Assembly: GCA_903889905.1 (NCBI GenBank)
Contig: CAISZI010000048.1
Coordinates: 70,668 to 134,667, forward strand
Origin: Candidatus Wirthbacteria bacterium
Lineage (GTDB): Bacteria > Patescibacteriota > CG2-30-54-11
Length of the DNA: 64,000 nt
Direction of reading: 5' to 3'
Shown: piece by piece, positions 1 to 64,000 of the stretch
How positions within the stretch are numbered: position 1 is the first letter of the stretch
Layout of the letters: the number at the start of each line of letters is the position of its first letter
Position numbers and translations under genes: made by a program
Notes under the pieces: model-generated
Databases searched by the model: none
What the model was told of the DNA's origin: nothing
What the model saw: the letters and a program-made list of their open reading frames with translations, nothing else

Positions 1-83
1 TAGAACCTATGATGTCCAACCCAAAGTAGAGACGCAAAAACTTGCGTCTCTACTTGTCAATTCACCCCGTTGCGCCTTAAGAT

Positions 84-1937
84 GTGAGTATCGTCAACCC
101 ACACCTGGAAAAAGCCGCAATGACAGCTAACACAACCGAAAAAATTGCCGTTCTCGACTTTGGTGGACAATACGCCCATTTGATCGCCAAACGCGTGCGT
201 GACCTGGGGGCACATTCCGAAATTCTGCTACCCGACGCTGCTTCCGCCAAACTTAAAACTTACAAAGGGATCATCCTCTCGGGTGGACCAGCGTTTGTTT
301 TTGCCGCCGATGCACCCCCGTATAATCCCGACCTTTTCAGCCTCGGTATTCCGGTCCTGGGTGTCTGCTACGGCCATCAACTGATGGCCTACACCAATGG
401 TGGCGAGGCGCAAAAGGGCGAACGGCGTGAAGATGGCTTTGCGCAGCTGCAGATCAAGGATTCTTCATCGCTGCTCCAGGGGTGGAACGAAACGGAAACC
501 GTCTGGATGAGCCACGGCAGCGAAGTCAATAAGTTGCCACCGGGTTTTACGATCCTGGCCTCCACCGAGAACTGTCCGATTGCGGTCATGGGTGACCTGA
601 GTCGTAAACTCTATGGCATCCAGTTTCACGCCGAAGTCACCCACACCCCCAAAGGCATACAGCTTTACGACAATTTTCTCAATATTTGTGGCATCGCGCG
701 AACCTGGAAAATCAGCAATCTGATCCCACAAATTCTGGAGAACATCCGCACCCAGGTCCAGGATCGCAACGTTTTCCTGCTCGTCTCCGGTGGCATTGAT
801 TCCACTGTCGCTTTTATGCTACTCAACCAGGCGCTGGGCAAGGAGCGCGTGTATGGTCTGCATGTGGACACAGGTTTTATGCGCCAGGACGAAAGCCACA
901 AAGTGCAAACCGCCCTGCGCCAAATTGGGATGGACAATTTCCACATTGTCGATGCCTCGATCCAGTTTTTGCAGGCAGTTAATCGGCTGATCGATCCCGA
1001 ACAAAAACGCCGCGCCATTGGCAAGGTTTTCCTGGACGTTCAAACCAGCGAAACGTCCCGTATGAAACTTGATCCAGCCAAGTGGATGCTCGGCCAGGGC
1101 ACACTCTACCCAGACACGATCGAAAGTGGCGGCACCAAACACGCTGACACGATCAAAACCCACCACAACCGCGTGCCTGAAATTCAGGCCATGATTGACC
1201 AGGGACTGGTGGTTGAACCCGTCGCCAATCTTTATAAAGACGAAGTGCGTAAAATTGGCGAAGAACTGGGACTGCCCGAAGAACTTGTCTGGCGTCACAC
1301 TTTCCCCGGTCCGGGACTGGCTGTGCAGGAAATCTGTGCCACGGCAGCCGAACCGGTTGCTGATTATGACCAACTCAAACAAAATTTAAATAAACTGACA
1401 TCCGCTCAAGGCTACAGCGCGGACATTCTGCCCATTCGCAGTGTCGGTGTCCAGGGCGACGAGCGCAGCTATGCACATCCTGCTGTGGTTATGGGTGAAC
1501 AAAACTGGACCAAACTGGCTGACCTGGCGACGCGTATTACCAACCAATTTCGTGCCATCAACCGTGTCATCTTCCTGGTCCAGCCAGAGCAACTCGCAAG
1601 CAGCAAGCTGCAACAGATCAAACCCACGACGATCACGCGCCAAAGTCTCAACCTCCATCGCCAGGCCGACGATGTGGCCAACCAGATTTTACTCAAACAC
1701 GACCTCTACCGCACCCTTTATGAGTTTCCCGTGGTTATGATTCCGATCAGCCCCGCAGGTGGACAAAGCATCGTGCTGCGGCCGCTGTATTCCGAAAATG
1801 TGATGACCGTCGAATTCGCCAAACTCCCCTGGCCCGTGGTGCAGCAAATGGCCACGGCTATCCTGGCTTTGCCGGGCATAGACGCAGTCTTCTACGATAT
1901 CACCAACAAACCACCGGGCACGGTGCAGTGGGAATAG
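84..1937 (+). CDS. guaA: GMP synthase (glutamine-hydrolysing); N-terminal class-I GATase plus ATP-pyrophosphatase (SGGIDS P-loop) plus C-terminal dimerisation domain ending ...GTVQWE
   Basis: 617-aa ORF. GATase motifs (GGQYAHLIAKRVRDLG, GVCYGHQLM), PP-loop LLVSGGIDSTV, conserved C-terminus. It is ~90 aa longer than typical bacterial GuaA because of an insertion in the middle domain. Confidence 0.9.
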   Translation: MSIVNPHLEKAAMTANTTEKIAVLDFGGQYAHLIAKRVRDLGAHSEILLPDAASAKLKTYKGIILSGGPAFVFAADAPPYNPDLFSLGIPVLGVCYGHQLMAYTNGGEAQKGERREDGFAQLQIKDSSSLLQGWNETETVWMSHGSEVNKLPPGFTILASTENCPIAVMGDLSRKLYGIQFHAEVTHTPKGIQLYDNFLNICGIARTWKISNLIPQILENIRTQVQDRNVFLLVSGGIDSTVAFMLLNQALGKERVYGLHVDTGFMRQDESHKVQTALRQIGMDNFHIVDASIQFLQAVNRLIDPEQKRRAIGKVFLDVQTSETSRMKLDPAKWMLGQGTLYPDTIESGGTKHADTIKTHHNRVPEIQAMIDQGLVVEPVANLYKDEVRKIGEELGLPEELVWRHTFPGPGLAVQEICATAAEPVADYDQLKQNLNKLTSAQGYSADILPIRSVGVQGDERSYAHPAVVMGEQNWTKLADLATRITNQFRAINRVIFLVQPEQLASSKLQQIKPTTITRQSLNLHRQADDVANQILLKHDLYRTLYEFPVVMIPISPAGGQSIVLRPLYSENVMTVEFAKLPWPVVQQMATAILALPGIDAVFYDITNKPPGTVQWE

Positions 1938-1938
1938 A

Positions 1939-3729
1939 CTAGGGAATCACTTCCAGCTGTGTAAACACTGCTGCTGAACAGGTCACATCCTGCAGCAGAT
2001 CGGTTTTGTTAATGACCCCAAAAAACCAAGTTCCGCTAGAAAGTGTCGCGTCGAGTGTTTTGCCTGTGGCGCTGACACTTTCATTTTGGACATCCGTCAG
2101 GTCGCAGGCCGTTGGCTTGGCCTTGATTTTGGAAAAAGTCACGATGTAGGCACCACCGGAAATGCTGTCATTCCAGCTTACATTGACCTTGCCTTTGCCC
2201 AGATTCACAGCCTGAAACTTGGTGATCGCACCGGTGCTGGCCGGCGGCGGCGTTGGCGGCGTCAAACTGACGACAAGCACATTCGACGAGGCCAGACAGT
2301 CGGCGCCTTGCGTCAGACAAAGTTTAAAATACCACGTGCCCAGCGTTGGCAAGATCAGCTGCGCGGTGCTGACAGCTTTGCCGTAAGTGGCAGCAGAAAT
2401 ACTGCTCCCATCATTTACGGAGGCCTGATCCTGGCCATAAACCAGTTTAAACCCACTGGCGGCGTCATATCCGATAACTTGCCACTTCAAATTCAGCGTC
2501 TGACCGCTGGCACTTATTTTTTGGAGCAATACATACGGCTGTGCCGCGACCGGCGTGGAAGTGGTAGAACTGTTGTTAGCTGGTGTCGTCGTTGTCGGCG
2601 TGGCTGTGGCAGGGGTTTGAGTTGCGGGAGAATAACTGATCGAAACCTGTTTTTGGTTGTGATTACCCAATTTGTCATCTGCAGTAACAACGACCAAGTT
2701 GTCGCCATCCTTCAAAGCCACATCCAGGGTAAACTTACCGTCATTTCCCAATTCCACTTTCTGGCCATTGATACTGACCAGGCTGACGCCACTGCCTACG
2801 ACAGAGCCACTTACCGACGTTTTGTCGGCGGTTGACTTCTCTCCATCTTTGGGCGTGTCAATGGTAATTACCGGCCCACTCTGGTCGCCCAGAATTCCCA
2901 TGTCGAAACCCAATTGGGAATCACGGTCGCTGTTTTGGGTAATCCACTGCAACCCAAGGTCGTCTTTGTGCAAATCGCTTTGCAGGTAATTTTTGCCGCT
3001 GTGGCTGATCGTCATCATCTGGCCTTCGGTCATGTCCAGCGTCTGGTCAAAAAGCTGTACCTGCACGCCGTGTTGCAGCGTCATCACTTTGTCCAGGCCG
3101 GCACCATCATCAACTTTGGTATCAAAAGCGGTACCGCGCGCAATCACAATCGATGACGGCAGCAACACACGATATTCAATGTCGGTATTGGTATGGGGTT
3201 TGATCCGGTGATAAACCTCACCACTTATTTGGGAAAACGTCACACTCTGCAAGTTGTTGCCGCTGCTGTCTGCTTCAAGTGACTGCACGATCACGTCTGA
3301 TCCAGAGGCCAGCCGCATTTCACCGCCATCATAAAGGGACAACACGGCATAGCCATTGTCACCGGTAATGATTTCACTGCCTTCCTGAAAACGCATGCCT
3401 TCCTGCGCCAGTTGCACCCGATCGGTGAGCTGGCGGTACTGAACCAACCCCGTCATTTTAACCAGCACCAGGCCTTTTTGATTGAGGTTGTTCCCGGCAA
3501 TAACAATGGCACCGCCCCGGGCAAAAAACAGCGAATAGACCAGAAATACAAACAACAACCCGCCCGCGATCACCCCGCCAAACATGGCATAACGACGGTA
3601 TTTTTCGCCACGGGCCGAGATCTTCTCTTTTTCAACCTTCCATTGCAATTCTTGCAGCGGCGCAGGGACATCGGTAACGGTCGGTTTTGTGATTTGTGGC
3701 AACGGAGACGACATTTCTGTTTCTTCCAA
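1939..3729 (-). CDS. membrane-anchored FecR-domain protein with C-terminal Ig-like/FN3-like beta domains (anti-sigma-like architecture, function unknown)
   Basis: 596-aa ORF. Short cytoplasmic N-terminus, one TM helix (FGGVIAGGLLFVFLVYSLFF), a FecR-like segment (GDNGYAVLSLYDGGEMRLASGSDV...), then Thr/Pro-rich linkers and beta-rich domains. Confidence 0.45.
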   Translation of the reverse strand: MEETEMSSPLPQITKPTVTDVPAPLQELQWKVEKEKISARGEKYRRYAMFGGVIAGGLLFVFLVYSLFFARGGAIVIAGNNLNQKGLVLVKMTGLVQYRQLTDRVQLAQEGMRFQEGSEIITGDNGYAVLSLYDGGEMRLASGSDVIVQSLEADSSGNNLQSVTFSQISGEVYHRIKPHTNTDIEYRVLLPSSIVIARGTAFDTKVDDGAGLDKVMTLQHGVQVQLFDQTLDMTEGQMMTISHSGKNYLQSDLHKDDLGLQWITQNSDRDSQLGFDMGILGDQSGPVITIDTPKDGEKSTADKTSVSGSVVGSGVSLVSINGQKVELGNDGKFTLDVALKDGDNLVVVTADDKLGNHNQKQVSISYSPATQTPATATPTTTTPANNSSTTSTPVAAQPYVLLQKISASGQTLNLKWQVIGYDAASGFKLVYGQDQASVNDGSSISAATYGKAVSTAQLILPTLGTWYFKLCLTQGADCLASSNVLVVSLTPPTPPPASTGAITKFQAVNLGKGKVNVSWNDSISGGAYIVTFSKIKAKPTACDLTDVQNESVSATGKTLDATLSSGTWFFGVINKTDLLQDVTCSAAVFTQLEVIP

Positions 3730-3799
3730 AATTTAACCTGCAACCACCCGCCAGTTTGCCACGTTTAAGCTTTCGAGGCAACTTGTTTGACTAAAAAAT

Positions 3800-3848
3800 C
3801 GGTATAAAAAAGCATCATTCCCGCAGAAACGCTTCAAGGGAATGATGC
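3800..3848 (-). terminator. putative Rho-independent terminator downstream of tRNA-Val on the minus strand
   Basis: Perfect 11-bp stem gcatcattccc/gggaatgatgc (3812-3822 and 3838-3848) with a 15-nt loop. On the minus strand it is followed by TTTTTTATACCGATTTTTT. Confidence 0.45.
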
Positions 3849-3900
3849 ACCGCTTATTTCTTTTGCCTACTTTTCTTTTTGAAAGAAAAGTAGAACTCTG

Positions 3901-3979
3901 TGGTGGGCGGTATAGGACTCGAACCTATGACCTTCTGCACGTCAAGCAGACGCTCTAACCAACTGAGCTAACCGCCCCC
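3901..3979 (-). tRNA. tRNA-Val (anticodon GAC), CCA encoded
   Basis: Reverse complement reads GGGGGCGGTTAGCTCAGTTGGTTAGAGCG-TCTGC-TTGACGT-GCAGA-AGGTCATAGGTTCGAGTCCTATACCGCCCACCA. It has a 7-bp acceptor stem, GTTCGAGTC T-loop, and anticodon loop TTGACGT. Confidence 0.85.
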
Positions 3980-4221
3980 AATGCACCGTCTTTTTATACC
4001 CTAAACCCCCCTATTTGACAAGCCTGCTCAAAAGTTGTTATTTAAGTACGAACTTCTTACCCATGCACCAACTTGTCCCACTGCGGGACGGAGAAGAGAT
4101 GCCCATACCCACCCGACACCAGCCAATCCTGCCAACGCCAAGCAAGAGCAAGTCATCTGAAATCGCCAGTAACTACTAGCGCAAATTCATCAAAACAGTC
4201 AGCACTCCCGCCAGCGTTGCC

Positions 4222-5715
4222 ATGATCGGACTGGCTGTGCTGGTGTTGTTTGTCCTGTTTAAGGCATGGTGGAATGCCTGGGATACTGCGCAGTGGCACG
4301 CCGATGCCGGCAGCGAAATGCTTGACATGCTGCATATGGTTCGTGACCGTGCCTGGCTGCAGTTGGGTGCACCTTCGAGCACAGGCGGATATCGCCTGCC
4401 TCCCTTCTTCTACCTGCTTTTAATTCCCAGCGCCATACTGGCCAACTGGAACCCGCTTGGCCCGATTCTCTTTGGAGCCACACTCAATGTTTTGGCCCTG
4501 CCGCTATTGTATGCAGCCGTCCACAAAGTCACCAGGCGATACAGCTCGGCCCTGATGGCAACCTACGTGTTAGGATTGTCAACAGCACTGATGCCACTCT
4601 TCCGGTCGATGTGGTCCGTCTATCCCGGTCTTTTTTTTATGGCGCTGTTTCTCTATGGTGGCACGCACCTGGACATTGGCAAATTCAAAGCAACACTGGC
4701 GCTTGCCATCAGTACAGCCGCCCTCTGGAGTTTTCATACGTTTCTATTTTTTACTTTGCCCATGGGATTGCTATTCTTTGCCTATTCTATCAGAAAAAGC
4801 ACCAAACGTTTCCAGCATGCCGCTGTGTTTGTCTCAACTATCGTCGGCATCAACCTGACGCTGATTTTGGCAGAATTCCACCGCCACTTTGCCAATCTGC
4901 ACGGCTTTGTTCATGACCTGAACCACACCCAAAAAGCATCGCTTAACTACTTTAACCACATCGGACCGTTCTGGCAGCTTACCGTCCGATTCTTCCTGCA
5001 ATTTCTCTGGCCAAAAGCTGTTGGCAACCGCGTTTATCAGCTCAGCTCTGTACTGCTCGTGCTGGCTATTGGCTGTGTTCTGGTTTATGTGTCAAAAAAG
5101 CTCTACGCCAAAAACATGGCTCGGGACGTCGCCTTTGTGATTCTCTTTTTCATGATTGGGTTTTTGGAACTTTTTGCCTACAAAGGTCCGTGGGCTGGTT
5201 GGTACTTTATTCCGCTCTGGCTGCTGCCACCCGTGCTTTGCGGAGTCAGCGTTGGTTTTTTGTGCCACCTCGCCGGAGCCAATCGGCGCAGGCAATGGAG
5301 CCTCCTGATCGCCTTGTGCCTGGCTCTTTGTATTCAGGCATTGGTAAACATTAACCAAACCAGAGTGGCCTATTTAATCCGTACCTCCAATCTATCCTAT
5401 GCCACTCGCTACTTGTCTGATGTGGCCAGCCTAACGCACTGGATCGAAGAGGATGCCAGGGGCAAGCCCTTCGCTTTTTACAACAGTGAATATCCATCCA
5501 ACCCTTCCGACTACACTTTTTTCTTTATACGTGACCACAGCCTTTACCAAAACACGGCCAGCGTCCTTTACCTGCTCATCGGTTCCAAAACGCCAGATAA
5601 TGAAAGCATCAAATGGATTGCCTGCGTGCAGCACCCGCCTGCATTTCAATTCCGGGATTTCGCCATTTACCGTTTAACCGCACCGCAATGCCTGCATATT
5701 GCCTTGAGTAAATAG
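4222..5715 (+). CDS. polytopic membrane GT-C-fold glycosyltransferase (PMT/ArnT, family-39-like)
   Basis: 497-aa ORF, at least 10 predicted TM helices, start preceded by a promoter-like region. Next to a second GT-C paralog and a polyprenol-P-mannose synthase. Confidence 0.5.
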   Translation: MIGLAVLVLFVLFKAWWNAWDTAQWHADAGSEMLDMLHMVRDRAWLQLGAPSSTGGYRLPPFFYLLLIPSAILANWNPLGPILFGATLNVLALPLLYAAVHKVTRRYSSALMATYVLGLSTALMPLFRSMWSVYPGLFFMALFLYGGTHLDIGKFKATLALAISTAALWSFHTFLFFTLPMGLLFFAYSIRKSTKRFQHAAVFVSTIVGINLTLILAEFHRHFANLHGFVHDLNHTQKASLNYFNHIGPFWQLTVRFFLQFLWPKAVGNRVYQLSSVLLVLAIGCVLVYVSKKLYAKNMARDVAFVILFFMIGFLELFAYKGPWAGWYFIPLWLLPPVLCGVSVGFLCHLAGANRRRQWSLLIALCLALCIQALVNINQTRVAYLIRTSNLSYATRYLSDVASLTHWIEEDARGKPFAFYNSEYPSNPSDYTFFFIRDHSLYQNTASVLYLLIGSKTPDNESIKWIACVQHPPAFQFRDFAIYRLTAPQCLHIALSK

Positions 5716-5724
5716 ATAAAAATA

Positions 5725-7587
5725 ATGCTTCAACCCAAATCATCACTTAAAACTGCCATACTGGCAACGCTTGGCGCAGTAATGTTATGTGCACTGATCC
5801 TGCTGGTCTGGCTGGGCAAGAACTCAGTGCCAACGCTTTGGGATCAGGGGCGCCATACTGGACTGAGTTACTACTATTTCAACACGCTCAAATTACATGG
5901 CATTAGTCATTTTATCGGCGCACTTGCCCATTATAATTATTACCCGCCGTTTTATTATTTGCCGTCCCTGCCACTCTATGCTGTTTTTGGCCTGCATGAC
6001 GCCACGGCAATAGCGAGCAACCTTATTTACCTCGCTCTACTGGCGCTGTTCACTTTCCTGTCTACCTACAAACTTTCAGAGCGCAAACCGGGCGCGGCAC
6101 TGATCGCGGCGGTCCTGGTGATCACCTTTCCATTTCTGTCCTACCAGACCAAGGAATTCATGCCCGACGTGGCGCTTACGGCCGTGCTCGCTTGCGGTTT
6201 CTGGTTGTTACTCAAAACTGACCAGTTCAGTAAACCAAAATGGTCCCTGCTCTGGGGAGCAAGTCTGGGAGTCGGCATGCTGGTCAAATGGACTTATGCT
6301 TTTTACTGGATCATTCCGATCAGCTGGTATCTGATCTGTTATTGGTCCCACGGTTTTAGATCTAGGAAACTGCTGGTCACAGCCAGCCTGTATCTGGTGG
6401 CCAACCTGGGCGGTATGTTCTGGCTTATTCAGCGGCATGGCCCTTTTTCCAGCCACTCCCGCTTTCCCGCGGTTGTCGGACTTGCCGCTCTGCTCATGAT
6501 GGCAGGCGGCGTCACATTACTGGTCTGGCTGAACGCCTGGTCAACGCATCGGTCCCAACCGTTTAACCTCAAACAGATCCATCACCTGCTGGGTCAAACG
6601 TTGCATCACCAGGCCGTATTGCCACTGCTTAACCTGTGCGCCAGCCTGGTCACTGGCGCAATTGTCAGCGGCTGGTGGTATGTTCCCAATTTTGGCGATC
6701 TCTACCGCGACTTTGTCGTCAATGCCTTCAGTGCCGGCGCCCGTGAAGGAGATCCGGCCATCAGTACTTTTGCCGCCTGGACGCACTATCTCAAGGATTT
6801 GCTCGACACGCAGTTGTTTCCACTGCTGACGCTACTCGCGATCTTGGCAGCGTGCTGGTATTGCTATCGTGCTTTCCAAAAAAAACCAATTCCACCGGGC
6901 ATCCAAGGGTTGCTCATGATCCTGATTTCGGGCTTTATCATGCTTAATTTGATTCAAAACAAAGATGCGCGCTATTTTCTACCGCTAATGGTTGGATTTG
7001 CCATCCTGATTGCCTTGTGGTGGGACAAGTGCGTCAAGAACGGCTGGCTGAAATACAGCCTGGTGGTACTGATGCTGATCCGCTACTGCTGGCAATTTTT
7101 TGGGACACCGGCTGTTGTGATGGAAATGGTCAATATTGTCGACCACAACTTGTGGCAACGACCGTTGCTGGTCAACTTCATCCATAGCCACACGTGGAAG
7201 CCGAGACAGTTAAATATGCCAACTGCCGACATTGTGCAAGCAATCATCAACAATTGCCAAGCTTCAGACGCGGCCAAGCCAAAAGTACTGCTGATCCTGG
7301 GCAATGAGGCGAACGGTGATTTTAATGACTGGAACATTGCCAAGGAAAATGACCGGATAGGCACTCCCTTGATCGTTGCCTTCACGCCTGAGGTACTGCC
7401 ACCTGCCACGGCTGATTGCGTTTTACTGGCACGACAACCGGAAAGTGAACAGGCTTGGCAAAAAATATCTGCAACCCTGCCGGCAAACCTTTCCTTCGTG
7501 GTTGCAGCAAGCTGGCAATTGCCTGAAAATTTCAACCTGGAATTGATCAAAATTGACCATGCCAGCACGCCGTCAACAATTCGATAA
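5725..7587 (+). CDS. polytopic membrane GT-C-fold glycosyltransferase (ArnT/PMT family 39-like) with C-terminal soluble domain
   Basis: 620-aa ORF, many TM helices in the N-terminal two thirds, ~200-aa hydrophilic C-terminal domain. Only 9 nt from the upstream paralog, so probably an operon. Confidence 0.55.
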   Translation: MLQPKSSLKTAILATLGAVMLCALILLVWLGKNSVPTLWDQGRHTGLSYYYFNTLKLHGISHFIGALAHYNYYPPFYYLPSLPLYAVFGLHDATAIASNLIYLALLALFTFLSTYKLSERKPGAALIAAVLVITFPFLSYQTKEFMPDVALTAVLACGFWLLLKTDQFSKPKWSLLWGASLGVGMLVKWTYAFYWIIPISWYLICYWSHGFRSRKLLVTASLYLVANLGGMFWLIQRHGPFSSHSRFPAVVGLAALLMMAGGVTLLVWLNAWSTHRSQPFNLKQIHHLLGQTLHHQAVLPLLNLCASLVTGAIVSGWWYVPNFGDLYRDFVVNAFSAGAREGDPAISTFAAWTHYLKDLLDTQLFPLLTLLAILAACWYCYRAFQKKPIPPGIQGLLMILISGFIMLNLIQNKDARYFLPLMVGFAILIALWWDKCVKNGWLKYSLVVLMLIRYCWQFFGTPAVVMEMVNIVDHNLWQRPLLVNFIHSHTWKPRQLNMPTADIVQAIINNCQASDAAKPKVLLILGNEANGDFNDWNIAKENDRIGTPLIVAFTPEVLPPATADCVLLARQPESEQAWQKISATLPANLSFVVAASWQLPENFNLELIKIDHASTPSTIR

Positions 7588-7625
7588 GTCAATCAAATGG
7601 CGGGAGTGAAACAAATATCCTCTTA

Positions 7626-8351
7626 TCAGTCCGATTCTCCCGCAGATCTCGGCGTCGCGGTCCCGTGTGCATGCAGCAAAAAACCCAGGGCTTCCACGAT
7701 CATGGTCAGACTGAATTTGGATTTTCCCAGCTGCCTATCCCGGAACACGATCGGAACTTCGATAACGCGAAATCCCGCACGTAACATGGTCAAAAGCACC
7801 TGTAACTGGTAGGCATAGCCCCGGGCTGTAATCTGATCAGTATGCAACGAGCCCACCACTGGCGCGCGCATGGCCCGGAACCCACCGGTGAAATCCTTAA
7901 TCTCAAGTCGCAGCCAACTGCGTGTAAGCTCATTGCCTGCCCAACTCACCAGGCGGCGCCACCATCCCCAGTCGGTGATTTTCCCACCTTCACAGTAACG
8001 CGATCCGACTGCCACGTCCGCTACCTGCAGTGCCGCAAACAGTCGCGTCAAGTCAAACGGATCATGCGACCCATCGGCATCCATGTAGGCAATTTCGTCT
8101 GCGCCTCGACGATAAGCCTCCTGCAATCCCATCAGGCAAGCGGGGCCATAACCTTCCCTTTTAGCGCGGACCAAAACGTCGACTTGCGGTAAGTCATGAG
8201 CACAGCGACGTACCATTTGTGCCGTCCCATCTGGCGAATTGTCATCAATCACCAAAACGCACGCTTCGGGCAATGCCACAGCAATTTGCCGCAATATCTT
8301 TTCAATATTTTCGGCTTCGTTATAGGTTGCGATCACGACGTAGCGCTGCAT
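7626..8351 (-). CDS. polyprenol-phosphate mannose synthase (GT2, DPM1/Ppm1-like)
   Basis: 241-aa ORF. GT2 motifs VVIATYNEAENI, VIDDNSPDGT, DAD; length and motifs match Dol-P-Man/polyprenol-P-Man synthase catalytic subunits. Confidence 0.75.
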   Translation of the reverse strand: MQRYVVIATYNEAENIEKILRQIAVALPEACVLVIDDNSPDGTAQMVRRCAHDLPQVDVLVRAKREGYGPACLMGLQEAYRRGADEIAYMDADGSHDPFDLTRLFAALQVADVAVGSRYCEGGKITDWGWWRRLVSWAGNELTRSWLRLEIKDFTGGFRAMRAPVVGSLHTDQITARGYAYQLQVLLTMLRAGFRVIEVPIVFRDRQLGKSKFSLTMIVEALGFLLHAHGTATPRSAGESD

Positions 8352-8359
8352 TGGTATCC

Positions 8360-9232
8360 TTAGAAATCAACAAATTCAAACAGCCGCGCCACATCCCTGT
8401 CGCCATTGCCTGCCGCCAACGCTTCGTTGAGTCGTCGCATCGCGTCACCAAAGACAAGCAAACCGTCCTGCTCGGCATCAGCAGCCATCTGATTGGCATA
8501 ATTCACGTCTTTGGTCATCCACTTGAGCGCAAAATTGACACACTCAGACGGGTTCATGATGCGCTCAAACGCGCCTTTGGTGGCAGGACTTGCTGGCCCC
8601 ATTTCGAGCAAGGCTTCGCCAGTCTGGCGAATGTCCAGTCCAACTTTCTGCGCCAGCTTAAGGCTTTCCACCAGACCCAGATTATGAATGGTTTGCAAAG
8701 TGTTCAGGATCAATTTGAAACGCATGCCAGAGCCGCTGGGGCCAAAATAATAAATCTTTTTGCTGATTGCTGCCAATGTGGCGCGAACACGTTCCAAGGT
8801 TGCTTCATCGCCACCAACCAAGAGTTGTAACTGACCACTTTCGGCGCCAGTTCGGCCACCCGTTACCGGGCTGTCCAAAAAAGCCAATCCTCGCTGACCA
8901 CAGTCACCAGCCAGTCGCAAAATCCAGGGAATTGAAAGACTAGCAGAAGTTAGTAAAATCTTGTCCTTTGTTGCTCCGGCCAGAATCCCCTCGTCCCCCA
9001 ACCAGACTTCCTGCGACGCCTCATCATTGGCAACCATTTCGATCACCACCTCCGCCCTGGCCGCAGCTGTTTTGGGAGTCGCGCACCAGCGGGCTCCCTG
9101 ATCAACCAAATCCTGCACCTTGGTCTGCGTCCGGTTCCAGATTGACGTCTCAAACCCTTTGGCCAAAAAATTCTGCACCATGCCACGCCCCATAATGCCC
9201 ACGCCCACCACGGCTACTTTTTGTTTACCCAT
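8360..9232 (-). CDS. NAD(P)-dependent beta-hydroxyacid dehydrogenase (3-hydroxyisobutyrate dehydrogenase/MmsB-GarR family)
   Basis: 290-aa ORF. N-terminal Rossmann motif VAVVGVGIMGRGM, central DSPVTGG, 6PGDH-like NAD-binding signature. Confidence 0.7.
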   Translation of the reverse strand: MGKQKVAVVGVGIMGRGMVQNFLAKGFETSIWNRTQTKVQDLVDQGARWCATPKTAAARAEVVIEMVANDEASQEVWLGDEGILAGATKDKILLTSASLSIPWILRLAGDCGQRGLAFLDSPVTGGRTGAESGQLQLLVGGDEATLERVRATLAAISKKIYYFGPSGSGMRFKLILNTLQTIHNLGLVESLKLAQKVGLDIRQTGEALLEMGPASPATKGAFERIMNPSECVNFALKWMTKDVNYANQMAADAEQDGLLVFGDAMRRLNEALAAGNGDRDVARLFEFVDF

Positions 9233-9280
9233 ACTGCTGCCTCAACTAATAATTGCGACGCCGATCATCATAACGATTTG

Positions 9281-9320
9281 ACAACAAAATAAAAAGTACT
9301 GATCAAGACCAGTACTTTTA
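9281..9320. terminator. bidirectional hairpin terminator between the lipoprotein gene and the dehydrogenase gene
   Basis: Stem agtactg/cagtact (9295-9301 and 9310-9316) with an 8-nt loop. A- and T-tracts on both sides (acaacaaaataaaaa ... ttttatt). Confidence 0.4.
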
Positions 9321-9336
9321 TTACTTTGGAATAAGA

Positions 9337-9723
9337 TCAGTAGCCCAATTGCTGATTAGTAACAGCACTCGAACTGAAATCATTGGTATCAATTTGATTG
9401 AGCAAAGCATCTATTTTTTTGATGCCATCCGTTACCTTCTGCTTGACCGGTACCTCTGTCACTGCTGGCGCTGATGATGTGACATTATTTGACTGCGGTA
9501 GCGTCGTCTTGGTGTTCGGATTGAGCTGATCGGGCGACAAGTTTGTCGATGGATTCAGGTTAGCAGGTGAACTTCGTGGTGGCTTGTTCTGTAACGGTAA
9601 CGTAAGCGGCGACGTCACCGGTTCGCCACGACTGATCAGAGCAGTCTTAGCGTTGCCACAGGCTGTAAGTAGCAGGCAACCACCAAGCAGTGTTAACAGC
9701 ACAAGCGCACGACGGATGCTCAT
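9337..9723 (-). CDS. small secreted lipoprotein (lipobox LLTAC), Pro/Asn/Thr-rich
   Basis: 128-aa ORF. Signal peptide MSIRRALVLLTLLGGCLLLTAC|GN then low-complexity mature region. Its stop overlaps the start of the upstream gene. Confidence 0.5.
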   Translation of the reverse strand: MSIRRALVLLTLLGGCLLLTACGNAKTALISRGEPVTSPLTLPLQNKPPRSSPANLNPSTNLSPDQLNPNTKTTLPQSNNVTSSAPAVTEVPVKQKVTDGIKKIDALLNQIDTNDFSSSAVTNQQLGY

Positions 9724-10460
9724 TGACTGCTTTGTGTGTAAGTCTGGATGGAGGTATTTGACTCGTATGAATAGGAATGAACATCATGTTCGATTCGAGT
9801 GGTCTTGCTGCTGGCATCGGTCGTCGTAGTTGTCGTGTCGGATTCCTGTCTGATGCTGGCATGCGACGGCGTCGCTCCAAGCAAGGCAGGTTCCAATTGC
9901 AGATGAACCTGGTTAGAAATAGCCAGCATGTCGGCATGGATTTGCCCTGCCATCTTCTGTATATCGCTCAGCTGTGACTGAAATGATAGTTGCGGAGCAC
10001 CACAGACTGAATTCCCCTGCCCCAATGCGTCAAAGTACTTCACCATGTCAGATTTGAGGGTATTGATCAGCGTTTGCAATTGCATCAGCGCCGCATTAAT
10101 TTGAGTTGTATCAACGCCCTGCAGTTGCAACTCTGTCATCAATGTGCTGGCCTGATTCCAGACCTGCTGATACGTACTCAGATGCTGATCGCGCAGCGTT
10201 TGTTGCTGCTGATCAAGCTGATTGAGTCTGGTTTGAATGAGCGCACATTGATGTTGCCAGGCATTGTTAATCTGCTGTTCAGCATTTGCCTGCAGCTGCT
10301 GCGCCTGGGCCTGCATTTCCTGGATTTTGAGCTTGGCCTGATCCAGTGTCTGCTGTGCACTCTTCGGTTCCAATGTCTGCCCAGATACACCCACAGGAAA
10401 TGCGACAGTAAACACGAGTGCGCCAGAAAACAATACGGTTAATATTTCTTTTAGTTTCAT
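9720..10460 (-). CDS. secreted Gln-rich coiled-coil protein
   Basis: Start set at MKLKEIL (GAGG 8 nt upstream) rather than the tracked upstream ATG. Signal peptide, then heptad-like Q/L-rich segments (QAQAQQLQANAEQQ...) and a Ser/Thr-rich tail. Confidence 0.45.
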   Translation of the reverse strand: MKLKEILTVLFSGALVFTVAFPVGVSGQTLEPKSAQQTLDQAKLKIQEMQAQAQQLQANAEQQINNAWQHQCALIQTRLNQLDQQQQTLRDQHLSTYQQVWNQASTLMTELQLQGVDTTQINAALMQLQTLINTLKSDMVKYFDALGQGNSVCGAPQLSFQSQLSDIQKMAGQIHADMLAISNQVHLQLEPALLGATPSHASIRQESDTTTTTTDASSKTTRIEHDVHSYSYESNTSIQTYTQSSQ

Positions 10461-10602
10461 TTTTTTGCCTCGTATAAGCTTAACTTGTATCATTTTAGTA
10501 CTTAGTAAATTATTTTACAACTGCTTAACAACCAAGCCGTGGGCAATGGCTGTCAAATATGATAAATTATATTTTAGAAATGTTCCTACTGGAAATATTC
10601 CC

Positions 10603-12082
10603 CATGCCAAAATCCCCAACAACAATAATCATCATTGGCGCTGGGTTAAGCGGCCTGGCGTCTGCCTCACTGCTCGCCAGGCAGGGATTTGACGTCACCG
10701 TGTTGGAAAAAAACGACCAGATTGGCGGACGTGTCAGTGTTTGGAAACAGGATGGCTTTGTCTTCGACCTTGGGCCTTCGTGGTACATGATGACGGATGT
10801 TTTTGAACAATTTTTCGCACAATTTGGTCAAAGCACCAAAGATTATTTCACGACCAAGCGCCTCGATCCGTCGTATCGCGTCTGGTTTGAAGATGAACAC
10901 ATTGATGTGCAGGCCGGATTCGAACCGAACCGTGCCGTCTTCGACAGGCTGGAACCCAAGGGTGCGGTCAAAGTCAAAAAATATCTTCAGCTCTCTCACT
11001 ACCTCTATGACAAAGTCATGGGTGAACTGCTCATGAAAGAATACCGATCTGTCATCGATCTCATTCAACCTGGCCTGATTGTGGACACGCTCAAGCATGG
11101 GCTACTCCGCAGTTACGACGCCTTGATCAAAGCCGATATCCGCAATCCCAAACTGCAACGTATGTTACTGTGGCCAACCGTTTTCCTTGGCGGCACTCCC
11201 AAGCTGACACCCGCCTTGTACGCCATGATGGGCCACATTGACTATAACCTCGGGACGCATTACCCCATGGGGGGAATGGGAAAAATTTCTACTGCCCTCT
11301 ATCAGCTGGCTCTTTCTCAAGGCGTAAAATTCAAACTCAATCATGAAGTAACTCGTCTCAATGTTGACCATGACCAAATCACCAGTGTCACCACGGCAAA
11401 CGGAGAGTTTACGGCAGACATGGTCCTGGGCAGTGCGGAATATCATCACATTGAAACCGAACTGCTGGATCGAACGCATCAGAGTTACCCACAGTCCTGG
11501 TGGAACAAACAAAAAATCGGGCCAGCCACTGTTTTGTTTTACCTGGGTGTGAACAAAAAGCTCCGCAACATACGCCATCATAATTACTTTTTTTCACCCG
11601 CGTGGGACGAACACTTTGTCACGATTGAACAAACCAAAACCTGGCCCACCAATCCTTCTTACTACGTTTGTGCCGGTTCCGTCACTGATCCAGCCGTGGC
11701 ACCCAAAGGCTGTGAAAATCTCTTTGTCCTGGTACCAGTCGCGGCCGGATTGGACGACAGTGATGCAATCAGGGAAAAACTCTACAACGACGTGCTGGGA
11801 CATTTTGAAAATATTATTGGTGAACCGATCCGTCCGCATGTCACAGTCAAACGCATTGCCAGCCACCGCGATCAGATTTCACTTTATCATTCCTATCTGG
11901 GCTCAGCGCTTGGACTGTCGCACAGCCTGTGGCAGACCGCTATTTTTCGCCCCAGCCACCGCAGCCGCAAAGTAAAAAATTTGTTCTATACCGGCCACGA
12001 TACCCACCCCGGCATTGGTATGCCCATGGTATTGATTTCAGCCCAGATTGTCGCCAAAATCATGGGAGGTCAACATGAGTGA
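10603..12082 (+). CDS. crtI: phytoene desaturase (CrtI family FAD-dependent oxidoreductase)
   Basis: N-terminal dinucleotide-binding motif IIIGAGLSGLASASLLARQGFDVTVLEKNDQIGGR. Length (~493 aa) and C-terminal motifs match CrtI. Start placed at MPKSPTT. Confidence 0.8.
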
Positions 12083-12899
12083 GACCTCCAATTTCGACCA
12101 GATATTCCGGACTGGCAGCCGCACATTTTTTTATAGCAGCCTTTTTTTCCCTCCGGAAATCAAGCAGGATGTATTTGAGCTTTATGCCTTTGTCCGTACT
12201 GCCGATAACTATGTCGATCGTGTCCCGGCGCAGTCACACGGCTTGGAGTCGTTTCATGCCCACTATCTCAAAGCGACTCATGGCGAAATTTCGGGCAATC
12301 CCGTGGTGGATCAGTTTGTCAAACTCAGTCGCAAACGCAACTTTGATCCACTCTGGATAGACGCTTTTTTTGACAGTATGATGTCTGACCTGGTTCCTGT
12401 TCCATGCGCGACGCTGGATGACACCCTCAAATATATCTACGGTTCTGCCGAAGTAGTGGGGTTGATGATGTGCAAAATTCTCAGTCTGCCCGAGATCGCC
12501 TATCCCGCCGCCAGGGCACTGGGTAAAGCCTACCAATACATCAATTTTATCCGCGATATTGCCGAAGATTTGTCCCTCGGTCGCCAATATCTGCCAACCG
12601 ACCATCTGCGTCAATTTGGCTTAACGAGTTTAAACCAGGCGGAAACCAGGCATCATGCCGACGCCTTCCAAAAACTCATGCTTTTTGAACTCGAGCTGTT
12701 CGATGAGTGGTTAAATCAAGGCGAACAGGGGTACCAATACATTCCGCGCCGCTACCGCATCCCCATTGCCACAGCCTCGGCCATGTATGCCTGGACGGGC
12801 AAACAAATCAGGCAAAATCCATTTGTTGTCTATGAGCGAAAAGTCAAACCCTCCACGCTGCGGGTGGTAACTTCAGGACTCAAACATTTGCTTACCTAA
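12075..12899 (+). CDS. crtB: phytoene synthase (squalene/phytoene synthase family)
   Basis: Aspartate-rich motif region ELYAFVRTADNYVD and second motif YQYINFIRDIAEDLSLGRQYLP. Start ATGAGTGAG overlaps the crtI stop by 8 nt. Confidence 0.8.
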   Translation: MSETSNFDQIFRTGSRTFFYSSLFFPPEIKQDVFELYAFVRTADNYVDRVPAQSHGLESFHAHYLKATHGEISGNPVVDQFVKLSRKRNFDPLWIDAFFDSMMSDLVPVPCATLDDTLKYIYGSAEVVGLMMCKILSLPEIAYPAARALGKAYQYINFIRDIAEDLSLGRQYLPTDHLRQFGLTSLNQAETRHHADAFQKLMLFELELFDEWLNQGEQGYQYIPRRYRIPIATASAMYAWTGKQIRQNPFVVYERKVKPSTLRVVTSGLKHLLT

Positions 12900-12940
12900 A
12901 AAAGTCGCAATTCCAATTTTCAATCAATGCGCAGGCAATC

Positions 12941-13648
12941 ATGGTCACCTACCTACTGATCAACTTTTTAACCATTATCTTCCCCCTGGTATTTTCCTTT
13001 GAACGCAAACATCTGCACTTTTTGACCAAATGGAAATATCTATTTCCAGCAATTTTACTGATCTCCATACCCTTCATCTGGTGGGACCAATATTTTGCGA
13101 CCAAAGGCATTTGGGGTTTTAACTCGCATTACCTGATCGGCCTTTATCTCGGCAAACTGCCAGTGGAGGAGATTCTGTTTTTCCTGTGTATTCCTTTTTC
13201 CAGTTTGTTTATCTATGAAGTGGTCAAATATCGGCTGCCCAACCTCAAACTGACGTTAGCCTTTGAAATTACTTATCTGATGCTGGCCTCACTTCTGCTA
13301 GGAGTATCGATTGGCAATGTCGACCTGATGTATACCGAAGTCGCTTTCTCGCTGTTGACACTGCTGATTGCCTGCCAGGTACTGCTCCTAAAGTCAGACT
13401 ATCTGGCACATTTCATGGTAACTTTCGCGCTTTCGCTTATCCCGTTTCTGATCGTCAATGGCATCCTCACCAATGGCCTGCCCTGGATCGACCATCAACC
13501 CATTGTCTGGTACAACAACAACTACAACCTCGGCATCCGGATGCTGGGTATTCCGCTCGAAGATTTCGCCTATTCCATGTTACTGCTGCTCGGCAATGTC
13601 ACCGTCTATGAATGGCTGCAAAGCCGACTCAAGCTCAAACAAGGCTAA
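12941..13648 (+). CDS. lycopene cyclase domain protein (fused CrtYcd-type, ~235 aa integral membrane)
   Basis: Highly hydrophobic 235-aa ORF with about six TM helices. It sits directly downstream of crtI-crtB, and its size and topology match lycopene-cyclase-domain proteins. Confidence 0.6.
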   Translation: MVTYLLINFLTIIFPLVFSFERKHLHFLTKWKYLFPAILLISIPFIWWDQYFATKGIWGFNSHYLIGLYLGKLPVEEILFFLCIPFSSLFIYEVVKYRLPNLKLTLAFEITYLMLASLLLGVSIGNVDLMYTEVAFSLLTLLIACQVLLLKSDYLAHFMVTFALSLIPFLIVNGILTNGLPWIDHQPIVWYNNNYNLGIRMLGIPLEDFAYSMLLLLGNVTVYEWLQSRLKLKQG

Positions 13649-14166
13649 CCTTGTTTGGACTGCTGTTTCTGCAAATCCATCTTGACGCCACGATACTGCC
13701 ACGCCATCAATGCATTCATGCCAAACACAATCCCAAAACTGAGAATGGATGAAAAAATAGCGGTGTTCAAATACTGCTGCCCAATCAGTTTAAAAACCTG
13801 CGCGATGCCCAGGCTGACGCCCCAGATGAACAGGTACCAGATACTGTTTCGTGTCATCACTTTGCCGTCTTGTGAATAGATCCGAACCGTGAAAGCCCAC
13901 ACCACACCAACCATCAATCCTAACCCGCCATAAAGCAAATAATTACCCTGTGAGACCGTAATTTTGGACAGATACAAAAAAATTCCAAGCGACGCAGCAC
14001 TCAAAACAATACCAACCACCAGCCGCTTGAGCTTGAATTCTTCCGCTTTTTTGATGCTTTTCCAGATGCGCAGCAATGATAGCAGCAAAAAAACCACGCT
14101 GAGCATACCCAAGATGCGAAAGACCCAGGTGATCACCTGATAAAACGTAATTTGCAAATTAGACAT
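13645..14166 (-). CDS. small 4-TM membrane protein (unknown function)
   Basis: Start moved to MSNLQITFYQ (14166) because the tracked 240-aa ORF would overlap the upstream gene by 209 nt. Four hydrophobic helices. Last gene of a three-gene minus-strand cluster. Confidence 0.4.
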   Translation of the reverse strand: MSNLQITFYQVITWVFRILGMLSVVFLLLSLLRIWKSIKKAEEFKLKRLVVGIVLSAASLGIFLYLSKITVSQGNYLLYGGLGLMVGVVWAFTVRIYSQDGKVMTRNSIWYLFIWGVSLGIAQVFKLIGQQYLNTAIFSSILSFGIVFGMNALMAWQYRGVKMDLQKQQSKQG

Positions 14167-15376
14167 CTTGTTTGGCTCCACATTCACGGCAAAATTTGGC
14201 GCCAACAGGCAGTGGCTGGTGGCACTGTTTACACTGATTCGCGGCTGGCTTGGCTGGCTCGATTGGCATTGCTTGAAGCGCATCAAGCTTTGTCCCGCAA
14301 GCACGGCAGAACTTGGCATTGGTTGGCAAATCAGCGCCACACTTCGGACACTTGGAGGCCTCAACAAAATTCGACTGGGCTTCGGTTTTTGACGCTGCCG
14401 CGGGTCCGGTTGGCTCTACTGACTGAGCAGCAACGGATGCTGCAGGTGCTTCCGTTTTGATCCCCAACGCATCGCCAAACTGCGTCATAAAACTGTCGGC
14501 CGACAGTGTCACCATACTGATCATGACCGTGGCCTGAATCATATCAACTGACTTCAAGAGCAGTGCGGGAAGCTGTCCTGGTATCACTTGCTGCACCACA
14601 AGTTCTTTATCCCCCTGCCACAGCATGAGTGTACGCAGACCGGCGTTGGGGGCAAGGTCGGTGCGCGTGATCTGAGCATAACGGTTTTGAGCACGGATTG
14701 CTTTGAAAGCGGCAAGTGAAGGACCAAACGAATATTGATCTCCAGATTTAATCAGCACTTTGTTGACTACCAGCCGATCCAGCACACCCGAGGCATCCTG
14801 TGGTACCAGGTTGGCATACATTTGCGCAAAAGCCTGTTGGGTTGCGTTATTTGCCGTCGGGCTGAGCTCGGTGGCCCCAAACGATGTCTTACCCAGGTTC
14901 AACATGGCCGAGAGCACAGGAATTTCATCACCTTTGAAGGCCAGTTCCCATGACTGCGCTGCACCAGCAATTAAATCTTTCAATACAAACCCGCGCAGCA
15001 TTTCTTCGGTATAAGGACCGTTGACCAGATAAGTATTCGCTGCGGTAGTCAGTAATTCAAAAAAAGTGTGTTTGTGTCCGTAAAAATAGCGCCGTTCCTG
15101 CCCTTTGGGCCCGACGAAATACATTTCCAAAATCGACAGCGGCTTAGCCAAAATGCCCATTGCGGCCACCGTCACCTCGCCAACCGTAAGCTCAGCTGCT
15201 TTGGTCCCAATCATGACGCCACCTTTTTTGAGTCCCGCCATCACTTTTTTCTGATGTGTCGCCGCCAGCGCTTTGTCAGCAGCCACTTCCTTAAGTGGTG
15301 ACAAGCTGGCTGGCATCAACTTGAGGTGGTCCAGCAAAAATTTGAGTTCATCGCGCTGCAAAACAATGTTAATCAT
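14159..15376 (-). CDS. cytoplasmic protein with C-terminal tandem zinc ribbons
   Basis: 405-aa ORF. C-terminus has CPKCGADLPTNAKFCRACG and CKQCHQPLPVGAKFCRECG (two Cys4 ribbons). The N-terminal 330 aa are unassigned. Confidence 0.45.
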   Translation of the reverse strand: MINIVLQRDELKFLLDHLKLMPASLSPLKEVAADKALAATHQKKVMAGLKKGGVMIGTKAAELTVGEVTVAAMGILAKPLSILEMYFVGPKGQERRYFYGHKHTFFELLTTAANTYLVNGPYTEEMLRGFVLKDLIAGAAQSWELAFKGDEIPVLSAMLNLGKTSFGATELSPTANNATQQAFAQMYANLVPQDASGVLDRLVVNKVLIKSGDQYSFGPSLAAFKAIRAQNRYAQITRTDLAPNAGLRTLMLWQGDKELVVQQVIPGQLPALLLKSVDMIQATVMISMVTLSADSFMTQFGDALGIKTEAPAASVAAQSVEPTGPAAASKTEAQSNFVEASKCPKCGADLPTNAKFCRACGTKLDALQAMPIEPAKPAANQCKQCHQPLPVGAKFCRECGAKQDV

Positions 15377-15392
15377 GGTGTCCCCTGTTTAT

Positions 15393-17279
15393 TTAAAACC
15401 AGCTGGCGATTTTCTCGCCCAGCCAGCTGTAGCGCGCGACGCGACCAACGTCTGCACCAAACTCTACTGCTCCGCCGATCACTCCGCCATTTTCCTCGTA
15501 GTAACTACCGGCTAGTTGAGAGCCTTCCTTATATCCTGTTCCGATATTCCCTAGCGAAGCCTCAGCGTCATCGCCGACATTTTCCGAAAGTTGTTGCCAA
15601 TCCTTGCGGTCAAACTTGGTGATGATGCGTGATGTGTCCTTGAGTACGCCGCCGACCTTGTCTTTGGTCGCCTGGACCAGGCCTTTGGCTTCGATGTCGC
15701 CGACTATATCGCCGGTGACTTCACCGAGTTCGGCATAGCCCCGCGGGACGCCTTTGCCAGCTTTGGCTTCTTCACCCAGGGCTTTGACATTGTCCCAGGC
15801 CACATCTTTCCAGGATCCGGTATCGTAAATACGTTTGGCGTCGGTATAAAAATCCTGCATCGTCTTGACCACGCCCACGTCCTCCATCGACGCCACGGTT
15901 TTGCCCAGTGTGTCACCAATATCAGCCCAGCCGCGCAGCATCGGACTGCTGTCACCGTCTTTGATTGACTGCGCATAATTATTAATTGGGTCCAGACTGC
16001 CTTCTCCCAGTGCCTGGCTTACGGCTCTGGTCACGTCGCCGATCGACTGAAAGGCTTGTTTAAATGTGTTGGATGGCAAATATTTTTGCAAACTTTCGGG
16101 CAAGATAATATTGGCAATCGCTTCCATATTGCCAGCACTTTTCCAACCCAGCTCGCTGATCCCGTCCATCATGGCGTTCGAACCAATGTTCATCAGTGAC
16201 GATAGACCAACGGATTGGAGCAGGTTATCACTATAGCCACTTTTTTCGTGCAGATCGTTGGCGTCATTCATGATGTTGAGGATATTCATGGACTGCTTGA
16301 AAACGCCTTTGAGCATGGGATTTTCGTTGGCCGGGTCTTTCGACCACTGCAGATTGTCTTCGGCCAGGCCAATGGTGGTGGAGGTGAGCGGATCCATACT
16401 GACGCCCTCAAAGGGTTTGTTTACGGTTTTGATGTCGAGCAGTTTGTTAAAAAAGTCGCTGCCTGTGTCTTTGATTTTGAGCAAATCATTGAGCGTCCCA
16501 AACGGATTGATCGAACCATCCGGATCGCCAAACGCCAGCAGTGCCGAAGCTCCAAACAGTGACGACAAGGCAACGCCCGCTGCCGTGGTGGCCGTTGTCG
16601 TGGCTTCATCTTTGGCCGCATTGACTTTGGCGGCTTGTGCGCCAGGTTGTGAGTAACCCGTCGCGTCTTTTAAAACCGTACCCGCGCCTTCGGTCCAGTG
16701 ATTACGGCCACCGGTGGTGTCGGTTTCGATACTCCAGATAGCGCTTTGTAGATCATTGTGGCTGGCATCCGGATGCGCACGATACCAAATAAGTAGTGTC
16801 TTCAAATCAGGCCGGGTGGTGAGATCTTTGGTATCTCCACCAAAGGTAAAAATTTCGTCAGAGCCCGGAATGCCATTTCCCGAATCAATGCAAAACGCCT
16901 GCGCCACGACGTCTTTGGTCGCATGTGGATCCAGGTCAACCTCGGAATTGCCGGGCGTGTCTTTGACAAAAGCAACGCCCAGTCGCTGGCTGTGGCGGCC
17001 GTCAGGTGGCGTGAAGTAAGTCCCGACAATGTCGACGCGCTGATGATCCCCTGTTTTGTTGGTCAGCGACAGCGAGATGTCGGAATAATTTCCATTGGCT
17101 TTGGCCGTGACCGATACCTGGTTGTTTTTGATGGCTTTCGCCAGTGGTGTGGCTGAGGCGGCCTGGGCGCTGGAAAAACTCAACGCCACGCTTGTTATCA
17201 GTCCAACAATAAGCCAGATTGCCCCTGTCCTGCGTGCCAGACGCCGCCAGCGTTGATCAGATGCCATAAGTACCGCCAA
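15393..17279 (-). CDS. large secreted/membrane-associated protein of unknown function
   Basis: 628-aa ORF. Signal peptide (…LSFSSAQAASA), an N-terminal beta-rich domain, a central hydrophobic segment (AAGVALSSLFGASALLAFG), and a long G/D/K-rich C-terminal region. Confidence 0.45.
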   Translation of the reverse strand: MAVLMASDQRWRRLARRTGAIWLIVGLITSVALSFSSAQAASATPLAKAIKNNQVSVTAKANGNYSDISLSLTNKTGDHQRVDIVGTYFTPPDGRHSQRLGVAFVKDTPGNSEVDLDPHATKDVVAQAFCIDSGNGIPGSDEIFTFGGDTKDLTTRPDLKTLLIWYRAHPDASHNDLQSAIWSIETDTTGGRNHWTEGAGTVLKDATGYSQPGAQAAKVNAAKDEATTTATTAAGVALSSLFGASALLAFGDPDGSINPFGTLNDLLKIKDTGSDFFNKLLDIKTVNKPFEGVSMDPLTSTTIGLAEDNLQWSKDPANENPMLKGVFKQSMNILNIMNDANDLHEKSGYSDNLLQSVGLSSLMNIGSNAMMDGISELGWKSAGNMEAIANIILPESLQKYLPSNTFKQAFQSIGDVTRAVSQALGEGSLDPINNYAQSIKDGDSSPMLRGWADIGDTLGKTVASMEDVGVVKTMQDFYTDAKRIYDTGSWKDVAWDNVKALGEEAKAGKGVPRGYAELGEVTGDIVGDIEAKGLVQATKDKVGGVLKDTSRIITKFDRKDWQQLSENVGDDAEASLGNIGTGYKEGSQLAGSYYEENGGVIGGAVEFGADVGRVARYSWLGEKIASWF

Positions 17280-17325
17280 ACAATAATTGAACTAAATGCA
17301 ATGTAGCATAGTTAACACCCCCAGT

Positions 17326-18132
17326 TCAATTTACCAGCGCAGCGGTTTCCGGCTTGGTGCGCAAGCTACCCCAGATGATACTGACAATTTTTTCCAGAAT
17401 AATTAGAGCCACGGTGAGCACTTCAAAACAGATCAGCGTCCACTCAAACCCGGCCTTGGTCACCCAGTTGAGGTTGAACGCGACCAAGGGGTAACAAACC
17501 AGATAAAGCAAAACATCGCGTTTGGTGTGTTTTTTGTGAATAATCACTTCCATTGCGCCCGTTAAAGCCGCACCAATCGACGCGTATAGATCGAGGAGCG
17601 CACTTGGTTTGGTCAAATCCACCATACGATTAATGACCGGGATATAACTATTGGTCACGAGCGGGAAAGCAGGCTCCTGCACAAACGGATACAATCTTGC
17701 CTGCACGGTTTCTGGACTAAAATGAGTGACAAAAATAACATGGACGGCATAGGCATTCATGATAAAAAAACAGGTATTAAACCACAGAAACACAAGTGCC
17801 CATTTGTAACGTGATAGCAATACCCGTTGTTTGGTTTTCCGCTCAATTGAATTGTCGATTTCACTGATTCTGTTATTCAGCTTCTCGGCGTCGTGAATCT
17901 GTTTGTCAGCCCGCAGCCCCATAATGCGCAAAGGATACATGATGGCACGCAAAATGACGGCAAAGAAAACACTGGCCAGCCGCATGTCCCCAAACCAGTT
18001 GTAGCCAATAAACACCAGGTTAAAGGCAAAATCATGCCAATACGGGTAACCAAAAACAACCACCAGGAGCAGAACCAAAAAAATCCAGGCATTCACGCCT
18101 TTCTTTTTTTCGGGTTCGACCAATATGCTCAT
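17326..18132 (-). CDS. yidC: YidC/Oxa1-family membrane protein insertase (short form)
   Basis: Start at MSILVEP (GAGGG upstream). Core resembles YidC TM2 and the cytoplasmic coiled region (ILRAIMYPLRIMGLRADKQIHDAEKLNNRISEI...), with 5 TM helices. Confidence 0.45.
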   Translation of the reverse strand: MSILVEPEKKKGVNAWIFLVLLLVVVFGYPYWHDFAFNLVFIGYNWFGDMRLASVFFAVILRAIMYPLRIMGLRADKQIHDAEKLNNRISEIDNSIERKTKQRVLLSRYKWALVFLWFNTCFFIMNAYAVHVIFVTHFSPETVQARLYPFVQEPAFPLVTNSYIPVINRMVDLTKPSALLDLYASIGAALTGAMEVIIHKKHTKRDVLLYLVCYPLVAFNLNWVTKAGFEWTLICFEVLTVALIILEKIVSIIWGSLRTKPETAALVN

Positions 18133-18266
18133 ATTCCCTCGCAAAAAACAAAAGAATCCCAAAAAATATAACGCCTAACCCCGTTTTGGGCAAATAAACC
18201 CAATATTTTCTTTTCGCTCTAACTCACTTATACTGACAATTGTTTAATCTCCCTTAGGAGCATCCC

Positions 18267-18839
18267 ATGGCTTTTTGCACCAACTGTGGTCAGGAAATTG
18301 GCAGCGCTGACCCTTTTTGTCTCCACTGCGGTACCGCCCAGCAACCCTCTGCACCAGTAGCTCCCAATACCAAGCCTGTTTTTGATCCGACCCCACCCGC
18401 GGCTTCCACCCCCACATCGAACAGCAATCCAGAAACACCGCCACCGCCGCTCCCAACGCCACCAGTGACCCAACCCTCAACCGCTGCCCCCAAACGTCGT
18501 GGACACGGTTGTCTGATCTTTGTTTTGCTCATTGTGGCTGGACTGATTGCCTTGGGCGGGTATGCCTACTACGACTTCGACCACAACAGTAAAACCAACG
18601 AAAACATGGCGGATTACTGGATGCATAAACTTAATCATGAGGACACCAGAGTAACTCCCGGCGTATCGTCTAACGCCAATACCACCTCTCCCACAGCAAA
18701 TGGACCAACGCTGACTGCCAAAACCAATGGCGACCAGGTCAGCAGTGATGGCAAAACGTATTTCCTCATCGATAGTGCAGCCAAACTTTACTACAACCCG
18801 ACGGACAAGCAGTTTTACACAAAAACGGCAGCAGCATGA
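18267..18839 (+). CDS. zinc-ribbon/Pro-rich/TM membrane protein
   Basis: N-terminal CTNCGQEIGSADPFCLHCG zinc ribbon, Pro-rich linker, one TM helix (CLIFVLLIVAGLIALGGYAYY), extracytoplasmic domain. Confidence 0.4.
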   Translation: MAFCTNCGQEIGSADPFCLHCGTAQQPSAPVAPNTKPVFDPTPPAASTPTSNSNPETPPPPLPTPPVTQPSTAAPKRRGHGCLIFVLLIVAGLIALGGYAYYDFDHNSKTNENMADYWMHKLNHEDTRVTPGVSSNANTTSPTANGPTLTAKTNGDQVSSDGKTYFLIDSAAKLYYNPTDKQFYTKTAAA

Positions 18840-19258
18840 AAGCCACGGTCGTTGCTGACCGTTTCGTCTTCTACAACGATATTCAGCATTTCCTGCTGGT
18901 TTTTCCGGAGAGCTGGAAAGGCTACAAAGTTGTCTCCTCTAGCGAAACCGACGCTTCACTGACTGATCCTGACACGCTGATCACTTTTTCCCTGCCTTCG
19001 GCAGACACCACATTGGCGGAGTCCACCGGTTATGCCAATATCCTGAAACTCGCGATTTTTAGCCAAAACGACTACCTCAACGTGGTTGAGCCGCAAATGC
19101 AAAATACTGACGGCGTCGTGCTGGCTGGGATTGTTGGCAATTTTGGCTTTGTCTTTTCACCCGCACCAACCGAAAAAACAGCCTCCGACCACATCGACCA
19201 GGCCAGTGCGATACCAGACATTATCAAAACACTCAGCGCCCACACACCAGGCAACTAA
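18836..19258 (+). CDS. hypothetical protein, translationally coupled to the zinc-ribbon membrane protein
   Basis: 140-aa ORF whose start overlaps the upstream stop (ATGA). Confidence 0.35.
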   Translation: MKATVVADRFVFYNDIQHFLLVFPESWKGYKVVSSSETDASLTDPDTLITFSLPSADTTLAESTGYANILKLAIFSQNDYLNVVEPQMQNTDGVVLAGIVGNFGFVFSPAPTEKTASDHIDQASAIPDIIKTLSAHTPGN

Positions 19259-19944
19259 ACGAATTTAGTGACGCAAAAATACTGAAACGTCCGTCCCATC
19301 CGTTCCCACTTGCGCGCATACTTGCTCTTGGGGTAATCCGCAGGGGGCAGACTTACTGTGACTGCAATTTTAGCTGCACAAAGCGTTTGCACCTGCTGCA
19401 GGGCAAAGCTGTAAATTTCCTGATGGTCGCTGATAAAATGAATCTCACCACCCGGTTCGAGCCGGCGCAAACACAGCTGCCAGAATTCCACCGTGTGCAT
19501 CCTGCGTTTAAAATGCCGCCGCTTATTCCAAGGGTCAGGAAAGTTCACAAAAATCGTCGCCAGGCTGGCATCAGCGATCAAAAAGTGCAGCACTTTCAAG
19601 GCATCGGCATGCAAGAATTTTATATTCGCCAAACCCAAAGTCCGGGCGTGACGAATGCCTTTGTTAATTTGTTCCCCCACGACTTCACTTCCTAGCACAA
19701 GCGTATCAGAATGCATCGTCGCCCACTGGTGTGTGAACTCGCCATTGCCGCAACCGATGTCTAGTGCGATTTGCTGATAACCTAATTTCCGGAAATCAAA
19801 GGCAAACGGAACTTTGTCAAACTCAAGCCGTGGTTTGCTAAAATTGTTGGCATCAAACTCCACCTGCTGTGCCGCCTTGACCATTGCCCCCAACTTGAGC
19901 ACAGTCCGCAACCGAAACTTCCAGTACTCACGCACATTTGACAA
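19255..19944 (-). CDS. trmB: tRNA (guanine46-N7)-methyltransferase
   Basis: SAM-binding motif ALDIGCGNGEF and FPDPW. Length 229 aa. Confidence 0.8.
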   Translation of the reverse strand: MSNVREYWKFRLRTVLKLGAMVKAAQQVEFDANNFSKPRLEFDKVPFAFDFRKLGYQQIALDIGCGNGEFTHQWATMHSDTLVLGSEVVGEQINKGIRHARTLGLANIKFLHADALKVLHFLIADASLATIFVNFPDPWNKRRHFKRRMHTVEFWQLCLRRLEPGGEIHFISDHQEIYSFALQQVQTLCAAKIAVTVSLPPADYPKSKYARKWERMGRTFQYFCVTKFV

Positions 19945-19991
19945 ACAAAATCCTCCTATCCTCCTTTAAAAAGGAGGAATAAGACTTAATC

Positions 19992-20537
19992 TTACCCCCT
20001 TTGCAAAGGAGGCGCGGGGGGATATTTCCCCATTTTCACTCGCCTGTATTCATAAGCCGCTACGGCAAAACTGCTTGCCACATTGAGCGACGCTTTTTTG
20101 CCCCACATGGGAATCTGCACAATCTGATCAGCTGCCTCCAGCAAGTCCGCATTCACTCCACCCACTTCGTTACCAAAAACACCCAACACATTTAGTGGCC
20201 ACTGATAAGCAAACAAATCCACGGCGCGTGGTGCAATCTCAAAGGCAGCAACCTTAAAACTTGCCCAATCCCAACCACTTATATCACACCAGTCGCAACG
20301 GGCCTCCGGCTCGAACTCACCTGCACGACAATTGGCCATAAACCTGAAGGCATCTTCCACGTACAACCAGGGCACTGAGCGTTCGGCCCCGAGCGACGTT
20401 TTGGGCAGTTTCGGATGTGGCGGATAGGCCGTGCAACCAGCCATCACCACCGCGTCAATGCCCGCACAATCGGCAGTGCGTAAAATGGATCCCACATTGT
20501 ATGCCGAGCGGATGTTATCCAATATAGCTACAAACAC
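19992..20537 (-). CDS. SPOUT (SpoU/TrmH-TrmL family) RNA 2'-O-methyltransferase
   Basis: N-terminal NIRSAYNVGSILRTADCAGID and C-terminal IPMWGKKASLNVASSFAVAAYE motifs. A ~30-aa Cys-containing insertion lies between them. Confidence 0.6.
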   Translation of the reverse strand: MFVAILDNIRSAYNVGSILRTADCAGIDAVVMAGCTAYPPHPKLPKTSLGAERSVPWLYVEDAFRFMANCRAGEFEPEARCDWCDISGWDWASFKVAAFEIAPRAVDLFAYQWPLNVLGVFGNEVGGVNADLLEAADQIVQIPMWGKKASLNVASSFAVAAYEYRRVKMGKYPPAPPLQRG

Positions 20538-20643
20538 TGCACAGTTACCAGATTAATCAAACATAAGGCGAAGTTTTACTTTTTGGTGCCAACCTATTAC
20601 AATTTCGTTGACTAATTTATCCATACCTGACAAGCTTATCACG

Positions 20644-21798
20644 ATGCAGAAAACAATCCAACTGTGTGCGCTCATCGTTGTTCTGATTTTGCCATGGGGT
20701 ATTTGCCCGGCGCATGCAGCCGTCCACCAGTTTTATAATGCCTCGCTCGAACTCAGTGATTCCCGTCCTCTGACTCCCAACGACTGGACATTGGATATGG
20801 TAAATGTTCAACCTATTCCTCCAGGTGGACAGATCGTCATCACACCGCAGGCCGGAGAATTTACGATTCCGGTGGGGATGGATTTTCATGACCTTGATCT
20901 CTTCACTGGTACTGACCAGACACTGGCAGCCGCTCCAGGAACTGGCGCCGGATCCGCTTGGGGCGTCAATGTCGTAAATGGCACCAGTGGCACAATCACC
21001 CTGATCAACAACGATACAGATACGATCACAGGGGACACGCGCATCATCGTCCATATTGGCAAAAATGCTGTCATTGGTAGCGTCGGCACCCATCAGATCA
21101 GCAATCCGCTCAAACAAAATAACGTCGGTTCCGCCGATATCTGGCGCGTCGACGTCAGCTCCAAAACGGGTGGAGGCGGAGACATCGACAGCATCGTCTT
21201 GCTCGTGGCCACCATTGAACATGTGAATTTTTATGCCGGCCCCATGCCGCACATGACCTTTGACATCACCGCCATTACCCCTCCCGCAGGTGGCACCATT
21301 GCCGCCAACTACATTGACTGGCGCGGTCTCACGGCGCTCACGCCCAAAACCGCCACGCTGCGCGTCAAAGTCAACACGGACGCCCAGAATGGCTTCACGG
21401 TTTACATCCGCCAGGACCACAACATGCTGCACGACCAGGATCCCACCATTGATATCGACCCGATCAAAAACGTTACGGTTGGCACCAACGATTCACCCGT
21501 AATCTGGGCAGCTCCGACGGGCACCGTGATTGGTGTCGACACTGGCTTTCTCGGCTACACCACGACCGACACCACCCTCAACAACGTCGGGGATGGCATC
21601 AATCGTTTCGCCACTGGCACCAAATACGCCGGACTCACCTCTGCCTCTACCCCCGTCCTGTTCCATGACCATGCCACCCAAAGTAACCTCGAAGGCCAGG
21701 ACTTTGCCGACGTCACTTTCCAGATTGAAGTCAACAACCTCCAGCCAACTGGCAACTATGCCAATGACATCATCTTCATTGCCAAGCCCATTTTCTAA
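20644..21798 (+). CDS. secreted beta-rich protein of unknown function
   Basis: Start at MQKTIQL. Signal peptide LCALIVVLILPWGICPAHA, then a Thr/Gly/Asn/Asp-rich region. Confidence 0.4.
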   Translation: MQKTIQLCALIVVLILPWGICPAHAAVHQFYNASLELSDSRPLTPNDWTLDMVNVQPIPPGGQIVITPQAGEFTIPVGMDFHDLDLFTGTDQTLAAAPGTGAGSAWGVNVVNGTSGTITLINNDTDTITGDTRIIVHIGKNAVIGSVGTHQISNPLKQNNVGSADIWRVDVSSKTGGGGDIDSIVLLVATIEHVNFYAGPMPHMTFDITAITPPAGGTIAANYIDWRGLTALTPKTATLRVKVNTDAQNGFTVYIRQDHNMLHDQDPTIDIDPIKNVTVGTNDSPVIWAAPTGTVIGVDTGFLGYTTTDTTLNNVGDGINRFATGTKYAGLTSASTPVLFHDHATQSNLEGQDFADVTFQIEVNNLQPTGNYANDIIFIAKPIF

Positions 21799-21840
21799 GC
21801 AATGCATTTTCCACTCTTCACCCTCTCAATGGAGTGCTGG

Positions 21841-23247
21841 ATGAAATCCTATCAAGCCATCATTCTCGGTTCTGGTCCCGCTGGCTTTACTACCGCCGCT
21901 ATCCTGGCCAGGCATGGCAAACGTGTGGCGATTGTAGAACGCGACCTGGTCGGTGGCATTTGCACCAACTGGGGCTGCACACCCAGCAAGGCCATGATCG
22001 AGTCGGCCAAAGTTGCCCAGATCGTCAAAAACAGCGCCAAGTACGGAATTAATGCCAACCACGTGAGCATCGATTTTGCCAAAGTTGCCAGCCGCCGCAA
22101 TCAAGTTGTCGCGACTAACCGGGCCCAAATCACCGCTTTGCTTAAATCCTATGGCATCGACATTTACCAGGGCGAAGGCGAAGTCCAGACCGGCCATGAA
22201 CTCAAAGTGCGCAGCGGCAACCTCGACCCGGATGGCAAAACCATGCACTACAGCGGCGAAGAAATCTTGCTGCAAGCGGAACACATCGTCATTGCCACAG
22301 GTTCGGCGCCGCTCATTCCCGGCATTATTGATGAAACCGATCCCTCCATCGTCAATTCCAACCGGCTGATTACGATTGACCATCAACCCGATCAACTAAC
22401 CATCATCGGTGGCGGCGTAATCGGACTGGAATTTGCCACTATTTTTGCCAACCTTGGTACCAAAGTCAAAATCATTGAATTCTTTCCACGCCTCCTCGCA
22501 CTCATGGATGATGACATCTCTGCAACCATCACCCAGTCACTGCAGGCACTGGGTGTTGAGATCTTGACCAATTACAAAGTCCTGGCTGTTGAACACGGTG
22601 TGATCAAAGCCGAAAACCAGCAGGACAAAACGGTCGTCGAAATTCCATCGCAAAACACACTCGTCGCCATTGGCCGCAAAGCCGTCGTCCATGCTGCCAT
22701 GTATGACAAACTCGGCCTCAAGTATTCACCCAAAGGCATCGCAGTGGATGACTACCTCGCGACCAGCGTGCCTGGTATCTGGTCAGTGGGCGACGCGACC
22801 GGTAAATCAATTCTGGCGCACGTCGGAATCCAGCAGGGAACGATCTGCGCGCACAACATCCTGGCCGCAACTCCGGCAGACCGCAAAGTCATGGATTACA
22901 GCGTGATTCCCGAAGTTGTCTACTCCATGCCCGAGATCGTCCGCATTGGCCAACTGCCTGAAGACCAAACCGGCATCCAGTCATTCAAAGTCCCCTTCAG
23001 TGCCAACCTGCGCGCCTCGATCGAAGACAACACAACCGGCTTTATCAAAATCTGGGTCAAGGATGAAATTCTGATTGCCACCCAGATGATCGGCTATACC
23101 GTGTCAGAGATTGCGCAGGAAATGGCGAACATGATCGCACTCAAAACGCCCATCCGTTCTGTCATCAACATCATCCATGCGCATCCTTCCTATGCCGAAA
23201 TTATCAAAACCGTACTGGAACTGGCTATTGGTGAAGCGCTGCAATAA
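21841..23247 (+). CDS. dihydrolipoyl dehydrogenase-family (class I pyridine nucleotide-disulfide oxidoreductase)
   Basis: Start at MKSYQAI (GGAG 6 nt upstream). FAD motif ILGSGPAGF, redox-active disulfide GGICTNWGCTPSK, NAD motif IIGGGVIGLEFA, C-terminal HAHPSYAE dimer-interface His. Confidence 0.75.
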   Translation: MKSYQAIILGSGPAGFTTAAILARHGKRVAIVERDLVGGICTNWGCTPSKAMIESAKVAQIVKNSAKYGINANHVSIDFAKVASRRNQVVATNRAQITALLKSYGIDIYQGEGEVQTGHELKVRSGNLDPDGKTMHYSGEEILLQAEHIVIATGSAPLIPGIIDETDPSIVNSNRLITIDHQPDQLTIIGGGVIGLEFATIFANLGTKVKIIEFFPRLLALMDDDISATITQSLQALGVEILTNYKVLAVEHGVIKAENQQDKTVVEIPSQNTLVAIGRKAVVHAAMYDKLGLKYSPKGIAVDDYLATSVPGIWSVGDATGKSILAHVGIQQGTICAHNILAATPADRKVMDYSVIPEVVYSMPEIVRIGQLPEDQTGIQSFKVPFSANLRASIEDNTTGFIKIWVKDEILIATQMIGYTVSEIAQEMANMIALKTPIRSVINIIHAHPSYAEIIKTVLELAIGEALQ

Positions 23248-23370
23248 GTCCGATTGTACAATTTGCCATTACTTAAAATTTGTAAATTTGTTAATCTTGT
23301 AATTAGTTTTGCATTGTGCTATAAATTTTGTGGAAAATAAAAATTCCAACATTCAAAAAGTAAGTCAAAA

Positions 23371-23401
23371 GGCCTTGTTGGCGCGACAACGGGCCTTTTT
23401 C
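23371..23401 (+). terminator. putative Rho-independent terminator downstream of the lpd-like gene
   Basis: GC-rich imperfect hairpin ggccttgttg-gcgc-gacaacgggcc followed by TTTTTCG. Confidence 0.4.
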
Positions 23402-23499
23402 GTATCCGGATTTATGGACTCGATATTTATCAGGGCTCCTAGTATAATCAACGCGTCTCACCTCACATCCTCCCAATTCAATCAAAGGGAAAACCAACC

Positions 23500-24369
23500 A
23501 TGCTCAAACCAAAACAGACCCAAAAAATCATTTACTACACCGTTATTACCCTGATTTTTGTACTGGCATTTCTGGTTATCCTCTCTGCCATGCCACTACC
23601 GGGTGGCCTCCGTTTTTATACCAGCAAAACCGACAATTTAAGTCCCGATCTTCCCAATGGCAGCCTGTTCGTTGTTCAACCCCAGGACAATTATCAGGTT
23701 GGAGATATCATTACCTTCCTCACCACCGATTCCACATCAGGTAACGCCATAGAGGTGACACAACGCATCGTTGGCATCACAAGTGGCGGCACCAATGCAT
23801 TGATCACAACCAAGACTGACCGCAATGCAGCCGCAGCCCTCACCAGCACACAACCCGTTAACGTAACCGGCAAGCTCAAATTGGTCATTCCACTGCTTGG
23901 GTTTCCTGTTGCCTTTGCACACACACTGCTTGGACTGATTTTACTGATTATTTTACCTTCACTGGTTATTATTGCCATCGAGATCCAGTCCATCATCCGC
24001 GAATCGCGTCACCTCATCAGTGAGCGCCGCAGCCGTCAGCTGACAGCCATGGAACAAGTGGAAGTGGCGGTAGGTCAGAAACTGGATAAAGTCGAAAAAG
24101 CGATCATCAGTGATGTCATTCAAGTTGAACACACCCTGGAAAAAGTCGAACAGTCACTGACCCGCGAAATAGCCAAAGAAGCCAAGGCCATGGAAGCAGA
24201 AGTCGACAATACGCCTGCATTGGTTGCCACAAAGCCGACCACAGTAACCCCTGCCACGAAGACTGCTGCCAAACCGCGCAAGCCGCGTGCCACCACAACA
24301 ATGGCAAAGCGTGCTCCTGCCAAACGTCCCAAAACACCGATGGCAAAGACTAAAGCAAACCAATCCTAA
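23500..24369 (+). CDS. SipW/Sec11-like (S26B-type) signal peptidase homolog with degenerate catalytic motifs and a C-terminal coiled-coil/Lys-rich extension
   Basis: 289-aa ORF. N-terminal TM anchor, conserved blocks (GSLFVVQP…GDIITF…VTQRIVGI…TKTDRNAAAAL…C-terminal TM) resembling SipW/Sec11. The SGSMEP Ser motif and the catalytic His appear replaced (SKTDNLSP, Q). Confidence 0.4.
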   Translation: MLKPKQTQKIIYYTVITLIFVLAFLVILSAMPLPGGLRFYTSKTDNLSPDLPNGSLFVVQPQDNYQVGDIITFLTTDSTSGNAIEVTQRIVGITSGGTNALITTKTDRNAAAALTSTQPVNVTGKLKLVIPLLGFPVAFAHTLLGLILLIILPSLVIIAIEIQSIIRESRHLISERRSRQLTAMEQVEVAVGQKLDKVEKAIISDVIQVEHTLEKVEQSLTREIAKEAKAMEAEVDNTPALVATKPTTVTPATKTAAKPRKPRATTTMAKRAPAKRPKTPMAKTKANQS

Positions 24370-24536
24370 CCGTCAGCCGTTGCCGACAAATTGTTTTGCG
24401 CAGCACCGTCTTTCGCGCGTAGCAAATCCGAGGCCCCAACAGCGACGCGAGGGCAATACGCAAAGACGGTCTACCTTTACATTTTGCAGCATTCATTTAC
24501 ACTTGATTTCTGCTTATTTTTATCCACGGCACCCCC

Positions 24537-25004
24537 ATGCTCTTCCGCAAAGCCACATTCGCAGACGTCGAAGCCATGCACGCACTCATTAACCACTATG
24601 CCAAACAGGGCGCCATGCTCGCCCGTTCGCGCAACATGCTCTACGAGACATTACGGGATTTCACAATTGCCGAAAATGACAGCAAAGTGATTGGTATTGG
24701 CGCATTGCATATGATCTGGGATGGACTGGCTGAAATTCGCGCTCTCGCCGTGGACGAGACTCTGGCCCGCCAGGGAATCGGGCGTAAGATCGTCGTCGAA
24801 CTCACGCGTGAAGCCCATGAACTCGGGGTCAAAACACTTTTTACACTGACCTACCAACGGGTATTTTTTGAAAAACTGGGTTTTGTCGTCACGACTACCG
24901 ACAAAGTATCCCAAAAAGTCTGGAAGGAATGCATCGACTGCCCCAAATTCCCCAACTGCGACGAAATCGCCATGAGCCAGGAACTTACGCCCCAGACTTG
25001 CTGA
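24537..25004 (+). CDS. GNAT family N-acetyltransferase (ArgA-like short amino-acid N-acetyltransferase)
   Basis: 155-aa ORF with acetyl-CoA binding motif ARQGIGRKIV and overall similarity to the N-acetylglutamate synthase C-terminal domain. Confidence 0.6.
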   Translation: MLFRKATFADVEAMHALINHYAKQGAMLARSRNMLYETLRDFTIAENDSKVIGIGALHMIWDGLAEIRALAVDETLARQGIGRKIVVELTREAHELGVKTLFTLTYQRVFFEKLGFVVTTTDKVSQKVWKECIDCPKFPNCDEIAMSQELTPQTC

Positions 25005-25884
25005 TCGGCTTGGCTGTAAGCAGATTTCGGAGTGGTGTGATGAAAGCACCGGATGCAATCAAACATCCCCCCAGAACAGCCTGCCAAGAAAGTATTTCAC
25101 CGTAAAGCAGCAACCCAAACAAAGACCCAAATACGACTTCCAGTGGCAAAATCACACTCGCCACCTGTACTTCCAGGTGTTTGAAGCCATACAAACAAAG
25201 CCAACCAGCCCCGACTTGTGTCAAGACATTTAACCCAATGCCAACCCAGGCATTAAACTGCAGGGCGGGAAAACCTTCGTGCGCCAGCAGCATGCCAAGC
25301 AGGCCAAGGACAACTCCACCCACGGCGCTGACCAAAACCAGCTGCAACCCGCCATAATGCGATGACAATTTTTTGCTATAGGAATTCCAGAGTGAAGTCG
25401 TGACGCCTGACGCCAAAGCAAGACTGCCAAAAAGCAATAAATCCCGGTTAAAACTAATCGCATAAATGATCGCAAGTCCAAAAAGGCACAAGCCAATGGC
25501 GGCAAGCTTATAACGGTCAATCTGTTCACCAAAGGAAACCTTACCCCAAATAATCGAAAAGGTGATCATGCTGGCGTAGAACAAAAAATACGTGGTGCCC
25601 ATACCCAAATGGTTAAACGCATAAAACAGCATAAACACCGACGGCATGGCCACAATCATCCAGAACAAAAACAAACGCCAGTGTTTGGAATGAATGGCAG
25701 TCCATTGTTTACGGTGCCAGAGGAAGTACACAGCCAATAAACCGATGACTACGGACGAATCCAGCAAAGCAGCATTGTAAGGACCCAAAACAGTTCCCAT
25801 CAGCCTCAAGCTGGTGCCGTAAAGGCCATAAAGCAAGGCGGCTGCCATCAATGCCAGGGAACCTCGCAGCTTGTCTGAAACCAT
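24985..25884 (-). CDS. EamA/DMT-family transporter
   Basis: 299 aa, 10 TM helices in two repeated halves. Its 3' end overlaps the GNAT gene by 20 nt. Confidence 0.6.
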   Translation of the reverse strand: MVSDKLRGSLALMAAALLYGLYGTSLRLMGTVLGPYNAALLDSSVVIGLLAVYFLWHRKQWTAIHSKHWRLFLFWMIVAMPSVFMLFYAFNHLGMGTTYFLFYASMITFSIIWGKVSFGEQIDRYKLAAIGLCLFGLAIIYAISFNRDLLLFGSLALASGVTTSLWNSYSKKLSSHYGGLQLVLVSAVGGVVLGLLGMLLAHEGFPALQFNAWVGIGLNVLTQVGAGWLCLYGFKHLEVQVASVILPLEVVFGSLFGLLLYGEILSWQAVLGGCLIASGAFITPLRNLLTAKPISKSGA

Positions 25885-25904
25885 TTTTTTACCTTATCTG
25901 CAAA

Positions 25905-27101
25905 CTAGCTGGCCAAAGGTCGCCTGACTCGACAAATTAAACTCTTGAGATACGTGCCTTCAGAAAAATACAACGACCTCGGATGATCCGGTGCCTGCGC
26001 TACAATGTCAACCAATTCCAGGGTTACGCCAGCCTGCAGCGAGGCGCGGCGCACGATCAGCTCCAGTTCAGATTGGGGCAAAAAATGTGAACAGCTGGAG
26101 GTAACAAAAATGCCATTATCCTCGACCAGCCGCAATGCCGCCCGGTTCAAAAAGTGGTACGCTTTTTTGCCTGCTTCCAGGTCATGCTGTGACTTGATCA
26201 AGGCCGGCGGGTCCATGATCACCATGCCATACGTCGCAGCAGGTCCGCGATCCAGCCATTGAAAAATATCAGTACACAGCGTGCTGACACGTCCCTCAAA
26301 GCCATTGCGCGCGGATTCGCTGAGCGACTGACTGAGCGCCCATTCCGAACTGTCCACATTCATTACCTCGCTCGCGCCGCCATACAAAGCATAAATAGAG
26401 GTGGCACCGGTATAACTGAACAAATTCAGCACTTTCTTGCCCGCTGCCAGCAACTCAATCCGCTGGCGCAAAACTTTTTGATCCAAAAAAAATCCGGTTT
26501 TCTGGCCCTGGAGTGGATCCACCACAAACGGGTGTTGGTTTTCCATAATGCGAACGCCACCTTCGAGCTCACCCCATCGTATGCCCTGCTCCTGCAACAG
26601 TCCTTCTTCCTGCCGCACCCCGATGTCGCTGCGTTCGACAATTGCCCTTGGCGCAAACAATTCTCGAATCACGTCAATCAGCGTGGGCCGGAACCGTTCC
26701 ATTGCTGCGGTCGATATTTGCATGACCCACACATCGGCATACCGGTCGAGAACAAGTCCTGGCAGTCCATCGACCTCACCAAAGACAACACGATAGGCTG
26801 TTGTCGGCGTTGTCGGGCCAAAACCAGCTTGCAAGCGCCGTGCATAAGCCTGTTCCAGTTGTAATTTTAGCCAGGCGGGCGTGATTTCCACATCGGTGAA
26901 ATCCCACAGACGAACCGCGATCATCGATTGCGAGGAATAACTGCCAACGCCCAGAATGCGGCCATCATGAGCCTCCACCCTGACGAGGTCGCCACTAAGC
27001 AGCGCCTGCGGCAGGACATCGATGGCGCCGGAAAAAACCCAGGGATGGTGATAACTGGCACTGACTTCACGGCCGGATTTCAATTTGATGCTGGGATACA
27101 T
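25905..27101 (-). CDS. rlmI: 23S rRNA (cytosine-C5)-methyltransferase RlmI-like (PUA plus class I SAM MTase)
   Basis: 398 aa. N-terminal PUA-like region, then SAM MTase motifs (LNLFSYTGATSIYA, DPPA). Confidence 0.7.
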   Translation of the reverse strand: MYPSIKLKSGREVSASYHHPWVFSGAIDVLPQALLSGDLVRVEAHDGRILGVGSYSSQSMIAVRLWDFTDVEITPAWLKLQLEQAYARRLQAGFGPTTPTTAYRVVFGEVDGLPGLVLDRYADVWVMQISTAAMERFRPTLIDVIRELFAPRAIVERSDIGVRQEEGLLQEQGIRWGELEGGVRIMENQHPFVVDPLQGQKTGFFLDQKVLRQRIELLAAGKKVLNLFSYTGATSIYALYGGASEVMNVDSSEWALSQSLSESARNGFEGRVSTLCTDIFQWLDRGPAATYGMVIMDPPALIKSQHDLEAGKKAYHFLNRAALRLVEDNGIFVTSSCSHFLPQSELELIVRRASLQAGVTLELVDIVAQAPDHPRSLYFSEGTYLKSLICRVRRPLAS

Positions 27102-27433
27102 GCATTCTCCTTAACAAAAAGGCATACCCGCAACGAAAGCGACTATGCCTCTGTAACTTTCTCAACACCACCCTATTTAACGTAGTGTGATTTTTTTGCC
27201 TTGGCGACGACGATGTTTTTTGGCAGCCTGTTTGCGTGCTTTGTTCATGGTTTCCATCAAAATAAAGCTAAAGTGACTTGCTAAGATTACGCAAAAAACG
27301 TCCATCCGTCAATGTGACACGGCCCGCAACCCATAGGTTTTAACATTTTGGATGGACAAATTATGCTAACTTTAAGGCACAATTATCACGATTGCGATCA
27401 ATTTATTCCGGTCATGATTTACTTAAGCCAACC

Positions 27434-27889
27434 TCAGTCAGCGCAGTCGCACTCAGGCACACACTGACGCAGCCGTCTCAGGTGGCCAAAGATATGTTTC
27501 TCCAGCCGCTTCACGCTCGCAGCAAAAAGCCACTCTTTGGAACGGTACCGCAGTGGTACTTTGTCGTTCAGCACATTTTCACGCCTTGAAAGCAGCTCGA
27601 TCGTGCGCTGCGCCTCCAACAGTCGCCCCAGCAGCACGTCCACCGGCACCAAATGGTTAAGCATCACGGCTTCGGTATTGAGGTCTTTGAAATCACCCTG
27701 TGGCAAATCCCTTTTTTTGCCCTCGCTGAGCGCAATCAACGTCTCGGCAAAATTTTCATGCCAAAAAACCAGATGGATCAAGATCTCACGCGGCCCCCAG
27801 CCATCCAGCGCCAGTTGATCAGGAGTCAAATGATTAATGTAAGCAACAAAGTCATCGACGGTTGCATGTAACTGTTCCAAAACGAGCAT
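27434..27889 (-). CDS. DinB/ClbS-DfsB-like four-helix-bundle protein
   Basis: 151 aa. Conserved HLVFWHE and W/H-containing helices typical of the DinB_2/DUF1706 superfamily. Confidence 0.4.
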   Translation of the reverse strand: MLVLEQLHATVDDFVAYINHLTPDQLALDGWGPREILIHLVFWHENFAETLIALSEGKKRDLPQGDFKDLNTEAVMLNHLVPVDVLLGRLLEAQRTIELLSRRENVLNDKVPLRYRSKEWLFAASVKRLEKHIFGHLRRLRQCVPECDCAD

Positions 27890-28017
27890 TTCTGTTTTTT
27901 ATTCCTGCAAAAATTATCAGCCAGTTGACATAATCTCATAGTAATTTTATTCGGTCAATCCAGATACGACAGTGCATTGAGGGCTTATTCTGGTTTGACT
28001 CTGGCGCACGGGGTTGA

Positions 28018-29703
28018 TTACCAGCTGCCGCCGCCACCACCCCCACCGCCACCACCACTGAAACCTCCGCCAAAACCCGATGAACTGCCGGTTGTTGAAC
28101 GAACTGGGGTTGCGGCTGATCGGATGGAGTTAAAGGAATTGTTTAACGCTGAGGCAAACAGCAGGCTGTTAAACATGCGATTGTCGTAAGTTTGATACCA
28201 GTTGGGCTGCGTCAGGGCAATATCTTTGAACCGTTCAGACCAGATCTTTTCCACACCAAAGGCCACCGCATATGGGAGCAATTTTTCAAACATCATCTGT
28301 TTGTCGGCCTGGAACTCCAACTGACGTTCCTGGCTGGTCAAAAAGTGCTTCAGCCCCTTGGCCACGGCCACGGCTTCCACACCAGTCTGGGTCTTGCGCG
28401 CCAGGTTGCGGCCAAAGATGAACGATGCTAAAGCAAGTGGAATGTCGGCAGTCACCAGAGCCAGCACGCCAAGAGCACCAAAGCAGAGCTGGTACGTCTG
28501 TGGATTGCCGACAAAGTATTGCTCATCCAGCAACGCTTTCATGATCTGCTTCTTCACATTGGTTACGGTCGTGACCAGTTCTGCATTTTTGAGATGACGT
28601 TCGGCACCTGTGCTGAAAATGCCATCAAGTAACGTTTTTTCAAACGGCTGGATACTGACATCCCCTTCCCAATCTTTGACTTTGACGAGGTAAAAGTCAT
28701 GTTTCTTGCGTTCTTCGATACGCATCAAACCACGCTGCGCCAGACTGACAATGGTGGCTGAAATTTCCTGCAACCCAGAATTTTCATTGATCAAAGTACT
28801 GGTTTCCGCGGGTGTCAGTGGTCGTCCGGTTTTGGTTTTGGGCGGGTCAAACCAGGCAGTCACGGCGGTGGGTTCTTTGGGGTCACGACCGGATTTGAAC
28901 CATTTCCACACGATCACCACAGGCAGGATCAAATACCATACCAAAACACCGATCAGGATCAAAACCAGCACCACTTTGCCCACGGCTGTGTCAAAAAAAC
29001 TGATGACTTTTTCGGGTTCCAGAACAGCCACTTTGTTGATGGGGAAACCAACAACCACCGTCATGCCTTCAAAAGATTGCAATACGCGTGACGCCGTTGC
29101 GGAGATCGTGTTATCACTCGCGGTGATCATGCAATCCGACCCGTTGCTGCCCTCGACGCCAGTATAACATTGTAAACGAGTCTCACTGCCGGTAACGCCA
29201 GCGGGCAACGAAATTTGTGCTGAAACATCGGTAAAAGGCGCTTTCCAATGCGTGCCCAGAATATTCCAATATAATTCATCATGGTCCGAAAAATACCTTA
29301 GAGCACCACTGACGCGATAACGGATCAGATATTTTTGGACGCCTGTCACCAGCTGATTGGCGTCACCAATGATCAGACTGAACGTCTCGGGGGTGGTCTG
29401 ATCGGAATAAGCATAGTTCGAACCTCTCTCGTCCTGAACCGACAGCAGATCAATGCGCATGCGGTACTGCGCCCCGTCGCTGTTGGTGATGATACGGGGA
29501 ATGTCACGGTAAATACCATGCTTGTCGGGCGTATTGTTAAAATTATAGACAATGGTTTCGGTAACGTTGATTGTGCCATCCTGATTGATGACTATCGCTG
29601 ACTGATAGGAGTCGACATTTTCCGCTGCATAGCCCGGTTTTGATCCGAGCAGCAACGCGACAAGCACAACCGAACCTGCCAGCACAGCAAGCAATTTGCG
29701 CAC
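28018..29703 (-). CDS. DUF2207-family membrane protein with poly-Gly C-terminal tail
   Basis: 561 aa. Signal peptide, ~250-aa extracytoplasmic domain, TM helices, C-terminal GGGFSGGGGGGGGGGSW tail typical of DUF2207. Confidence 0.6.
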   Translation of the reverse strand: MRKLLAVLAGSVVLVALLLGSKPGYAAENVDSYQSAIVINQDGTINVTETIVYNFNNTPDKHGIYRDIPRIITNSDGAQYRMRIDLLSVQDERGSNYAYSDQTTPETFSLIIGDANQLVTGVQKYLIRYRVSGALRYFSDHDELYWNILGTHWKAPFTDVSAQISLPAGVTGSETRLQCYTGVEGSNGSDCMITASDNTISATASRVLQSFEGMTVVVGFPINKVAVLEPEKVISFFDTAVGKVVLVLILIGVLVWYLILPVVIVWKWFKSGRDPKEPTAVTAWFDPPKTKTGRPLTPAETSTLINENSGLQEISATIVSLAQRGLMRIEERKKHDFYLVKVKDWEGDVSIQPFEKTLLDGIFSTGAERHLKNAELVTTVTNVKKQIMKALLDEQYFVGNPQTYQLCFGALGVLALVTADIPLALASFIFGRNLARKTQTGVEAVAVAKGLKHFLTSQERQLEFQADKQMMFEKLLPYAVAFGVEKIWSERFKDIALTQPNWYQTYDNRMFNSLLFASALNNSFNSIRSAATPVRSTTGSSSGFGGGFSGGGGGGGGGGSW

Positions 29704-29844
29704 GCGAGCCTCACCATAAAGTCTGAACTAGATAAAACTATACTGTAATTTAAAGGCCCAAGTAAAGTAGCCTGAGGAAGTATGACTTGCTCAATTTGCT
29801 TTACCTTTCTATAATCCCATTGTCCACTTTCATAAGGATGCCAG

Positions 29845-30369
29845 ATGCTAACGTTAAAACAACGTCCGCTCCTGATCACTTCGATCATCTTGCTCAGCGG
29901 TTTGATTCTCGCGCTGGGCGGCTGTGGCAACAAAAAAACCACGCCCGCCGCGACTGAACTTGCGCCCACCAAAACAGCTTGCACTTTGCTGCCACAAAGC
30001 GATGCCGAAACTGTGCTCAAAACCACCGTGACGGCCGCCAATGCCCCAGGCAGTTCCAACTTGACTTGTACCTACACCTCCACAGACGGCAAACAAGTTG
30101 TCAGTTTGCTGGAACGAGTTTCCGCTACTTCAGGTGTGGCGGGACTGGCGTACAACCAATCGCTTGGCAATGCCAAGACCGTCGCCGGTGTTGAACCCAC
30201 CATCTTGTATGACATTGGCGATCGGGCTTACTTTGCGGGCGGGCTGCTCAGCCAGCTGCACATCCTCCAAGGCAGTACCTGGCTGATCATTACGACCAAC
30301 ACGGGAACGGATGACAAAAATCTGGCGGCTGCCAAACAACTGGCCGGACTGATTCTGGCCAAATTGTAA
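29845..30369 (+). CDS. secreted lipoprotein (lipobox ALGGC)
   Basis: 174 aa. Signal peptide with LILALGGC|GN lipobox. Confidence 0.45.
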   Translation: MLTLKQRPLLITSIILLSGLILALGGCGNKKTTPAATELAPTKTACTLLPQSDAETVLKTTVTAANAPGSSNLTCTYTSTDGKQVVSLLERVSATSGVAGLAYNQSLGNAKTVAGVEPTILYDIGDRAYFAGGLLSQLHILQGSTWLIITTNTGTDDKNLAAAKQLAGLILAKL

Positions 30370-30394
30370 ACGACCCCGTTTCTGACTTGAAACT

Positions 30395-30619
30395 TTACGG
30401 TTCAACCCATTCAAACCGTTGCACTTGTTTGCCCTCAAGCATCACCGAGGACACAAACATGTCAATTGGACGAATCCAATATCGATTTGAGGCCGTGCCT
30501 GACAAAGCTTCGTAAACAACATAATCGGCCATTGTCTCACTGTGTTTCGCCACTGCAAGCACGCGATAATGCCCCCCTTTGTAGTGACGATAAACACCCA
30601 AAACCAATTCTGTTGGCAT
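30395..30619 (-). CDS. DUF1653-family small protein
   Basis: 74 aa, YRHYKGGHYRVL…SNRYWIRPIDMF signature. Confidence 0.55.
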   Translation of the reverse strand: MPTELVLGVYRHYKGGHYRVLAVAKHSETMADYVVYEALSGTASNRYWIRPIDMFVSSVMLEGKQVQRFEWVEP

Positions 30620-30652
30620 GATTGGGCCTTTTTGGTAGATGAAATTGGGCTG

Positions 30653-31582
30653 TTAAAAAGCGATGGAGACAGCATCCAACAGCTGATGACTTTGATCCCA
30701 GACCTGCAACTTTATCGCTGCTGCAGTCAGCGTCGCTTCGACCCAGTGATAACTTTTGGCTTTGGTCACCAACCCGCTTATATCACCCAGATTATACAAT
30801 GCGGCTCCGCCACCAGCTGTCACAACATAAGTAATCCCCTGTTGCACAATGCGCTGATAGGCGTGGTCGTGGCCTGATAAAACCAACTTAATGCTGAGAC
30901 GCTGCAGTTCTGCTGGCAACAATTGAGCCGCTTCCTTTACAATGCTGTCAGTTTGGTGAGGTCCGGCGGTCAAGACTGGCTCATGCGTGCAGACAATCGT
31001 GCGGTCGGTCGCGTGTGCTTGCAAATAAGCAACCGCCTTGGCAACACCACTTTCCAAATCCAGAAAAAGGAAGCGGATCCCGTCAATATCTTCAAAATGA
31101 TTCCCGACCTGATCTGGAAAGTACTGAGCAAACTGGTTGATGGGCAGTTCGTGATTACCCGACACGATCCAGAACGGTGCAGTCTGCCGCAGCGTCGCCG
31201 TAATTTTCCAAAAAGTTGTCCAGGCTTTAACATCACTGCCGGTGTCCGCCACGTCGCCCAGATGAATGGTTGCAGCTGGATGAACAGCGACCATTTGTGC
31301 CACCAGCTCCCGATGGATGGCATCGCCATCGCGAGAATCGCCATAAATGGCGACAACAACCGGACTGACGCTGTCGGGTTTGATCGTCCCTGACAACGCT
31401 GCAGCGTTGGTAGTGATGGCAGGTTGAAGCAGTGGCGCGGAAAGTGCTTGGGCAAACTGATCAACAATCTGCTGATTGTGGCTGGGCGTGGAACTTCCCG
31501 GCGATTGTTTGCTGACCAGATAAAGAGAGCCAACGGTAAGTAAAATGATAGCTGCGGGAATCAATCGTCGGTACCAGGGCAT
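30653..31582 (-). CDS. membrane-anchored calcineurin-like metallophosphoesterase
   Basis: Start at MPWYRRL (GGAG 5 nt upstream). TM anchor, then the metallophosphoesterase motifs GDSRDGD…HLGDVAD…GNHE…GHDH. Confidence 0.6.
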   Translation of the reverse strand: MPWYRRLIPAAIILLTVGSLYLVSKQSPGSSTPSHNQQIVDQFAQALSAPLLQPAITTNAAALSGTIKPDSVSPVVVAIYGDSRDGDAIHRELVAQMVAVHPAATIHLGDVADTGSDVKAWTTFWKITATLRQTAPFWIVSGNHELPINQFAQYFPDQVGNHFEDIDGIRFLFLDLESGVAKAVAYLQAHATDRTIVCTHEPVLTAGPHQTDSIVKEAAQLLPAELQRLSIKLVLSGHDHAYQRIVQQGITYVVTAGGGAALYNLGDISGLVTKAKSYHWVEATLTAAAIKLQVWDQSHQLLDAVSIAF

Positions 31583-31826
31583 GGGAACTCCACAATCAAA
31601 ACAAAACTTTATCCAAAGGTGACAACACAAAATTTGACGTGTTGCCGCCATAATATACCAGAATGATTGCTAAAACACGTTTGCAACTGACTACCAAATA
31701 CCCAATGCAACCATTTTCATCGGTGAATGAGGTTCGTGCGGAAAAACAGATTTTGAAGAATAGGTCAGCCGACAAAAACGACCCCAACCGCATTCAGGTC
31801 AAAGATGTACAGGCCTTTTTCAAACC

Positions 31827-32585
31827 CTAGCCCAAACGAACCCCGCGCATAGATAAACTCCCCATGGTCACTTTTTCGCAAAAATACTGAACGGTATCGT
31901 CGTCACGTTGCAAGGCAAGCAGATACAGGAGCGGCAAAAAATGCTCTGGCGTTGGTATGGCAGCATGCGCATTCTGCAACAGCTCGAAATGAATCAAAGC
32001 CGCATGATCATGCTCCAGAATGAATTTTTTCACAGTCTGATCAAACTGCGCTGCCCATTCAAAAGCCGTGTCTTGCCAGGCAATCAGACTCAGGTTGTGG
32101 ACAAGATTGCCACTGCACAAAACGAGTATTCCCTGTTCCCTGAGTGGAGCAAGTTTCGCAGCCAGTTCATAATGCTGCTCGCCAGTCAGGTTGCGGTCAA
32201 GACTGAGCTCAACAACGGGAATGCTGGCATCGGGAAAAAGTCTTGATAATACCGACCAAGCGCCATGATCCAGTCCCCAATCATAATCGAGCCGGGCAAA
32301 AGGCAATTGTTTTTGCATCATTTCAGACAAAATTTTGGAGCCCGGCGCCGCATACACTGCCTGATAGAGCGTGTCGGGAAAGCCATAAAAGTCATAGATC
32401 GTGCGTGGAGAATCCATCGCAGTAATGGCTGTACCCGAAGTTTCCCAGTGCGCCGAGACACAAACGATGGCCTTGGGTCTGGGCAGAGACTGACCGATCT
32501 GTTTCCAGGTTAGTGAAAATTCGTTGTCTTTGATCGCGTTCATCGGATTGCCGTGACCGACAAAAAGGACTGGCATGCGAGTCAT
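31827..32585 (-). CDS. class III extradiol ring-cleavage dioxygenase (LigB/YgiD 4,5-DOPA dioxygenase family)
   Basis: Start at MTRMPVLFVGHGNPMNA. Conserved HG(N)P, SAHWE, and YDFYGFP motifs. Confidence 0.7.
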   Translation of the reverse strand: MTRMPVLFVGHGNPMNAIKDNEFSLTWKQIGQSLPRPKAIVCVSAHWETSGTAITAMDSPRTIYDFYGFPDTLYQAVYAAPGSKILSEMMQKQLPFARLDYDWGLDHGAWSVLSRLFPDASIPVVELSLDRNLTGEQHYELAAKLAPLREQGILVLCSGNLVHNLSLIAWQDTAFEWAAQFDQTVKKFILEHDHAALIHFELLQNAHAAIPTPEHFLPLLYLLALQRDDDTVQYFCEKVTMGSLSMRGVRLG

Positions 32586-32595
32586 AAGCTGCGTC

Positions 32596-33066
32596 TCAAT
32601 AATCAACAGGATCAACCATTGCTTGATCCAGCACCTCAATCTTTATTTTCCCTGGCAATAAGCTGGTTATTACTTGCAAAAGGTCATCAAAACCCAAACT
32701 TTGCAAATCGAAAACCGTTTTGGCTAGTTCAACAATTGCCAACTGTCTCTCTCTAGACTCAAGCCACAGAGCAGCCCGGTCCAGACTGGCACCAACTCGC
32801 CGCAGCACATTCTGATGAGAATCCTTGGTTTGGTTCAAACCGTCGGTTCTCGTCTCGTAGTCAAATAATTTAGCCATCTCCGTGCGCACGTTTTCCACCG
32901 GGACTCCAGCGCGCAGACTCTCGACAATCGCACTACGATGCTGTTCATACTCGTGATCACCACCGAAGCCAAACTCGACCGCAGATTGTCGCCACGCGGT
33001 GATCAAAACAACCGTGTCGCTTTCCTCCGCTGGATGAAGAGTTTCTGCTTTGGGCAAATTGTCCAT
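32596..33066 (-). CDS. hypothetical protein
   Basis: 156-aa acidic ORF directly upstream of and co-oriented with the dioxygenase. No recognisable motifs. Confidence 0.3.
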   Translation of the reverse strand: MDNLPKAETLHPAEESDTVVLITAWRQSAVEFGFGGDHEYEQHRSAIVESLRAGVPVENVRTEMAKLFDYETRTDGLNQTKDSHQNVLRRVGASLDRAALWLESRERQLAIVELAKTVFDLQSLGFDDLLQVITSLLPGKIKIEVLDQAMVDPVDY

Positions 33067-33087
33067 GCTTCAACTTGCCATAAGAAA

Positions 33088-34356
33088 TTATTCGTACCGA
33101 AGCGCGTCGATCGGATCCAGGCGGCTGGCTTTGAGTGATGGCAACGCGCCAGCGACAAAAGCAATGCCCATAATCAGCAACATGATTTCGACAGAAGGCA
33201 ACAAGGGAAAAGTCAGCAGCTTAAACCCGACAAAATCTTTCAAAAAAGCACTGGAGGCATAGTTGCTAAAAGCGGTACCAATTCCCATGCTGACCAGGAC
33301 ACCCAGCAAAGCTCCCCAGAACCCAATTCCAACCGCCTCAAGCGCAAAAATGGCAAAAATGTTACGGCGATGGGCGCCCAGCGCTTTCATCAGGCCGATT
33401 TCACGGGTGCGTTCATTGACCGCCATCAGCAGTGTATTGACGATACCGAAACTGGCCGCAAGCAATGCAATCGCGCCAAACAGATTGAGGGCAATCAGGA
33501 TTGAATTGATGATGCTGTTCACCGTACCCAGCTGATCTTCGATCGTCTGCGCTTTGTAACCGGCAGCATCAAACTGCTTTTTGAGCGCAGTCACTTGCTT
33601 GGTGCTAAAACTGGGATCATAGGTCACGGTAAAGGCCAGGTATTTATCTTTCATTTGAGGTTGCGCACCGCCCTGCTGGGCATTGATCGTCGCTGCCAAG
33701 GTACGGCTGATGCTGACGCCACCCGCACTCAGCAAAGATTTTTGTTGCACACCCACAACTGTGGCCTCTGTTTCCACAATTTTACCCAAGGCGTTGGTGA
33801 ACCCAAGGGTAACTTTTTTGCCCACGGCTTCCCCTGCTGACGCAAATCCCAGCGGCGTCACATACGCAACCGGCAATAGAATGCCATCTTTGCTGCCTGA
33901 CCCGAGTAGTTGACCGGCGGCCAACTCCAGGTTGAGTCCATCCACATATTGATTGGCCGTCATTTCGAATTTCTTGTCGCCAGCCGTGATGTATGCTACC
34001 TGCACGACGAGCTGCGGGGTAACGTCTTTGACTCCGGTAAATGTCTTCATCTTGGTACTGTCCGTCGACGACATCAATATGATGTTAAATTGCCCCACTT
34101 GTTTGTCAGGATTGTATTCTTTGATATCACCGGTAAAAGCTGCGCCGCGATCCTGTTTGGCTTGGACGATCAAGGTATCTTTGATACCAACGTTGCCCAG
34201 CTGTTTGTTGACATAAGACTTGACGCCGTTCCCCACACCATTGGTGAGCGAAATGGTGAGTGCCCCGATAAAAACCGCAATCACTGTAAGTGATGAGCGC
34301 AGCTTGGCATGCAGCATGTTGGTTTGAGCAGTTTGAAGAATATCCATAGCACGCAT
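33088..34356 (-). CDS. ABC transporter permease, FtsX/MacB-like (4 TM with large extracytoplasmic loop)
   Basis: 422 aa. N-terminal TM, ~250-aa periplasmic domain, C-terminal FtsX-type 3-TM bundle. Start overlaps the ATPase stop. Confidence 0.7.
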   Translation of the reverse strand: MRAMDILQTAQTNMLHAKLRSSLTVIAVFIGALTISLTNGVGNGVKSYVNKQLGNVGIKDTLIVQAKQDRGAAFTGDIKEYNPDKQVGQFNIILMSSTDSTKMKTFTGVKDVTPQLVVQVAYITAGDKKFEMTANQYVDGLNLELAAGQLLGSGSKDGILLPVAYVTPLGFASAGEAVGKKVTLGFTNALGKIVETEATVVGVQQKSLLSAGGVSISRTLAATINAQQGGAQPQMKDKYLAFTVTYDPSFSTKQVTALKKQFDAAGYKAQTIEDQLGTVNSIINSILIALNLFGAIALLAASFGIVNTLLMAVNERTREIGLMKALGAHRRNIFAIFALEAVGIGFWGALLGVLVSMGIGTAFSNYASSAFLKDFVGFKLLTFPLLPSVEIMLLIMGIAFVAGALPSLKASRLDPIDALRYE

Positions 34357-35039
34357 TATTGGTTCCCTCCTACAATTTGACCATCTTTAATTTTGATACT
34401 GCGGTTGCACATGGCCGACAAATCATGGTCATGTGTCACCATAATCAGCGTGATGCCCTGTTCTTTTTGCAGTTTAAAAAGCAGACCGATTACCAGCTGG
34501 CCATTTTCACTGTCCAGGTTACCCGTCGGTTCGTCAGCAAAAATCACGGAGGGATTGGCAATCAAGGCTCGTGCGATGCAAAGCCGCTGCTTCTGCCCGC
34601 CGGACAGGTCGTTGGCACGATTTTTGATCCGATCGGTAAGTCCAACCGTTTCCAGTATTTCCAACCCCAGTTTTTTGCGTTTGTCCGCTGCGACACCACG
34701 GATCACCAGTGGCATGATGACATTATCCAGGCAATTATCACGCGGGTTAACAAAAAACTGCTGGAAAACGAAACCAAATTTTTCGTTACGCAAACGATCC
34801 AGGTCATCTTGACCCAGTTTGGAGGTGGGTTTGCCGTCAAGCAATAGTTCGCCCGACGTGGGCCGGTCCAGTGTGGCCAGGATGTGCATGAGGGTTGATT
34901 TGCCGCTGCCGGACTTGCCAATGATGGCCAGACTTTCGCCTTTTTGTACCTGCAGACTGACTTGTTTAAGCGCTGCCAGTTCTTCACCGCCCGCAAAATA
35001 AATCTTGCTGACTTCCTTTAGTTCCAGGATATTTTCCAT
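34356..35039 (-). CDS. ABC transporter ATP-binding protein (MacB/LolD-like)
   Basis: Walker A GKSGSGKST, ABC signature LSGGQKQR, Walker B IIFADEPTGNLD, H-loop. Confidence 0.8.
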   Translation of the reverse strand: MENILELKEVSKIYFAGGEELAALKQVSLQVQKGESLAIIGKSGSGKSTLMHILATLDRPTSGELLLDGKPTSKLGQDDLDRLRNEKFGFVFQQFFVNPRDNCLDNVIMPLVIRGVAADKRKKLGLEILETVGLTDRIKNRANDLSGGQKQRLCIARALIANPSVIFADEPTGNLDSENGQLVIGLLFKLQKEQGITLIMVTHDHDLSAMCNRSIKIKDGQIVGGNQ

Positions 35040-35142
35040 ATAGCAAAAACCTTTCCTACCAACGTATTGGTTTGTTGTTGGTTATTAAGCGATAACAATA
35101 TGGGCGACTATAAGCCGAAAGGGATAATTTGTCTAGATTGAC

Positions 35143-38100
35143 TCAAACATCGAGATCCAAAAAAGCACGATGTTTCAGCTCCGCACCAAGCCTGGCGAGA
35201 CTGTCGGCGCAGGCAATCCGGTCGCGGGTCACGAGCTGGAACAACTCATTCACCAGACTTTCTCGATGGGCAGCAATGGTTTGTAACGATGCTGGTTCAC
35301 GCAGAGACAGTCGCCACATAAGAGCTCTCAATGACGCCAGTCCTTTTGGCCAAAATTGCCGTGATTGCTTTGACGTGAACAAACTTCCGCTATCAGTCAA
35401 AACTGGAAAAGTCTGTCTCACTTTAGCCCATTTGATTTGCGCTTCAATGGTGGCGGTGCTGGCGGCGTCAACGGCAGATGGGGCAATCCGGAAAAATCTG
35501 ACAAGGTCGCGAACCAATTCGTCCTCGCGTTTTATCAGCACCCGTTCCCGCTGTCGTTCCTGCCGCAACCAAGCGTCGACCTCCCCGGCGGAACGAGAGG
35601 ACCATTCGGGATTAAGCAGACATTCGCGCAAATGCTCAAGTTTGCCATCCTGCGGCACCGTGATCAGCAAACTTTTGGCTGCACGGGTAAGGGCGACGTA
35701 GGTGACCCGGCGTTCTTCTTCGGTATCCGCAGCGCTTAGCGCATCAACACTGTCAGCAAGATTTAACAGCACCACATATTTGAATTCACGGCCTTTGGTG
35801 GCATGAATCGTACTCAAAGTGACTTCATCCTCGCTCTCCGCCGCTAAAGATGCTGCGGGTCCGGTGGCGACATGGGTAGAACGAATCAGTTCAAGCAAGG
35901 CCTCCGCCGTTGGCACCGCTTGCGCCACAGTGGCCATCACCTCCAGCACCATGACGTCGGATGCCGTGTCAATATCGTGTCGACTGCTGGCATTGTTTTG
36001 AAAAAACTGCTTTAACTCAAACACATCCACAAGCTGCCTGACAAGCTCACCGGCATGACTGATGCCAGCCTTGGACTCCGACACATTGACAAGTTGTTTG
36101 GCCAAAGTCGCCAGGCTGCGTTGCTTCCACTTTTCCAGTGATGGCCTCCCACACAGGGCCACAAAACTTTCCCGGTCAACTACCTCACGGATCAGTTCAC
36201 TGCCCAAATAACGGTTGGGCTGACGCAGCAGACGTTGCCAGTCATCTGCTGTGGCCAAATCCGGGTCGACCACCACCTGCAGATACGCCCCAAGTAGTTT
36301 GCCCGGCGCAGAACAAAACAGCCGTCGCAAATTCACCGGCGTATGCGCCACCTGCAATTGGTCAAAAATAACAGCCAGTGGAAACTGCAATTCATGGTAG
36401 CGAAACAGCACCGCAAAATCACGCCACCTGGACTGAGAATTCTGTTTTTGTTTCCGAATCCAGTCAGCGGCTGCTTTGGCCTGATCAAAAAGACTGGCGT
36501 GTTTGGACACATCAAAATCTCCAGGTTGCGCCTGTTTTTTGGGTTGAATATCTTTGGCCACGCGTCGTTGATTGTGTTCAATCAGCCAGCGTGAATGCCA
36601 GACCAGATTTTTGGAGGAACGATAGTTGGTCGAAAGTGTGAACTCACGACTACCGGGATAATTCACCGGGAAATCGAGGATATGCGCGATATTGGCCCCA
36701 CGCCAGCCATAAATCATCTGGTCGTCGTCACCCACAATAAACAGATTGTTCTGCGGCAGCCCCAAAACATGCATAAACAGCAGTTGCGACTTGTTCAAAT
36801 CCTGGAATTCATCCACCAGTACATACCGGAAACGCTGCTGGAGCTCCCGACGCAAGCTGGCATCATTGAGCAGTGCCTGCAAACTCAGGTAAATCATATC
36901 GTCAAAAGTGAGCACACGTCGCTCGCTTTGCAGTGCACAAAACCGTTCAAACAGTGGCTGCAGGAGATAAACCCCCTCTTCAAATTCGACAATGGCGCGA
37001 GCATCCAATGGGATTAGTTCGGTTTTGACTTGCTGGATACGGGTCAAAAGCAGATCGGCCGCCTCAGCCAGATGAACCGGCGCAACGTGACAAGCCTCCC
37101 GTACCACTTGCCTGGCGAGCTGCATTGGTTCATGCGTAGCCGTTTCTTCGTCATAAGTCCAGTGCAGATGGTCACGAATGATTTCGTACCCCAAAGCATG
37201 AAACGTACGGATCACCACGCCATCGGATTTGAGTGAGCCGGCAATGCGGACGCCTTTGGCCGCCAGTCGTTCACGCATTTCCCGGGCCGCTTTTTTGTTA
37301 AACGCCAGGGCCAGGATATGGTTGGCTGCAATGCCCTGATTTTGCAGATAAACGATGCGGTTGGTCAAGGTTTTGGTTTTGCCGGCGCCGGCGGGAGCGA
37401 GGACGCGGATCGGTCCATCCATGGGGGTAATTGCGGCTTTCTGGCTGCTGTCGAGCTCACGATCGAGCGGAATAAGGGGAATTTGTGCGGAGGGCAAATG
37501 CCGGCGCAAGATTCGGTCAACACACGAACGTACATTGGAGCGAATTTCCGATGCCCCAAAACGCAGCGTGACATAGCCACTGCGCCGGAATTCTTCTTCG
37601 CGCCATTGGTCACGATTGGAGGCATGTGCCTCCCGGTGATCGCACTCCACGACCACTGGCGATGGTTCCATGTCCAGCACAAAATCCGCACAAAACCGCC
37701 CCAGCTGCACCTGTCGCCGGTATGGAAGTTGGCGGGCGTCGAACTCGGTTTGCAGCTGTTGTTCCAGTGGCGTTTGCAACGGCGCCGTGGTGAGTGCTTT
37801 GTCAATAAAGTGCCAGTTTAAGTTGCTCCAGTAGAGTAATTGCCCGAATTGCTCCAGGGCAAGTTGTTCCAAAATAGTGCCTGTATCCTGATGCAATAAT
37901 GTTCCCAACGCTTTGCTTTCGTCATGCCAAGCAGAAACCGTCAAAGTGTCAAAAAAGGACACCGGAATATTTCTTTGCCGCGCCGGTATGATCACCTGGT
38001 TAACCAGTTTGGACGCCACCTTGGCCAGTTTATCCACGTCAAGGTCGCTCATCATCACCACGTGTTTACAGTGCTTCAGGTTAATGGCAACCCAGGGCTC

Positions 38101-38262
38101 GGCCAGGGCAACAAAGTGAACCGCCTTTTTACCCAAGATCGCTTGCAGTTTTTCGCCAAAAGCGCGTGCATCGACCGACGGGCAGTGGCTCAGATTGAGT
38201 CCAATGCCTTTGAACTGGAAGTGCTCGAGGCGATCAAGGTAAGGAGAAAAGTTGATCATCAA
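35143..38262 (-). CDS. multidomain SF1 helicase: unknown N-terminal domain plus DUF559 (Vsr-like PD-(D/E)xK endonuclease) plus UvrD/REP helicase plus C-terminal domain
   Basis: 1039 aa. DUF559 block FCADFVLD…VVVECDHREAHASNRDQWREEEFRRSGYVTLRF. UvrD motifs: Q-motif, Walker A APAGAGKTKT, motif II VLVDEFQDLN, YRSS, TIHATKGREF, TRAAKSL. Confidence 0.65.
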   Translation of the reverse strand: MMINFSPYLDRLEHFQFKGIGLNLSHCPSVDARAFGEKLQAILGKKAVHFVALAEPWVAINLKHCKHVVMMSDLDVDKLAKVASKLVNQVIIPARQRNIPVSFFDTLTVSAWHDESKALGTLLHQDTGTILEQLALEQFGQLLYWSNLNWHFIDKALTTAPLQTPLEQQLQTEFDARQLPYRRQVQLGRFCADFVLDMEPSPVVVECDHREAHASNRDQWREEEFRRSGYVTLRFGASEIRSNVRSCVDRILRRHLPSAQIPLIPLDRELDSSQKAAITPMDGPIRVLAPAGAGKTKTLTNRIVYLQNQGIAANHILALAFNKKAAREMRERLAAKGVRIAGSLKSDGVVIRTFHALGYEIIRDHLHWTYDEETATHEPMQLARQVVREACHVAPVHLAEAADLLLTRIQQVKTELIPLDARAIVEFEEGVYLLQPLFERFCALQSERRVLTFDDMIYLSLQALLNDASLRRELQQRFRYVLVDEFQDLNKSQLLFMHVLGLPQNNLFIVGDDDQMIYGWRGANIAHILDFPVNYPGSREFTLSTNYRSSKNLVWHSRWLIEHNQRRVAKDIQPKKQAQPGDFDVSKHASLFDQAKAAADWIRKQKQNSQSRWRDFAVLFRYHELQFPLAVIFDQLQVAHTPVNLRRLFCSAPGKLLGAYLQVVVDPDLATADDWQRLLRQPNRYLGSELIREVVDRESFVALCGRPSLEKWKQRSLATLAKQLVNVSESKAGISHAGELVRQLVDVFELKQFFQNNASSRHDIDTASDVMVLEVMATVAQAVPTAEALLELIRSTHVATGPAASLAAESEDEVTLSTIHATKGREFKYVVLLNLADSVDALSAADTEEERRVTYVALTRAAKSLLITVPQDGKLEHLRECLLNPEWSSRSAGEVDAWLRQERQRERVLIKREDELVRDLVRFFRIAPSAVDAASTATIEAQIKWAKVRQTFPVLTDSGSLFTSKQSRQFWPKGLASLRALMWRLSLREPASLQTIAAHRESLVNELFQLVTRDRIACADSLARLGAELKHRAFLDLDV

Positions 38263-38378
38263 AAAGGCTCAAATAATTGCCCCCTTTGTCTTACCTAAAG
38301 TCGCGGTAAAAAAGCAATATTTGAGCCCGAATTGACCCTGCCTTGATCCTGTTTTGAGCAAAAAAGGGTCAGCGAGTT

Positions 38379-39119
38379 TTAGCCCTGTTCCTGCCTGTGC
38401 TGCATCCATTCGTGGACAAAGACTTCGGCGGCTTCCGACTCAATACCTTCTACAATTTTCCGGGCAACATCTTCAGCACTGTCCGGTGGTTTGAAACCTC
38501 CTTCGTCGCCCGCATTCGATTTCCACTCGCGCGCCTCATGCTTGAGGGTATTTTTCTCAAATTCCGTCAATGTCATGTAGGGGTAAACCACGTTCACCCC
38601 GATTTTGTCCGCTTTGAGTTCTTCACGTGCGGTCAAGCTGATACCGACCAAAGCACGCTTCATGGCGGCATAAGCACTCATACCTGGAAGATGCATCAAA
38701 GCGAGACCTGAGCTGATATTGCTGATGAACCCACCCCCCTGGGCACGCATTTGCGGAATCACCTGCTGCATCGCGACCAGTGGCCCGATCAGGTCCAGTT
38801 CAAACAGATCCCGCAGCAAGTCTGTACGAATGTGTTCGACCGGCGCATCATAGCCTCGCCCGGCATTGTTAACCAGAATATCCACCCGACCCATGTGGGC
38901 CAACGCTTTGGCAACCATCATTCTGACCTCAGCTTCTTTGGCCATATCTGCTGGTACGACGAGCGCACCTGGCAATGCTTTGGCCAACGCCTCGAGTTTA
39001 TCAAATGACCGCGACGTCAGCACGACTTTGGCGCCTTTCCTGGCCAGCAAACGAGCCGTTGCCTCACCGATACCCATCGACGCACCTGTCACAATGGCAA
39101 CTTTACCTTGAATTTCCAT
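38379..39119 (-). CDS. SDR-family oxidoreductase
   Basis: TGASMGIG cofactor motif, catalytic YxxxK (YAAMK), 246 aa. Confidence 0.7.
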   Translation of the reverse strand: MEIQGKVAIVTGASMGIGEATARLLARKGAKVVLTSRSFDKLEALAKALPGALVVPADMAKEAEVRMMVAKALAHMGRVDILVNNAGRGYDAPVEHIRTDLLRDLFELDLIGPLVAMQQVIPQMRAQGGGFISNISSGLALMHLPGMSAYAAMKRALVGISLTAREELKADKIGVNVVYPYMTLTEFEKNTLKHEAREWKSNAGDEGGFKPPDSAEDVARKIVEGIESEAAEVFVHEWMQHRQEQG

Positions 39120-39149
39120 ACCAATAACCTCGGCAATAAATAATAATGC

Positions 39150-39533
39150 CTATCGGGCTTCGACAAATTCTTTGAGCGGGCCAAGGTAATAACGCTTCCA
39201 GCCATCATCAATGTCGTCAACTTCCGCCTCAGGCACACCACTTTGGGTCAGATGGAGAGAGGTGATGCCATCGGCAAAAGTCAGTTCAAACTTAACCTGT
39301 GATGGCTTGTCCCAATCGCCGCCAAACCAGTCCTGTTCCAAGCAGCTACCTTTGACCACCTTGGTATTGGAACCATGAATGTCTCCGCCCCAAAGCTTGA
39401 AAGTGGTGCCTGCCTCACCACGCATCACAGCAGGCCCGCCGCCCCAGCCCTCAATCTGTTCTGGATCTGTCAGCGCGTCCCAGACTGCCCGCAGCGGCGC
39501 TTTGATCGCATATGTTTGCTCAATTATTTTCAT
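39150..39533 (-). CDS. SRPBCC-superfamily protein (AHSA1/Aha1-like)
   Basis: 127 aa. Start matches the Aha1-type SRPBCC domain (IEQTYAIKAPLRAVWDALTDPE…). Confidence 0.55.
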   Translation of the reverse strand: MKIIEQTYAIKAPLRAVWDALTDPEQIEGWGGGPAVMRGEAGTTFKLWGGDIHGSNTKVVKGSCLEQDWFGGDWDKPSQVKFELTFADGITSLHLTQSGVPEAEVDDIDDGWKRYYLGPLKEFVEAR

Positions 39534-39661
39534 ACGATTTCCTTAATAATATTGACCAAAAAAAATTTTGGGTACAAGCATACTGCACAAAAAAATAATG
39601 CCATTATCGTGCAGAGTTTTACAGGAATTCAACTTTTTATTCAATCCGTGCAAAAAATAAA

Positions 39662-39690
39662 TTGACATATCCATACGATAATGCTATGAA
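39662..39690 (+). promoter_or_regulatory. putative sigma70-type promoter (TTGACA-N17-TATGAA) upstream of the cupredoxin-like gene
   Basis: Consensus -35 hexamer with a 17-nt spacer to an A/T-rich -10, in a 220-bp AT-rich intergenic region ~65 nt upstream of the ATG. Confidence 0.3.
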
Positions 39691-39755
39691 TTGTTCACAT
39701 TAGTTTGACCCAAAAATATTTATAAAATGTTTTATTATTAAAAGAAAGTAGCTTC

Positions 39756-40349
39756 ATGTTCAAAAAAATCATCCCGGTGGTCAGTCTGGTGGCAACACTA
39801 GGTGTCGCTGCGCCCAGTGCCTTTGCCAGTGTGCAAGTATCGTCGTCAAACACGACCAATTGTTCATTCAGCTCAACTTCTTCAGCCATGTTTTCGTCAC
39901 CATGCTTCCCTGCAATCAGTCCCATGCCCATGATCACTCAGCCCATCTTCCCCGTCGTGCAACCTGTCATTCCTGGTTTGACCAATTTTGGCAGTCAAGG
40001 TCTTTTCTTCTTCTCCCCATTCCTCTCACCTTCGCTGCCGGTAATCATGCCTACCATGCCAAGTGTTTATTTCAGCTCAGGGCTACTCTTTAATAGCCCT
40101 GTTACCACCAATTTGGTGAATATCACCAATCAGGCCTTTGCCCCGCTCTCAATTGCAATTCCCGTCGGGACAACCGTCATCTGGACCAACCATGACACAG
40201 CGCCTCAGTCCATTCTCTTCTTTGATGGGACTTCCTCGGGCCTGCTCAACCCTGGCCAGACGTTTGCCCACACCTTTATGCTGCCTGGCATCATGACCTA
40301 CTCGAGCAGCTTGTATCCAATGCTGATGGGTATGATTACGATTCAGTAA
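39756..40349 (+). CDS. secreted protein with C-terminal cupredoxin-like domain lacking Cu ligands
   Basis: Signal peptide. The C-terminal ~90 aa align to the plastocyanin/amicyanin fold (PVGTTVIWTNHDTAPQSI…GQTFAHTF…GIMTYSSSLYPMLMGMITI), but the Cys and the second His positions are Ser and Tyr. Confidence 0.4.
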   Translation: MFKKIIPVVSLVATLGVAAPSAFASVQVSSSNTTNCSFSSTSSAMFSSPCFPAISPMPMITQPIFPVVQPVIPGLTNFGSQGLFFFSPFLSPSLPVIMPTMPSVYFSSGLLFNSPVTTNLVNITNQAFAPLSIAIPVGTTVIWTNHDTAPQSILFFDGTSSGLLNPGQTFAHTFMLPGIMTYSSSLYPMLMGMITIQ

Positions 40350-40390
40350 AGCGGCGATCAGCGCCTCATCCCTGGCTTTAACGCCAAACA

Positions 40391-40422
40391 AAAAACCCGT
40401 CGTACTGATGACGGGTTTTTTG
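40391..40422. terminator. bidirectional Rho-independent terminator
   Basis: aaaaa-CCCGTC-gtactgat-GACGGG-tttttt between convergent genes (40349 + end and 40561 - end). Confidence 0.55.
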
Positions 40423-40560
40423 TAATTACAGTTCATCCCAATTCTCGATCTCAAGGAATCGGCATGCGTCTGATCGAATAAGTGACGACACGAAATGTTT
40501 ATGTTTTCCTTATCAACAGTGTCACTGATCCTGCGATACGCCAGGCCGGGTAACCCTTTC

Positions 40561-41367
40561 CTAAAACTCATGCCGATCCGAGACCAGCTTGCCACCGTCC
40601 ACAACCAGGGATTGACCATTGATAAACGATGACTCTGGGCTAGCCAAAAAAGAGACGACGTTAGCAATTTCCTCTACCTCACACACCCTTTGCATCGGGT
40701 ATTGTTTGGCAATATCGGCATACCAGATCGTCAGCTCCGCGGGCGTGCGACCATTTTCGGAATTGGCAATGCGAACAAAACCCGGGCAAATGGCATTGGC
40801 GCGGATTCTGGGCGCAAAGTCGACTGCCAGTGAATGCGTGAGCGCATTGATGGCTGCCTTGGAAACAGAATAGACGGCAAAATCCGGCAGTGCGTTAAAC
40901 GCTCCGATCGAGGAAATATTGATAATGGTCGCCTGCTCGGACTTGAGCATGAGCGGAATGCAATATTTACACATTTTAAAATAACTGCCCAAATTCACGA
41001 GCATGGTTTTGTCCCATTCCGCTTCATCGATCTCGGCGACACTTTTGGCCATGCCTGGACTGTACCGGGAGACACCATTGACCAGGCAATCAAGTCGACC
41101 GTAGCGTTGTTGCGTTTGCTCAACGATCTGTTTAACACCTGTTGTGGTCGCCACATCCGCCCGCATAAACGTCGCCTCGCCGCCCTGCTCACGAATCAGC
41201 TCAACCGTGCGCGCACCCATCTCGCCTTCGTCTACGACCACCACCACAAAACCATCTTTGGCCAGACGCAAAGCATTGGCTCCACCGATCGAAGGCCCGC
41301 CAGATTGGTACCCCATGGCTGCACCGGTGACAATTGCTACTTGGGATGAGGACATTGGCGACTCCAC
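40561..41367 (-). CDS. SDR-family oxidoreductase (FabG/FabI-like)
   Basis: TGAAMG…G N-terminal Rossmann motif with an insertion, catalytic YSVSKAA (YxxxK), 268 aa. Confidence 0.65.
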   Translation of the reverse strand: MESPMSSSQVAIVTGAAMGYQSGGPSIGGANALRLAKDGFVVVVVDEGEMGARTVELIREQGGEATFMRADVATTTGVKQIVEQTQQRYGRLDCLVNGVSRYSPGMAKSVAEIDEAEWDKTMLVNLGSYFKMCKYCIPLMLKSEQATIINISSIGAFNALPDFAVYSVSKAAINALTHSLAVDFAPRIRANAICPGFVRIANSENGRTPAELTIWYADIAKQYPMQRVCEVEEIANVVSFLASPESSFINGQSLVVDGGKLVSDRHEF

Positions 41368-41411
41368 TTTCTAAAAATTTGATCCAAGTGGATGTTAGCA
41401 CAAAAAAAGGC

Positions 41412-43550
41412 TCAATCCTGGTTGCGTCGCAAAAAAATCCGCGCCAGACGGATAGCTTCATAGGAATATTTTTCACCCAGATTTTCCTTGGCCGCAACCA
41501 GCGACCAACCCGCTGCAGCAAGTGCACGGTGAATTATTTCCAGCTGACTTTCATCGGGTCGCAGATGTTCGATCGACAAATCTGGTTCCTGCTGCAACAA
41601 TTTCTCAATATGCCCAAGCACGGTGGCTGGAACCAGTCCACGCCGAGCGGCAATGGCCTCCAAACCCAAACCAGACCGAAGCAGTTCCCTTGTCTGCGAA
41701 TAGGTTACCCCAAGGTATTTGGGTGCCGGCGAGCGGGACACGGCGCGTTGAATTTCGTTCACTCCGGTTTCCCGCGCATAATCACGAACCACGCCAAGGA
41801 ATTCCAACCCAAACTGTTCCCATTTTTGGCGACCCACCCCAAAAGTTTGCAACAGACTGGTTTCACTTTGGGGAAAATAAGCGGCCATTTCACGCAGGGT
41901 TTTATCCCCAAAAATCACATAAGGCGGCACGCCACGCTGATCTGCCAGCGACTTGCGCAGGATACGCAGACGATCAAACAGAATGGGATCAACGGGCATC
42001 GCGTCAATGGATTGATCCAATCCTTTGCCAGATTTGGGTTGCATGGACGATGACAAGCTCAAACTTTGCTTCTGCTCCAGGAAATCCCTGCCTTTGGGTG
42101 TCATCAATAGCACTGGATATTCGCCGGTGCTCTGGGCCAGTAAATGCAGGGAAATTAATTGACGGATAATACTTACCAGTTCGGTTTTCTTGTGTGCCTT
42201 AAGTGTGCCAAACACTGGCAGCAAGTGGTGATTAAAACGTTCGCTGCGTTCGTCTGATTTTCCCAGCAGCACTGACGCCACATAACCAATACCAAAACTC
42301 TCACGCGTTGCCTGGACAGCCGTCAAAATCGTCCGCGTCACATCGGTCGCATCTACCTGCACAGTCTCGCCCAGGCAATTGTCACAGTTGTCACACTTGT
42401 CCCGCGGCATCACTTCGCCAAAATGCCCGAGCAAATACTGACGACGGCAAGTGGAAAGGTCTCCAAACCTCAACACTTCTTCCAACTTGGCCCAGGCTTT
42501 TTGTTGTTCGGCTTCGGTTTCGAGCTGGTCAATGAAAAAAGCGTGTTTGCGACGATCGCCGTGTGAAAAAAACAGCACACATTCCGCTGGTAGTCCATCC
42601 CGGCCAGCGCGCCCGGTTTCCTGATAATACGCCTCCACCGACTTGGGTAAATCACAGTGCACAACAAGACGAACATTGGATTTATCGATGCCCATGCCAA
42701 AGGCAATGGTGGCAATGATCATGTCGATTTCGTCCCTGATAAACTGGTCCTGCACGTGCGACCGAGTAGCGCTATCCAGTCCACCATGGTACGCCGCTGC
42801 CTTGAAACCGCTGTGCTGCAAACTCTCGGCCAGTTCCTCGGTACCTTTGCGCGAAAAACAGTAGACGATACAGCTCTGGCCACGGTATTTGTCCAGAAGG
42901 TCATGTAAACTGGTGGCCATGCCTTTTTTGGGCATTACCACATACTTCAAATTAGGCCGGTCAAAACTGGCAAGGAAAACCGCCGGCTCCCGCAGCTGCA
43001 GTTGCGTGACAATGTCGGCCCGTACCTTATCCGTGGCAGTCGCCGTCAGCGCCATCATTGGAACGCGTGGAAACCACTGCCGCAAAATGCGTAATTCGCG
43101 ATAATCCGGCCTGAAATCGTGGCCCCATTCCGAAATACAGTGTGCCTCATCAATGGCGATCAAACTGATGGGCAAGTCACGGATAAATGAGGCAAACCCC
43201 ATGGCCGCGAGCCGCTCTGGGGCAATGTACAAAATCTTGATCTGGCCCGCTTGTGCGGCGCGCTGGACTTGGGCAATTTCGGCGCCAGAAAGTGAACTGT
43301 TGATCAAAGCCACGGCCACACCACTTACCCGCAGTTGATCCACCTGGTCTTTCATCAAGGCAATCAGCGGCGACACCACGATCGCCATCCCGGTCATTTT
43401 GATCGCCGGCAGTTGGTAACACAGCGATTTGCCGCCACCAGTGGGCATGATCGCCAGGGTATCGCGTCCCTGCATCACACTGGCGATGATCTCCTGCTGC
43501 AACGGGTAAAATGAATCGTACCCAAACACTTGCTTCAATAATTCCTGCAT
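41412..43550 (-). CDS. recQ: ATP-dependent DNA helicase RecQ with RQC, HRDC and an extra C-terminal extension
   Basis: FGYDSFYPLQQEII, Walker A MPTGGGKSLCYQLPA, DEAH (IDEAHCISEWGHDFR), Zn-binding CxxC pair (CRRQ…CDNCDNC), HRDC-like region. Total 712 aa. Confidence 0.85.
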   Translation of the reverse strand: MQELLKQVFGYDSFYPLQQEIIASVMQGRDTLAIMPTGGGKSLCYQLPAIKMTGMAIVVSPLIALMKDQVDQLRVSGVAVALINSSLSGAEIAQVQRAAQAGQIKILYIAPERLAAMGFASFIRDLPISLIAIDEAHCISEWGHDFRPDYRELRILRQWFPRVPMMALTATATDKVRADIVTQLQLREPAVFLASFDRPNLKYVVMPKKGMATSLHDLLDKYRGQSCIVYCFSRKGTEELAESLQHSGFKAAAYHGGLDSATRSHVQDQFIRDEIDMIIATIAFGMGIDKSNVRLVVHCDLPKSVEAYYQETGRAGRDGLPAECVLFFSHGDRRKHAFFIDQLETEAEQQKAWAKLEEVLRFGDLSTCRRQYLLGHFGEVMPRDKCDNCDNCLGETVQVDATDVTRTILTAVQATRESFGIGYVASVLLGKSDERSERFNHHLLPVFGTLKAHKKTELVSIIRQLISLHLLAQSTGEYPVLLMTPKGRDFLEQKQSLSLSSSMQPKSGKGLDQSIDAMPVDPILFDRLRILRKSLADQRGVPPYVIFGDKTLREMAAYFPQSETSLLQTFGVGRQKWEQFGLEFLGVVRDYARETGVNEIQRAVSRSPAPKYLGVTYSQTRELLRSGLGLEAIAARRGLVPATVLGHIEKLLQQEPDLSIEHLRPDESQLEIIHRALAAAGWSLVAAKENLGEKYSYEAIRLARIFLRRNQD

Positions 43551-43694
43551 CCCGACTCCTCCCCACTAGTTTGACAAAACAGCAAAATAAATTTGCTGCT
43601 CCTTTATACGCGAGGGTCGAGCAGGAAAGCAATTTTTGCACCCAATTTGAAACCAACTTGATACTGTTTTGAGACGGTCCAATCACTTCTGCCC

Positions 43695-45431
43695 CTAACC
43701 GAACGTAAACGTGTAGGCCAGAATGCCCGGTGTTTCGAACTCCAACCGCAACACATGCTGCTCAGTTTTGCCGCGCAAATCCACCAGGTTATACAAACGG
43801 TCACGGTCGAGGATGACTGCGCTATTTTGGACATCTGATCCCGCCCGTAACGGATCAATCCGGTTGCCATCCAGATAAACGTTGACTTTGCCACCCGTCG
43901 CCGTGCCGGGCCGCAGGATGATAAACACTTTGCTGGCCAGAAAGTTTTCACTCAGCGTGGCCTTTTCCCCTGCCTCGGCAAATTCACCCGCAATGCCCCA
44001 ACTACCGCCCAGACTGAACGTTCCTGATGCCGGATTTGAGCTCAATGTGAACTGCCTTGTTCCGTTACCGAGGCTACCATCAGGATAATAATACTGGGCG
44101 CGACTGGAACCAAAATACGTTTCCGGCGTGAGTCGAGTTTGCGGTGTCTGGTCAGGCAAAGTCGTCACCGTGGCAGTCACCGTTTGACCTGCTTCAAGCA
44201 GTAACGCCCGGATTGCCTGTTCCATCTCGTCATAACCACCTTCGCCAAAATCCGTCCGCCGGATTATTCCTTTGGCATCAATCAGATATTCGGCAGGCCA
44301 GTATTCATTGTTGAAATTATTCCAGGTGGCATAGTTATTATCCTGCGCCACCGGATAATGGATTTTGAACTGATTGATGGCGTTTTGGACATTCTGCGTT
44401 TCTTTTTCAAACGCAAATTCTGGCGTATGCACCCCAATCACTTCCAGCCCTTGGCTATGGTACTGGTCGTACCAGCTGGTTACATGTGGCAAGGTCCGCA
44501 GGCAATTAATACAGGTGTAGGTCCAGAAATCCACCAGCACCACCTTGCCCCGCAAATCCGCAAGACGGAGCGGTTGATTGGTATTGAGCCAATGGTCAAT
44601 GCCGGTAATGGCTGGTGCGGGTTGGTTCACATTAAATAAACCCGGAACTACCGCCGCTAAAGCAGAGGATTTGCCTTGCAGTTGTGACAGCTGCTGCTCC
44701 ACAACAGGGCTACTTTCAAATCCATTCAAAGCCGTAGCCAGCGCCGGAAACTCGTTGAGTAATTGCAATTGCAGTGTTTGGGCATAATTTGTGTAAAGCG
44801 CTACCGCAGCCAAAATCATGACAACACCAAAGCCTTGCCGCAGTAACTTGGTATATCGACCCAATCTGCGCGTCCGCCCTATCAACCGTTGCCCGCCATA
44901 AGCCATGACAAAGAGAGGAATACCCACGCCAGCAACATAGGTCAGTGTCATCAGGACGACAAACAGGGTGACTTTGCCGGTAGCTGCCAGTGCTGCGATT
45001 GTCGCCAAAATGGGTCCGGCGCAAGGGCTCCAGACAATACCGAGAGCCCATCCCGTAAGTACCCCCGGCCAAAACCCCGTGCGTTGGTCTCTGGGGTGTC
45101 CAAAACGTGACGAAAATCTTGATAAAACAACTTCTAACCGCGCACCCAGTTGCGGGATGACCATGCTGATGCCCAGTAGCCCTATCACCCACATCGCCAG
45201 CAAACGTAAACCACTTGGATCGAGGTGCAGGAGGCGCACCAGTATTGCCAGTGCCAGGGTAAAAAAGGCAAAACCTCCCATCAACCCCAGACAGATTCCC
45301 AAGGGGCGCCAGATATTTTTTTCCCCAGCCAGGGACGCCGACAAAACCACGGGCAGCAATGGCCAGATACACGGTGCTGCGATCGTTACCAGGCCGGAGA
45401 TAAAAGCAAACAGCAGCAATAGCATCGCCAA
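43695..45431 (-). CDS. fused CcdA/DsbD transmembrane thiol-disulfide transporter plus TlpA-like thioredoxin (WTYTCINC) plus C-terminal beta domain
   Basis: N-terminal 6-8 TM helices with conserved Cys (AAPCIWPLLP, SPCAGPIL), then a thioredoxin-fold domain with the CxxC active site and a ~170-aa C-terminal domain. Confidence 0.7.
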   Translation of the reverse strand: MAMLLLLFAFISGLVTIAAPCIWPLLPVVLSASLAGEKNIWRPLGICLGLMGGFAFFTLALAILVRLLHLDPSGLRLLAMWVIGLLGISMVIPQLGARLEVVLSRFSSRFGHPRDQRTGFWPGVLTGWALGIVWSPCAGPILATIAALAATGKVTLFVVLMTLTYVAGVGIPLFVMAYGGQRLIGRTRRLGRYTKLLRQGFGVVMILAAVALYTNYAQTLQLQLLNEFPALATALNGFESSPVVEQQLSQLQGKSSALAAVVPGLFNVNQPAPAITGIDHWLNTNQPLRLADLRGKVVLVDFWTYTCINCLRTLPHVTSWYDQYHSQGLEVIGVHTPEFAFEKETQNVQNAINQFKIHYPVAQDNNYATWNNFNNEYWPAEYLIDAKGIIRRTDFGEGGYDEMEQAIRALLLEAGQTVTATVTTLPDQTPQTRLTPETYFGSSRAQYYYPDGSLGNGTRQFTLSSNPASGTFSLGGSWGIAGEFAEAGEKATLSENFLASKVFIILRPGTATGGKVNVYLDGNRIDPLRAGSDVQNSAVILDRDRLYNLVDLRGKTEQHVLRLEFETPGILAYTFTFG

Positions 45432-45701
45432 CCTTTACTTAAAAACGTCACAAATCAATGGTTGATACGGAAAAACTTTGTAAACATATATTACATCAAA
45501 ATTGGACAAATTAAGATAAATTTAGTATTAATATAAACAATCCAAAATTGCACTCTTTTGAATTTACCTGTCTTCACCTTAAATAATTCTAATAGCCAGG
45601 AATTAAGCAGTTTAGTGTGACTATTTCAAAAAGTATTTGACATACTAATAGCAAAATGATATCAGATGAGATGAAATCACTATTCAACAAAAGGAATACC
45701 A

Positions 45702-46889
45702 ATGCAAATCAAGAAAATTCTGCCAATTATCACCCCAGCCGTGCTACTGATTACGCTCGCCGCCATGACCGCCACCCCCCTGGTCACCGCCGCCATCGTC
45801 ACCTGCAGCAACACCAATACCCAAAGTGGCTCTGTCAATCACTGTACCAATACGGTTTTCCTGCATGCAGCCATTTCCAATGCCCAATCCGCAATGGTCG
45901 CAAATGCCAGCAATCAGACAGGCACTACCGGTGGCAATGTGATCAGTAATATCAATGGCAATGTAACCTACACTACGGGTTCTGTGGACACAACTGCCAG
46001 CGCCCAGACCACAGTCAATCAGACCACCAATACCATTGCCGCTGCGACCGACGCCATTGCGGTCTCTGCCAGCAATGACAAAACGGGTGCGAACTCAACA
46101 AATACGGCTGCCAATACCGTTGTCGTAGATCAGACGGTTGCCACCATCAATACTATGCAAACAACCAGTACCGCCGTCGTTAATAACAATTCCGGTCAAA
46201 ACGCCGTCACCGCCGTCAACGGCAATGTGACGGGCTCGACTGGCCCAGTCAAATCCGCGGTCACCCAAGCCACCACTGGCAACGTTGTCCAAAACAATAT
46301 CGCGCCGCCAGTTGCCATTACTGTCAATGCGAACAACACCAATACGCAATCCAACTCAACCAATACCACCACCAACACCACGAGCAGTACGACGAACGTA
46401 GCCAACAGCAGCACCTGCGGTGTCAACAACGTTGATCTCGTCGCCAACAACTCCGGCAATAACGCAAACGGTTCCGTCAATGGCAACATTTTCATCCATA
46501 GTGGCGGCACAACCTCCCAGCTGAATCAAGGTTCTCAATGCAATCAGGCCACCACCGCCGTCAACACACCGCCTACCACCCCTGTTGTTCCGACGACTCC
46601 CCCAACGACGCCCACCACACCTGGGACCACCACCACGCCGACGACCCCACCCGATGCAACCAAACCCGCGGGACAAGTGCTGGGTGCCGAGACAACCAAT
46701 ACCAATACCCCTGCCGATACCACTTTGACCAAGCCCAGAGTTTTGGCAACTGTGGTTACCAAACTTGCCACGACCGGGTCTGACCTCAGCGTCGTCATCC
46801 TGATCATTTGCCTGGTTACAGGAGGCTTTGGGTTTTACCAACTAAGTCGCCAGCTACGCCAGGGTAAAGACATTTTCTCGAATCGTTAA
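45702..46889 (+). CDS. Thr/Asn-rich cell-surface protein with C-terminal LAxTG-type sorting signal
   Basis: Signal peptide (ILPIITPAVLLITLAAMTATPLVTA), ~300 aa of T/N/S/V low complexity, Pro/Thr-rich stalk. C-terminal LATTG plus hydrophobic helix plus RQLRQGK tail (sortase-substrate architecture). Confidence 0.5.
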   Translation: MQIKKILPIITPAVLLITLAAMTATPLVTAAIVTCSNTNTQSGSVNHCTNTVFLHAAISNAQSAMVANASNQTGTTGGNVISNINGNVTYTTGSVDTTASAQTTVNQTTNTIAAATDAIAVSASNDKTGANSTNTAANTVVVDQTVATINTMQTTSTAVVNNNSGQNAVTAVNGNVTGSTGPVKSAVTQATTGNVVQNNIAPPVAITVNANNTNTQSNSTNTTTNTTSSTTNVANSSTCGVNNVDLVANNSGNNANGSVNGNIFIHSGGTTSQLNQGSQCNQATTAVNTPPTTPVVPTTPPTTPTTPGTTTTPTTPPDATKPAGQVLGAETTNTNTPADTTLTKPRVLATVVTKLATTGSDLSVVILIICLVTGGFGFYQLSRQLRQGKDIFSNR

Positions 46890-46916
46890 AAACCCGCCAA
46901 GAATCAGTTGCCATCC

Positions 46917-46950
46917 CCAAAAACCACCTCGCATGAGGTGGTTTTTTTTG
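46917..46950. terminator. bidirectional Rho-independent terminator
   Basis: ccaaaaa-CCACCTC-gcat-GAGGTGG-tttttttt between convergent genes. Confidence 0.6.
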
Positions 46951-47077
46951 GGATCTGGCAAAACCATTTAGAAGACATGATAAATATCAAAAATCTAACA
47001 GACTTATTTCCTGAATTATGGTCTGACGCTGCAGGCCTGATCAAATTATTGATGATCGGTCATAGTAAATAAAAAAA

Positions 47078-48274
47078 TCATTTGCTTCGCATGACCGGAC
47101 TGCTACAACGAAACCCTACGTCATCGATATTGGTCTTGGCGGCAACCGGACTTAAATGAATACAAAAAGCACCGGAATCATAACCATGCCGCCAGTTGCC
47201 GCCCCGGATAAACGTATAAAGCGTCGTGTTGGTATCATGGCTTGCGCTGTAATGATAGATCCTGCCGACGCCATTCGTGGAATTCCAGGCTGGGTTGGTG
47301 GGACGGAACGCGTCATAACCCAAACTAGGTGGTGACCCGTCATCCGTAATCACGGTGCCAAGTCCGCCGGGAGCAAATTCACTCCACATCCACCCCTGAT
47401 CCAGTTTGCCCGATGTTCTCGATTGTGGCTGCTGGTTGCGGGGAATTTCGGCATCAACCCACTGCCAGACATTGCCAGCCAGATCCCAGACAATCGTCCC
47501 GTTGCTTAATGCTAGTGTCCGCTTTTGCGAACTTTTGCCACCGCACTGATTGGAACCATCGGTGGTCGTACCATAACAAGCCTGATCGTCATTGCCGGCA
47601 ATCAGGGCTCCATTTGTGCCCGCACCGGCCAGCGACTGATTATTGGCGTCGTTGTGTCCATTGGCCAGAATCATCCCTGCTGCTCCCGGCTGAGCCCCGC
47701 AATTCGTTCCGTTTTTATTACACCAATTGGCGTTTACCTGCTCGATATTACGCGCTATCGTCATCCATTCGTTGTTAGTGAGCAGATGACTGCCTTGGGC
47801 CTCACAATAAATTTTGGCACTGTTGGCTGTCCCGTCGGCTTCGGGAATATAGGTAATTGGAAAACCGGAAGCCGTGGAAACGACCTGTTTGTCGCCCGTG
47901 CAGGCGCAACCCTTGCCGTTATTGCGGTAGGTGCCCGTCAACAGATTGCCATTTGTCCCGGCGCAGCTACCGCTGACAGGTTCCAATCCCTGAGATAGAT
48001 CACTGGTTGATGCGCATTTGGCATCATATTTCATCACGCAGAAATCTGTTGTCCCATAAGCAGGGTTCCCCGGAACCATGACAAATCCCGCCGGACAGCT
48101 CGCAATCGGTTGAGCGATGGGTGCGGAAACAACGGGCATGCTAACAGGCGTCGAAGGAACCGCGGCAAGTTTGCCCGGCATGACTGCAGCAGGACTAAGG
48201 TAGACATAAACAAGTAAACCCAATACCATTAAAACAACCGTCATGGCGATGGGGAAAAACATTTTTTTGATCAT
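47078..48274 (-). CDS. membrane-anchored formylglycine-generating-enzyme (FGE/SUMF1) domain protein with Cys/Gly/Asn-rich insertion
   Basis: TM anchor. FGE-sulfatase domain blocks CPAGFVMVPG, GSHLLTNNEWMTIARN, NVWQWV, RGGNWRHG…DDVGFRCSSP. Confidence 0.65.
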   Translation of the reverse strand: MIKKMFFPIAMTVVLMVLGLLVYVYLSPAAVMPGKLAAVPSTPVSMPVVSAPIAQPIASCPAGFVMVPGNPAYGTTDFCVMKYDAKCASTSDLSQGLEPVSGSCAGTNGNLLTGTYRNNGKGCACTGDKQVVSTASGFPITYIPEADGTANSAKIYCEAQGSHLLTNNEWMTIARNIEQVNANWCNKNGTNCGAQPGAAGMILANGHNDANNQSLAGAGTNGALIAGNDDQACYGTTTDGSNQCGGKSSQKRTLALSNGTIVWDLAGNVWQWVDAEIPRNQQPQSRTSGKLDQGWMWSEFAPGGLGTVITDDGSPPSLGYDAFRPTNPAWNSTNGVGRIYHYSASHDTNTTLYTFIRGGNWRHGYDSGAFCIHLSPVAAKTNIDDVGFRCSSPVMRSK

Positions 48275-48289
48275 TTTTATGCTAACAAA

Positions 48290-48622
48290 TTACCGAATAA
48301 AATTACCGGACACGGACCGGCAAGCTTCCTCCAATTTCGCCTTTCGCTCAGTGCCATCTAGACTATCTGCAAATTGCTTGATCCGGCGCCGCACGTCATT
48401 CAGTCTTCGCTCAACCTCGCTGTGTCCTTTGGGATCATCAAACCCAAGTCCGGGCTTGAGTAATGTACGGTGACTATCGGCCACACTTTCTGCCATGACA
48501 AGCTCAACAAACAGGTTGTATTTGTCATCCTCGCCAATAAATCCTTCGTCAGACCTGGCAAGCAGCATTTCTATGACATCAAGAATTAGATGAACGGATG
48601 CATAGGTATTCCCAATTTCCAT
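48290..48622 (-). CDS. hypothetical cytoplasmic protein, co-oriented 15 nt upstream of the FGE-domain gene
   Basis: 110-aa acidic ORF, no motif recognised. Confidence 0.3.
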   Translation of the reverse strand: MEIGNTYASVHLILDVIEMLLARSDEGFIGEDDKYNLFVELVMAESVADSHRTLLKPGLGFDDPKGHSEVERRLNDVRRRIKQFADSLDGTERKAKLEEACRSVSGNFIR

Positions 48623-48870
48623 TGATTCACCTGCTAATTTATTTTGTATTCCATACTCTTGATATTAAAGAACAATGGGAAAAATAACAAATATATTTAG
48701 TAACGACTCTCAACAATCCATGATCATCATGTTTCATGAGTGCCATTAATATTGACTTCGCATTGAGAATGCCGGCATTTTTGGTGAACCTGGTTAAACG
48801 TGATACAACTTTTGGTGACGCAATTCACCCTGGCCAATCTCGGCTTAATCTAACGAAACTAGGACAAAAA

Positions 48871-49725
48871 ATGAACAGAGACATCACCCACAAAGTCATC
48901 CTGATTACCGGCGCCACGGATGGCATGGGCCTGGAAACGGCACGGGCACTGGCGAAGCACAATCCGAGACTTGTTCTGGTTGGGCGAAATGCCACCAAAG
49001 GTCAGCGAGTGGTGGAGGAGCTCAAACAAGAATCCGGAAACCAGGCGATCGAATTTATGCAAGCCGACCTTTCGGCCCAACAAGACATCCGGGAATTGGT
49101 CAAGACATTCAAATCCAAATACGACCGTCTGGATGTTCTGATCAATAACGCCGGGGCTTATATCCCCGTCAAACAACTTTCGGCTGATGGCTTTGAGATG
49201 ACCTTTGCGCTCAATCACCTGGGGTACTTCCTCCTGACCAATCTGCTCCTGGACGAGCTGACCCGCTCCGCTCCCTCCAGAATTATCAATATCTCATCGG
49301 CTGCGCACGCCAGTGCGAGATTCGATATCAATAATCTCAACAGCGAAGGCAAATACTCCCCCTGGAACGCCTACGCCACCTCCAAACTGGAGAATCTCTA
49401 CTTCACCTACGAACTGGCCGACAGGCTCAAGGGAACCGATGTCACGGTCAATGCCGTCCATCCGGGCCTGGTCAATTCCCAATTTGGCAAACAAGGCAGC
49501 GGCCCATTTCTGGCCATTTTCCGGCTTATGCAGAAATTCATCGGCAAAACAGCTGCCAATGGCGCCAAAACGAGTATTTATCTGGCGCTGGCTGATGAAG
49601 TTGAAGGAATAACGGGATCATATTTTGCCAATGAAAAAATGGCGCAGTCGAGTAAGGTGTCGCAGGATAGGGAGATGGGGAGGAAATTGTGGGAGATGTC
49701 GGAGAAGATGACGAGAATTAATTAA
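48871..49725 (+). CDS. SDR-family oxidoreductase (retinol dehydrogenase/WWOX-like classical SDR)
   Basis: Start at MNRDITHKVILITGATDGMG. NNAG, YxxxK (YATSK). The tracked ORF begins 135 nt earlier but lacks an RBS. Confidence 0.7.
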   Translation: MNRDITHKVILITGATDGMGLETARALAKHNPRLVLVGRNATKGQRVVEELKQESGNQAIEFMQADLSAQQDIRELVKTFKSKYDRLDVLINNAGAYIPVKQLSADGFEMTFALNHLGYFLLTNLLLDELTRSAPSRIINISSAAHASARFDINNLNSEGKYSPWNAYATSKLENLYFTYELADRLKGTDVTVNAVHPGLVNSQFGKQGSGPFLAIFRLMQKFIGKTAANGAKTSIYLALADEVEGITGSYFANEKMAQSSKVSQDREMGRKLWEMSEKMTRIN

Positions 49726-49738
49726 TAGGCGAATTAAC

Positions 49739-50188
49739 ATGACCGAAACAACCTCTCTCCTCGCCGGTGTTGCTGGTGAATACTTTGTCGCGGCAGAGTT
49801 ATCCAGGCGCGGGTTTATTGCCTCAATAACTCTGCGTAATACCAAAGGTGTTGATATCCTCTGTTCCAATCAAGACGCGTCAAAGACGATTGGAATCCAG
49901 GTAAAAACAAACCGGGGGAAGACCAGAAGTTGGATCCTGAAGCAAAAAGCTGAGGACTATATGGCTGATGACCTTTTCTATGTCTTTGTAAATCTAAATG
50001 ACGGAGAGGGGCACCCCGATTATTTTATTGTCCCCAGTAATGATGTTGCGAAGTATGTCAGAGAATCACATGCAAACTGGCTCGATAAGCCAGGAAAAAA
50101 AGGGCAGAAACACAACGACACCACGATGCGACAGTTTCTTGATCGTGATGAAAAATATCGAAACAAATGGGAACTACTGAATCTATAG
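49739..50188 (+). CDS. PD-(D/E)xK nuclease-fold protein (Hjc/NucS-like core), function unknown
   Basis: 149 aa. GEYFVAAEL…GVDILC…IQVKT fits the E…D…(E/Q)xK restriction-endonuclease-like motif order. Convergent with hsdR at the island edge. Confidence 0.35.
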   Translation: MTETTSLLAGVAGEYFVAAELSRRGFIASITLRNTKGVDILCSNQDASKTIGIQVKTNRGKTRSWILKQKAEDYMADDLFYVFVNLNDGEGHPDYFIVPSNDVAKYVRESHANWLDKPGKKGQKHNDTTMRQFLDRDEKYRNKWELLNL

Positions 50189-50206
50189 TCACTAGTGTTA
50201 AAAATC

Positions 50207-53200
50207 CTAAAACACACTCTTCCCATCCCCATAATACCCATCAAACACATGCGAGAAGATCGCCCCGCACTTCTCTTCGTAGAGTTTCTTGTCATAGATC
50301 GCCGGCAAGTGTTCGAGCGAGTCTTTAATTGCAACCTCAATTGATGCCCTGGCAAACTCTTTGGCTCTCCAATCAAGCACCAGAAGGTCTTTGAGCTTCT
50401 GAAGGAGCTCACGTGCTACCTTTTTGACATCTCCCTGCTCCTGCTTGTTGAGTTTTGGGTCTGGCTTGGTCAGGAGGTCAAAGATAGCCAGTTCTTCCTC
50501 GTCACTTAGCCCTTCCCTGACTGCTCTTTTTTCTTCCTCTTCCAGATCCGCGGCAAAGGTGACCAAGTCCTGGTAGATCTCCTCCAATGAATGGCTCCCC
50601 GCGTTGTATTCGGCGACCATGTCTTTGAATTTCTTCACCAAATCGATCCGGGTACGGTTCATCTCGAATAGATGATTCACTTTGCCTTCGAGCAGCTTCT
50701 GCAAGAGGTCAATGGCATGGCGTCTGCGGCCTTCCTCGAACTGCTTCGCGAGCTTGTCAAAGTCAATTTTGCTTAGATCCATGGGTTGGGGGGATGTAAT
50801 CGAATACCCTGTTGTCCCGATCGTGTCATCGAGAAGGCCATCTACCTTGCGGACGATGCTGGTGATATCGACATCCGGTCGACGGGATTGGATGTTCTCG
50901 GCAATGGTCAGATACAGCTTGACCCGGTCATAGTAGGCAGCTACCCTGCCATCTGGTAGAACAGCTTTATAGAGCTGGTAGCACCCCTGCGTCATCTCCA
51001 GATAGTCTTTGCGGGTCTGCTCTGAGCTCATCAGGGCTTCAGAGGCGTTGTTGACTAGTTTTAGAAGCTCAACACGCTCCTTCCCAAGCATCTCTGCCGC
51101 TTGGATGCCGAGCTTGGCACAGAATGTGTTCAGTTTATCGAATCGATCTTCCAATTCCGCCAGAATCTCGTCTTTTTCCTTGATCGGGGTATCCTCTCCA
51201 TCTCCTCCCTGGTCGGCACCATAGATTGCCAGAGCCTTCTGAAGATTCCTAAAGACACCGATGTAATCGACAATGATACCATTGGGTTTGGTCTTGAAGA
51301 CACGATTGGCCCGGGCGATGGTCTGCATCAAGGTATGGTTCTTCATAGGACGGTCAAGGTAGACCGTCGAACAGGACTGGGCATCAAAGCCAGTCATCCA
51401 CATGGCGCAGACAAAGGCAATTCGAAGAGGATGATCCGCATCTTTGAATTCTTCCGCCAAGTCTTCCTTGTTCATGCGATCCCGGTGGGGTTTGGCATCA
51501 ATGCCATACTTTCGGGCATCATCGATCTCGTTCTGGCCTTGGGAGACCACCACAGCCATGTCAGTTGATTCCATGAAGTTGATTTTCGTCTCCAATGTTT
51601 CCAGCTTCTCGTCCCTGGCGTAGTAGAGCTCTTTGCGCAGGTCCTTGATCTTGGCATCCCAGTACTTCTTGACCTTTTCGAACATGCGATAGGTGGTCAG
51701 TTTATCAATGCTGACGATCATAGCCTTGCCAGGATAGCCCCGCCCGACAATGTGATCCACGATATCGCTCGCAATTCGCTCCAGACGTTCATCCCGGGTA
51801 ATCAAGTGGTATTGCTTGGAAAAATACCGCTGGAGCTTCAATTCTTGCTCATCGCTGAGCTCCTCTTGCTCCAGTAATTCATCCAGTTTGTCCGTTAGCT
51901 CTTGCTCATCGAGCTGGAGCTCTGGAATACGATTTTCATAAAACAGTGGCACGGTGGCATTGTCATCCACAGATTGCTTGAAGTTATAAATACTGACGTA
52001 ATCTCCAAATGTCTCCCGTGTCTTTTCCTCTCCGGCACCTTTGATCAAAGGGGTGCCTGTAAAGGCAATGAAACTGGCATGGGGAAGGCCTTCGCGCATG
52101 TTCATGGCCAAGGTGTCGTATTGGGAACGGTGGGCTTCGTCAGCCATGACAATGATGTCATTGCGGTCAGATAGGAGATCCCGATCACGGAACTTGTGGA
52201 TCAAGGTAAAGACATAACGGTGATCCTCGTGCAAAAGCTTCTTCAGATGTTCTGCCGACTCAGCATGAACCTGATCTTCTGGTTCGGAGACGGCTCCCGC
52301 TCCAGCAAAATTTTGATAAATTTGTTTATCAAGCTCTTTACGGTCAGTTAGCACCACAAATGTCCAGTTACCCGGCAGCTTCCTGAAGATCTTCTGGGAG
52401 TAAAAGATCATGGAGTAGCTCTTGCCGCTCCCCTGCGTATGCCAAAAGACGCCGGCGGCACCCTGGCCCTTGGGTTTGGCTTTGAATACCTCGATGGCTT
52501 GATTAACACCCAAAAACTGATGATTCTTGGCGACAATCTTGGCGATGCCACCGCGAACTTCTACAAACAGGGTAAAATTCTCAATCAAATCCAATAGTCT
52601 CGTCTTGTCACAAGTTCCACGGATCATGGCTTCCAGGGATATCTGAGGCTTCTCGTCTTCCTTCTCTACCTTTTTCCACTGGCTGAAATGCTCCCAGGTG
52701 GCGCTGACGCTACCCATGCGGCTATCCGTACCATTGGTGAGGATGATCATGGCGTTATACCAAAACAGCTGCGGGATGGTGTCCTTGTAATCCCGGATAT
52801 TGTCATCGAAGGCTTCCTTGACTGAATGGCTGGCGGATTTGTTCTCAATAAGCACCAAAGGGATGCCATTCACATACCCGATCAGGTCCGTGCGACGGGT
52901 ATAGTACTTACCGGTGATCCAAAGCTGCGAAACCAACAAGAAGTCATTATCGTTGGGGTTATCCCAATCAATGACCCGCAGATTAACTGTTTGTTCTGTT
53001 CCTTGATCATCCTTGAAACTAACCTTGATGCCATCGTGGATGAGTGCGTAGACCTCTTGATTGGCCCTGGTTAGGCTTTTGGTACTGCGATCGAGGGTAA
53101 GTTGGGCTATGGCATCATTGAGGACTTGGGAAGGAACATCGGGGTTAAGTTTTGTCAGAGCTTCCCGAAGGCGCGGCAAGAGCAGAACATCAGCTCGGAT

Positions 53201-53326
53201 TTGGCGCCCAAGGATACTGGTTGGGCCGGGGATTTCGTCAAAACAATCGACATGGGACCATTTCATGCCTTGGAAGAGGTCAATGCCAGACTTCTCAACG
53301 AGGGAATCTTCGGAGAATGGGTTCAT
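50207..53326 (-). CDS. hsdR: type I restriction enzyme R (endonuclease/translocase) subunit
   Basis: Start at MNPFSED (ATGA overlap with the upstream gene). N-terminal PD-(D/E)xK, SF2 helicase motifs (HTQGSGKSYSM Walker A, DEAH-like MADEAHRSQ), long C-terminal helical domain. 1039 aa from this start. Confidence 0.85.
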   Translation of the reverse strand: MNPFSEDSLVEKSGIDLFQGMKWSHVDCFDEIPGPTSILGRQIRADVLLLPRLREALTKLNPDVPSQVLNDAIAQLTLDRSTKSLTRANQEVYALIHDGIKVSFKDDQGTEQTVNLRVIDWDNPNDNDFLLVSQLWITGKYYTRRTDLIGYVNGIPLVLIENKSASHSVKEAFDDNIRDYKDTIPQLFWYNAMIILTNGTDSRMGSVSATWEHFSQWKKVEKEDEKPQISLEAMIRGTCDKTRLLDLIENFTLFVEVRGGIAKIVAKNHQFLGVNQAIEVFKAKPKGQGAAGVFWHTQGSGKSYSMIFYSQKIFRKLPGNWTFVVLTDRKELDKQIYQNFAGAGAVSEPEDQVHAESAEHLKKLLHEDHRYVFTLIHKFRDRDLLSDRNDIIVMADEAHRSQYDTLAMNMREGLPHASFIAFTGTPLIKGAGEEKTRETFGDYVSIYNFKQSVDDNATVPLFYENRIPELQLDEQELTDKLDELLEQEELSDEQELKLQRYFSKQYHLITRDERLERIASDIVDHIVGRGYPGKAMIVSIDKLTTYRMFEKVKKYWDAKIKDLRKELYYARDEKLETLETKINFMESTDMAVVVSQGQNEIDDARKYGIDAKPHRDRMNKEDLAEEFKDADHPLRIAFVCAMWMTGFDAQSCSTVYLDRPMKNHTLMQTIARANRVFKTKPNGIIVDYIGVFRNLQKALAIYGADQGGDGEDTPIKEKDEILAELEDRFDKLNTFCAKLGIQAAEMLGKERVELLKLVNNASEALMSSEQTRKDYLEMTQGCYQLYKAVLPDGRVAAYYDRVKLYLTIAENIQSRRPDVDITSIVRKVDGLLDDTIGTTGYSITSPQPMDLSKIDFDKLAKQFEEGRRRHAIDLLQKLLEGKVNHLFEMNRTRIDLVKKFKDMVAEYNAGSHSLEEIYQDLVTFAADLEEEEKRAVREGLSDEEELAIFDLLTKPDPKLNKQEQGDVKKVARELLQKLKDLLVLDWRAKEFARASIEVAIKDSLEHLPAIYDKKLYEEKCGAIFSHVFDGYYGDGKSVF

Positions 53327-53330
53327 GTGA
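53281..53330 (-). repeat. copy A of a ~48-bp direct repeat comprising the hsdR start codon and first 16 codons
   Basis: 53281-53330 is about 84% identical to 54541-54590. Copy A is the authentic hsdR 5' end (MNPFSEDSLVEKSGID). Confidence 0.6.
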
Positions 53331-54453
53331 TGAAACTCAGATAATTTTCTTGATTCACGACCAGAAACGATGCCTCGGGATAGGTGGATTGAAAAATGGC
53401 AGGCGCTTTGGCCGTAGCCTTGCCCCACTTGAACTCGTACGCATCGATCTTGCCACCCTGCTCCTCGATCCAGTCGATCTCCTGCTGGTCATAGGTACGC
53501 CAGAAATAATTGCTCGTAGAAAAATGCTTATAGGTCTGATATTTGATACGCTCGCTAACGAGAAAATTTTCCCAGAGCGCACCCTGGTCATTGCGGGAAT
53601 CGAGCGGATTAAACATACTGATGACGGCATTACGCACACCATTGTCGTAGAAAAAGTATTTGGGCTTGGAGGTTAGTTCTTTGCGCAGGTTGCGGCTGAA
53701 ACCGCCGAGACGGTAGAGGGTGAATGTTTGCTCCAGGAGCCACAGGTAACGCCCAACTGTTTTGACATCGACCTCGAGCTTTTGAGCCAGCTCGGTATAG
53801 GATACCTCTGCCCCGACCTGAAAGGCGACAAGCTTGAGCAGCTTGACCAGAGTCTGCGGGCTACGGACCTGCTCCAGGGCAAATATATCCTTCAGCAGAT
53901 AAGATCCGACTAGATCGAGCAGGTACTCCTCGCGGTCTGCGTCAGTTTTTTGATTGAGCACGTCCGGATAGTTGCCATAGATGAGGTAGGAGGTCAGGGA
54001 CGATTTAAGTTCATAGGGATTGAACCTGGCAGAGAGCTCCATCTGGGACAGAGGATAGAGGTGCAGCGTTTTTTTGCGACCGACCAGCGGCTCACCAACC
54101 TGCCGGGCCAATTCAAAGGAGGACGATCCGGTAGCGATTACCCGGATGGGTTTGATCTGGTCCACGATGATCTTGAGCCCCATGCCGATATAGGGAACCA
54201 TCTGTGCCTCGTCAATCACAATGAGTTCATACCCCGCACAGAATTCCCTGATCCGGTCAAAGTCCTGTGAACCCAACACTTCCCGTACCTGAATATTGTC
54301 TCCAGACACGAGCAGATATTTCCATTTCGTGGTACTCAAGTACCGCTCGATCAGCGTGGTCTTGCCAACCCGACGGGGACCAAAGAGCAAAAGTACTCGA
54401 TTTGGCTCAAGATAGGATTCCAGATCCTGACAGTAGCGGGGTACGTATTCCAT
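53323..54453 (-). CDS. AAA-family ATPase with C-terminal DUF4143 domain
   Basis: 376 aa. Walker A GPRRVGKTT, Walker B VIDEAQ, conserved DUF4143-type C-terminal region. Stop overlaps the hsdR ATG (ATGA). Confidence 0.7.
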   Translation of the reverse strand: MEYVPRYCQDLESYLEPNRVLLLFGPRRVGKTTLIERYLSTTKWKYLLVSGDNIQVREVLGSQDFDRIREFCAGYELIVIDEAQMVPYIGMGLKIIVDQIKPIRVIATGSSSFELARQVGEPLVGRKKTLHLYPLSQMELSARFNPYELKSSLTSYLIYGNYPDVLNQKTDADREEYLLDLVGSYLLKDIFALEQVRSPQTLVKLLKLVAFQVGAEVSYTELAQKLEVDVKTVGRYLWLLEQTFTLYRLGGFSRNLRKELTSKPKYFFYDNGVRNAVISMFNPLDSRNDQGALWENFLVSERIKYQTYKHFSTSNYFWRTYDQQEIDWIEEQGGKIDAYEFKWGKATAKAPAIFQSTYPEASFLVVNQENYLSFIT

Positions 54454-54489
54454 ATTTTTAGCTCAATTTAAGGATTCGTGTTCCTCAAA

Positions 54490-54518
54490 ATTATACCAAA
54501 ACGTGGATTTAGCGTCAA
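54490..54518 (-). promoter_or_regulatory. sigma70-type promoter TTGACG-N17-TATAAT driving the DUF4143 ATPase gene
   Basis: Minus-strand GTTGACGctaaatccacgttttggTATAATttt. The -10 lies ~37 nt upstream of the ATG at 54453. Confidence 0.45.
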
Positions 54519-54540
54519 CTTACTTAGTATTCAGTCAAGG

Positions 54541-54590
54541 AAATGCCGAATTGTTCGACGAGGTAATCTTCGGAGAATTGGTTCATCGTG
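54541..54590 (-). repeat. copy B of the hsdR 5'-end repeat (remnant start MNQFSEDYLVEQFGIS then stop)
   Basis: Minus strand reads ATGAACCAATTCTCCGAAGATTACCTCGTCGAACAATTCGGCATTTCCTTGACTGAATACTAA. This mirrors the hsdR N-terminus. Its ATG overlaps the toxin stop as ATGA, as at the true hsdR junction. Confidence 0.6.
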
Positions 54591-54957
54591 GATACACGCC
54601 TGTTGCTAAAGTCTTCAGAAAATCATCAATTCGTTGCTGAGACTCGCATTCCTGCTGGCCATGCATATAAATCTCGATGAAAACAATTTTTGCAGCGATC
54701 ACCCCAAAGGCAAACACCAGTCTCATCTTGCTTGAACCTTTGAGGCTGCGGACCATGAGGCGGGTCTTGATAATCAATAACTGTCTGGCCGTATCACGAT
54801 GGAGAATATCGTACCGATTATTGTGGTCAAAATCGACACCAACGATAAATTTACGGAAATTATCCAGATCCTGCGTCAGCGAGGCGCATTTTTTGGATAA
54901 TTTTTTCAGATCACGATCAAAAGCCGGCAGTGACTCGAACTCAAATCTCGTCGTCAT
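54583..54957 (-). CDS. RelE/ParE-superfamily toxin (Panacea-associated toxin, PanT)
   Basis: 124 aa. FxFxxxFxRDLKKLSKK N-terminus and …KMRLVFAF…IEIYMHGQQ C-terminal region typical of RelE/ParE/HigB. 17-nt overlap with the upstream antitoxin gene. Confidence 0.5.
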   Translation of the reverse strand: MTTRFEFESLPAFDRDLKKLSKKCASLTQDLDNFRKFIVGVDFDHNNRYDILHRDTARQLLIIKTRLMVRSLKGSSKMRLVFAFGVIAAKIVFIEIYMHGQQECESQQRIDDFLKTLATGVYPR

Positions 54958-55684
54958 ACTGCCTCACCGAGTAGGGATCATTGCGATAGAAAACACTTTC
55001 GTAGGAAATTTCCTCGCCGTCGTCGTGCGCCAGCCAGGGGACATCGCCATGCGAGTAGTCACTCAATTCCTTCGCCGATTTGTCTGCAAGTTGGGTCAGC
55101 ACACGATCAATCAGATCGAGCTCACGACCACTCAGTTTGGTCAAGTCAGCCACAGCGCGAGGCAGGAATTTGCGCTGGTCAAACATAAAATATTTGCTTT
55201 TGACTTCCTCCATCTCACCGTCCTGCTTCATTTGCTCAATCACCTTGATAAACTCTTTTGGGGTGGGACCATGAAGATTTTTGATATAGGTGAGGCCCAT
55301 GAGCTGTTCTTCGTATTTTTCGTAGTAGTCAAAATCGATGAAGTACAGCAATTTGTACAAAACTGTGAGACCCACGTTGGGTTTGGCGCCCACCTTGCCC
55401 AGGATATAGAGCAGGACCTGTTTGAATTTGTCCAGATGCTGCTGGGGGATATCGATGCGCATGGTCGAAGGAACGCTGGCAGGCGAAGTAGCGGCTGCCA
55501 GCGAAAAAATCTGCTCCAGTTTTTCACGTTCGGCGAGGGTCAGCGGACGCTTGCCTTGTTCAATTTTGACCAAAGTCGGACGGGAGACACCGAGCCGCGT
55601 GGCCAATTCTTGCTGCGACATGTGATATTGCTGGCGTAGTGAATGGATTTCGATGGTGGTTGGGGTAGTCATTGGAGTATCCAC
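54941..55684 (-). CDS. XRE-HTH plus Panacea (DUF4065, SocA-like) domain antitoxin
   Basis: 247 aa. HTH LRQQYHMSQQELATRLGVSRPTLVKIEQGKR, then a DUF4065-type domain (VLYKLLYFIDFDYYEKYEEQLMGLTYIKNLHGP). Confidence 0.6.
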   Translation of the reverse strand: MDTPMTTPTTIEIHSLRQQYHMSQQELATRLGVSRPTLVKIEQGKRPLTLAEREKLEQIFSLAAATSPASVPSTMRIDIPQQHLDKFKQVLLYILGKVGAKPNVGLTVLYKLLYFIDFDYYEKYEEQLMGLTYIKNLHGPTPKEFIKVIEQMKQDGEMEEVKSKYFMFDQRKFLPRAVADLTKLSGRELDLIDRVLTQLADKSAKELSDYSHGDVPWLAHDDGEEISYESVFYRNDPYSVRQYDDEI

Positions 55685-55718
55685 ATATTCATATTGATGA
55701 CACTATTTTTGTGAAATA

Positions 55719-55748
55719 ACAATACATGGATAGCGAAACAATGTCAAT
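55719..55748 (-). promoter_or_regulatory. candidate promoter TTGACA-N18-TATTGT for the PanA-toxin pair
   Basis: Minus strand cattGACAttgtttcgctatccatgTATTGTtatt in the 77-bp hsdS-panA spacer. Confidence 0.3.
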
Positions 55749-55761
55749 GTTTACAAATATT

Positions 55762-56901
55762 TTACAATAATTTTACAGAGACCTCTCCACTCATCAATCT
55801 TGGCAATAACAAATTCCTCGTTATTCTAAAATTTTGGCTCTGCAAGTGAAGCTTCTGAATCAAGTCAAACATTGGCCTGACAAGTTTTGAAAATCGATCC
55901 AGACAAATAACCGGAGGTTGCGAGAGCAAGTATTGGTTGAAGCAACTTTCCTGCACGCGTTGGCGTCCAGACGCCCCCGTCATGCTCTTTATTGCATGTT
56001 TTCGAAATTCGTCACTACGAGCCAATAAATATACATACTCAGGTGTAAGTGAATGTGATCGCATAACAATATATTCTGTCGATCCAAAAGCCACCGCTTT
56101 CTCGTCAGGCAGAAATTGCACAAAACCCGTTTTACCATTTTCCAGACAGGGTGTTATCCTCGCAAGTAGTGTGTCTCTATTTTGAAATTTAGCACCGCTA
56201 TTGCCTGTTCGAGATTCAACATCGGTGATTATTATTGAATCCGTTGAAAGACATCCCATTGGGACAAACGCCTTTTCTCCATCACGGGGAACAGATACTC
56301 TTGGGTTAAAATCAACACATTCAACCACTTTCTTCACCTCCCACCCCTCCGGCACCATCCCCAATTCCGTCCCCGAATCCACCATTTTGACCTTCTCATG
56401 CCCCGGGAACCGGAACTCCACAAACCACTCCCGATAGAGCCGCCTCGCCATTTCTTCCAGGATCTGGATGCGGCGGGTGTTGTTTTCGATTAGGTCGTCG
56501 TAAGCGGAAAGAATGGAGGCGATTTTCTTTTGAACATGCAATACTGGAACATCGATCTCAATCGTCGACAAATGATTTCGATTTAATGTTGGTACTCCTG
56601 CGCCTGCGTTGAAACGAGAAAAATCTAATCCAATCAATTTAAAATATACATATCTAGGGTCATTGCCCTTGAAATCCTTAACCCAAAGAGACGTATTATG
56701 GGGCCAGTACGGATCTTTAACATATTGAACCGTTCCTAACGATCCGCTGCGTCCAATTACAACGCCAGGGGCATCCGCTTTAAATTCATGATGATACCCG
56801 ATTATCGAAGTGGATCCGACCACTGGATAAATACCATCATTCATATTGATTCTTGTAAGATCGAAACCCCTTTGTAGAGTAATGAAATCATCAAGTCTCA
56901 T
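55762..56901 (-). CDS. hsdS: type I restriction-modification specificity subunit (two TRDs)
   Basis: 379 aa. Two target-recognition domains separated by conserved helical repeats (…LEEMARRLYREWFVEFRFPGHE…, C-terminal …NLLLPRLMSGEV). Confidence 0.8.
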   Translation of the reverse strand: MRLDDFITLQRGFDLTRINMNDGIYPVVGSTSIIGYHHEFKADAPGVVIGRSGSLGTVQYVKDPYWPHNTSLWVKDFKGNDPRYVYFKLIGLDFSRFNAGAGVPTLNRNHLSTIEIDVPVLHVQKKIASILSAYDDLIENNTRRIQILEEMARRLYREWFVEFRFPGHEKVKMVDSGTELGMVPEGWEVKKVVECVDFNPRVSVPRDGEKAFVPMGCLSTDSIIITDVESRTGNSGAKFQNRDTLLARITPCLENGKTGFVQFLPDEKAVAFGSTEYIVMRSHSLTPEYVYLLARSDEFRKHAIKSMTGASGRQRVQESCFNQYLLSQPPVICLDRFSKLVRPMFDLIQKLHLQSQNFRITRNLLLPRLMSGEVSVKLL

Positions 56902-57706
56902 CCGGATTCTCCATTTTCTTTAACTTTTCACCCTCAATTCTCTTCCCCGCTTTTTGGACACTATCGGGCGTCGGCAGCTGTTCGGGCATGGTGCCGCCTA
57001 GTTCTTTGATCGTCTCCCGCACCTTTTTGCCGACTTGCAGGTGGGTCAGATTGGCTTTGTCCTGACCTTTGATGCCTTCTCTCCTGAGCTTGGCTTCTGC
57101 CTGCGTCGCCCGGAATAAGTTAGCGGCCAGCTCTTCACTGCCCATGTGGTCGAGGATTTGCTGGTTTTTTTTGAGTTGTTTGCGTGCATGAATGTCTTTT
57201 TGGGACAACCCGCCGTATAGCCCCATGTAGCCGTAATTTTGAAACGTCCCAAAACTGACCACACCGGCATCGTCAGCAGCCTTGGCCAGTTTTTTGTTGT
57301 GCGTTTTCATTTCTTCGCGTAGCAAAACCCGTTTGTGATCCTCGATCATCTGATCCGCCACTTCTTGCCGGTGCGTCTGGATGGCAAAGTAAGTTTGCCC
57401 CAGCGCGACGATTTCTTTGGACGGATCGGCATTCTGAACGATCAGATAGCAGGCATAGCGAGACAACCGGATATCTTCGACCTGCCGCCTGGCTCCTGAG
57501 CCAATTTCGACCATATCGTGCACATCCTCGAAATGGTCTGCAATTGCTTGACCACTGTTTTGGCAGGCAATCTTGGCTTTATCAATAACTGGCACGAAGA
57601 AACGATACTCGGAATACCCCAAAATTTTGGAAAGTTCCCTCGCTGACCAGTATTCGGACTGATATTCATTGACCTTCTTGATCGCATCGAACTGGTTGCT
57701 GGTCAT
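56891..57706 (-). CDS. dinD: DNA-damage-inducible protein D (DinD; BRO-N/KilA-N-like)
   Basis: 271 aa. N-terminus …EYWSARELSKILGYSEYRFFVPVIDKAKIAC…SRYACYLIVQNADPSKEIVALGQTYFAIQTHRQE matches DinD. Sits between hsdM and hsdS with 11-nt and 4-nt junctions. Confidence 0.65.
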   Translation of the reverse strand: MTSNQFDAIKKVNEYQSEYWSARELSKILGYSEYRFFVPVIDKAKIACQNSGQAIADHFEDVHDMVEIGSGARRQVEDIRLSRYACYLIVQNADPSKEIVALGQTYFAIQTHRQEVADQMIEDHKRVLLREEMKTHNKKLAKAADDAGVVSFGTFQNYGYMGLYGGLSQKDIHARKQLKKNQQILDHMGSEELAANLFRATQAEAKLRREGIKGQDKANLTHLQVGKKVRETIKELGGTMPEQLPTPDSVQKAGKRIEGEKLKKMENPDET

Positions 57707-57709
57707 CTA

Positions 57710-59266
57710 TTACTCCTTGTGATTAGTAAAAATTAGCGCAACGTTCTTACTGATGGTTTCTTCCAGCCCATTCGCCTCAGTAGTCAGAAGCTCGAATTCA
57801 TCGTTAAGAGTCCTCAACTTGGCCTTGAAATCCTCATCACTGACTACTTCGCCATCGGCAATTCCAACATATAGCCCTGGATTTAGGGACCAACCTTGCG
57901 CCACGATTTCCGTAGCCGTCGCTACTTTGCAAAGCCCCTTCACATCCCGATATTTGCCGTCCGGAAAATTGGCTTTAAGCAAAGCATTATCAGAGTATTC
58001 CGGCACTTTCCCCCGATACATCCGGACAATGTCTGACAAAAACTGCAAATGTTCTTCCCCAAACTCCCGATGCGCTCGATCTACCTGCACGAAGTGATGC
58101 CGGGCATCGAGAAATAGAACATTGTCTTTGCGGTCCTGTGGCTTGCCCTTGTCCAAAAACCACAAAGTACAAGGCAACGTCACCGTATCAAAAAAATTGG
58201 GAGATATAGCTACCATCACATCTACATGCCCAGCTTCGATTAACTTCTGGCGGATCGCCATCTCACTATTGCGCGCATCGCTGGCAGAATTGGCCATGAC
58301 GAACCCGGCACGCCCAGTCTGATTGAGCGGGCTATAGAACTGCTGTATCCATAGGTAATTGGCATTGGACGTGGACGGCATCCCAAATGGAAACCGTTGC
58401 CGATCATCCTTCATCCGGTCCTTGTCCGCACCTTCATTATTGAATGGCGGATTAGCCATCACGAAGTCGCAGCGCCCGACGGCATGATGAGGATCTTCAT
58501 AGTAGCTGTTGCCGGTACGAATATCGCCATTGAGCCCATGGATGGCCAGGTTCATCTTAGCAAGGTTGGTATTGGAGGTCGTCAGCTCCTGCCCAATGAT
58601 CGAAAGCTCCGAGATAGGATTGTGCTGATGCCGTGCAACGAAGTCCGCACTTTGGACAAACATGCCACCCGATCCGCAAGCCGGGTCATAAATCACCCCA
58701 TGGTAGGGCTCGATAATCTCGACAATCAGCTTGACCAAAGATGTCGGGGTAAAGAACTCCCCACCCTTTTCCCCAGACTTCTTGTGAAACTTGCCCAGGA
58801 AGTACTCATAGATCTTGCCAAAGACATCGCCTTCAACCTCAGTCATCTCCGTGCTGTTAAACGTTTTGAGCAAGTTTAGTAGCACCTTCTTGTCTATCCG
58901 GGCATATCCGCGAGGTAAAACGCCCTTCAAATCAGTATTTTCTTTCTCTATCTCCTCCATCGCGTGGTCTACTGCCTTGGCAACATCATCACCATCCGTG
59001 AGGTTGATTAAATAAGAATAACGGGCCTCGGGAGTCAAATAGATCGCCCGACGCGCCAAAAAGTCCGCCTTGCCCACGGTTCGACGGCTGGAAGTGGCTT
59101 GCGAGCTTAGTTCCTGCTCAATCCGGGTAAATTTGACGTCTGCATATTTCAAAAAAATAAGACCCAAAACCGGCATCGTGTATTCCGATGGTTTCAGGTC
59201 CGCATTTCCCCACAATTGCTCAGCCGATTCCCACAAAGTGGCTTCGAGTTGTTTGTTATAGGTCAT
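57710..59266 (-). CDS. hsdM: type I restriction-modification N6-adenine DNA methyltransferase subunit
   Basis: 518 aa. N-terminal HsdM_N, SAM motif [10 protein letters not shown], catalytic NPPF. Confidence 0.85.
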
Positions 59267-59290
59267 TCATTTCCTCGTAATTAAATCACT

Positions 59291-59343
59291 ACCGCCATTA
59301 TAGACTTCTGCATTAACCGCAGCAAATGTATACAAACCAGCCG
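59291..59343 (-). promoter_or_regulatory. hsdM promoter (TTGCTG-N17-TATAAT) inside a ~55-bp module repeated upstream of rhuM
   Basis: Minus strand GGTTTGTATACATTTGCTGCGGTTAATGCAGAAGTCTATAATGGCGGTAGTG. The -10 is ~30 nt upstream of the hsdM ATG. About 84% identical to 61795-61851. Confidence 0.5.
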
Positions 59344-59371
59344 ATATTGTCAATATTATTGTTGACAATAT
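59344..59371 (+). promoter_or_regulatory. perfect 10-bp inverted repeat (ATATTGTCAA-N8-TTGACAATAT) overlapping a TTGACA -35 box upstream of mmpA; candidate operator
   Basis: Lies between divergent hsdM and mmpA. A nearby half-site-like direct repeat AATATTATTG occurs at 59352 and 59388. Confidence 0.4.
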
Positions 59372-59416
59372 ACAATATATAGTAAATAATATTATTGACT
59401 AATTCAAAGGAATCCC

Positions 59417-59881
59417 ATGAACACCCGCACCACCCAACTCGCCCGCACCCAGCTTGACGCCACGCTCAAGCCTCTAACCAAACTTGCCTCGACTTCCCGC
59501 CCACCCAAAGGCTGGATCCGCGCCATCCGCAATGCCCTGGGCATGAGTGGCGAGCAATTGGCGCGTCGTCTCGGCCTGACCAAACAGCGCATCGGCCGCA
59601 TCGAACAAGACGAAGCTGGGGATGGCATCACCTTCAAAACCATGCGCCATGTCGCCGAGGCGCTGGATTGTCATTTTGTCTATGCACTCATCCCCCGCAC
59701 CAGCCTCGAACAGTCCGTCCGAGACCAGGCTGCCAAAGTTGCTGCCAAACGACTGGCGCAAGTAAGCCACTCAATGATGCTCGAGAACCAACAGCTAACT
59801 GATGCAAATCAAACAAAAGCCTTGCAGTCCGAGGTCGAACGACTTATTGCCTCTTTGCCACGGACACTCTGGGATGACTAA
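59417..59881 (+). CDS. mobile mystery protein A (HTH-XRE family, TIGR02612-like)
   Basis: 154 aa. PKGWIRAIRNALGMSGEQLARRLGLTKQRIGRIEQDE…ITFKTMRHVAEALDCHFVYALIPRTSLE matches the mobile-mystery-protein-A pattern. Confidence 0.6.
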   Translation: MNTRTTQLARTQLDATLKPLTKLASTSRPPKGWIRAIRNALGMSGEQLARRLGLTKQRIGRIEQDEAGDGITFKTMRHVAEALDCHFVYALIPRTSLEQSVRDQAAKVAAKRLAQVSHSMMLENQQLTDANQTKALQSEVERLIASLPRTLWDD

Positions 59882-60458
59882 ATCAAATTCCTTCGGCACC
59901 ACCCCGATATCGCCGGATGAGCTGGACGGACTCAAACTGACCCATATCACTACAACGGAACAGCTCAATCGCTTCGAACAGGACAACATCACTGAGGCCA
60001 TGGACTGGCTCTCACGCCGTAAACCAACCAAGATATTGAACGAATCCTTTCTCAAATCCCTGCACCAGCATATGTTTGGGCTGGTGTGGAAATGGGCCGG
60101 AAAATTCCGCGCCACCGACAAAAATATTGGCATTCCGTGGCAATACATCGCGGTAGAAGTCCGCAAATTATGTGACGATACGCAATTTCAGATCGACCAT
60201 CAATCCTACTCACCCGATGAGATCGCTGCGCGCTTTCATCACCGCCTGGTACAGATCCATCCATTTCCAAACGGTAATGGCCGCCATAGCCGACTGATAA
60301 CAGACATTCTGCTGCAAAATGTATTACAGAAGCCGCCTTTCACCTGGGGCGGTGCAGCACTGCGTGACGCCGACGATCCTCGGCGTCAATATATTGGTGC
60401 GCTGCAAATGGCGGACAAGGGAGACATGGAAGCGCTGATGAAATTCGTGCGGTCCTGA
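59874..60458 (+). CDS. mobile mystery protein B (Fic-domain protein, TIGR02613-like)
   Basis: Start MTKSNS overlaps the mmpA stop by 8 nt. Fic motif HPFPNGNGRHSRL. ~194 aa. Confidence 0.65.
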   Translation: MTKSNSFGTTPISPDELDGLKLTHITTTEQLNRFEQDNITEAMDWLSRRKPTKILNESFLKSLHQHMFGLVWKWAGKFRATDKNIGIPWQYIAVEVRKLCDDTQFQIDHQSYSPDEIAARFHHRLVQIHPFPNGNGRHSRLITDILLQNVLQKPPFTWGGAALRDADDPRRQYIGALQMADKGDMEALMKFVRS

Positions 60459-60491
60459 GAAACAAGAAAAAACCATTTCCCGCGTTCTTTC

Positions 60492-61769
60492 CTATCTCTT
60501 GAGCATCATCATCACCAACCCAATCATCCTCTCCTTGTCCACCGGTTTGCTCTCGGCAATCAGCAGTGTCAGTGCGGTCAGGGCTTCGGGTGTAATCCGG
60601 GTCATGTCCAGCAGCCGCGCCCGTAGCAATAACCAGACAAAGGCAAACGCACCCGAGCGCTTGTTGCCATCGAATTCGATGGAATCAAAATCAGGATTAT
60701 GCAATTTCTCCCATAGCCCCAAAAACTAGATCGTGCCGGATTTGTATTGGTAGATGACCAGGCCTTGTTGGGGGGTATTCTTTGGCATGGTTACTTCTTC
60801 TCGGCTTTAGTGATTGGAGTCTTGAGGTATTTCTGGGCGACTCGGTCAAAATCCGACTCAAATGATCTATCCTGATCGATTCTGAACTCGTCGTATTCCT
60901 TCTCGGCTAGTTGCTTGGCGACGTCCGATGAAATCTTGCCGGAATCGGCCAATATCTCATAATCATTGAATTGCAAAAATGCGTCCAGCCTGATAGCCCA
61001 ATCTTTCATGGTCATGGTCTTGTGGCGTTCGGCCTGGGATTCGGCGTAATACGGAAACATCGGTTTTGAGGATTTTTCCTTTGGGACTGTTCTTCCAAGT
61101 TGTCAGGCCCATGTGCGGCCTGGAACTACTCGCACGTGAGGCGACGATCTCGGCGGCAGTGTGACCAGTGATGGCCCAGTGCAATTTGTTCTGGACGGTT
61201 TGGTAGAATTGGTGGGTGATGTCGGCCTTGGGGTCATAATCAATACTGCATTGCGCGTAGATATCGGTGATTTTTTGATAAAACCGCCGCTCCGACGCCC
61301 GGATTTCACGAATTCGTTCGAGTAACTGATCAAAGTAATCCTTGCCAAAGAAGTTGCCGTTTTTGAGACGCTCGTCGTCAAGGACAAAGCCCTTGATGAT
61401 AAATTCCCGAAGCGTTGTGGTTGCCCAGATGCGAAATTGAGTCGCTTTTTGGGAATTGACACGATAACCGACGGAAATGATGGCGTCGAGGTTGTAAAAA
61501 TTGGGTTCCCTCTCAACCATTCTCTCGCCTTCTTTTTGAACTATTCGAATTTTTCGAATAGTTGCCGCTTCATCTAGCTCGCCGCTCGCAAAAATCTCCT
61601 GGAGATGGTAGTTCACCGTATTAACTTCCACATCAAACAATTCAGCCATGGCTTTTTGGGTCAGCCAGACAGTTTCGTTTTGAACCAACACCTCCATTTT
61701 CACGTCGCCGTCGGGTGTCGTGTAGAGAAGAAATTGTGAAGATTGCGTCACGAGTTCTTTTTTTGCCAT
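60492..61769 (-). pseudogene. rhuM: disrupted rhuM-doc (RhuM/Fic-DOC) fusion gene carrying at least two frame changes
   Basis: The 61769-60963 frame encodes the RhuM N-terminal ~230 aa (…NLDAIISVGYRVNSQKATQFRIWATTTL…). The RhuM C-terminus (KDWAIRLDAFLQFNDYEILADSGKISSDVAKQLAEKEYDEF) continues in another frame (61060-60791). A Doc/Fic core remnant (IEFDGNKRSGAFAFVWLLL…) lies in a third frame (60722-60492). Confidence 0.5.
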
Positions 61770-61794
61770 AGGTCCCTCTGGTTATTTTATCCGC

Positions 61795-61851
61795 ACTGCC
61801 GTCATTATAAACTTCCGCACTTACCCCAGCAAATGTAAACAAACCGCTCGG
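61795..61851 (-). promoter_or_regulatory. rhuM promoter (TTGCTG-N17-TATAAT); second copy of the module found upstream of hsdM
   Basis: Minus strand CGGTTTGTTTACATTTGCTGGGGTAAGTGCGGAAGTTTATAATGACGGCAGTG. The -10 is ~35 nt upstream of the rhuM ATG at 61769. Confidence 0.5.
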
Positions 61852-62120
61852 CTAAAGAATCGGGCAAAAAAACACCCAACCAGGGTGGTTCAAAATGACT
61901 TCTTCGGCAATAGCCACAAGCCGATTCGATCTAAGCTCACGGTCCAAGACGAGCTCCGCGAGTCGAATGGCTGGGCCACTTGGTTTAGAACCAGAAATGA
62001 GACATTTGGGACAGTATAAAAAAGGGTGTCTCAATTTGTGAGTAAGCAAGCAAGTAAGTTGTCTTATCGGAAGTTTAATGGTATTTTATTAGTATCGCCA
62101 AACTCCAATTGAGGTAGTCT

Positions 62121-63212
62121 TTGTATACTCCCAAATTCACCATTACCACATCTATTGCCCAGGCATTGATGCGGATAGAAGCACACAAACAAGCGATAAG
62201 CGACCTGCCTATCACGCCGGATGTCCTGCTCCATCTGCGGGAAACCGCGCGTCTTGCAACGACTCATTATTCGACTGCGATTGAAGGTAATGACCTGGAA
62301 GAAGTAGAGGTTAAAAAAGTTATCCAGGGATCATCCAACATTCAGGGAAAAGAACGTGACACCGCAGAAGTCAAAGGCTATTATGCCGCACTCCAGAGAG
62401 TAGAACGACTCGCTGGAAAAAAATACCCTACCGAAAAGGATATCCAGACTATCCATGCACTCGTGATCGGTGGTGGCAGAAACCAGGTGAAACCTACACT
62501 CTATCGGACAGAACAGAACGTCATCAAAGACAGTCGATCCGGGACAATAGTCTACCTGCCACCCGAGGAAAAAGACGTTCCCCAGCTTATGGAGGATCTT
62601 GTTCTCTGGATAAAAAGCAGTTTGTACGAGCAGATCCCTCTACCACTCCGTGCTGGCATCGCCCATTATCAGTACGTCACGATCCACCCCTATCTGGATG
62701 GTAATGGCAGAACCGCCCGCCTGCTCACTACACTCATCGCTCATCAAGGCGGATATGATTTAAAAGGTATCTTTTCTGTGGAGGAATACTATGTGCAGAG
62801 CCTCCAACAATACTACGATGCCCTCTCACTCGGACTTTCCCATAATTATTACTTCGGCAGGCATGAAGCAGATATCACTCCCTGGCTAGAATACTTCTGC
62901 GCTGGAATGGCGGAAAGCTTTGATAAAATTCATCGTCAGGCGCAGAAGGCTGCAAAGGCAGGGCAACAGGATTTCTCACCCATTCTCCGTGACTTGGATC
63001 CGAGGCAACGAAAAGTACTGAGTCTATTCGTTCACAGTACCAGGATCACGACACGAGAGATCGCCACTTGTCTGAATATTTCGACCCGCGCTGCCAGTGC
63101 ATGGTGTCAAAAATGGGTCAATGACGGATTCCTTCGGATCATGAATCCAGCCAAAAGGAATCGTTCGTATGCACTGGGAAAGCAGTACGAAAGTTTGGTT
63201 GTTTATAGCTGA
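62121..63212 (+). CDS. Fic-family protein (Fic/DOC adenylyltransferase-like with C-terminal wHTH)
   Basis: 363 aa. Fic motif HPYLDGNGRTARLL. N-terminal inhibitory-helix-like segment (…TAIEGN…). C-terminal winged-helix region. Confidence 0.75.
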   Translation: MYTPKFTITTSIAQALMRIEAHKQAISDLPITPDVLLHLRETARLATTHYSTAIEGNDLEEVEVKKVIQGSSNIQGKERDTAEVKGYYAALQRVERLAGKKYPTEKDIQTIHALVIGGGRNQVKPTLYRTEQNVIKDSRSGTIVYLPPEEKDVPQLMEDLVLWIKSSLYEQIPLPLRAGIAHYQYVTIHPYLDGNGRTARLLTTLIAHQGGYDLKGIFSVEEYYVQSLQQYYDALSLGLSHNYYFGRHEADITPWLEYFCAGMAESFDKIHRQAQKAAKAGQQDFSPILRDLDPRQRKVLSLFVHSTRITTREIATCLNISTRAASAWCQKWVNDGFLRIMNPAKRNRSYALGKQYESLVVYS

Positions 63213-63218
63213 GATCTG

Positions 63219-64000
63219 ATGATAACCATCACTGACGAATACCTTGATCTTTATGCCTCTCTCTTTCGTGGTCGAGAGGAAACTTACGCACGCCATTGGG
63301 AAAAAAATGGGAGAAGCGGATACAGTCCTGCCTACGATCTGGACTGGTCAAAATTCATGGCGTTCAAAGCTCAGGGTGGATCGCTGAAAGACTTCCCAGA
63401 CAAAACACCTTTGCCGCTATCTCGGCTAGTGATCAAAAATCACCTCCTGGGAAAGCATGCGATCGGTATCTATCCACTCCTCGAGAATAATGAATCGTAT
63501 TTTATTGCTGCCGATTTCGATGGGCAGGATTGGATAGGCGAAAGTCGAGAACTCCTCAATTCATGCAAAGCCTATGGGCTGCCAGCGTATCTTGAGAGAT
63601 CACGATCGGGAGGAGGGGCGCATATCTGGTTATTTTTCGCGAATTCTTATCCAGCTGCAAAAAGCAGGCAGATCATCTTTGCACTCTTACGAAAAGTCTT
63701 GCACGTTTCTGAATTTGATAAGGAAATCAGTTTTGACCGGGTGTTTCCAAACCAGGATTATCATTCCGGCAAGGGGTTCGGTAACCTCATCGCCCTGCCG
63801 CTGAACGGAATTTCAGCAGACCAAGGAAACAGTGTTTTTCTGGATCCAGAAAACCTCACACCCTATACAGATCAATGGGAATACCTTTCGCATGTGGAAC
63901 GGATAAGTTCCGACACTCTCGACCGAGTGCTTGATCGAATTGCTGGTTATAGCCCCTTCAAAACGACAGTACGTGGAACGACAGAACCTCAAGCGTCTCT
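63219..64000 (+). CDS. 5' portion of a TOTE-like conflict-system protein: archaeo-eukaryotic primase (AEP) domain (gene runs off the window)
   Basis: Open frame from ATG 63219 to the window end (260 aa, no stop). Sequence …LFRGREETYARHWEKNGRSGYSPAY…FIAADFDGQDW…AYLERSRSGGGAHIWLFF…FDRVFPNQD…GFGNLIALPLNG closely follows the conserved blocks of TOTE AEP-domain proteins. Confidence 0.55.
   Translation, partial: MITITDEYLDLYASLFRGREETYARHWEKNGRSGYSPAYDLDWSKFMAFKAQGGSLKDFPDKTPLPLSRLVIKNHLLGKHAIGIYPLLENNESYFIAADFDGQDWIGESRELLNSCKAYGLPAYLERSRSGGGAHIWLFFANSYPAAKSRQIIFALLRKVLHVSEFDKEISFDRVFPNQDYHSGKGFGNLIALPLNGISADQGNSVFLDPENLTPYTDQWEYLSHVERISSDTLDRVLDRIAGYSPFKTTVRGTTEPQAS

What the first reader, a model, noticed from the sequence alone, without database searches (positions are those of the whole stretch)
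35143..38262. 1039-aa DUF559-endonuclease/UvrD-helicase fusion with uncharacterised N- and C-terminal domains
A Vsr-like DUF559 nuclease domain is fused N-terminal to a complete SF1 UvrD/REP helicase. It is flanked by ~170 aa and ~230 aa of unassigned sequence, as a single monocistronic gene. Nuclease-helicase fusions of this kind resemble defense effectors (Nhi or Hachiman/Gabija-like logic) as much as repair enzymes. This architecture is not a characterised family.
Basis: partly seen in the sequence, partly recalled or inferred. Interest (0 to 1): 0.5.

Follow-up and report, generated by a model that had tools for sequence, protein, structure and literature searches.

The report
Rare stand-alone nuclease–UvrD helicase fusion
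The gene is real and encodes one large protein that joins a DNA-cutting domain to a DNA-unwinding motor, belongs to a rare, horizontally spread and unstudied family, and is more likely a single-gene defence against foreign DNA than a housekeeping repair enzyme, though this is not proven.

Summary
The ORF at 35143-38262 (-) is real: 1038 aa from the ATG at 38259. It has four modules. (1) Residues 1-158 have no Pfam match; they fold like a DnaC/DnaI/IstB/DnaA-type AAA+ core but have no Walker A loop. (2) Residues 163-252 are a DUF559 (Vsr-superfamily) nuclease with its D/E/D/H motif intact. (3) Residues 268-870 are a complete SF1A helicase, far closer to PcrA/UvrD/Rep than to GajB. (4) Residues 871-1038 are a weakly conserved helical tail (about 170 aa, not 230).

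The N-domain occurs only in this helicase family: 84 of 1.84 billion cluster representatives. The closest relative is 39% identical. Relatives turned up in 436 stretches of 185,579 species genomes. The helicase tree mixes phyla, and no partner gene is conserved. A few members add TIR, LRR or ankyrin modules. Five of eight Pfam-annotated contexts are restriction-modification/GmrSD/STAND/TIR or mobile islands, but other contexts are housekeeping, as are the window's immediate neighbours.

It fails the membership tests for Gabija, Nhi, Hhe, AddA/RecB and UvrD/PcrA/Rep. Best reading: an accessory single-protein helicase-nuclease, probably defensive (about 0.5). The main rival is a genome-maintenance enzyme (about 0.3). 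It is a new variant of a known kind, of moderate interest.

The parts
35143..38262 (-). Whole ORF (TTG at 38262; probable ATG start at 38259; stop codon at 35143-35145); 1038-aa four-module protein
37786..38259 (-). N-terminal domain, residues 1-158. It has an alpha/beta AAA+-like core (DnaA/DnaC/DnaI/IstB-type) without a Walker A P-loop. H123, L133, E136 and Q137 are invariant in the family. The domain is found only in this helicase family.
37504..37773 (-). DUF559 / Vsr-superfamily (PD-(D/E)xK-like) nuclease domain, residues 163-252
   Evidence: Pfam DUF559 E 9e-9, above cutoff; MTES_1575 below cutoff. Family profile hits PDB 3hrl, E 1e-6. Pairwise alignment to 3hrl.
37624..37686 (-). Nuclease motif DFVLDMEPSPVVVECDHREAH, containing D192, E205, D207 and H212
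   Evidence: Conservation in 45 members: D192 44/45; E205 42 E and 3 D; D207 35 D and 10 E; H212 39/45. Coordinates verified.
35650..37458 (-). SF1A UvrD/PcrA/Rep-type helicase core, residues 268-870 (domains 1A/1B/2A/2B)
   Evidence: Pfam UvrD-helicase and UvrD_C. PDB profile: PcrA 7e-94, UvrD 1e-76, Rep 3e-84, GajB only 3e-18. Foldseek on the full model finds UvrD/PcrA/UvrD1/Rep.
37372..37398 (-). Walker A / motif I, APAGAGKTK (K294)
36796..36819 (-). Motif II (Walker B), LVDEFQDL
36694..36735 (-). Motif III, VGDDDQMIYGWRGA
35146..35649 (-). C-terminal region, residues 871-1038. A conserved FLxExxLNP-type motif directly follows domain 2A, then come long, weakly conserved helices rich in L/A/R/E.
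   Evidence: AF2 secondary structure H891-925, H938-950, H970-987, H990-1033, pLDDT 50-90. Conservation. No Pfam or PADLOC hit.
35107..35135 (-). Promoter-like site (TAGACA-17-TATAGT) between the helicase stop and the downstream ABC-transporter ATPase. It suggests, but does not prove, that the transporter genes are transcribed separately.
   Evidence: the number of sites in the region does not exceed the shuffled expectation

Best explanation
The gene encodes a self-contained, accessory helicase-nuclease.

Shown: it has an intact PcrA/UvrD-type SF1A ATPase/helicase core, an intact DUF559 (Vsr-superfamily) nuclease site immediately N-terminal to helicase domain 1A, a family-specific N-terminal domain with a degenerate AAA+ fold (no P-loop), and a helical C-terminal tail. 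It has no conserved partner gene.

Inferred mechanism: like other SF1A enzymes, the motor loads on a 3' single-stranded tail, nick, gap or DNA end and moves 3'->5' using ATP. The nuclease is tethered at the trailing 1A side, so it would cut the DNA the motor threads or exposes. This is analogous in logic to RecB/AddA, but in one chain and with a Vsr-type nuclease. The pseudo-AAA+ N-domain and the helical tail would act as regulatory or oligomerisation modules, since canonical ATP binding by the N-domain is ruled out by its sequence.

Inferred biological role: a single-gene defence or conflict system that degrades invading or replicating foreign DNA. It would work like Nhi, Hna or HmaA without being related to them.
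For: Domain anatomy and intact motifs. N-domain fold and lack of a Walker A loop.

Accessory nature:
- The best relative is only 39% identical.
- The N-domain is in only 84 of 1.84 billion cluster representatives, all of this helicase family or fragments of it.
- 436 related stretches were found in 185,579 species genomes, none above 40% identity.
- Two MAGs each carry two loci (DATHTH01: L003 and L011; JAUVLC01: L049 and L050).
- The NJ tree nests Bacteroidota and a Firmicute inside an Anaerolineales subclade, and does not group the window with the Patescibacteria member.
- The nearest relatives of the window's flanking ABC transporter keep the transporter pair but have no helicase beside it.

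No conserved partner gene.

Conflict-type signals:
- A C-terminal TIR, C-terminal ankyrin repeats or N-terminal LRRs occur in some members.
- L085 has SNF2, an MmeI-like R-M enzyme and GmrSD. L097 has PLD-SNF2, an MmeI-like R-M enzyme, GmrSD, a KAP NTPase and TIR-STAND. L094 has a type I R-M system, SNase, ParB and a Mu-like transposase with IstB. L086 has a serine recombinase, an NB-ARC STAND protein and a REase-like gene. L087 has TIR-COR/Roc and TIR_2.
- The window itself carries a complete type I R-M system about 12 kb away.

Single-protein nuclease-helicases are established defence effectors (Nhi, Hna, HmaA; PMC11232893).
Against: - The immediate neighbours in the window are housekeeping genes: an SDR, an AHSA1-like protein, RecQ, and an ABC transporter ATPase with its FtsX permease.
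- Codon usage and GC3 equal the window average, so there is no sign of recent acquisition.
- PADLOC scans of 219 neighbour proteins in species-genome loci found only one type III R-M system, two type II REases, some methyltransferases and otherwise generic hits. This is little different from a control set around the nuclease-less relatives.
- L014, L017 and L095 share a conserved housekeeping position next to the Suf operon.
- The nuclease-less sister clades show conserved housekeeping synteny.
- The motor is much closer to the repair/replication helicases PcrA, UvrD and Rep than to GajB.
- No family member was found on viral contigs, and none of the island contexts was tested for mobility.
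- Nothing here was tested experimentally. The geometry of nuclease relative to motor is inferred from domain order, not from inspected coordinates.
Confidence: 0.5

Rival explanations
1. Genome-maintenance enzyme: a single-chain helicase-nuclease used by the host for repair, recombination or replication-fork processing, for example end resection or removal of damaged or mismatched strands. It would be retained in scattered lineages as an alternative to multi-subunit RecBCD/AddAB/AdnAB or to UvrD plus a separate nuclease.
For: - Both catalytic modules belong to repair-associated superfamilies. The helicase core is closest to PcrA/UvrD/Rep (E 7e-94 to 1e-76), against 3e-18 for GajB.
- The window context is housekeeping, with RecQ 3 kb away, and codon usage is native.
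- There is conserved housekeeping synteny in L014/L017/L095 and in the nuclease-less clades.
- A small PC4/YdbC-like gene lies directly upstream in L003, L006, L008, L020 and L087. That PC4/YdbC-like proteins bind ssDNA is from general knowledge.
- PADLOC hits among neighbours are no more frequent than in the control set.
Against: - The family is extremely sparse and patchy for a maintenance function, and the tree mixes phyla.
- No association with repair genes was seen in any neighbourhood.
- The RecQ adjacency is unique to the window.
- TIR, LRR and ankyrin fusions are hard to explain for a repair enzyme.
- Five of eight annotated contexts are defence or mobile islands.
- NCBIfam equivalog scores for Rep, PcrA, UvrD, AddA and RecB are 3-7 fold below their cutoffs.
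Confidence: 0.3
2. Cargo or maintenance factor of a mobile genetic element, or a selfish nuclease. Some DUF559 proteins are EDxHD homing endonucleases. The helicase would assist element replication, transfer or homing rather than host defence.
For: DUF559 includes a homing-endonuclease family (PMC9403480, citing Taylor et al. 2011; PMC3424549 lists 3r3p in the same clade). L086 and L094 carry a serine recombinase, and ParB plus a Mu-like transposase with IstB, near the gene. Extra stand-alone DUF559 genes lie directly upstream in L008, L026 and L048.
Against: The window and most loci have no integrase, transposase or repeat boundary next to the gene. No family member is on IMG/VR viral contigs. 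Composition is native. The gene is not inserted in another gene or in an intein/intron context.
Confidence: 0.08
3. An orphan or fused Gabija-type GajB, or another already catalogued defence helicase.
For: The best PADLOC hits are GajB models, E 1.5e-67 over residues 268-867.
Against: The GajB hits cover only the generic UvrD core. Solved GajB structures score far below PcrA/UvrD. There is no GajA (OLD ATPase-TOPRIM) gene nearby: the adjacent ATPase is an ABC-transporter subunit with its FtsX permease. The N-terminal 262 aa and the C-terminal tail hit no PADLOC model.
Confidence: 0.02

Closest known systems
Nhi (nuclease-helicase immunity; Bari et al. 2022, as summarised in PMC11232893)
   Same: A single polypeptide with an N-terminal restriction-endonuclease-fold nuclease followed by an SF1 helicase, acting alone with no partner gene. 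This is the closest match in logic and in domain order.
   Different: Nhi has an HsdR-like nuclease and a DUF2075-type SF1 helicase and is about 610 aa. Here the nuclease is DUF559/Vsr-type and the motor is a PcrA/UvrD-type SF1A. There is also an extra pseudo-AAA+ N-domain and a helical tail, for 1038 aa in total. No DUF2075 hit appeared.
Hhe (Gao et al. 2020) / the MTES_1575 architecture (HEPN, SF1 helicase, Vsr REase; PMC3710099)
   Same: It combines an SF1 helicase with a Vsr-superfamily (DUF559/MTES_1575) nuclease in one protein. Hhe is a listed defence system.
   Different: In Hhe the helicase is a DUF4011/AAA_11/AAA_12 (Upf1-like) type and the Vsr domain is C-terminal, with HEPN and wHTH modules. 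Here the order is reversed, the motor is UvrD-type, MTES_1575 scores below its cutoff in the query (24.1 against 38.2 bits), and the nuclease part hits no PADLOC model.
AddA / RecB / AdnB helicase-nucleases
   Same: A UvrD-like SF1A motor is covalently linked to a PD-(D/E)xK-fold nuclease that cuts the strand the motor handles. Foldseek and the PDB profile detect these through the motor.
   Different: Those nucleases are C-terminal RecB-family domains, and the enzymes need partner subunits (AddB, RecC/RecD, AdnA). NCBIfam scores are about 100 bits against cutoffs of about 700. No partner gene is present.
PcrA / UvrD / Rep
   Same: These are the closest solved relatives of the motor (E 7e-94 to 1e-76), with all SF1A motifs and the 1A/1B/2A/2B layout.
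   Different: Equivalog scores are 200-268 bits against cutoffs of 911-1168. The query has extra N-terminal domains, and a helical tail follows domain 2A. From general knowledge, PcrA/UvrD carry an RNA-polymerase-binding C-terminal domain there; this was not compared here.
Gabija GajB
   Same: A UvrD-family helicase used in defence. It gives the best PADLOC HMM hits.
   Different: There is no GajA partner. GajB is about 500 aa and has no nuclease. Similarity to solved GajB is much weaker than to PcrA.
DUF559 proteins, Vsr and the EDxHD homing endonuclease I-Bth0305I
   Same: The same nuclease superfamily, with the acidic/His motif conserved.
   Different: Those are small stand-alone or intron/intein-borne enzymes. 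There is no Pfam Vsr (PF03852) hit and no adjacent Dcm-type cytosine methyltransferase gene.
DnaC / DnaI / IstB / DnaA AAA+ modules (for the N-domain only)

Membership tests
Gabija (GajA + GajB) | Adjacent GajA (OLD-family ATPase-TOPRIM nuclease) gene | tested here: not met
   The neighbours are an SDR and an ABC ATPase with an FtsX permease. No conserved partner was found in 32 family loci.
Gabija (GajA + GajB) | A GajB-type UvrD-like helicase of about 500 aa, more similar to GajB than to housekeeping SF1A helicases | tested here: not met
   PADLOC GajB models hit the core. However, the PDB profile gives PcrA 7e-94 against GajB 3e-18, and the protein is 1038 aa with extra domains.
Nhi | DUF2075-type SF1 helicase with an HsdR-like N-terminal nuclease (as summarised in PMC11232893) | tested here: not met
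   Pfam shows UvrD-helicase, UvrD_C and DUF559, with no DUF2075. The N-terminal 262 aa hit no PADLOC model.
Hhe / MTES_1575-type | DUF4011 plus an AAA_11/AAA_12 helicase with a C-terminal Vsr (MTES_1575) nuclease | tested here: not met
   AAA_11 and AAA_12 score below cutoff and only inside the UvrD core. There is no DUF4011. The nuclease is N-terminal, and MTES_1575 scores 24.1 bits against a cutoff of 38.2. No PADLOC hit to the nuclease part.
AddA / RecB / AdnB | C-terminal RecB-family nuclease, a partner subunit gene, and a score above the equivalog cutoff | tested here: not met
   NCBIfam addA 99.9 bits against 707.65; recB 99.6 against 696.05. The nuclease is N-terminal DUF559. No partner gene.
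UvrD / PcrA / Rep orthologues | Score above the NCBIfam equivalog cutoff | tested here: not met
   rep 268.3 bits against 951.45; pcrA 252.8 against 911.2; uvrD 200.2 against 1144.45.
SF1A UvrD-like helicase superfamily | Motifs Q, I, Ia, II, III, IV, V and VI, with Pfam UvrD-helicase and UvrD_C above cutoff | tested here: met
DUF559 (Vsr-superfamily nuclease) | Pfam PF04480 above the gathering score, with the conserved D...ExD...H motif | tested here: met
   35.6 bits against 20.6. D192, E205, D207 and H212 are present. Family profile to PDB 3hrl, E 1e-6.
Vsr very-short-patch repair endonuclease | Pfam Vsr (PF03852) match and association with a Dcm-type cytosine methyltransferase | tested here: not met
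   No PF03852 hit at E<=1. No cytosine methyltransferase next to the gene. T:G mismatch specificity cannot be tested with these tools.
AAA+ ATPases (N-domain) | Walker A GxxGxGK[ST] and a Walker B acidic pair | tested here: not met
   The fold matches, but the family alignment has no P-loop and has QD (SD in the query) at the Walker B position. It is therefore AAA+-like in fold only.
Defence systems in general | Experimental protection against phage or plasmids | not testable with these tools
Defence systems in general | Statistical enrichment next to known defence genes | tested here: inconclusive
   Five of eight Pfam-annotated contexts are defence or mobile islands (plus the window). But PADLOC scans of 219 neighbour proteins in species genomes show few true defence hits, close to a control set.

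The most novel reading that the evidence does not exclude
A previously unrecognised single-protein immune system in which the family-specific N-terminal domain acts as the sensor. This domain is a degenerate copy of the DnaC/DnaI/IstB helicase-loader AAA+ fold. It would act either as a decoy for phage proteins that hijack or inhibit the host helicase loader or replicative helicase, or as a module that docks on stalled or foreign replication forks. Sensing would license the UvrD-type motor to feed DNA to the Vsr-type nuclease.
Probability: 0.1. Interest if true: 0.7.

Novelty: new variant of a known kind. Interest (0 to 1): 0.42.

Why it matters
If the defence reading holds, this adds a new architecture to the short list of single-protein nuclease-helicase immune effectors (Nhi, Hna, HmaA, Hhe). 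It would be built on a PcrA/UvrD-type motor and a Vsr-type nuclease, with a helicase-loader-like pseudo-ATPase as a possible sensor. It occurs in poorly studied lineages (a probable Patescibacteria MAG here; Anaerolineales, Bacteroidota and Calditrichota elsewhere). If the repair reading holds, it would be a minimal one-chain alternative to RecBCD/AddAB-type machines. Either way the family and its N-domain have no Pfam model, no characterised member and no literature in the searched library. It is a clean target for a simple phage-challenge plus point-mutant experiment.

Tried and rejected
- Gabija/GajB membership was rejected: no GajA, and the motor is closer to PcrA.
- Hhe and Nhi membership were rejected: wrong helicase class and domain order, and no PADLOC hit to the nuclease part.
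- AddA/RecB and UvrD/PcrA/Rep orthology were rejected on NCBIfam cutoffs.
- A conserved partner gene was sought by all-against-all clustering of neighbour ORFs in 80 and then 32 loci. None was found. Only lineage-specific synteny appeared, plus a 73-aa PC4-like gene in a few Anaerolineales loci.
- Phage origin: the IMG/VR scan returned only generic UvrD helicases at 30% identity or less.
- Recent horizontal acquisition in the window: GC3 and codon usage equal the window mean.
- Looking up the window's own contig by exact protein failed for two proteins. The organism is therefore only inferred, from about 60% identity of the flanking permease to Patescibacteria/Doudnabacteria MAG proteins.
- A degenerate nuclease in the about 100-aa spacer of L018, L027 and L031 was not detectable.
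- The AFDB50 fold library was unavailable.
- Literature searches for DUF559+UvrD, Vsr+UvrD-like+defence and MTES_1575 found nothing on this architecture.
- Interdomain geometry could not be inspected because model coordinates are not exposed.
Full report
**Observation.** The minus-strand ORF 35143..38262 is real. It has 1039 codons from a TTG, and its second codon is ATG (38259), giving 1038 aa. An identical 1038-aa protein is in the public collection (P0001). Pfam places DUF559 at residues 163-252 (35.6 bits, cutoff 20.6), UvrD-helicase at 270-534 (E 6e-58) and UvrD_C at 541-868 (E 6e-27). Nothing significant covers residues 1-160 or 871-1038. The C-terminal unassigned stretch is therefore about 170 aa, not about 230. 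The gene runs in the same direction as its neighbours, with gaps of 116 and 103 nt. A promoter-like site sits in the downstream gap, but the scan is not above chance, so 'monocistronic' is plausible and unproven.

**Catalytic modules.**
- In an alignment of 45 full-length relatives, all SF1A motifs are invariant and present in the query: Walker A APAGAGKTK, DEFQD, GDDDQMIYGWRGA, NYRS, TIHATKGREF and EEERRVTYVALTRA.
- The nuclease residues D192, E205, D207 and H212 are conserved and present in the query.
- A family profile against PDB sequences gives PcrA 7e-94, Rep 3e-84 and UvrD 1e-76, but GajB only 3e-18. The DUF559 part matches the DUF559 structure 3hrl at 1e-6.
- The AlphaFold model (pLDDT 84, pTM 0.76) matches UvrD, PcrA, UvrD1 and Rep structures.
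- NCBIfam equivalog scores for Rep, PcrA, UvrD, AddA and RecB are 3-7 fold below their cutoffs. The protein is a UvrD-superfamily member, not an orthologue of any named helicase.

**The flanking regions.**
- Residues 1-158 model confidently on their own (pLDDT 90).
- The strand and helix order is that of an AAA+ core. Only about four residues separate strand 1 from helix 1, so there is no GxxGxGK[ST] loop. The Walker B position reads QD in the family and SD in the query.
- The domain is therefore AAA+-like in fold only and cannot bind ATP in the canonical way. Its invariant residues are H123, L133, E136 and Q137.
- A profile of this domain searched against 1.84 billion cluster representatives finds only 84 proteins. 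All are long helicase fusions of this family or short fragments.
- Residues 871-1038 begin with a conserved FLxExxLNP-type motif and continue as long, weakly conserved helices.
- Neither flank hits any PADLOC model.

**The family.**
- The nearest relative is 39% identical.
- A scan of one genome per species (185,579 species) found 436 related stretches, none above 40% identity. They come from Anaerolineales (many), Bacteroidota, Calditrichota, Patescibacteria, Clostridia, a Virgibacillus isolate and others.
- Local HMMs show that N-domain/nuclease/helicase/tail is the dominant architecture.
- A sister set of about 850-aa proteins has the N-domain and helicase but no nuclease. It occurs in KSB1, Cytophagia, Ignavibacteria and some Anaerolineales.
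- Other relatives have DUF559 plus helicase behind a different N-terminus.
- In an NJ tree of the helicase core, the nuclease-bearing clade is monophyletic and the window protein is its deepest branch. A Bacteroidota member and a Syntrophothermus member nest inside an Anaerolineales subclade, and the Patescibacteria member groups with a Bacteroidetes one. This indicates transfer across phyla, with the caveat that these are MAG bins.
- Two MAGs each carry two loci.
- Rare variants add a C-terminal TIR domain, C-terminal ankyrin repeats or N-terminal LRRs.
- No member is on IMG/VR viral contigs.

**Genomic context.**
- In the window the neighbours are housekeeping genes: an SDR, an AHSA1-like protein, a second SDR and RecQ upstream; an ABC ATPase, an FtsX permease, a LigB-type dioxygenase and a metallophosphatase downstream.
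- A complete type I R-M system lies about 12 kb away: HsdR 50207-53428, HsdS 55762-56901 and HsdM 57710-59266.
- The gene's GC3 and codon usage equal the window mean.
- The flanking permease is at most about 60% identical to proteins of Patescibacteria/Doudnabacteria MAGs. Those genomes keep the ATPase-permease pair but have no helicase beside it.
- Clustering of neighbour ORFs finds no conserved partner in the full-length family. It finds only a 73-aa PC4/YdbC-like gene upstream in a few loci, stand-alone DUF559 genes directly upstream in three loci, and lineage-specific synteny next to the Suf operon in L014, L017 and L095.
- Of eight contexts with Pfam annotation, five are defence or mobile islands:
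  - L085: SNF2, an MmeI-like R-M enzyme and GmrSD.
  - L097: PLD-SNF2, an MmeI-like R-M enzyme, GmrSD, a KAP NTPase and TIR-STAND.
  - L094: type I R-M, SNase, ParB and a Mu-like transposase with IstB.
  - L086: a serine recombinase, an NB-ARC STAND protein and a REase-like gene.
  - L087: TIR-COR/Roc and TIR_2.
- The other three contexts are not defence islands: L095, L096 and the window.
- PADLOC scans of 219 neighbour proteins from species-genome loci gave only one type III R-M system, two type II REases, some methyltransferases and generic hits. This is similar to a control set around the nuclease-less relatives.
- The defence-island association is therefore suggestive but not established.

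**Mechanism.**
- Shown: there is an intact SF1A motor, an intact Vsr-superfamily nuclease site just N-terminal to domain 1A, a pseudo-AAA+ N-domain, a helical tail, and no partner gene.
- Inferred from established SF1A behaviour (PcrA, UvrD, Rep, RecB): the motor loads on 3' tails, nicks, gaps or ends and moves 3'->5'. The nuclease, tethered at the trailing 1A side, cuts DNA that the motor threads or exposes.
- Also inferred: the N-domain and the tail regulate or oligomerise the enzyme. The geometry is deduced from domain order, because coordinates could not be inspected.

**Biological role.** I rate a single-gene defence or conflict role at about 0.5. The grounds are the family's rarity, patchiness and cross-phylum transfer, the paralogues, the TIR/LRR/ankyrin fusions, the island contexts, and the precedent of Nhi, Hna and HmaA (PMC11232893). 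I rate a genome-maintenance helicase-nuclease at about 0.3. The grounds are the repair-type families, the housekeeping contexts, the native composition, the conserved synteny in some lineages and the PC4-like neighbour. A mobile-element or selfish role gets about 0.08, and an orphan Gabija component about 0.02.

**Comparison and novelty.** The protein works most like Nhi (N-terminal nuclease plus SF1 helicase, acting alone). It shares domain families with Hhe/MTES_1575-type proteins (SF1 helicase plus Vsr nuclease; PMC3710099). It fails the defining features of both, and of Gabija, AddA/RecB and UvrD/PcrA/Rep. Source annotations call family members only 'UvrD-helicase domain-containing', 'DUF559 domain-containing' or 'helicase/very-short-patch-repair endonuclease'. 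No paper on the architecture was found. I classify it as a new variant of a known kind (nuclease-helicase fusion proteins). Its most distinctive feature is the family-exclusive helicase-loader-like pseudo-ATPase domain. Interest is moderate, because no result here decides between defence and repair.

Noticed in passing
window 50207-59266 (-): A complete type I restriction-modification system: HsdR 50207-53428, HsdS 55762-56901 (low GC, 0.434) and HsdM 57710-59266. A DUF4143/AAA_14 ATPase ORF (53323-54453) overlaps the annotated HsdR start, and an unannotated ORF lies at 56891-57706. The system is about 12 kb (about 10 genes) from the helicase.
   Followed up: partly
L003 3277-3501; L006 9637-9858; L008 2920-3144; L020 5247-5468; L087 8645-8866: A 73-74 aa PC4/YdbC-like gene sits just upstream of the helicase in several Anaerolineales-type loci. 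Pfam PC4 is on record for the L087 copy. It may be a lineage-specific accessory or plain synteny.
   Followed up: partly
L008 3300-3677 (and 2425-2850); L026 6458-6808; L048 1156-1533; L015 5706-6062: Stand-alone DUF559 genes of 116-141 aa lie next to full-length family members. In L008, L026 and L048 they are directly upstream and abut or overlap the helicase start. So some loci carry a second, free copy of the nuclease module.
   Followed up: partly
L085 and L097: Two unrelated metagenome contigs place the helicase in the same type of island, with an SNF2 (or PLD-SNF2) helicase, an MmeI/Eco57I-like R-M enzyme and GmrSD. This recurring combination might reflect a shared mobile island.
   Followed up: no
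window 41412-43550 (-): A RecQ helicase with RQC, HRDC and a C-terminal HTH_40 domain lies 3 kb upstream of the finding. This adjacency is not seen in any other family locus.
   Followed up: partly
window 45702-46889 (+): A 395-aa ORF with no Pfam hit has the most deviant codon usage in the window (distance 0.371, against 0.13-0.30 for the rest).
   Followed up: no
window 39756-40349 (+) and 32596-33066 (-): ORFs of 197 aa and 156 aa near the finding have no Pfam match. Their coding status was not checked.
   Followed up: no
L018 9878-12871; L027 2238-5168; L031 9944-12886: Bacteroidota members have the N-domain and helicase separated by a spacer of about 100 aa. The spacer is neither DUF559 nor any Pfam family. 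It could be a replaced or decayed effector module.
   Followed up: partly
window, whole: The source organism is not among the species-representative genomes searched, and exact look-ups of two window proteins found no record. The flanking permease is at most about 60% identical to Patescibacteria/Doudnabacteria MAG proteins, so the taxonomic assignment is tentative.
   Followed up: partly

Follow-up and report, generated by a model that had tools for sequence, protein, structure and literature searches.

The last 14 kb of the 64,000-nucleotide window, which is the whole stretch of DNA analysed here, is probably an acquired cluster of anti-phage and toxin genes in which separate cassettes have been inserted into an apparently intact type I restriction-modification operon. 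We consider it likely that the DNA from approximately 49.7 kb to beyond 64 kb is a horizontally acquired defence island that was built by piecemeal recombination and not delivered as one integrase-borne element. Islands of this type are already well known; the unusual part in this case is that the insertion scars can still be read. The initial annotation counted 14 consecutive genes of conflict-system or mobile-element types joined almost throughout by overlaps of 4-17 nt. The gene identities are supported by HMM or structure matches, except that rhuM is a pseudogene and doc a truncated remnant, which leaves 12 apparently intact genes and two decayed ones. The description of the junctions did not hold: only four of the 13 overlap (by 4, 17, 11 and 8 nt); at another five the genes stand 2-18 nt apart, and at the remaining four 77-351 nt. 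The features are as follows.

49739-50188, plus strand: orf149, a 149-aa nuclease-like protein (PD-(D/E)xK fold; AlphaFold model, pLDDT 90.9)
50207-53326, minus strand: hsdR, restriction subunit (TIGR00348, 489.2 bits, cut-off 284.55; PADLOC REase_I, 6.6e-181)
53321-54519, minus strand: DUF4143 cassette, comprising predicted promoter, 5′ UTR and gene (82% DNA identity to locus L141)
53323-54453, minus strand: AAA_14+DUF4143 ATPase gene (PADLOC PDC-S01, 1.2e-147)
54524-54586, minus strand: relic of the hsdR 5′ end, a 20-codon ORF, MNQFSEDYLVEQFGISLTEY* (direct repeat D2)
54583-54957, minus strand: panT, 124-aa putative toxin (RelE/ParE fold by structure prediction)
54941-55684, minus strand: panA, putative antitoxin with HTH_3 and Panacea (SocA-like) domains (PF13274, 1.5e-17; PF01381, 1e-10)
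55762-56901, minus strand: hsdS, specificity subunit (PADLOC Specificity_I, 9.5e-85, model positions 9-359 of 369)
56891-57706, minus strand: dinD-family gene (NF008573, 385.8 bits, cut-off 242; PDC-S13, 4.3e-115)
57710-59266, minus strand: hsdM, methylase subunit (HsdM_N and N6_Mtase, 7e-82; PADLOC MTase_I, 1.9e-215)
59287-59338, minus strand: predicted promoter module TTGCTG-17-TATAAT upstream of hsdM (direct repeat D1)
59417-59881, plus strand: mmpA, HTH protein, putative antitoxin/regulator (TIGR02612, 180.8 bits, cut-off 122.6)
59874-60458, plus strand: mmpB, Fic-domain protein with the motif HPFPNGNGRHSR (TIGR02613, 247.8 bits, cut-off 124.4; PDC-S04, 5.3e-22)
60459-60790, minus strand: decayed stretch with the doc remnant (20-codon ORF at 60726-60788, then 76-aa ORF at 60492-60722)
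60791-61769, minus strand: rhuM pseudogene (N part 60963-61769 and C part 60791-61060 in different frames; PF13310, 3.4e-82)
61794-61845, minus strand: hsdM-type promoter module repeated upstream of rhuM (second copy of direct repeat D1)
62121-63212, plus strand: class II Fic protein, SoFic-like, with a C-terminal HTH (PADLOC SoFic, 6.4e-53, full length)
63219-64000, plus strand: 5′ part of an AEP primase-polymerase gene that ends at the window limit (PF22548 AEP-TOTE, 7.3e-78; PADLOC PrimPol, 1.7e-65)

The type I system on the minus strand appears to be intact. HsdR carries the HSDR_N, SWI2_SNF2, T1R_D3 and T1RH-like_C domains, which correspond to a nuclease region at the N terminus and a motor of the SF2 type, and its REase_I match spans model positions 6-999 of 1029. 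HsdM has the N6-adenine methylase domains but scores 102 bits against the hsdM equivalog TIGR00497, under the cut-off of 242.75. HsdS has two target-recognition halves, of which Pfam Methylase_S covers only the first. The dinD gene is embedded between hsdM (3-nt gap) and hsdS (11-nt overlap), and its product aligns as well with the N-terminal part of a 717-aa model for a DinD-HsdS fusion (2.9e-95). The predicted activity of this core would be to methylate self DNA and to cut unmodified incoming DNA. The interval between hsdS and hsdR would hold two self-contained insertions, a toxin-antitoxin pair and an ATPase cassette that runs from promoter to stop codon.

The limits of the ATPase cassette are exact. 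Over 1199 nt it is 82% identical to L141 (9935-11133), and the similarity extends precisely from the -35 box to two nucleotides past the stop codon. Its predicted promoter, TTGACG-17-TGgTATAAT at 54518-54490, scores 11/12, and the DUF4143 domain of the ATPase is of the PD-(D/E)xK type. In the relatives L141-L146, the gene stands by itself between DHH and peptidase M20 genes. Because its closest DNA relative stands alone at an unrelated locus, the cassette is, on the evidence of these alignments, demonstrably a mobile module. The cassette is flanked by two copies of the hsdR start, at 54542-54586 and 53282-53326, which form direct repeat D2. They are 82% identical over 45 nt and score 46 bits, compared with at most 31 for shuffled sequence. 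The start of the working hsdR overlaps the stop codon of the DUF4143 gene (ATGA), and the ATG of the relic overlaps the stop codon of panT in the same manner (ATGA). We rejected D2 as a fresh target duplication since the copies of the hsdR start disagree at 8 of their 45 nucleotides.

The PanA/PanT pair is a second module of this kind. A Panacea domain occurs in the antitoxin (PF13274, Panacea/DUF4065, 64.9 bits, cut-off 25.7), and the adjacent gene of the bicistron has a toxin fold. No Pfam model matched the toxin, whose family is small (38 proteins found) and whose last approximately 10 residues derive from local sequence. An alternative ATG of panA lies at 55672, and a promoter-like sequence, TTGACA-17-TATTGT, is found upstream at 55747-55719. 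Over 1008 nt (window 55622->54616), the pair shares 78% DNA identity with locus L128, in which folC-like and ParB genes flank it. With its closest DNA relative standing alone in this unrelated context, the pair too can be called demonstrably mobile, as far as DNA similarity is a guide. The relatives of PanAT and of the DUF4143 cassette occur at non-restriction loci in the same four samples of one groundwater metagenome set. Known PanA/PanT systems have RelE-superfamily toxins, MqsR-like and ParE, among their partners (Kurata et al. 2022, PMC8832971). This pair shares their layout, in which the gene for an antitoxin with an N-terminal HTH and a Panacea domain precedes and overlaps the toxin gene; unlike them, it sits inside a type I operon and its toxin lacks a Pfam model.

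These sequences suggest how the ATPase cassette may have entered. The insertion would have left the 20-codon relic of the hsdR start, still overlapping the toxin stop codon, and would have recreated an ATGA overlap between the cassette and the working hsdR. The route that we infer as most probable, together with the order of the insertion events, would combine one homologous crossover in hsdR with one illegitimate junction at a microhomology (TGAAC). It is conceivable, although we regard it as quite unlikely, that the hsdR start serves as a reusable landing site and that promoter-to-stop defence cassettes anchored on its conserved first ~45 nt travel between unrelated type I loci. If so, embedding would be directed capture and not passive accumulation in a genomic sink, and the relic start region with the rebuilt ATGA overlap would be the footprint of capture.

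Genes embedded in type I systems are a described pattern and the source of PDC-S01, S04, S05 and S13, families that are candidates in the source paper too; that study left the embedding mechanism open and cited the "genomic sink" idea (Payne et al. 2024, bioRxiv 10.1101/2024.01.29.577857). Other embedded examples are prrC in EcoprrI and tgvAB in Vibrio VPI-2 (PMC11411939). As in the guilt-by-embedding operons, the extra genes lie between hsdM, hsdS and hsdR in the same orientation, with PDC-S01 between hsdS and hsdR and PDC-S13 between hsdM and hsdS; the minus strand encodes all of them. PDC-S04 (MmpB) and PDC-S05 (RhuM), of the same PADLOC candidate set, lie nearby. In contrast to the published embedded type I systems, three separate insertions are found in one operon, and their scars can be read: the cassette has exact limits, a relic of the hsdR start persists, and the ATGA coupling has been rebuilt.

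The tetranucleotide signature breaks at about 48.3-49.7 kb, which is the resolution of the left border, and remains foreign through base 64000. From about 49 kb to the window end, its correlation with the first 48 kb is 0.38-0.75, down from 0.84+-0.04 (z -2.5 to -12). An SDR gene near the border (48736-49725) has host-like codon usage and weakly island-like 4-mers. The initial annotation proposed an acquired composite island, and this break, the codon usage and the modules with stand-alone relatives favour that reading. Of the differences from the first 48 kb that such an island might show, a lower codon-usage score is present (leave-one-out, p=0.003), whereas GC and GC3 barely differ (median gene GC of 0.493 vs 0.517; no GC3 difference). 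PADLOC matched defence families in the island and only generic helicase/methylase similarities in the 43 ORFs to its left. Because no close relative of the host genome was found, no empty site could be seen, and the case for acquisition is a compositional one.

Alternatively, the block could be the left-hand portion of a single integrative mobile element (a genomic island, ICE/IME or satellite) whose integrase and att site lie beyond 64000 and whose replication protein is the AEP-helicase. AEP primase-helicases often serve the replication of mobile elements, and a serine recombinase is found near two of 14 related AEP loci. In addition, the foreign signature reaches the last base of the window, the right border falls outside it, and the source contig is 135 kb long; therefore, more island may follow. 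However, no integrase or transposase family matched among the ORFs of 49.7-64 kb, in agreement with the initial annotation, no att-like flanking repeat was found at the left edge, and no tRNA lies at the island edge, the sole tRNA of the window being at 3901-3977. Furthermore, it is Fic, AbiEii, RhuM and SAVED, not integrases, that recur as neighbours at the 14 AEP loci, and IMG/VR viral contigs contain essentially no AEP relatives. GC3 varies from module to module within the block (0.42-0.63), and the modules have separate relatives in other places. We regard a single element as unlikely and favour piecemeal recombination. A metagenome assembly chimera, in which a host contig was joined to foreign DNA near 49-50 kb, would suit an abrupt composition shift in a metagenome-assembled contig, and short contigs of other samples do end at 49997 and start at 61973. 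Nevertheless, contigs from independent assemblies match 48712-49997 and 61973-63724 at 100% identity, and the first of these, found in three samples, spans the composition change and the SDR/orf149 junction but stops short of the orf149/hsdR junction (50188-50207); we consider a chimera hardly credible. An old core locus, with a native and vertically inherited type I system and neighbours, agrees with GC and GC3 near host values but is extremely improbable in view of a tetranucleotide correlation that falls by up to 12 standard deviations, cassettes with 78-82% identical DNA relatives in other organisms and at other loci, and pseudogenes and duplicated promoter/start sequences that point to recent turnover.

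To the right of the operon, mmpA and mmpB are adjacent with an 8-nt overlap, and both products exceed their NCBIfam cut-offs. Members of the MmpA family share a conserved (S/T)MxLExQ segment, which in this MmpA reads S-M-M-L-E-N. Among 81 homologues, the conservation is 91% for S/T119, 98% for M120, 100% for L122, 100% for E123 and 96% for Q125, and the sixth position of the inhibitory motif is G or N in only 31%. A motif scan found no internal inhibitory motif in MmpB. The two proteins are probably a class I Fic toxin-antitoxin pair, with the motif pattern suggesting that MmpA supplies the inhibitory glutamate. The class I modules VbhT/VbhA and FicT/FicA, reportedly described by Engel and colleagues in 2012, resemble this pair in that the toxin has a Fic active-site motif and the small upstream partner carries (S/T)xxxE. 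Unlike them, MmpA adds an HTH domain and the Fic motif of MmpB has N in place of D/E.

Also on the right flank of the island, the genes for an auto-inhibited Fic protein and an AEP-SF2 helicase would make up a conserved module. The Fic protein has the motif HPYLDGNGRTAR and the inhibitory motif STAIEG. SoFic is a single-gene defence (Millman et al. 2022, bioRxiv 10.1101/2022.05.11.491447), and the protein resembles SoFic and class II Fic proteins in having the Fic motif, an N-terminal inhibitory motif of the form (S/T)xxxE(G/N), and an HTH at the C terminus. We rejected SoFic at the equivalog level because NF046030 gives 57.6 bits, far under its cut-off of 550. In contrast to SoFic, the gene is closely coupled with one for an AEP-SF2 helicase, both here and in other lineages. 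A Fic gene lies directly upstream of AEP in L086/087, L090, L092/093/103, L106, L115/116 and L118, that is, in at least six distinct lineages, with gaps of 2-6 nt or a 4-nt overlap. The AEP relatives are proteins of ~715 aa with AEP-TOTE, ResIII and Helicase_C (SF2 helicase) domains. According to Aravind et al. (2022, as cited in PMC12458937), TOTE conflict systems comprise TPR, OB, TBP and Effector. The AEP domain belongs to PF22548 "AEP-TOTE" (261.7 bits, cut-off 27), and to this extent the initial label "TOTE-like" stands; membership in TOTE does not follow, since the label derives from one Pfam domain only. No TPR, OB or TBP component lies upstream of AEP within the window, and no TPR, cold-shock/OB or TBP family is found among 25 of 107 Pfam families listed (109 ORFs, 14 related AEP genes). 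Unlike in TOTE, the recurrent partner of the related AEP genes is Fic, the gene itself being known here from its 5′ part. A second reading, more modest than that of a landing site in hsdR, would be that Fic and the AEP-SF2 helicase constitute a conflict system of two genes that stands by itself and differs from canonical TOTE. From the gene content, we infer that the island may provide layered immunity, with restriction first and the toxin, ATPase and Fic modules as back-up or abortive infection.

Between these pairs lie rhuM and doc, decay products that are typical of a gene sink. Positions 1-167 and 189-249 of PF13310 fall on two rhuM frames. With the intact RhuM of L109 as a tblastn query, residues ~246-263 (~18 codons) are missing and the frame changes. 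An intact RhuM gene was rejected because no single ORF covers the whole PF13310 domain. The 76-aa "doc" ORF retains only the C-terminal third of the Doc-type domain, is 52% identical to the last ~60 residues of RhuM/Fic/DOC proteins from DGNKR onward, and gave no Pfam Fic match. We rejected a functional Doc/Fic toxin because its IEFDGNKR lacks the catalytic His of HxFxDGNKR and the fold is incomplete. In L106, a 61-nt piece of this stretch (60667-60727) is found again, 5′ of the Fic gene. The promoter modules upstream of hsdM and rhuM form direct repeat D1; they are 85% identical over 52 nt and score 59 bits, again compared with at most 31 for shuffled sequence.

At the left end, orf149 had no match in Pfam, NCBIfam or PADLOC but matches phrog_29029 (3.3e-19). 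Its initial description as a PD-(D/E)xK orphan is supported by the AlphaFold model, which Foldseek matches in the PDB to I-Ssp6803I, Hjc and the SPARDA nuclease (E 5e-5 to 1e-3 for these three) and to EcoRV. The predicted restriction-endonuclease-like fold, with its conserved acidic residues and lysine, supports membership in the PD-(D/E)xK superfamily; E14, D39 and Q54-V55-K56 are invariant across 40 homologues. These homologues lie directly 3′ of DNA methyltransferase genes or within a serine-recombinase element.

On the sequence evidence, we consider the locus to be a real, acquired and mosaic defence island, and its interpretation as a composite acquired island in the initial annotation is supported, with corrections to the genes and junctions. 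The clearest compositional signal is the drop in tetranucleotide correlation to the first 48 kb, which in 2-kb windows is 0.84 ± 0.04 in the left part and 0.38-0.75 (z -2.5 to -12) in the part from ~49 kb to base 64000. The comparison of GC and codon usage that had been proposed points the same way: island genes have a lower leave-one-out codon score (p = 0.003) and a median GC of 0.493, against 0.517 for the 43 genes to their left (p = 0.0035), although GC3 does not differ between the two sets. A host-versus-island Markov model places the change between ~48.3 and 49.7 kb, and therefore the SDR oxidoreductase gene at the left border (48736-49725, plus strand) is ambiguous in status. Because the zone in which oligonucleotide usage begins to shift includes both this gene and a 110-aa ORF without a family match (48290-48622, minus strand), the island may start up to 1.4 kb to the left of 49.7 kb. 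Since the final 2-kb segment still shows a strong foreign signature, the right border lies beyond base 64000.

An independent contig from three other samples covers 48712-49997 with 100% identity and so speaks against the compositional boundary being an assembly chimera; exact-protein look-ups returned only contigs of 1.3-1.8 kb, identical to the window. With regard to a viral origin, a search of IMG/VR gave no exact match and only one weak relative of the AEP (primase-polymerase) gene. A scan of genome contigs with the flanking SDR protein, aimed at an empty site or a host relative, yielded matches of ≤50% identity without synteny, with Chloroflexota and others at the top. Because no close host relative was found, no empty site was seen. 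It had been noted that no integrase or transposase is visible, and we likewise found none in 49.7-64 kb, nor any att-like repeat. PADLOC applied to the 43 left-hand ORFs gave only generic helicase (RecQ, UvrD) and methylase similarities. A 1039-aa UvrD-type helicase with an N-terminal DUF559/Vsr-like endonuclease domain and generic GajB-like PADLOC matches (35143-38262, minus strand) sits in host-like sequence, 11 kb to the left of the island.

Pfam, NCBIfam, PADLOC and PHROGs were searched with all sizeable ORFs in 49739-64000. The minus strand carries the hsdM, hsdS and hsdR genes of a type I restriction-modification system, with four further genes of the same orientation interleaved, and to the right of this block are mmpA, mmpB, RhuM, Fic and an AEP-TOTE ORF.

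Genes of the island covered by the family scans

50207-53326, minus strand, hsdR, full length against the model
53323-54453, minus strand, AAA_14+DUF4143 ATPase, between hsdS and hsdR
54583-54957, minus strand, 124-aa protein without a family match, between hsdS and hsdR
54941-55684, minus strand, HTH+Panacea protein, between hsdS and hsdR
55762-56901, minus strand, hsdS, full length against the model
56891-57706, minus strand, DinD-family gene, between hsdM and hsdS (NF008573, 385.8 bits vs 242)
57710-59266, minus strand, hsdM, full length against the model
59417-59881, mmpA, above the NCBIfam cut-off
59874-60458, mmpB, above the NCBIfam cut-off
62121-63212, Fic protein, PADLOC SoFic model matched across its full length
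63219 to beyond the window end, AEP-TOTE ORF (Pfam AEP-TOTE, 7.3e-78)

The gene names first assigned proved mostly right, with two corrections. The rhuM gene is a pseudogene, its Pfam domain lying in two frames with ~18 codons absent and a frame change relative to the intact homologue in the metagenome locus L109. The supposed doc gene is a 76-aa ORF (60492-60722), a truncated remnant that lacks the catalytic histidine; all that is left of the RhuM/Fic/DOC-type protein is its C-terminal ~60 residues, from DGNKR onward. Almost all junctions had been described as overlaps of 4-17 nt; overlaps occur at only 4 of the 13 (4, 17, 11 and 8 nt), and the remainder are five gaps of 2-18 nt and four of 77-351 nt. 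A 320-aa plus-strand ORF antisense to panA (54677-55639) is taken to be a shadow ORF and was rejected, since it is the minus-strand frame that encodes the Pfam domains. An assignment of FLGLWEKLHNPDF as KilA-N-derived was dropped; no Pfam match was found. One PADLOC 'Specificity_I' model, 717 aa long, is matched over its first 266 residues by the DinD-family protein (2.9e-95), and therefore DinD-HsdS fusion proteins exist. This domain arrangement suggests that DinD-like proteins act together with the type I complex and not independently.

The island itself is of an ordinary kind, since the literature already offers good descriptions of defence islands and of genes embedded in type I operons. 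Payne et al. (2024, bioRxiv 10.1101/2024.01.29.577857) studied such embedding in type I, BREX, DISARM and Hma systems, and the pattern described there is the source of the PADLOC families PDC-S01, S04, S05 and S13, all of which are matched at this locus. PrrC and TgvAB are tested embedded systems (PMC11411939). How embedding happens is not settled by Payne et al. (2024). The value of the present locus is that of a clean worked example, in which comparison with stand-alone copies elsewhere shows precisely where the moved DNA begins and ends for two embedded modules.

The first module is the pair formed by panA, the HTH+Panacea gene, and panT, the gene of the 124-aa putative toxin. The two genes overlap by 17 nt, and this overlap and the 124-aa protein fit the PanA/PanT pattern (Kurata et al., PMC8832971). 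The family of the 124-aa protein is small (38 proteins), and the model of this protein (pLDDT 86.8) had no significant match by Foldseek alone. Groundwater metagenome contigs (L128-L132) contain a related pair with 78% DNA identity over 1008 nt (window positions 55622 to 54616); there it is flanked by a folC-like gene and unrelated genes, outside any restriction operon. The homology ends ~10 codons before the toxin stop codon, and the toxin tail is therefore local sequence.

For the second module, the DUF4143 gene, the four samples that contain the PanAT relatives also yield a solo counterpart (contigs L141-L146), and the two genes share 82% identity across 1199 nt (54519 to 53321). The homology begins exactly at the -35 box of the gene's own promoter (TTGACG-17-TGgTATAAT) and stops 2 nt past the stop codon. 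At the right junction, TGAAC is common to the cassette end (..CAC[C/A]TGAAC) and the hsdR start (ATGAAC..), and a synonymous ACC-to-ACA difference in the cassette end provides the A of the hsdR ATG, producing an ATGA overlap. Directly to the left (5′ side) of the cassette, the opening 45 nt of hsdR occur once more, with 82% identity (bit score 46 vs a shuffled maximum of 31). This copy is a 20-codon ORF whose ATG overlaps the panT stop codon, likewise as ATGA. With eight differences in 45 nt between the two copies, this was no recent simple duplication. We read the 20-codon ORF as the old hsdR start, left over after recombination brought in a DUF4143-hsdR segment, which would have entered by one illegitimate and one homologous junction. 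Read in this manner, the junction shows how an insertion can keep hsdR translationally coupled and yet leave behind a vestige of its former start. With the module limits and this junction readable, the embedding mechanism is therefore testable through a survey of hsdR-proximal cassettes. On plasmids, DUF4143 homologues are solo genes in varied contexts. At the protein level, the nearest relatives are 86% identical for PanAT and 87% for the DUF4143 gene; they occur on different contigs of the same four groundwater samples (ERZ909569, JGI 3300014060, ERZ17912254 and ERZ27293362), a co-occurrence that may point to a single donor organism or to a common gene pool.

The claim that regulatory modules are reused holds for a 52-nt promoter segment (TTGCTG-17-TATAAT), 85% identical, upstream of both hsdM and rhuM. 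Gene debris occupies 60459-60790; 61 nt of this debris are also present in L106, a related locus, where they precede the Fic gene with no rhuM in between.

The locus also holds two little-noticed candidate functional units, a Fic plus primase-helicase pair and MmpA/MmpB. A metagenome scan with the AEP fragment retrieved 36 loci, in which full-length relatives are ~715 aa (one type 1130 aa) and combine AEP-TOTE, ResIII and Helicase_C. In L086/087, L090, L092/093/103, L106 (Fic 67% identical), L115/116 and L118, the gene immediately upstream, on the same strand, encodes a Fic protein, with gaps of 2-6 nt or a 4-nt overlap. All of these AEP-linked Fic proteins retain both the active-site motif and the (S/T)xxxEG inhibitory motif at the N terminus. 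Among viral contigs (IMG/VR), relatives of the AEP are essentially lacking. When 109 ORFs around 14 AEP genes were surveyed with Pfam, the families found included Fic (4), AbiEii (3), RhuM (2), PIF1 (2), serine recombinase (2) and SAVED (1); TPR, TBP and cold-shock families are not among the 25 families listed. TOTE stands for TPR, OB, TBP and Effector (PMC12458937), and the earlier label 'TOTE-like' therefore has the support of a single domain only, AEP-TOTE. The ~80 nt before the Fic start (62040-62120; L106 790-866) are conserved relative to the 67%-identical relative and include the near-palindrome GGTAyTTTATyrGTAyC, which could be an operator for the Fic C-terminal HTH.

The leftmost island gene, orf149 (49739-50188), drew no Pfam, NCBIfam or PADLOC match. 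Its product was modelled from 40 homologues (AlphaFold, pLDDT 90.9), and the model matches the PD-(D/E)xK enzymes I-Ssp6803I, Hjc, the SPARDA nuclease and EcoRV; E14, D39 and Q54-x-K56 are invariant in the homologues. The top structural match is a homing endonuclease. The family is unusually conserved (64-79% identity among the best 120 of 2754 matches), and some members carry the wrong label 'aspartate ammonia-lyase'. Organism-named matches include Candidatus Edwardsbacteria, Saccharibacteria and a Nanoarchaeota MAG. In two of three homologue contexts checked (within L124-L140), the gene directly follows a large DNA methyltransferase gene, and in the third it lies inside a serine-recombinase element.

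MmpB contains HPFPNGNGRHSR and has no inhibitory motif, and MmpA carries SMMLEN. Among 81 MmpA homologues, (S/T)-M-x-L-E-x-Q is the most conserved segment outside the HTH, with Glu in 81/81; only 31% retain G or N at the corresponding position of the canonical motif. This distribution of motifs suggests that MmpA/MmpB is a possible class I Fic toxin-antitoxin pair, in which the inhibitory motif resides on a separate small protein. In the hsdM/mmpA divergent region, the near-perfect palindrome TAGTAAATAATATTATTGACTA (59380-59401) overlaps a promoter-like site of mmpA and may be an MmpA operator. Some proteins, P0282 (1366 aa), P0283 (1083 aa), P0284 and P0285, have an unusual repeat architecture, with 5 to 14 tandem stretches resembling MmpA residues ~12-98, the HTH part.

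Follow-up and report, generated by a model that had tools for sequence, protein, structure and literature searches.

A type I RM operon in the 64-kb window (the whole stretch of DNA analysed here) contained a 45-nt direct repeat of the hsdR 5′ end, and a promoter and an ATPase gene of the PDC-S01 family were located between the two copies. With moderate confidence, this arrangement was interpreted as the insertion of a 1.2-kb promoter and ATPase cassette into hsdR with a long target duplication. The features of the locus were as follows.

50207..53326, minus strand: hsdR, 1039 aa, intact (Pfam HSDR_N, SWI2_SNF2 and T1RH-like_C; TIGR00348)
53282..53326, minus strand: repeat copy A, the functional hsdR 5′ end, ATG plus 14 codons, MNPFSEDSLVEKSGI (repeat search, Pfam)
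53321..53326, minus strand: right junction, ATGAAC (window ...ATCACATGAACCC against L006 ...ATCACCTGAACGG)
53321..54519, minus strand: inserted cassette with homology-based limits, matching L006 9935-11133 at 82% identity over 1,199 bp without gaps (blastn)
53323..54453, minus strand: ATPase with AAA_14 and DUF4143 (PD-(D/E)XK-like), 376 aa, PADLOC PDC-S01 (Pfam, PADLOC)
54490..54518, minus strand: predicted cassette promoter, TTGACG-N17-(TG)TATAAT with an extended −10 TG (promoter scoring, comparison with the relative)
54520..54541, minus strand: junction segment of 22 nt, TCCTTGACTGAATACTAAGTAA, with a stop in each of the three frames (from the sequence, weakly defined)
54524..54586, minus strand: dead-end ORF of 20 codons, MNQFSEDYLVEQFGISLTEY and a stop (direct reading)
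54542..54586, minus strand: repeat copy B, the hsdR 5′ remnant, 37/45 against copy A (repeat search, shuffles)
54583..54957, minus strand: 124-aa putative toxin, partner of PanA (position, homologue comparison)
54941..55684, minus strand: HTH_3 and SocA_Panacea (SocA-like) antitoxin (Pfam)
55762-56901, minus strand: hsdS (Pfam Methylase_S)
56891-57706, minus strand: Bro-N/DinD gene, PDC-S13, E 4e-115 (PADLOC)
57710-59266, minus strand: hsdM (Pfam N6_Mtase and HsdM_N)

The hsdM, hsdS and hsdR genes were all present, intact and on the same (minus) strand, and the operon spanned 55762..59266 plus hsdR. The hsdR score exceeded the TIGR00348 cut-off, and HSDR_N began at residue 4 of the protein read from the ATG at 53326. 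The Bro-N/DinD gene (PDC-S13) was a second embedded gene of this operon, and no flanking repeats were found around it.

According to the repeat search, 53282-53326 and 54542-54586 (minus strand) formed an ungapped direct repeat with 37 of 45 positions identical (82%) and a spacing of 1260. The duplication of the hsdR 5′ end described in the initial annotation was real, but the size and identity given there (48 bp, approximately 84%) were slightly generous. When the hsdR start was compared with the 260 nt preceding the ATPase, the best 45-mer had 37 identical positions, against 22.5 ± 1.3 (maximum 28, n = 200) for shuffled sequences; the two segments therefore aligned better than chance, as had been claimed. 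The pair was the longest direct repeat within 50-60 kb. Moreover, its 29-nt core occurred at only two sites in the 64-kb window, with none expected (100 shuffles). The homology began exactly at ATGA and was clear up to codon 15 (GGCATT). Codon 17 (Leu) was also common to both copies, and the repeat may extend, weakly, to approximately 66 nt if a 7-nt deletion is allowed. The 4 nt on the 5′ side of the ATG differed between the copies. The HsdR N-terminus carries a strongly conserved family motif, [YF]SEDxLVEQPAI, and both copies had Gly-Ile at a position where the other listed homologues (n = 119) all had [AST]-[ILVM]. The remnant kept Gln12, the family consensus, and the functional copy had Lys at this position through two nucleotide changes; hence, the functional copy had also changed. 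The remnant ORF ran from an ATG at 54586, which overlapped the toxin TGA (ATGA), to a TAA at 54526-54524, and a dead-end remnant of 20 aa directly after the toxin stop was read just as the initial annotation had it. In the searched collections, the closest HsdR had 55% aa identity, and neither an empty site nor a close hsdR relative was found. A search of JGI metagenomes for FSEDxLVE[QK]xGI gave four matches, all due to chance and non-hsdR, and no other hsdR with this signature.

The edges of the cassette were given by L006, a stand-alone ATPase locus from related groundwater bacteria, in which a DHH gene and a peptidase flank the ATPase gene and no hsdR sequence was found. The homology extended from the −35 box to 2 nt beyond the ATPase stop, and these edges supported the earlier proposal that the promoter and the ATPase gene form a discrete inserted module. 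The predicted promoter sequence TTGACG-N17-TATAAT was likewise present between the repeats; this promoter-like site scored 11/12 and was the best within 9.6 kb. The promoter and 5′UTR were identical to the relative at 55 of 66 positions, although the dS of the gene was approximately 1. The ATPase matched the PDC-S01 profile PDLC04789 over its full length (residues 8-375, E 1.2e-147), Walker A/B were invariant, and E325-I-D327...E340-F-K342 was present. The dN/dS against the relative was 0.08, and the C-terminus was native to the ATPase family. The PDC-S01 ATPase is a candidate anti-phage gene; just three homologues were found in viral contigs, and the literature on DUF4143, COG1373 and PDC-S01 yielded nothing on mobility. 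The GC3 values of the cassette (0.63) and the operon (0.61) were without contrast and uninformative on age or origin. The timing was coherent, with a JC distance of 0.20 between copies A and B and a dS of approximately 1 between the cassette and its relative.

At the right junction, TGAAC was both the native stop context of the ATPase (ACC TGA ACG in L006) and part of the hsdR start, giving a 5-nt microhomology. The initial annotation had treated the ATGA overlaps at the two junctions as preserved. Both overlaps exist, but they were not independent observations because ATGA is part of the repeat. Furthermore, the overlap between the ATPase and hsdR did not represent a preserved coupling, since TGA-AC is native to the ATPase and overlaps the hsdR ATGAAC by microhomology. 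The overlap between the toxin and the remnant was probably secondary, and it did not hold as a preserved junction: the window toxin has 124 aa, and its last 11 codons or so (54615-54583) had no homology to the nearest relative or the others, the stop being borrowed from the ATGA of the remnant. The toxin homologues (n = 37) had 110-124 aa, and all but one had 110-117. A derivation of this C-terminal extension from an ATPase 3′ relic, as at copy 3 of L078, was rejected with an alignment at the null level.

The antitoxin and toxin genes formed a PanA pair, in which the Panacea antitoxin gene was directly upstream of, and overlapped, the small toxin gene. The module (55622-54616) was 78% identical to the non-RM locus L001, and the pair recurred in L001-L005 and L108-L109, which are non-RM contexts. 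No Pfam, NCBIfam or PADLOC match was obtained for the putative toxin, and the source name 'RelE' of distant homologues was the sole pointer to a family. The identities of the ATPase, HsdR, HsdM, HsdS and the antitoxin were borne out by Pfam, whereas that of the 124-aa partner as a toxin followed from position only.

The arrangement would be explained by an insertion rather than a replacement. The cassette, consisting of a sigma-70-type promoter and an AAA_14/DUF4143 nuclease-ATPase, would have entered hsdR approximately 45-66 nt inside the coding region; the insertion point was therefore moved from the toxin-hsdR junction, where it had initially been placed, and the hsdR start would be regenerated by the target duplication. 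The event would be illegitimate and microhomology-associated, of the 'insertion with long target duplication' type. The route may have been a template switch during replication or staggered breaks that were filled in, and the DNA break may have come from the PD-(D/E)XK domain of the cassette itself. The first 15-22 or so hsdR codons would have been duplicated in situ, with one copy on each side of the insert, and because of this duplication hsdR would have been kept intact and a 20-codon stub left. Through TGAAC, the downstream copy would adjoin the ATPase stop; it would have kept the reading frame of the hsdR body and its function. The upstream copy would have been severed and would then have drifted, with 8 substitutions, possibly the 7-nt deletion and an early stop. 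The left junction was not cleanly defined, with 22 nt of uncertain origin, which counts against the insertion reading. This segment may faintly reflect decayed hsdR with a 7-nt deletion (TTCCTTGAC-TGAA against hsdR TTCCAAGGCATGAA) or the left edge of the cassette. The direction of the event was inferred because no empty site or close hsdR relative was available. Transcription of hsdR most likely starts at the cassette promoter, and its translation most likely depends on termination-reinitiation, since the stop and start codons overlap and the interval between the ATPase and hsdR had neither a terminator nor a Shine-Dalgarno sequence. The expression of hsdR was thus probably rewired to the cassette promoter in this window.

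Other explanations of the upstream copy were weighed. The HsdR N-terminus is strongly conserved, and an unrelated short ORF resembling its motif, or a functional peptide, might imitate a copy; such chance or convergence has a negligible probability. At the nucleotide level, 37 of 45 positions were identical, against just 25-29/45 for the 5′ ends of other HsdR genes (including one with 11/15 identical residues) and at most 28/45 for shuffles. The two copies used the same codon at 8 of the 10 degenerate shared positions, and the upstream ORF ended after 20 codons. Coincidence was effectively refuted by the HsdR 5′-end comparison and the shuffle test. It is possible, though unlikely, that the stub is the stump of another hsdR allele or paralogue directly after the toxin, of which the first 16 or so codons were left when an incoming or neighbouring [promoter-ATPase-hsdR] block replaced it. 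The replacement would have required a homologous plus an illegitimate crossover, or a deletion between tandem systems. The identity of 82% would then represent allelic divergence, not drift after duplication. The divergence of 18%, with half of the changes synonymous (dN 0.12, dS 0.72), agrees with such a stump and is large for a scar in which the ATG and the frame survive. The dN/dS of approximately 0.17 between the copies also leans slightly away from the insertion and toward two functional alleles, but over 15 codons it was not significant and the models were not separable. The consensus Gln12 retained by the remnant points the same way, and allelic substitution is documented at RM loci (PMC2853133). 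However, the ATPase was directly upstream of hsdR in none of more than 80 other loci, giving no precedent for the block. The right junction fell exactly on the 5-nt microhomology with the native stop context, as for a junction formed de novo. Moreover, the Gly-Ile signature was common to both copies and present in no other HsdR examined, and the same flanking-duplication geometry was observed at unrelated targets.

The same order of genes, toxin-hsdR′-ATPase-hsdR, could be the end product of a tandem duplication of [promoter-ATPase-hsdR 5′] in which the first ATPase was later overwritten by the PanA-toxin module, the ATPase having been upstream of hsdR beforehand. A history of this kind is seen at L078, where a degenerate ATPase 3′ end precedes cas3, and long flanking repeats have been proposed to amplify RM genes (PMC2853133). 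This origin is nevertheless rather improbable: the 29 nt that precede the ATG of the remnant scored 6.5 against the ATPase 3′ end (null 6.2 ± 1.0), the PanA-toxin module had no flanking repeats, and the model would still require that the ATPase had first been inserted in front of hsdR. A slightly lower probability was assigned to a Campbell-type event, in which a circular cassette carrying the hsdR 5′ segment of another strain was integrated at the resident hsdR 5′ end by homologous recombination and left chimeric, diverged repeats. Non-identical repeats would then be explained without a long time span, and at L014 and L044 the 3′ end of the cassette itself was part of the repeats, which would be expected if the intermediates were circular or concatemeric. 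However, the copies were identical over at most 14 consecutive nt, and RecA-type recombination normally needs far more; in addition, a recombinase was absent and the stand-alone relative had no hsdR sequence. A conserved pairing of the ATPase with hsdR was also considered and rejected, as 0 of the 80 GTDB loci containing the closest homologues of the ATPase had HsdR, HsdM or HsdS within 8 kb. Hsd genes were likewise absent beside the ATPase in L006, L110 and four plasmids.

The insertion with target duplication was then compared with other PDC-S01 loci. Locus-specific direct repeats (26-110 nt, 80-98% identity) flanked the ATPase in 7 of 74 testable GTDB loci from unrelated genomes, against 4 of 338 control ORFs (Fisher p = 8e-4). 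Of the four positive controls, one was a Bro-N gene and another was a DUF4143 ATPase of divergent sequence; the control count is 2-4/338. The strict count was 5/74, with L061 (dispersed, REP-like) and L072 (partly multi-copy, ambiguous) dropped. One repeat copy preceded the start by 70-240 nt, and the second began at the stop or a few nucleotides from it. At L040, the duplicated target belonged to a sigma-70 gene, whose 3′ end was present twice; the upstream one of these copies was intact, and the downstream one had degenerated. At L078, the cas3 5′ end occurred three times, around the ATPase and an ORF6N gene, and the degenerate ATPase 3′ end followed the ORF6N gene and immediately preceded the real cas3 start. 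The cassette edges and repeat lengths differed among loci. Approximately 90% of the ATPase loci had no flanking repeat, and none was found at the four plasmid loci, L006 and L110. At three further HsdR loci, DUF3800 cassettes embedded ahead of hsdR were not preceded by an hsdR 5′ remnant; like the many ATPase loci without flanking repeats, they count against the insertion reading. This small survey suggests that the long-duplication scar recurs for the very abundant PDC-S01 family; its sites were hsdR, cas3, a sigma-factor gene and intergenic terminators.

New immune systems are now being found through genes nested in RM, BREX and CRISPR operons, and the present locus keeps a readable scar of one embedding event. 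If the recurrence holds at scale, 'guilt by embedding' would be tied to 'insertion with long target duplication', and single nuclease-bearing genes may promote their own spread. A more speculative and doubtful possibility is that PDC-S01, and perhaps the Bro-N/DinD and ORF6N genes, are autonomous selfish cassettes, in which PD-(D/E)XK cuts DNA and long target duplications result. Such cassettes might prefer gene termini, place their right edge at the stop and read from their promoter into the downstream gene, and the repeats might allow amplification or excision, as in Kobayashi's RM life cycle. If true, this would give a mechanistic origin for embedding in defence operons and raise doubt whether the fourth most common 'defence candidate' of prokaryotes is a defence gene at all.

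The locus was compared with known systems of gene insertion. As in phage and ICE integration at tRNA or protein-gene termini (attL/attR), a gene end was duplicated, with one copy functional and one displaced; unlike in those elements, there was no integrase and no conserved att core, the edges were variable, and the insert was a single 1.2-kb gene. Direct repeats around a compact one-gene unit also recall transposons, IS elements and integron cassettes. However, the duplication was 45 bp or more, against 2-15 bp for transposons and IS elements, and the repeat search found no inverted repeats bracketing the cassette. Integrase and transposase genes were absent in and near the insert, where the neighbours were the hsd genes, the PanA-toxin module, Fic and RhuM. 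Integron cassettes usually have no promoter of their own; this cassette carried one, and no attC was present.

The initial annotation had suggested that the mechanism was not described, but embedding in type I RM operons and insertion with long target duplication have both been published. Genes embedded in type I RM operons are well documented, with PrrC in EcoprrI as an example, and PDC-S01 and PDC-S13 are families defined by embedding in defence operons (Payne et al., 2024, bioRxiv 10.1101/2024.01.29.577857). In that 'guilt by embedding' study, the origin of embedding 'remains to be explored'. The ATPase resembled the embedded defence genes of RM, BREX and DISARM operons as a same-strand gene nested between hsd genes. 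It differed from the embedding catalogue in that the physical insertion scar was kept. PrrC is functionally tied to its RM enzyme, whereas for the ATPase such a tie would be hypothetical.

Insertion with long target duplication was reportedly first described by Nobusato et al. in Gene in 2000, and the architecture of the present locus matches it. RM insertions flanked by long, variable target duplications and without a mobility gene were reported by Furuta, Abe and Kobayashi (2010, NAR; PMC2853133). As in those insertions, a small, nuclease-encoding defence block without transposase or integrase was flanked by locus-specific, variable direct repeats of more than 30 bp (here 45 nt, 37/45), which can overlap the ends of neighbouring genes and can drive amplification (cf. 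L078). The insert was 1.2 kb, within the limit of 20 kb, and the repeat was non-dispersed, occurring twice in 64 kb. Unlike in those insertions, the cargo was a single PDC-S01 nuclease-ATPase (AAA_14 and DUF4143 only) and not a pair of R and M homologues, the target was inside another defence gene (hsdR codons 1-15 or more), and the repeats were 82% identical, against at least 89% for those tabulated, with no empty-site genome here. Hence, the insert works like a member of the long-target-duplication class but is not an RM insertion, and what is new here is that PDC-S01 genes bear the long-target-duplication signature.

The genes of the restriction-modification (RM) operon in the window were arranged as follows.

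57710-59266, minus: hsdM
56891-57706, minus: Bro-N/DinD gene
55762-56901, minus: hsdS
54941-55684, minus: HTH+Panacea antitoxin (PanA)
54583-54957, minus: 124-aa partner of the antitoxin, a putative toxin
54586-54524, minus: 20-codon ORF (the remnant)
54518-54490, minus: promoter-like site
53323-54453, minus: AAA_14+DUF4143 ATPase
50207-53326, minus: hsdR

A Fic/DOC gene, a RhuM-family gene and a second Fic/DOC gene were located 5' of hsdM (59802-63212), so the RM operon lies within a small defence/toxin island, in which no integrase or transposase was found. The Bro-N/DinD gene was wedged between hsdM and hsdS, starting 3 nt past the hsdM stop and overlapping the hsdS start by 11 nt, and it had no flanking repeats. 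Its protein matched PADLOC PDC-S13 (E 4e-115) and NCBIfam DinD (E 1e-115). It also aligned to a type I specificity-subunit profile in PADLOC, covering the N-terminal 266 of the profile's 717 positions; hence, Bro-N-HsdS fusions evidently exist. A 1039-aa UvrD-type helicase with an N-terminal DUF559/REase_MTES_1575 endonuclease-like domain (35143-38262, minus) equalled HsdR in length by coincidence and had no relation to the cassette.

According to the repeat search, 53282-53326 and 54542-54586 formed an ungapped direct repeat, the longest within 10 kb. The duplication of the hsdR 5' end reported in the initial annotation was therefore real, but its size and identity, given as 48 bp and ~84%, were 45 nt and 82% (37/45). 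In 200 shuffles, the identity of the best 45-mer was 22.5±1.3 with a maximum of 28, which placed the alignment of the two copies above chance. The 29-nt core of the repeat occurred only twice in the whole window, with 0 occurrences expected by chance. Because the motif [YF]SEDxLVEQPAIxLF is family-wide at the HsdR N-terminus, the protein motif alone had to be tested as the source of the similarity. The DNA of three other family members, one of which had 11/15 residues in common with the window protein, matched either window copy at 25-29/45 nt. Of the 10 degenerate positions with a shared residue, 8 had identical codons in the two window copies, and both copies encoded Gly-Ile, where Gly was present in 0/119 other listed homologues. 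No other hsdR with the signature of the remnant and functional copy was found in a degenerate-pattern scan of JGI metagenomes. Hence, the two copies are each other's closest known relatives at the nucleotide level. The substitutions separating the remnant from the functional copy created a small hairpin, GTCGAA-CAA-TTCGGC (54545-54559, minus), followed by ATTTCCTT. It was flagged by a terminator scan, and such sites were not enriched in the region; the hairpin could act as an insulator between the PanA-toxin transcript and the ATPase promoter.

The ATPase matched the PADLOC PDC-S01 profile (E 1e-147), and its nearest homologue was P0160 (87% aa), whose stand-alone gene has a DHH-family gene on one side and an M20 peptidase gene on the other in groundwater metagenome contigs (L006-L011). 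Window 54519..53321 corresponded to L006 9935-11133 as a single ungapped block of 1,199 bp with 82% nucleotide identity, which began at the -35 hexamer and ended 2 bases beyond the ATPase stop. The consensus promoter noted earlier, TTGACG-N17-TATAAT, was found with an extended -10 TG and was the top-scoring site in 9.6 kb (11/12). It is the ATPase's own promoter, because the L006 homology begins at its -35 hexamer. The promoter and 5' UTR were identical to the relative at 55/66 positions despite a gene dS of ~1, and the ATPase dN/dS was 0.08. Moreover, the C-terminus, …NYLSFIT followed by the stop, was the family's native end, and the motif E-I-D…E-F-K was intact. The promoters of ATPase cassettes elsewhere (L014, L026, L040, L044, L061 and L078) were surrounded by inverted or direct repeats specific to the subfamily, located ~30-90 nt 5' of the ATPase start in the first four. 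Examples were ATGGAGT/ACTCCAT flanking AAATTGACA and GGCCG-N13-CGGCC around the -10 box. These repeats resemble operators and perhaps serve autoregulation by the ATPase protein; the window/L006 subfamily was without them.

The 80 GTDB loci whose ATPases were closest to that of the window (48-58% aa) came from many phyla; in tblastn searches with the window's HsdR, HsdM, HsdS, PanA, toxin and Bro-N proteins, these loci gave 0 matches within 8 kb of the ATPase. RM linkage was also absent at L006, a further locus (L110) and four plasmid loci, and ATPase-hsdR was rejected as a pre-existing pair. In the same HsdR family, a DUF3800 gene and a ~177-aa gene were embedded between hsdS and hsdR (L099 1125-2311; L101-L103 5687-6927), and no hsdR 5' remnant was found at these loci.

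At the right junction, the L006 sequence is …ATCACCTGAACGG and that of the window …ATCACATGAACCC. The ATPase ends on its native TGA, and the pentamer TGAAC also occurs in hsdR's ATGAAC, so this is a 5-nt microhomology junction. Both ATGA stop/start overlaps described earlier were found in the sequence; the one between ATPase and hsdR, taken as preserved, is not independent evidence, because the native TGA context and the microhomology with ATGAAC account for it. On the left side, clear hsdR homology stopped at GGCATT (54542). Between this point and the -35 box lay 22 nt, TCCTTGACTGAATACTAAGTAA, in which each of the three frames contains a stop. The 22-nt segment might, tentatively, be more hsdR sequence with 7 nt deleted.

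We moderately favour the reading that the hsdR start was duplicated when a promoter-ATPase cassette inserted ~45-66 nt into the gene; the downstream copy would have left hsdR intact, and the upstream copy would have decayed. The insertion proposed initially was essentially right, with the target site, the ATGA overlap and the repeat size corrected. The timing is coherent, as the Jukes-Cantor (JC) distance between the copies was 0.20 and the dS of the cassette against its stand-alone relative ~1. The remnant is unlikely to be what is left of another hsdR allele or paralogue: the 18% divergence of the copies and the consensus Gln12 kept in the remnant would suit such an origin, whereas the lack of an ATPase-hsdR pair elsewhere, the right-junction microhomology and the shared Gly-Ile signature speak against this origin.

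Tandem amplification followed by PanA-toxin replacement has a precedent at L078, but no ATPase relic was present 5' of the remnant, and we regard this history as improbable. Campbell-type integration of a circle appears more doubtful still, the longest identical run being only 14 nt, and chance or motif convergence is scarcely credible. Under the favoured cassette insertion, the cassette promoter probably now drives hsdR transcription, and hsdR translation is probably coupled to that of the ATPase, since neither a terminator nor a Shine-Dalgarno sequence lies between the two genes.

The PanA-toxin pair is a mobile module in its own right. Its closest relatives (toxin 86% and 65% aa) occurred in non-RM contexts, adjoining Mur-ligase/LepA or GreA/AspRS genes. 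Nucleotide homology of the module spanned 55622-54616 and ended 33 nt short of the window toxin's stop. At 124 aa, the putative toxin exceeded nearly all of its 37 homologues (110-124 aa; all but one 110-117) by 7-11 residues. Its tail (54583-54615, minus) crossed non-homologous sequence and terminated in the TGA of the remnant's ATGA; the native TAG stop was seemingly lost, possibly through a small indel. The toxin-hsdR coupling junction, which the initial annotation had regarded as the insertion target, is therefore probably secondary and not ancestral.

Flanking repeats were surveyed by aligning the 260 nt 5' of each ATPase start with the region from 12 nt before to 110 nt after its stop. 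Strong locus-specific direct repeats were detected at 7/74 testable GTDB ATPase loci, with the window in addition. As insertion scars, those of L061 (a dispersed REP-like element) and L072 (partly multi-copy) were rejected, leaving a strict set of L014, L026, L040, L044 and L078. Equally high scores were obtained for 4/338 control ORFs (≥250 aa, same loci; Fisher p=8e-4). Of these four, one was a Bro-N gene flanked by an 82-nt repeat (L014 14399-15232, same family as PDC-S13 of the window) and another a divergent AAA_14/DUF4143 ATPase flanked by one of 48 nt (L073 12916-14250); hence, the long-duplication scar may also occur at other single-gene defence candidates. The geometry was constant. 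The downstream copy started at or within a few nt of the stop (window TGAAC, L026 TAATT, L078 TGA..GAAC) or, at L014 and L044, took in the last ATPase codons; the upstream copy lay 70-240 nt 5' of the ATPase start. No conserved end sequence or recombinase was found with these cassettes.

At L040, the duplicated target was the 3' end of a sigma-70 gene. Here the upstream copy was the intact one, and the downstream copy had degenerated and was fused with the C-terminus of the ATPase, so that the arrangement mirrors that of the window. At L078 (Syntrophaceae MAG, CAZLFA010000087.1), the ATPase and an ORF6N gene lay 5' of a genuine cas3 (HD and helicase domains, 2703-4919), whose 5' end occurred in three copies (640-2775): before the DUF4143 ATPase, directly after the ATPase stop and at the real start. 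Copies 2 and 3 were separated by the ORF6N gene, and the real cas3 ATG was closely preceded by a degenerate ATPase 3' end, which fits repeat-driven tandem duplication and then replacement. L078 is an independent replicate of the window architecture at another defence helicase-nuclease gene. PDC-S01 genes elsewhere thus repeatedly carry the same scar, cas3 included, on the basis of 5-7 MAG cases without empty sites. This recurrence was an unplanned finding and merits a proper survey.

The locus belongs to two established kinds: genes embedded in defence operons, and insertions with long target duplication. PDC-S01 has been described both as the fusion of an ATPase with a PD-(D/E)XK domain, the class to which DUF4143 was assigned in 2012, and as fourth in abundance among prokaryotic defence candidates; for most PDCs, validation was reported as pending. 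How embedding arose and what it signifies 'remains to be explored', according to its authors (bioRxiv 10.1101/2024.01.29.577857). The second kind, in which defence (RM) genes without any mobility gene are bracketed by long direct repeats that vary and are specific to the locus, was documented for type I-IV systems via genome comparison; double-strand breakage was suggested to be involved, and the repeats to permit amplification (PMC2853133). Hence, the earlier suggestion of an undescribed mechanism is unsupported at the level of the phenomenon. The window matches that description in its long locus-specific repeats and lack of a mobility gene, but its cargo is no RM pair, and no empty-site genome was found for it.
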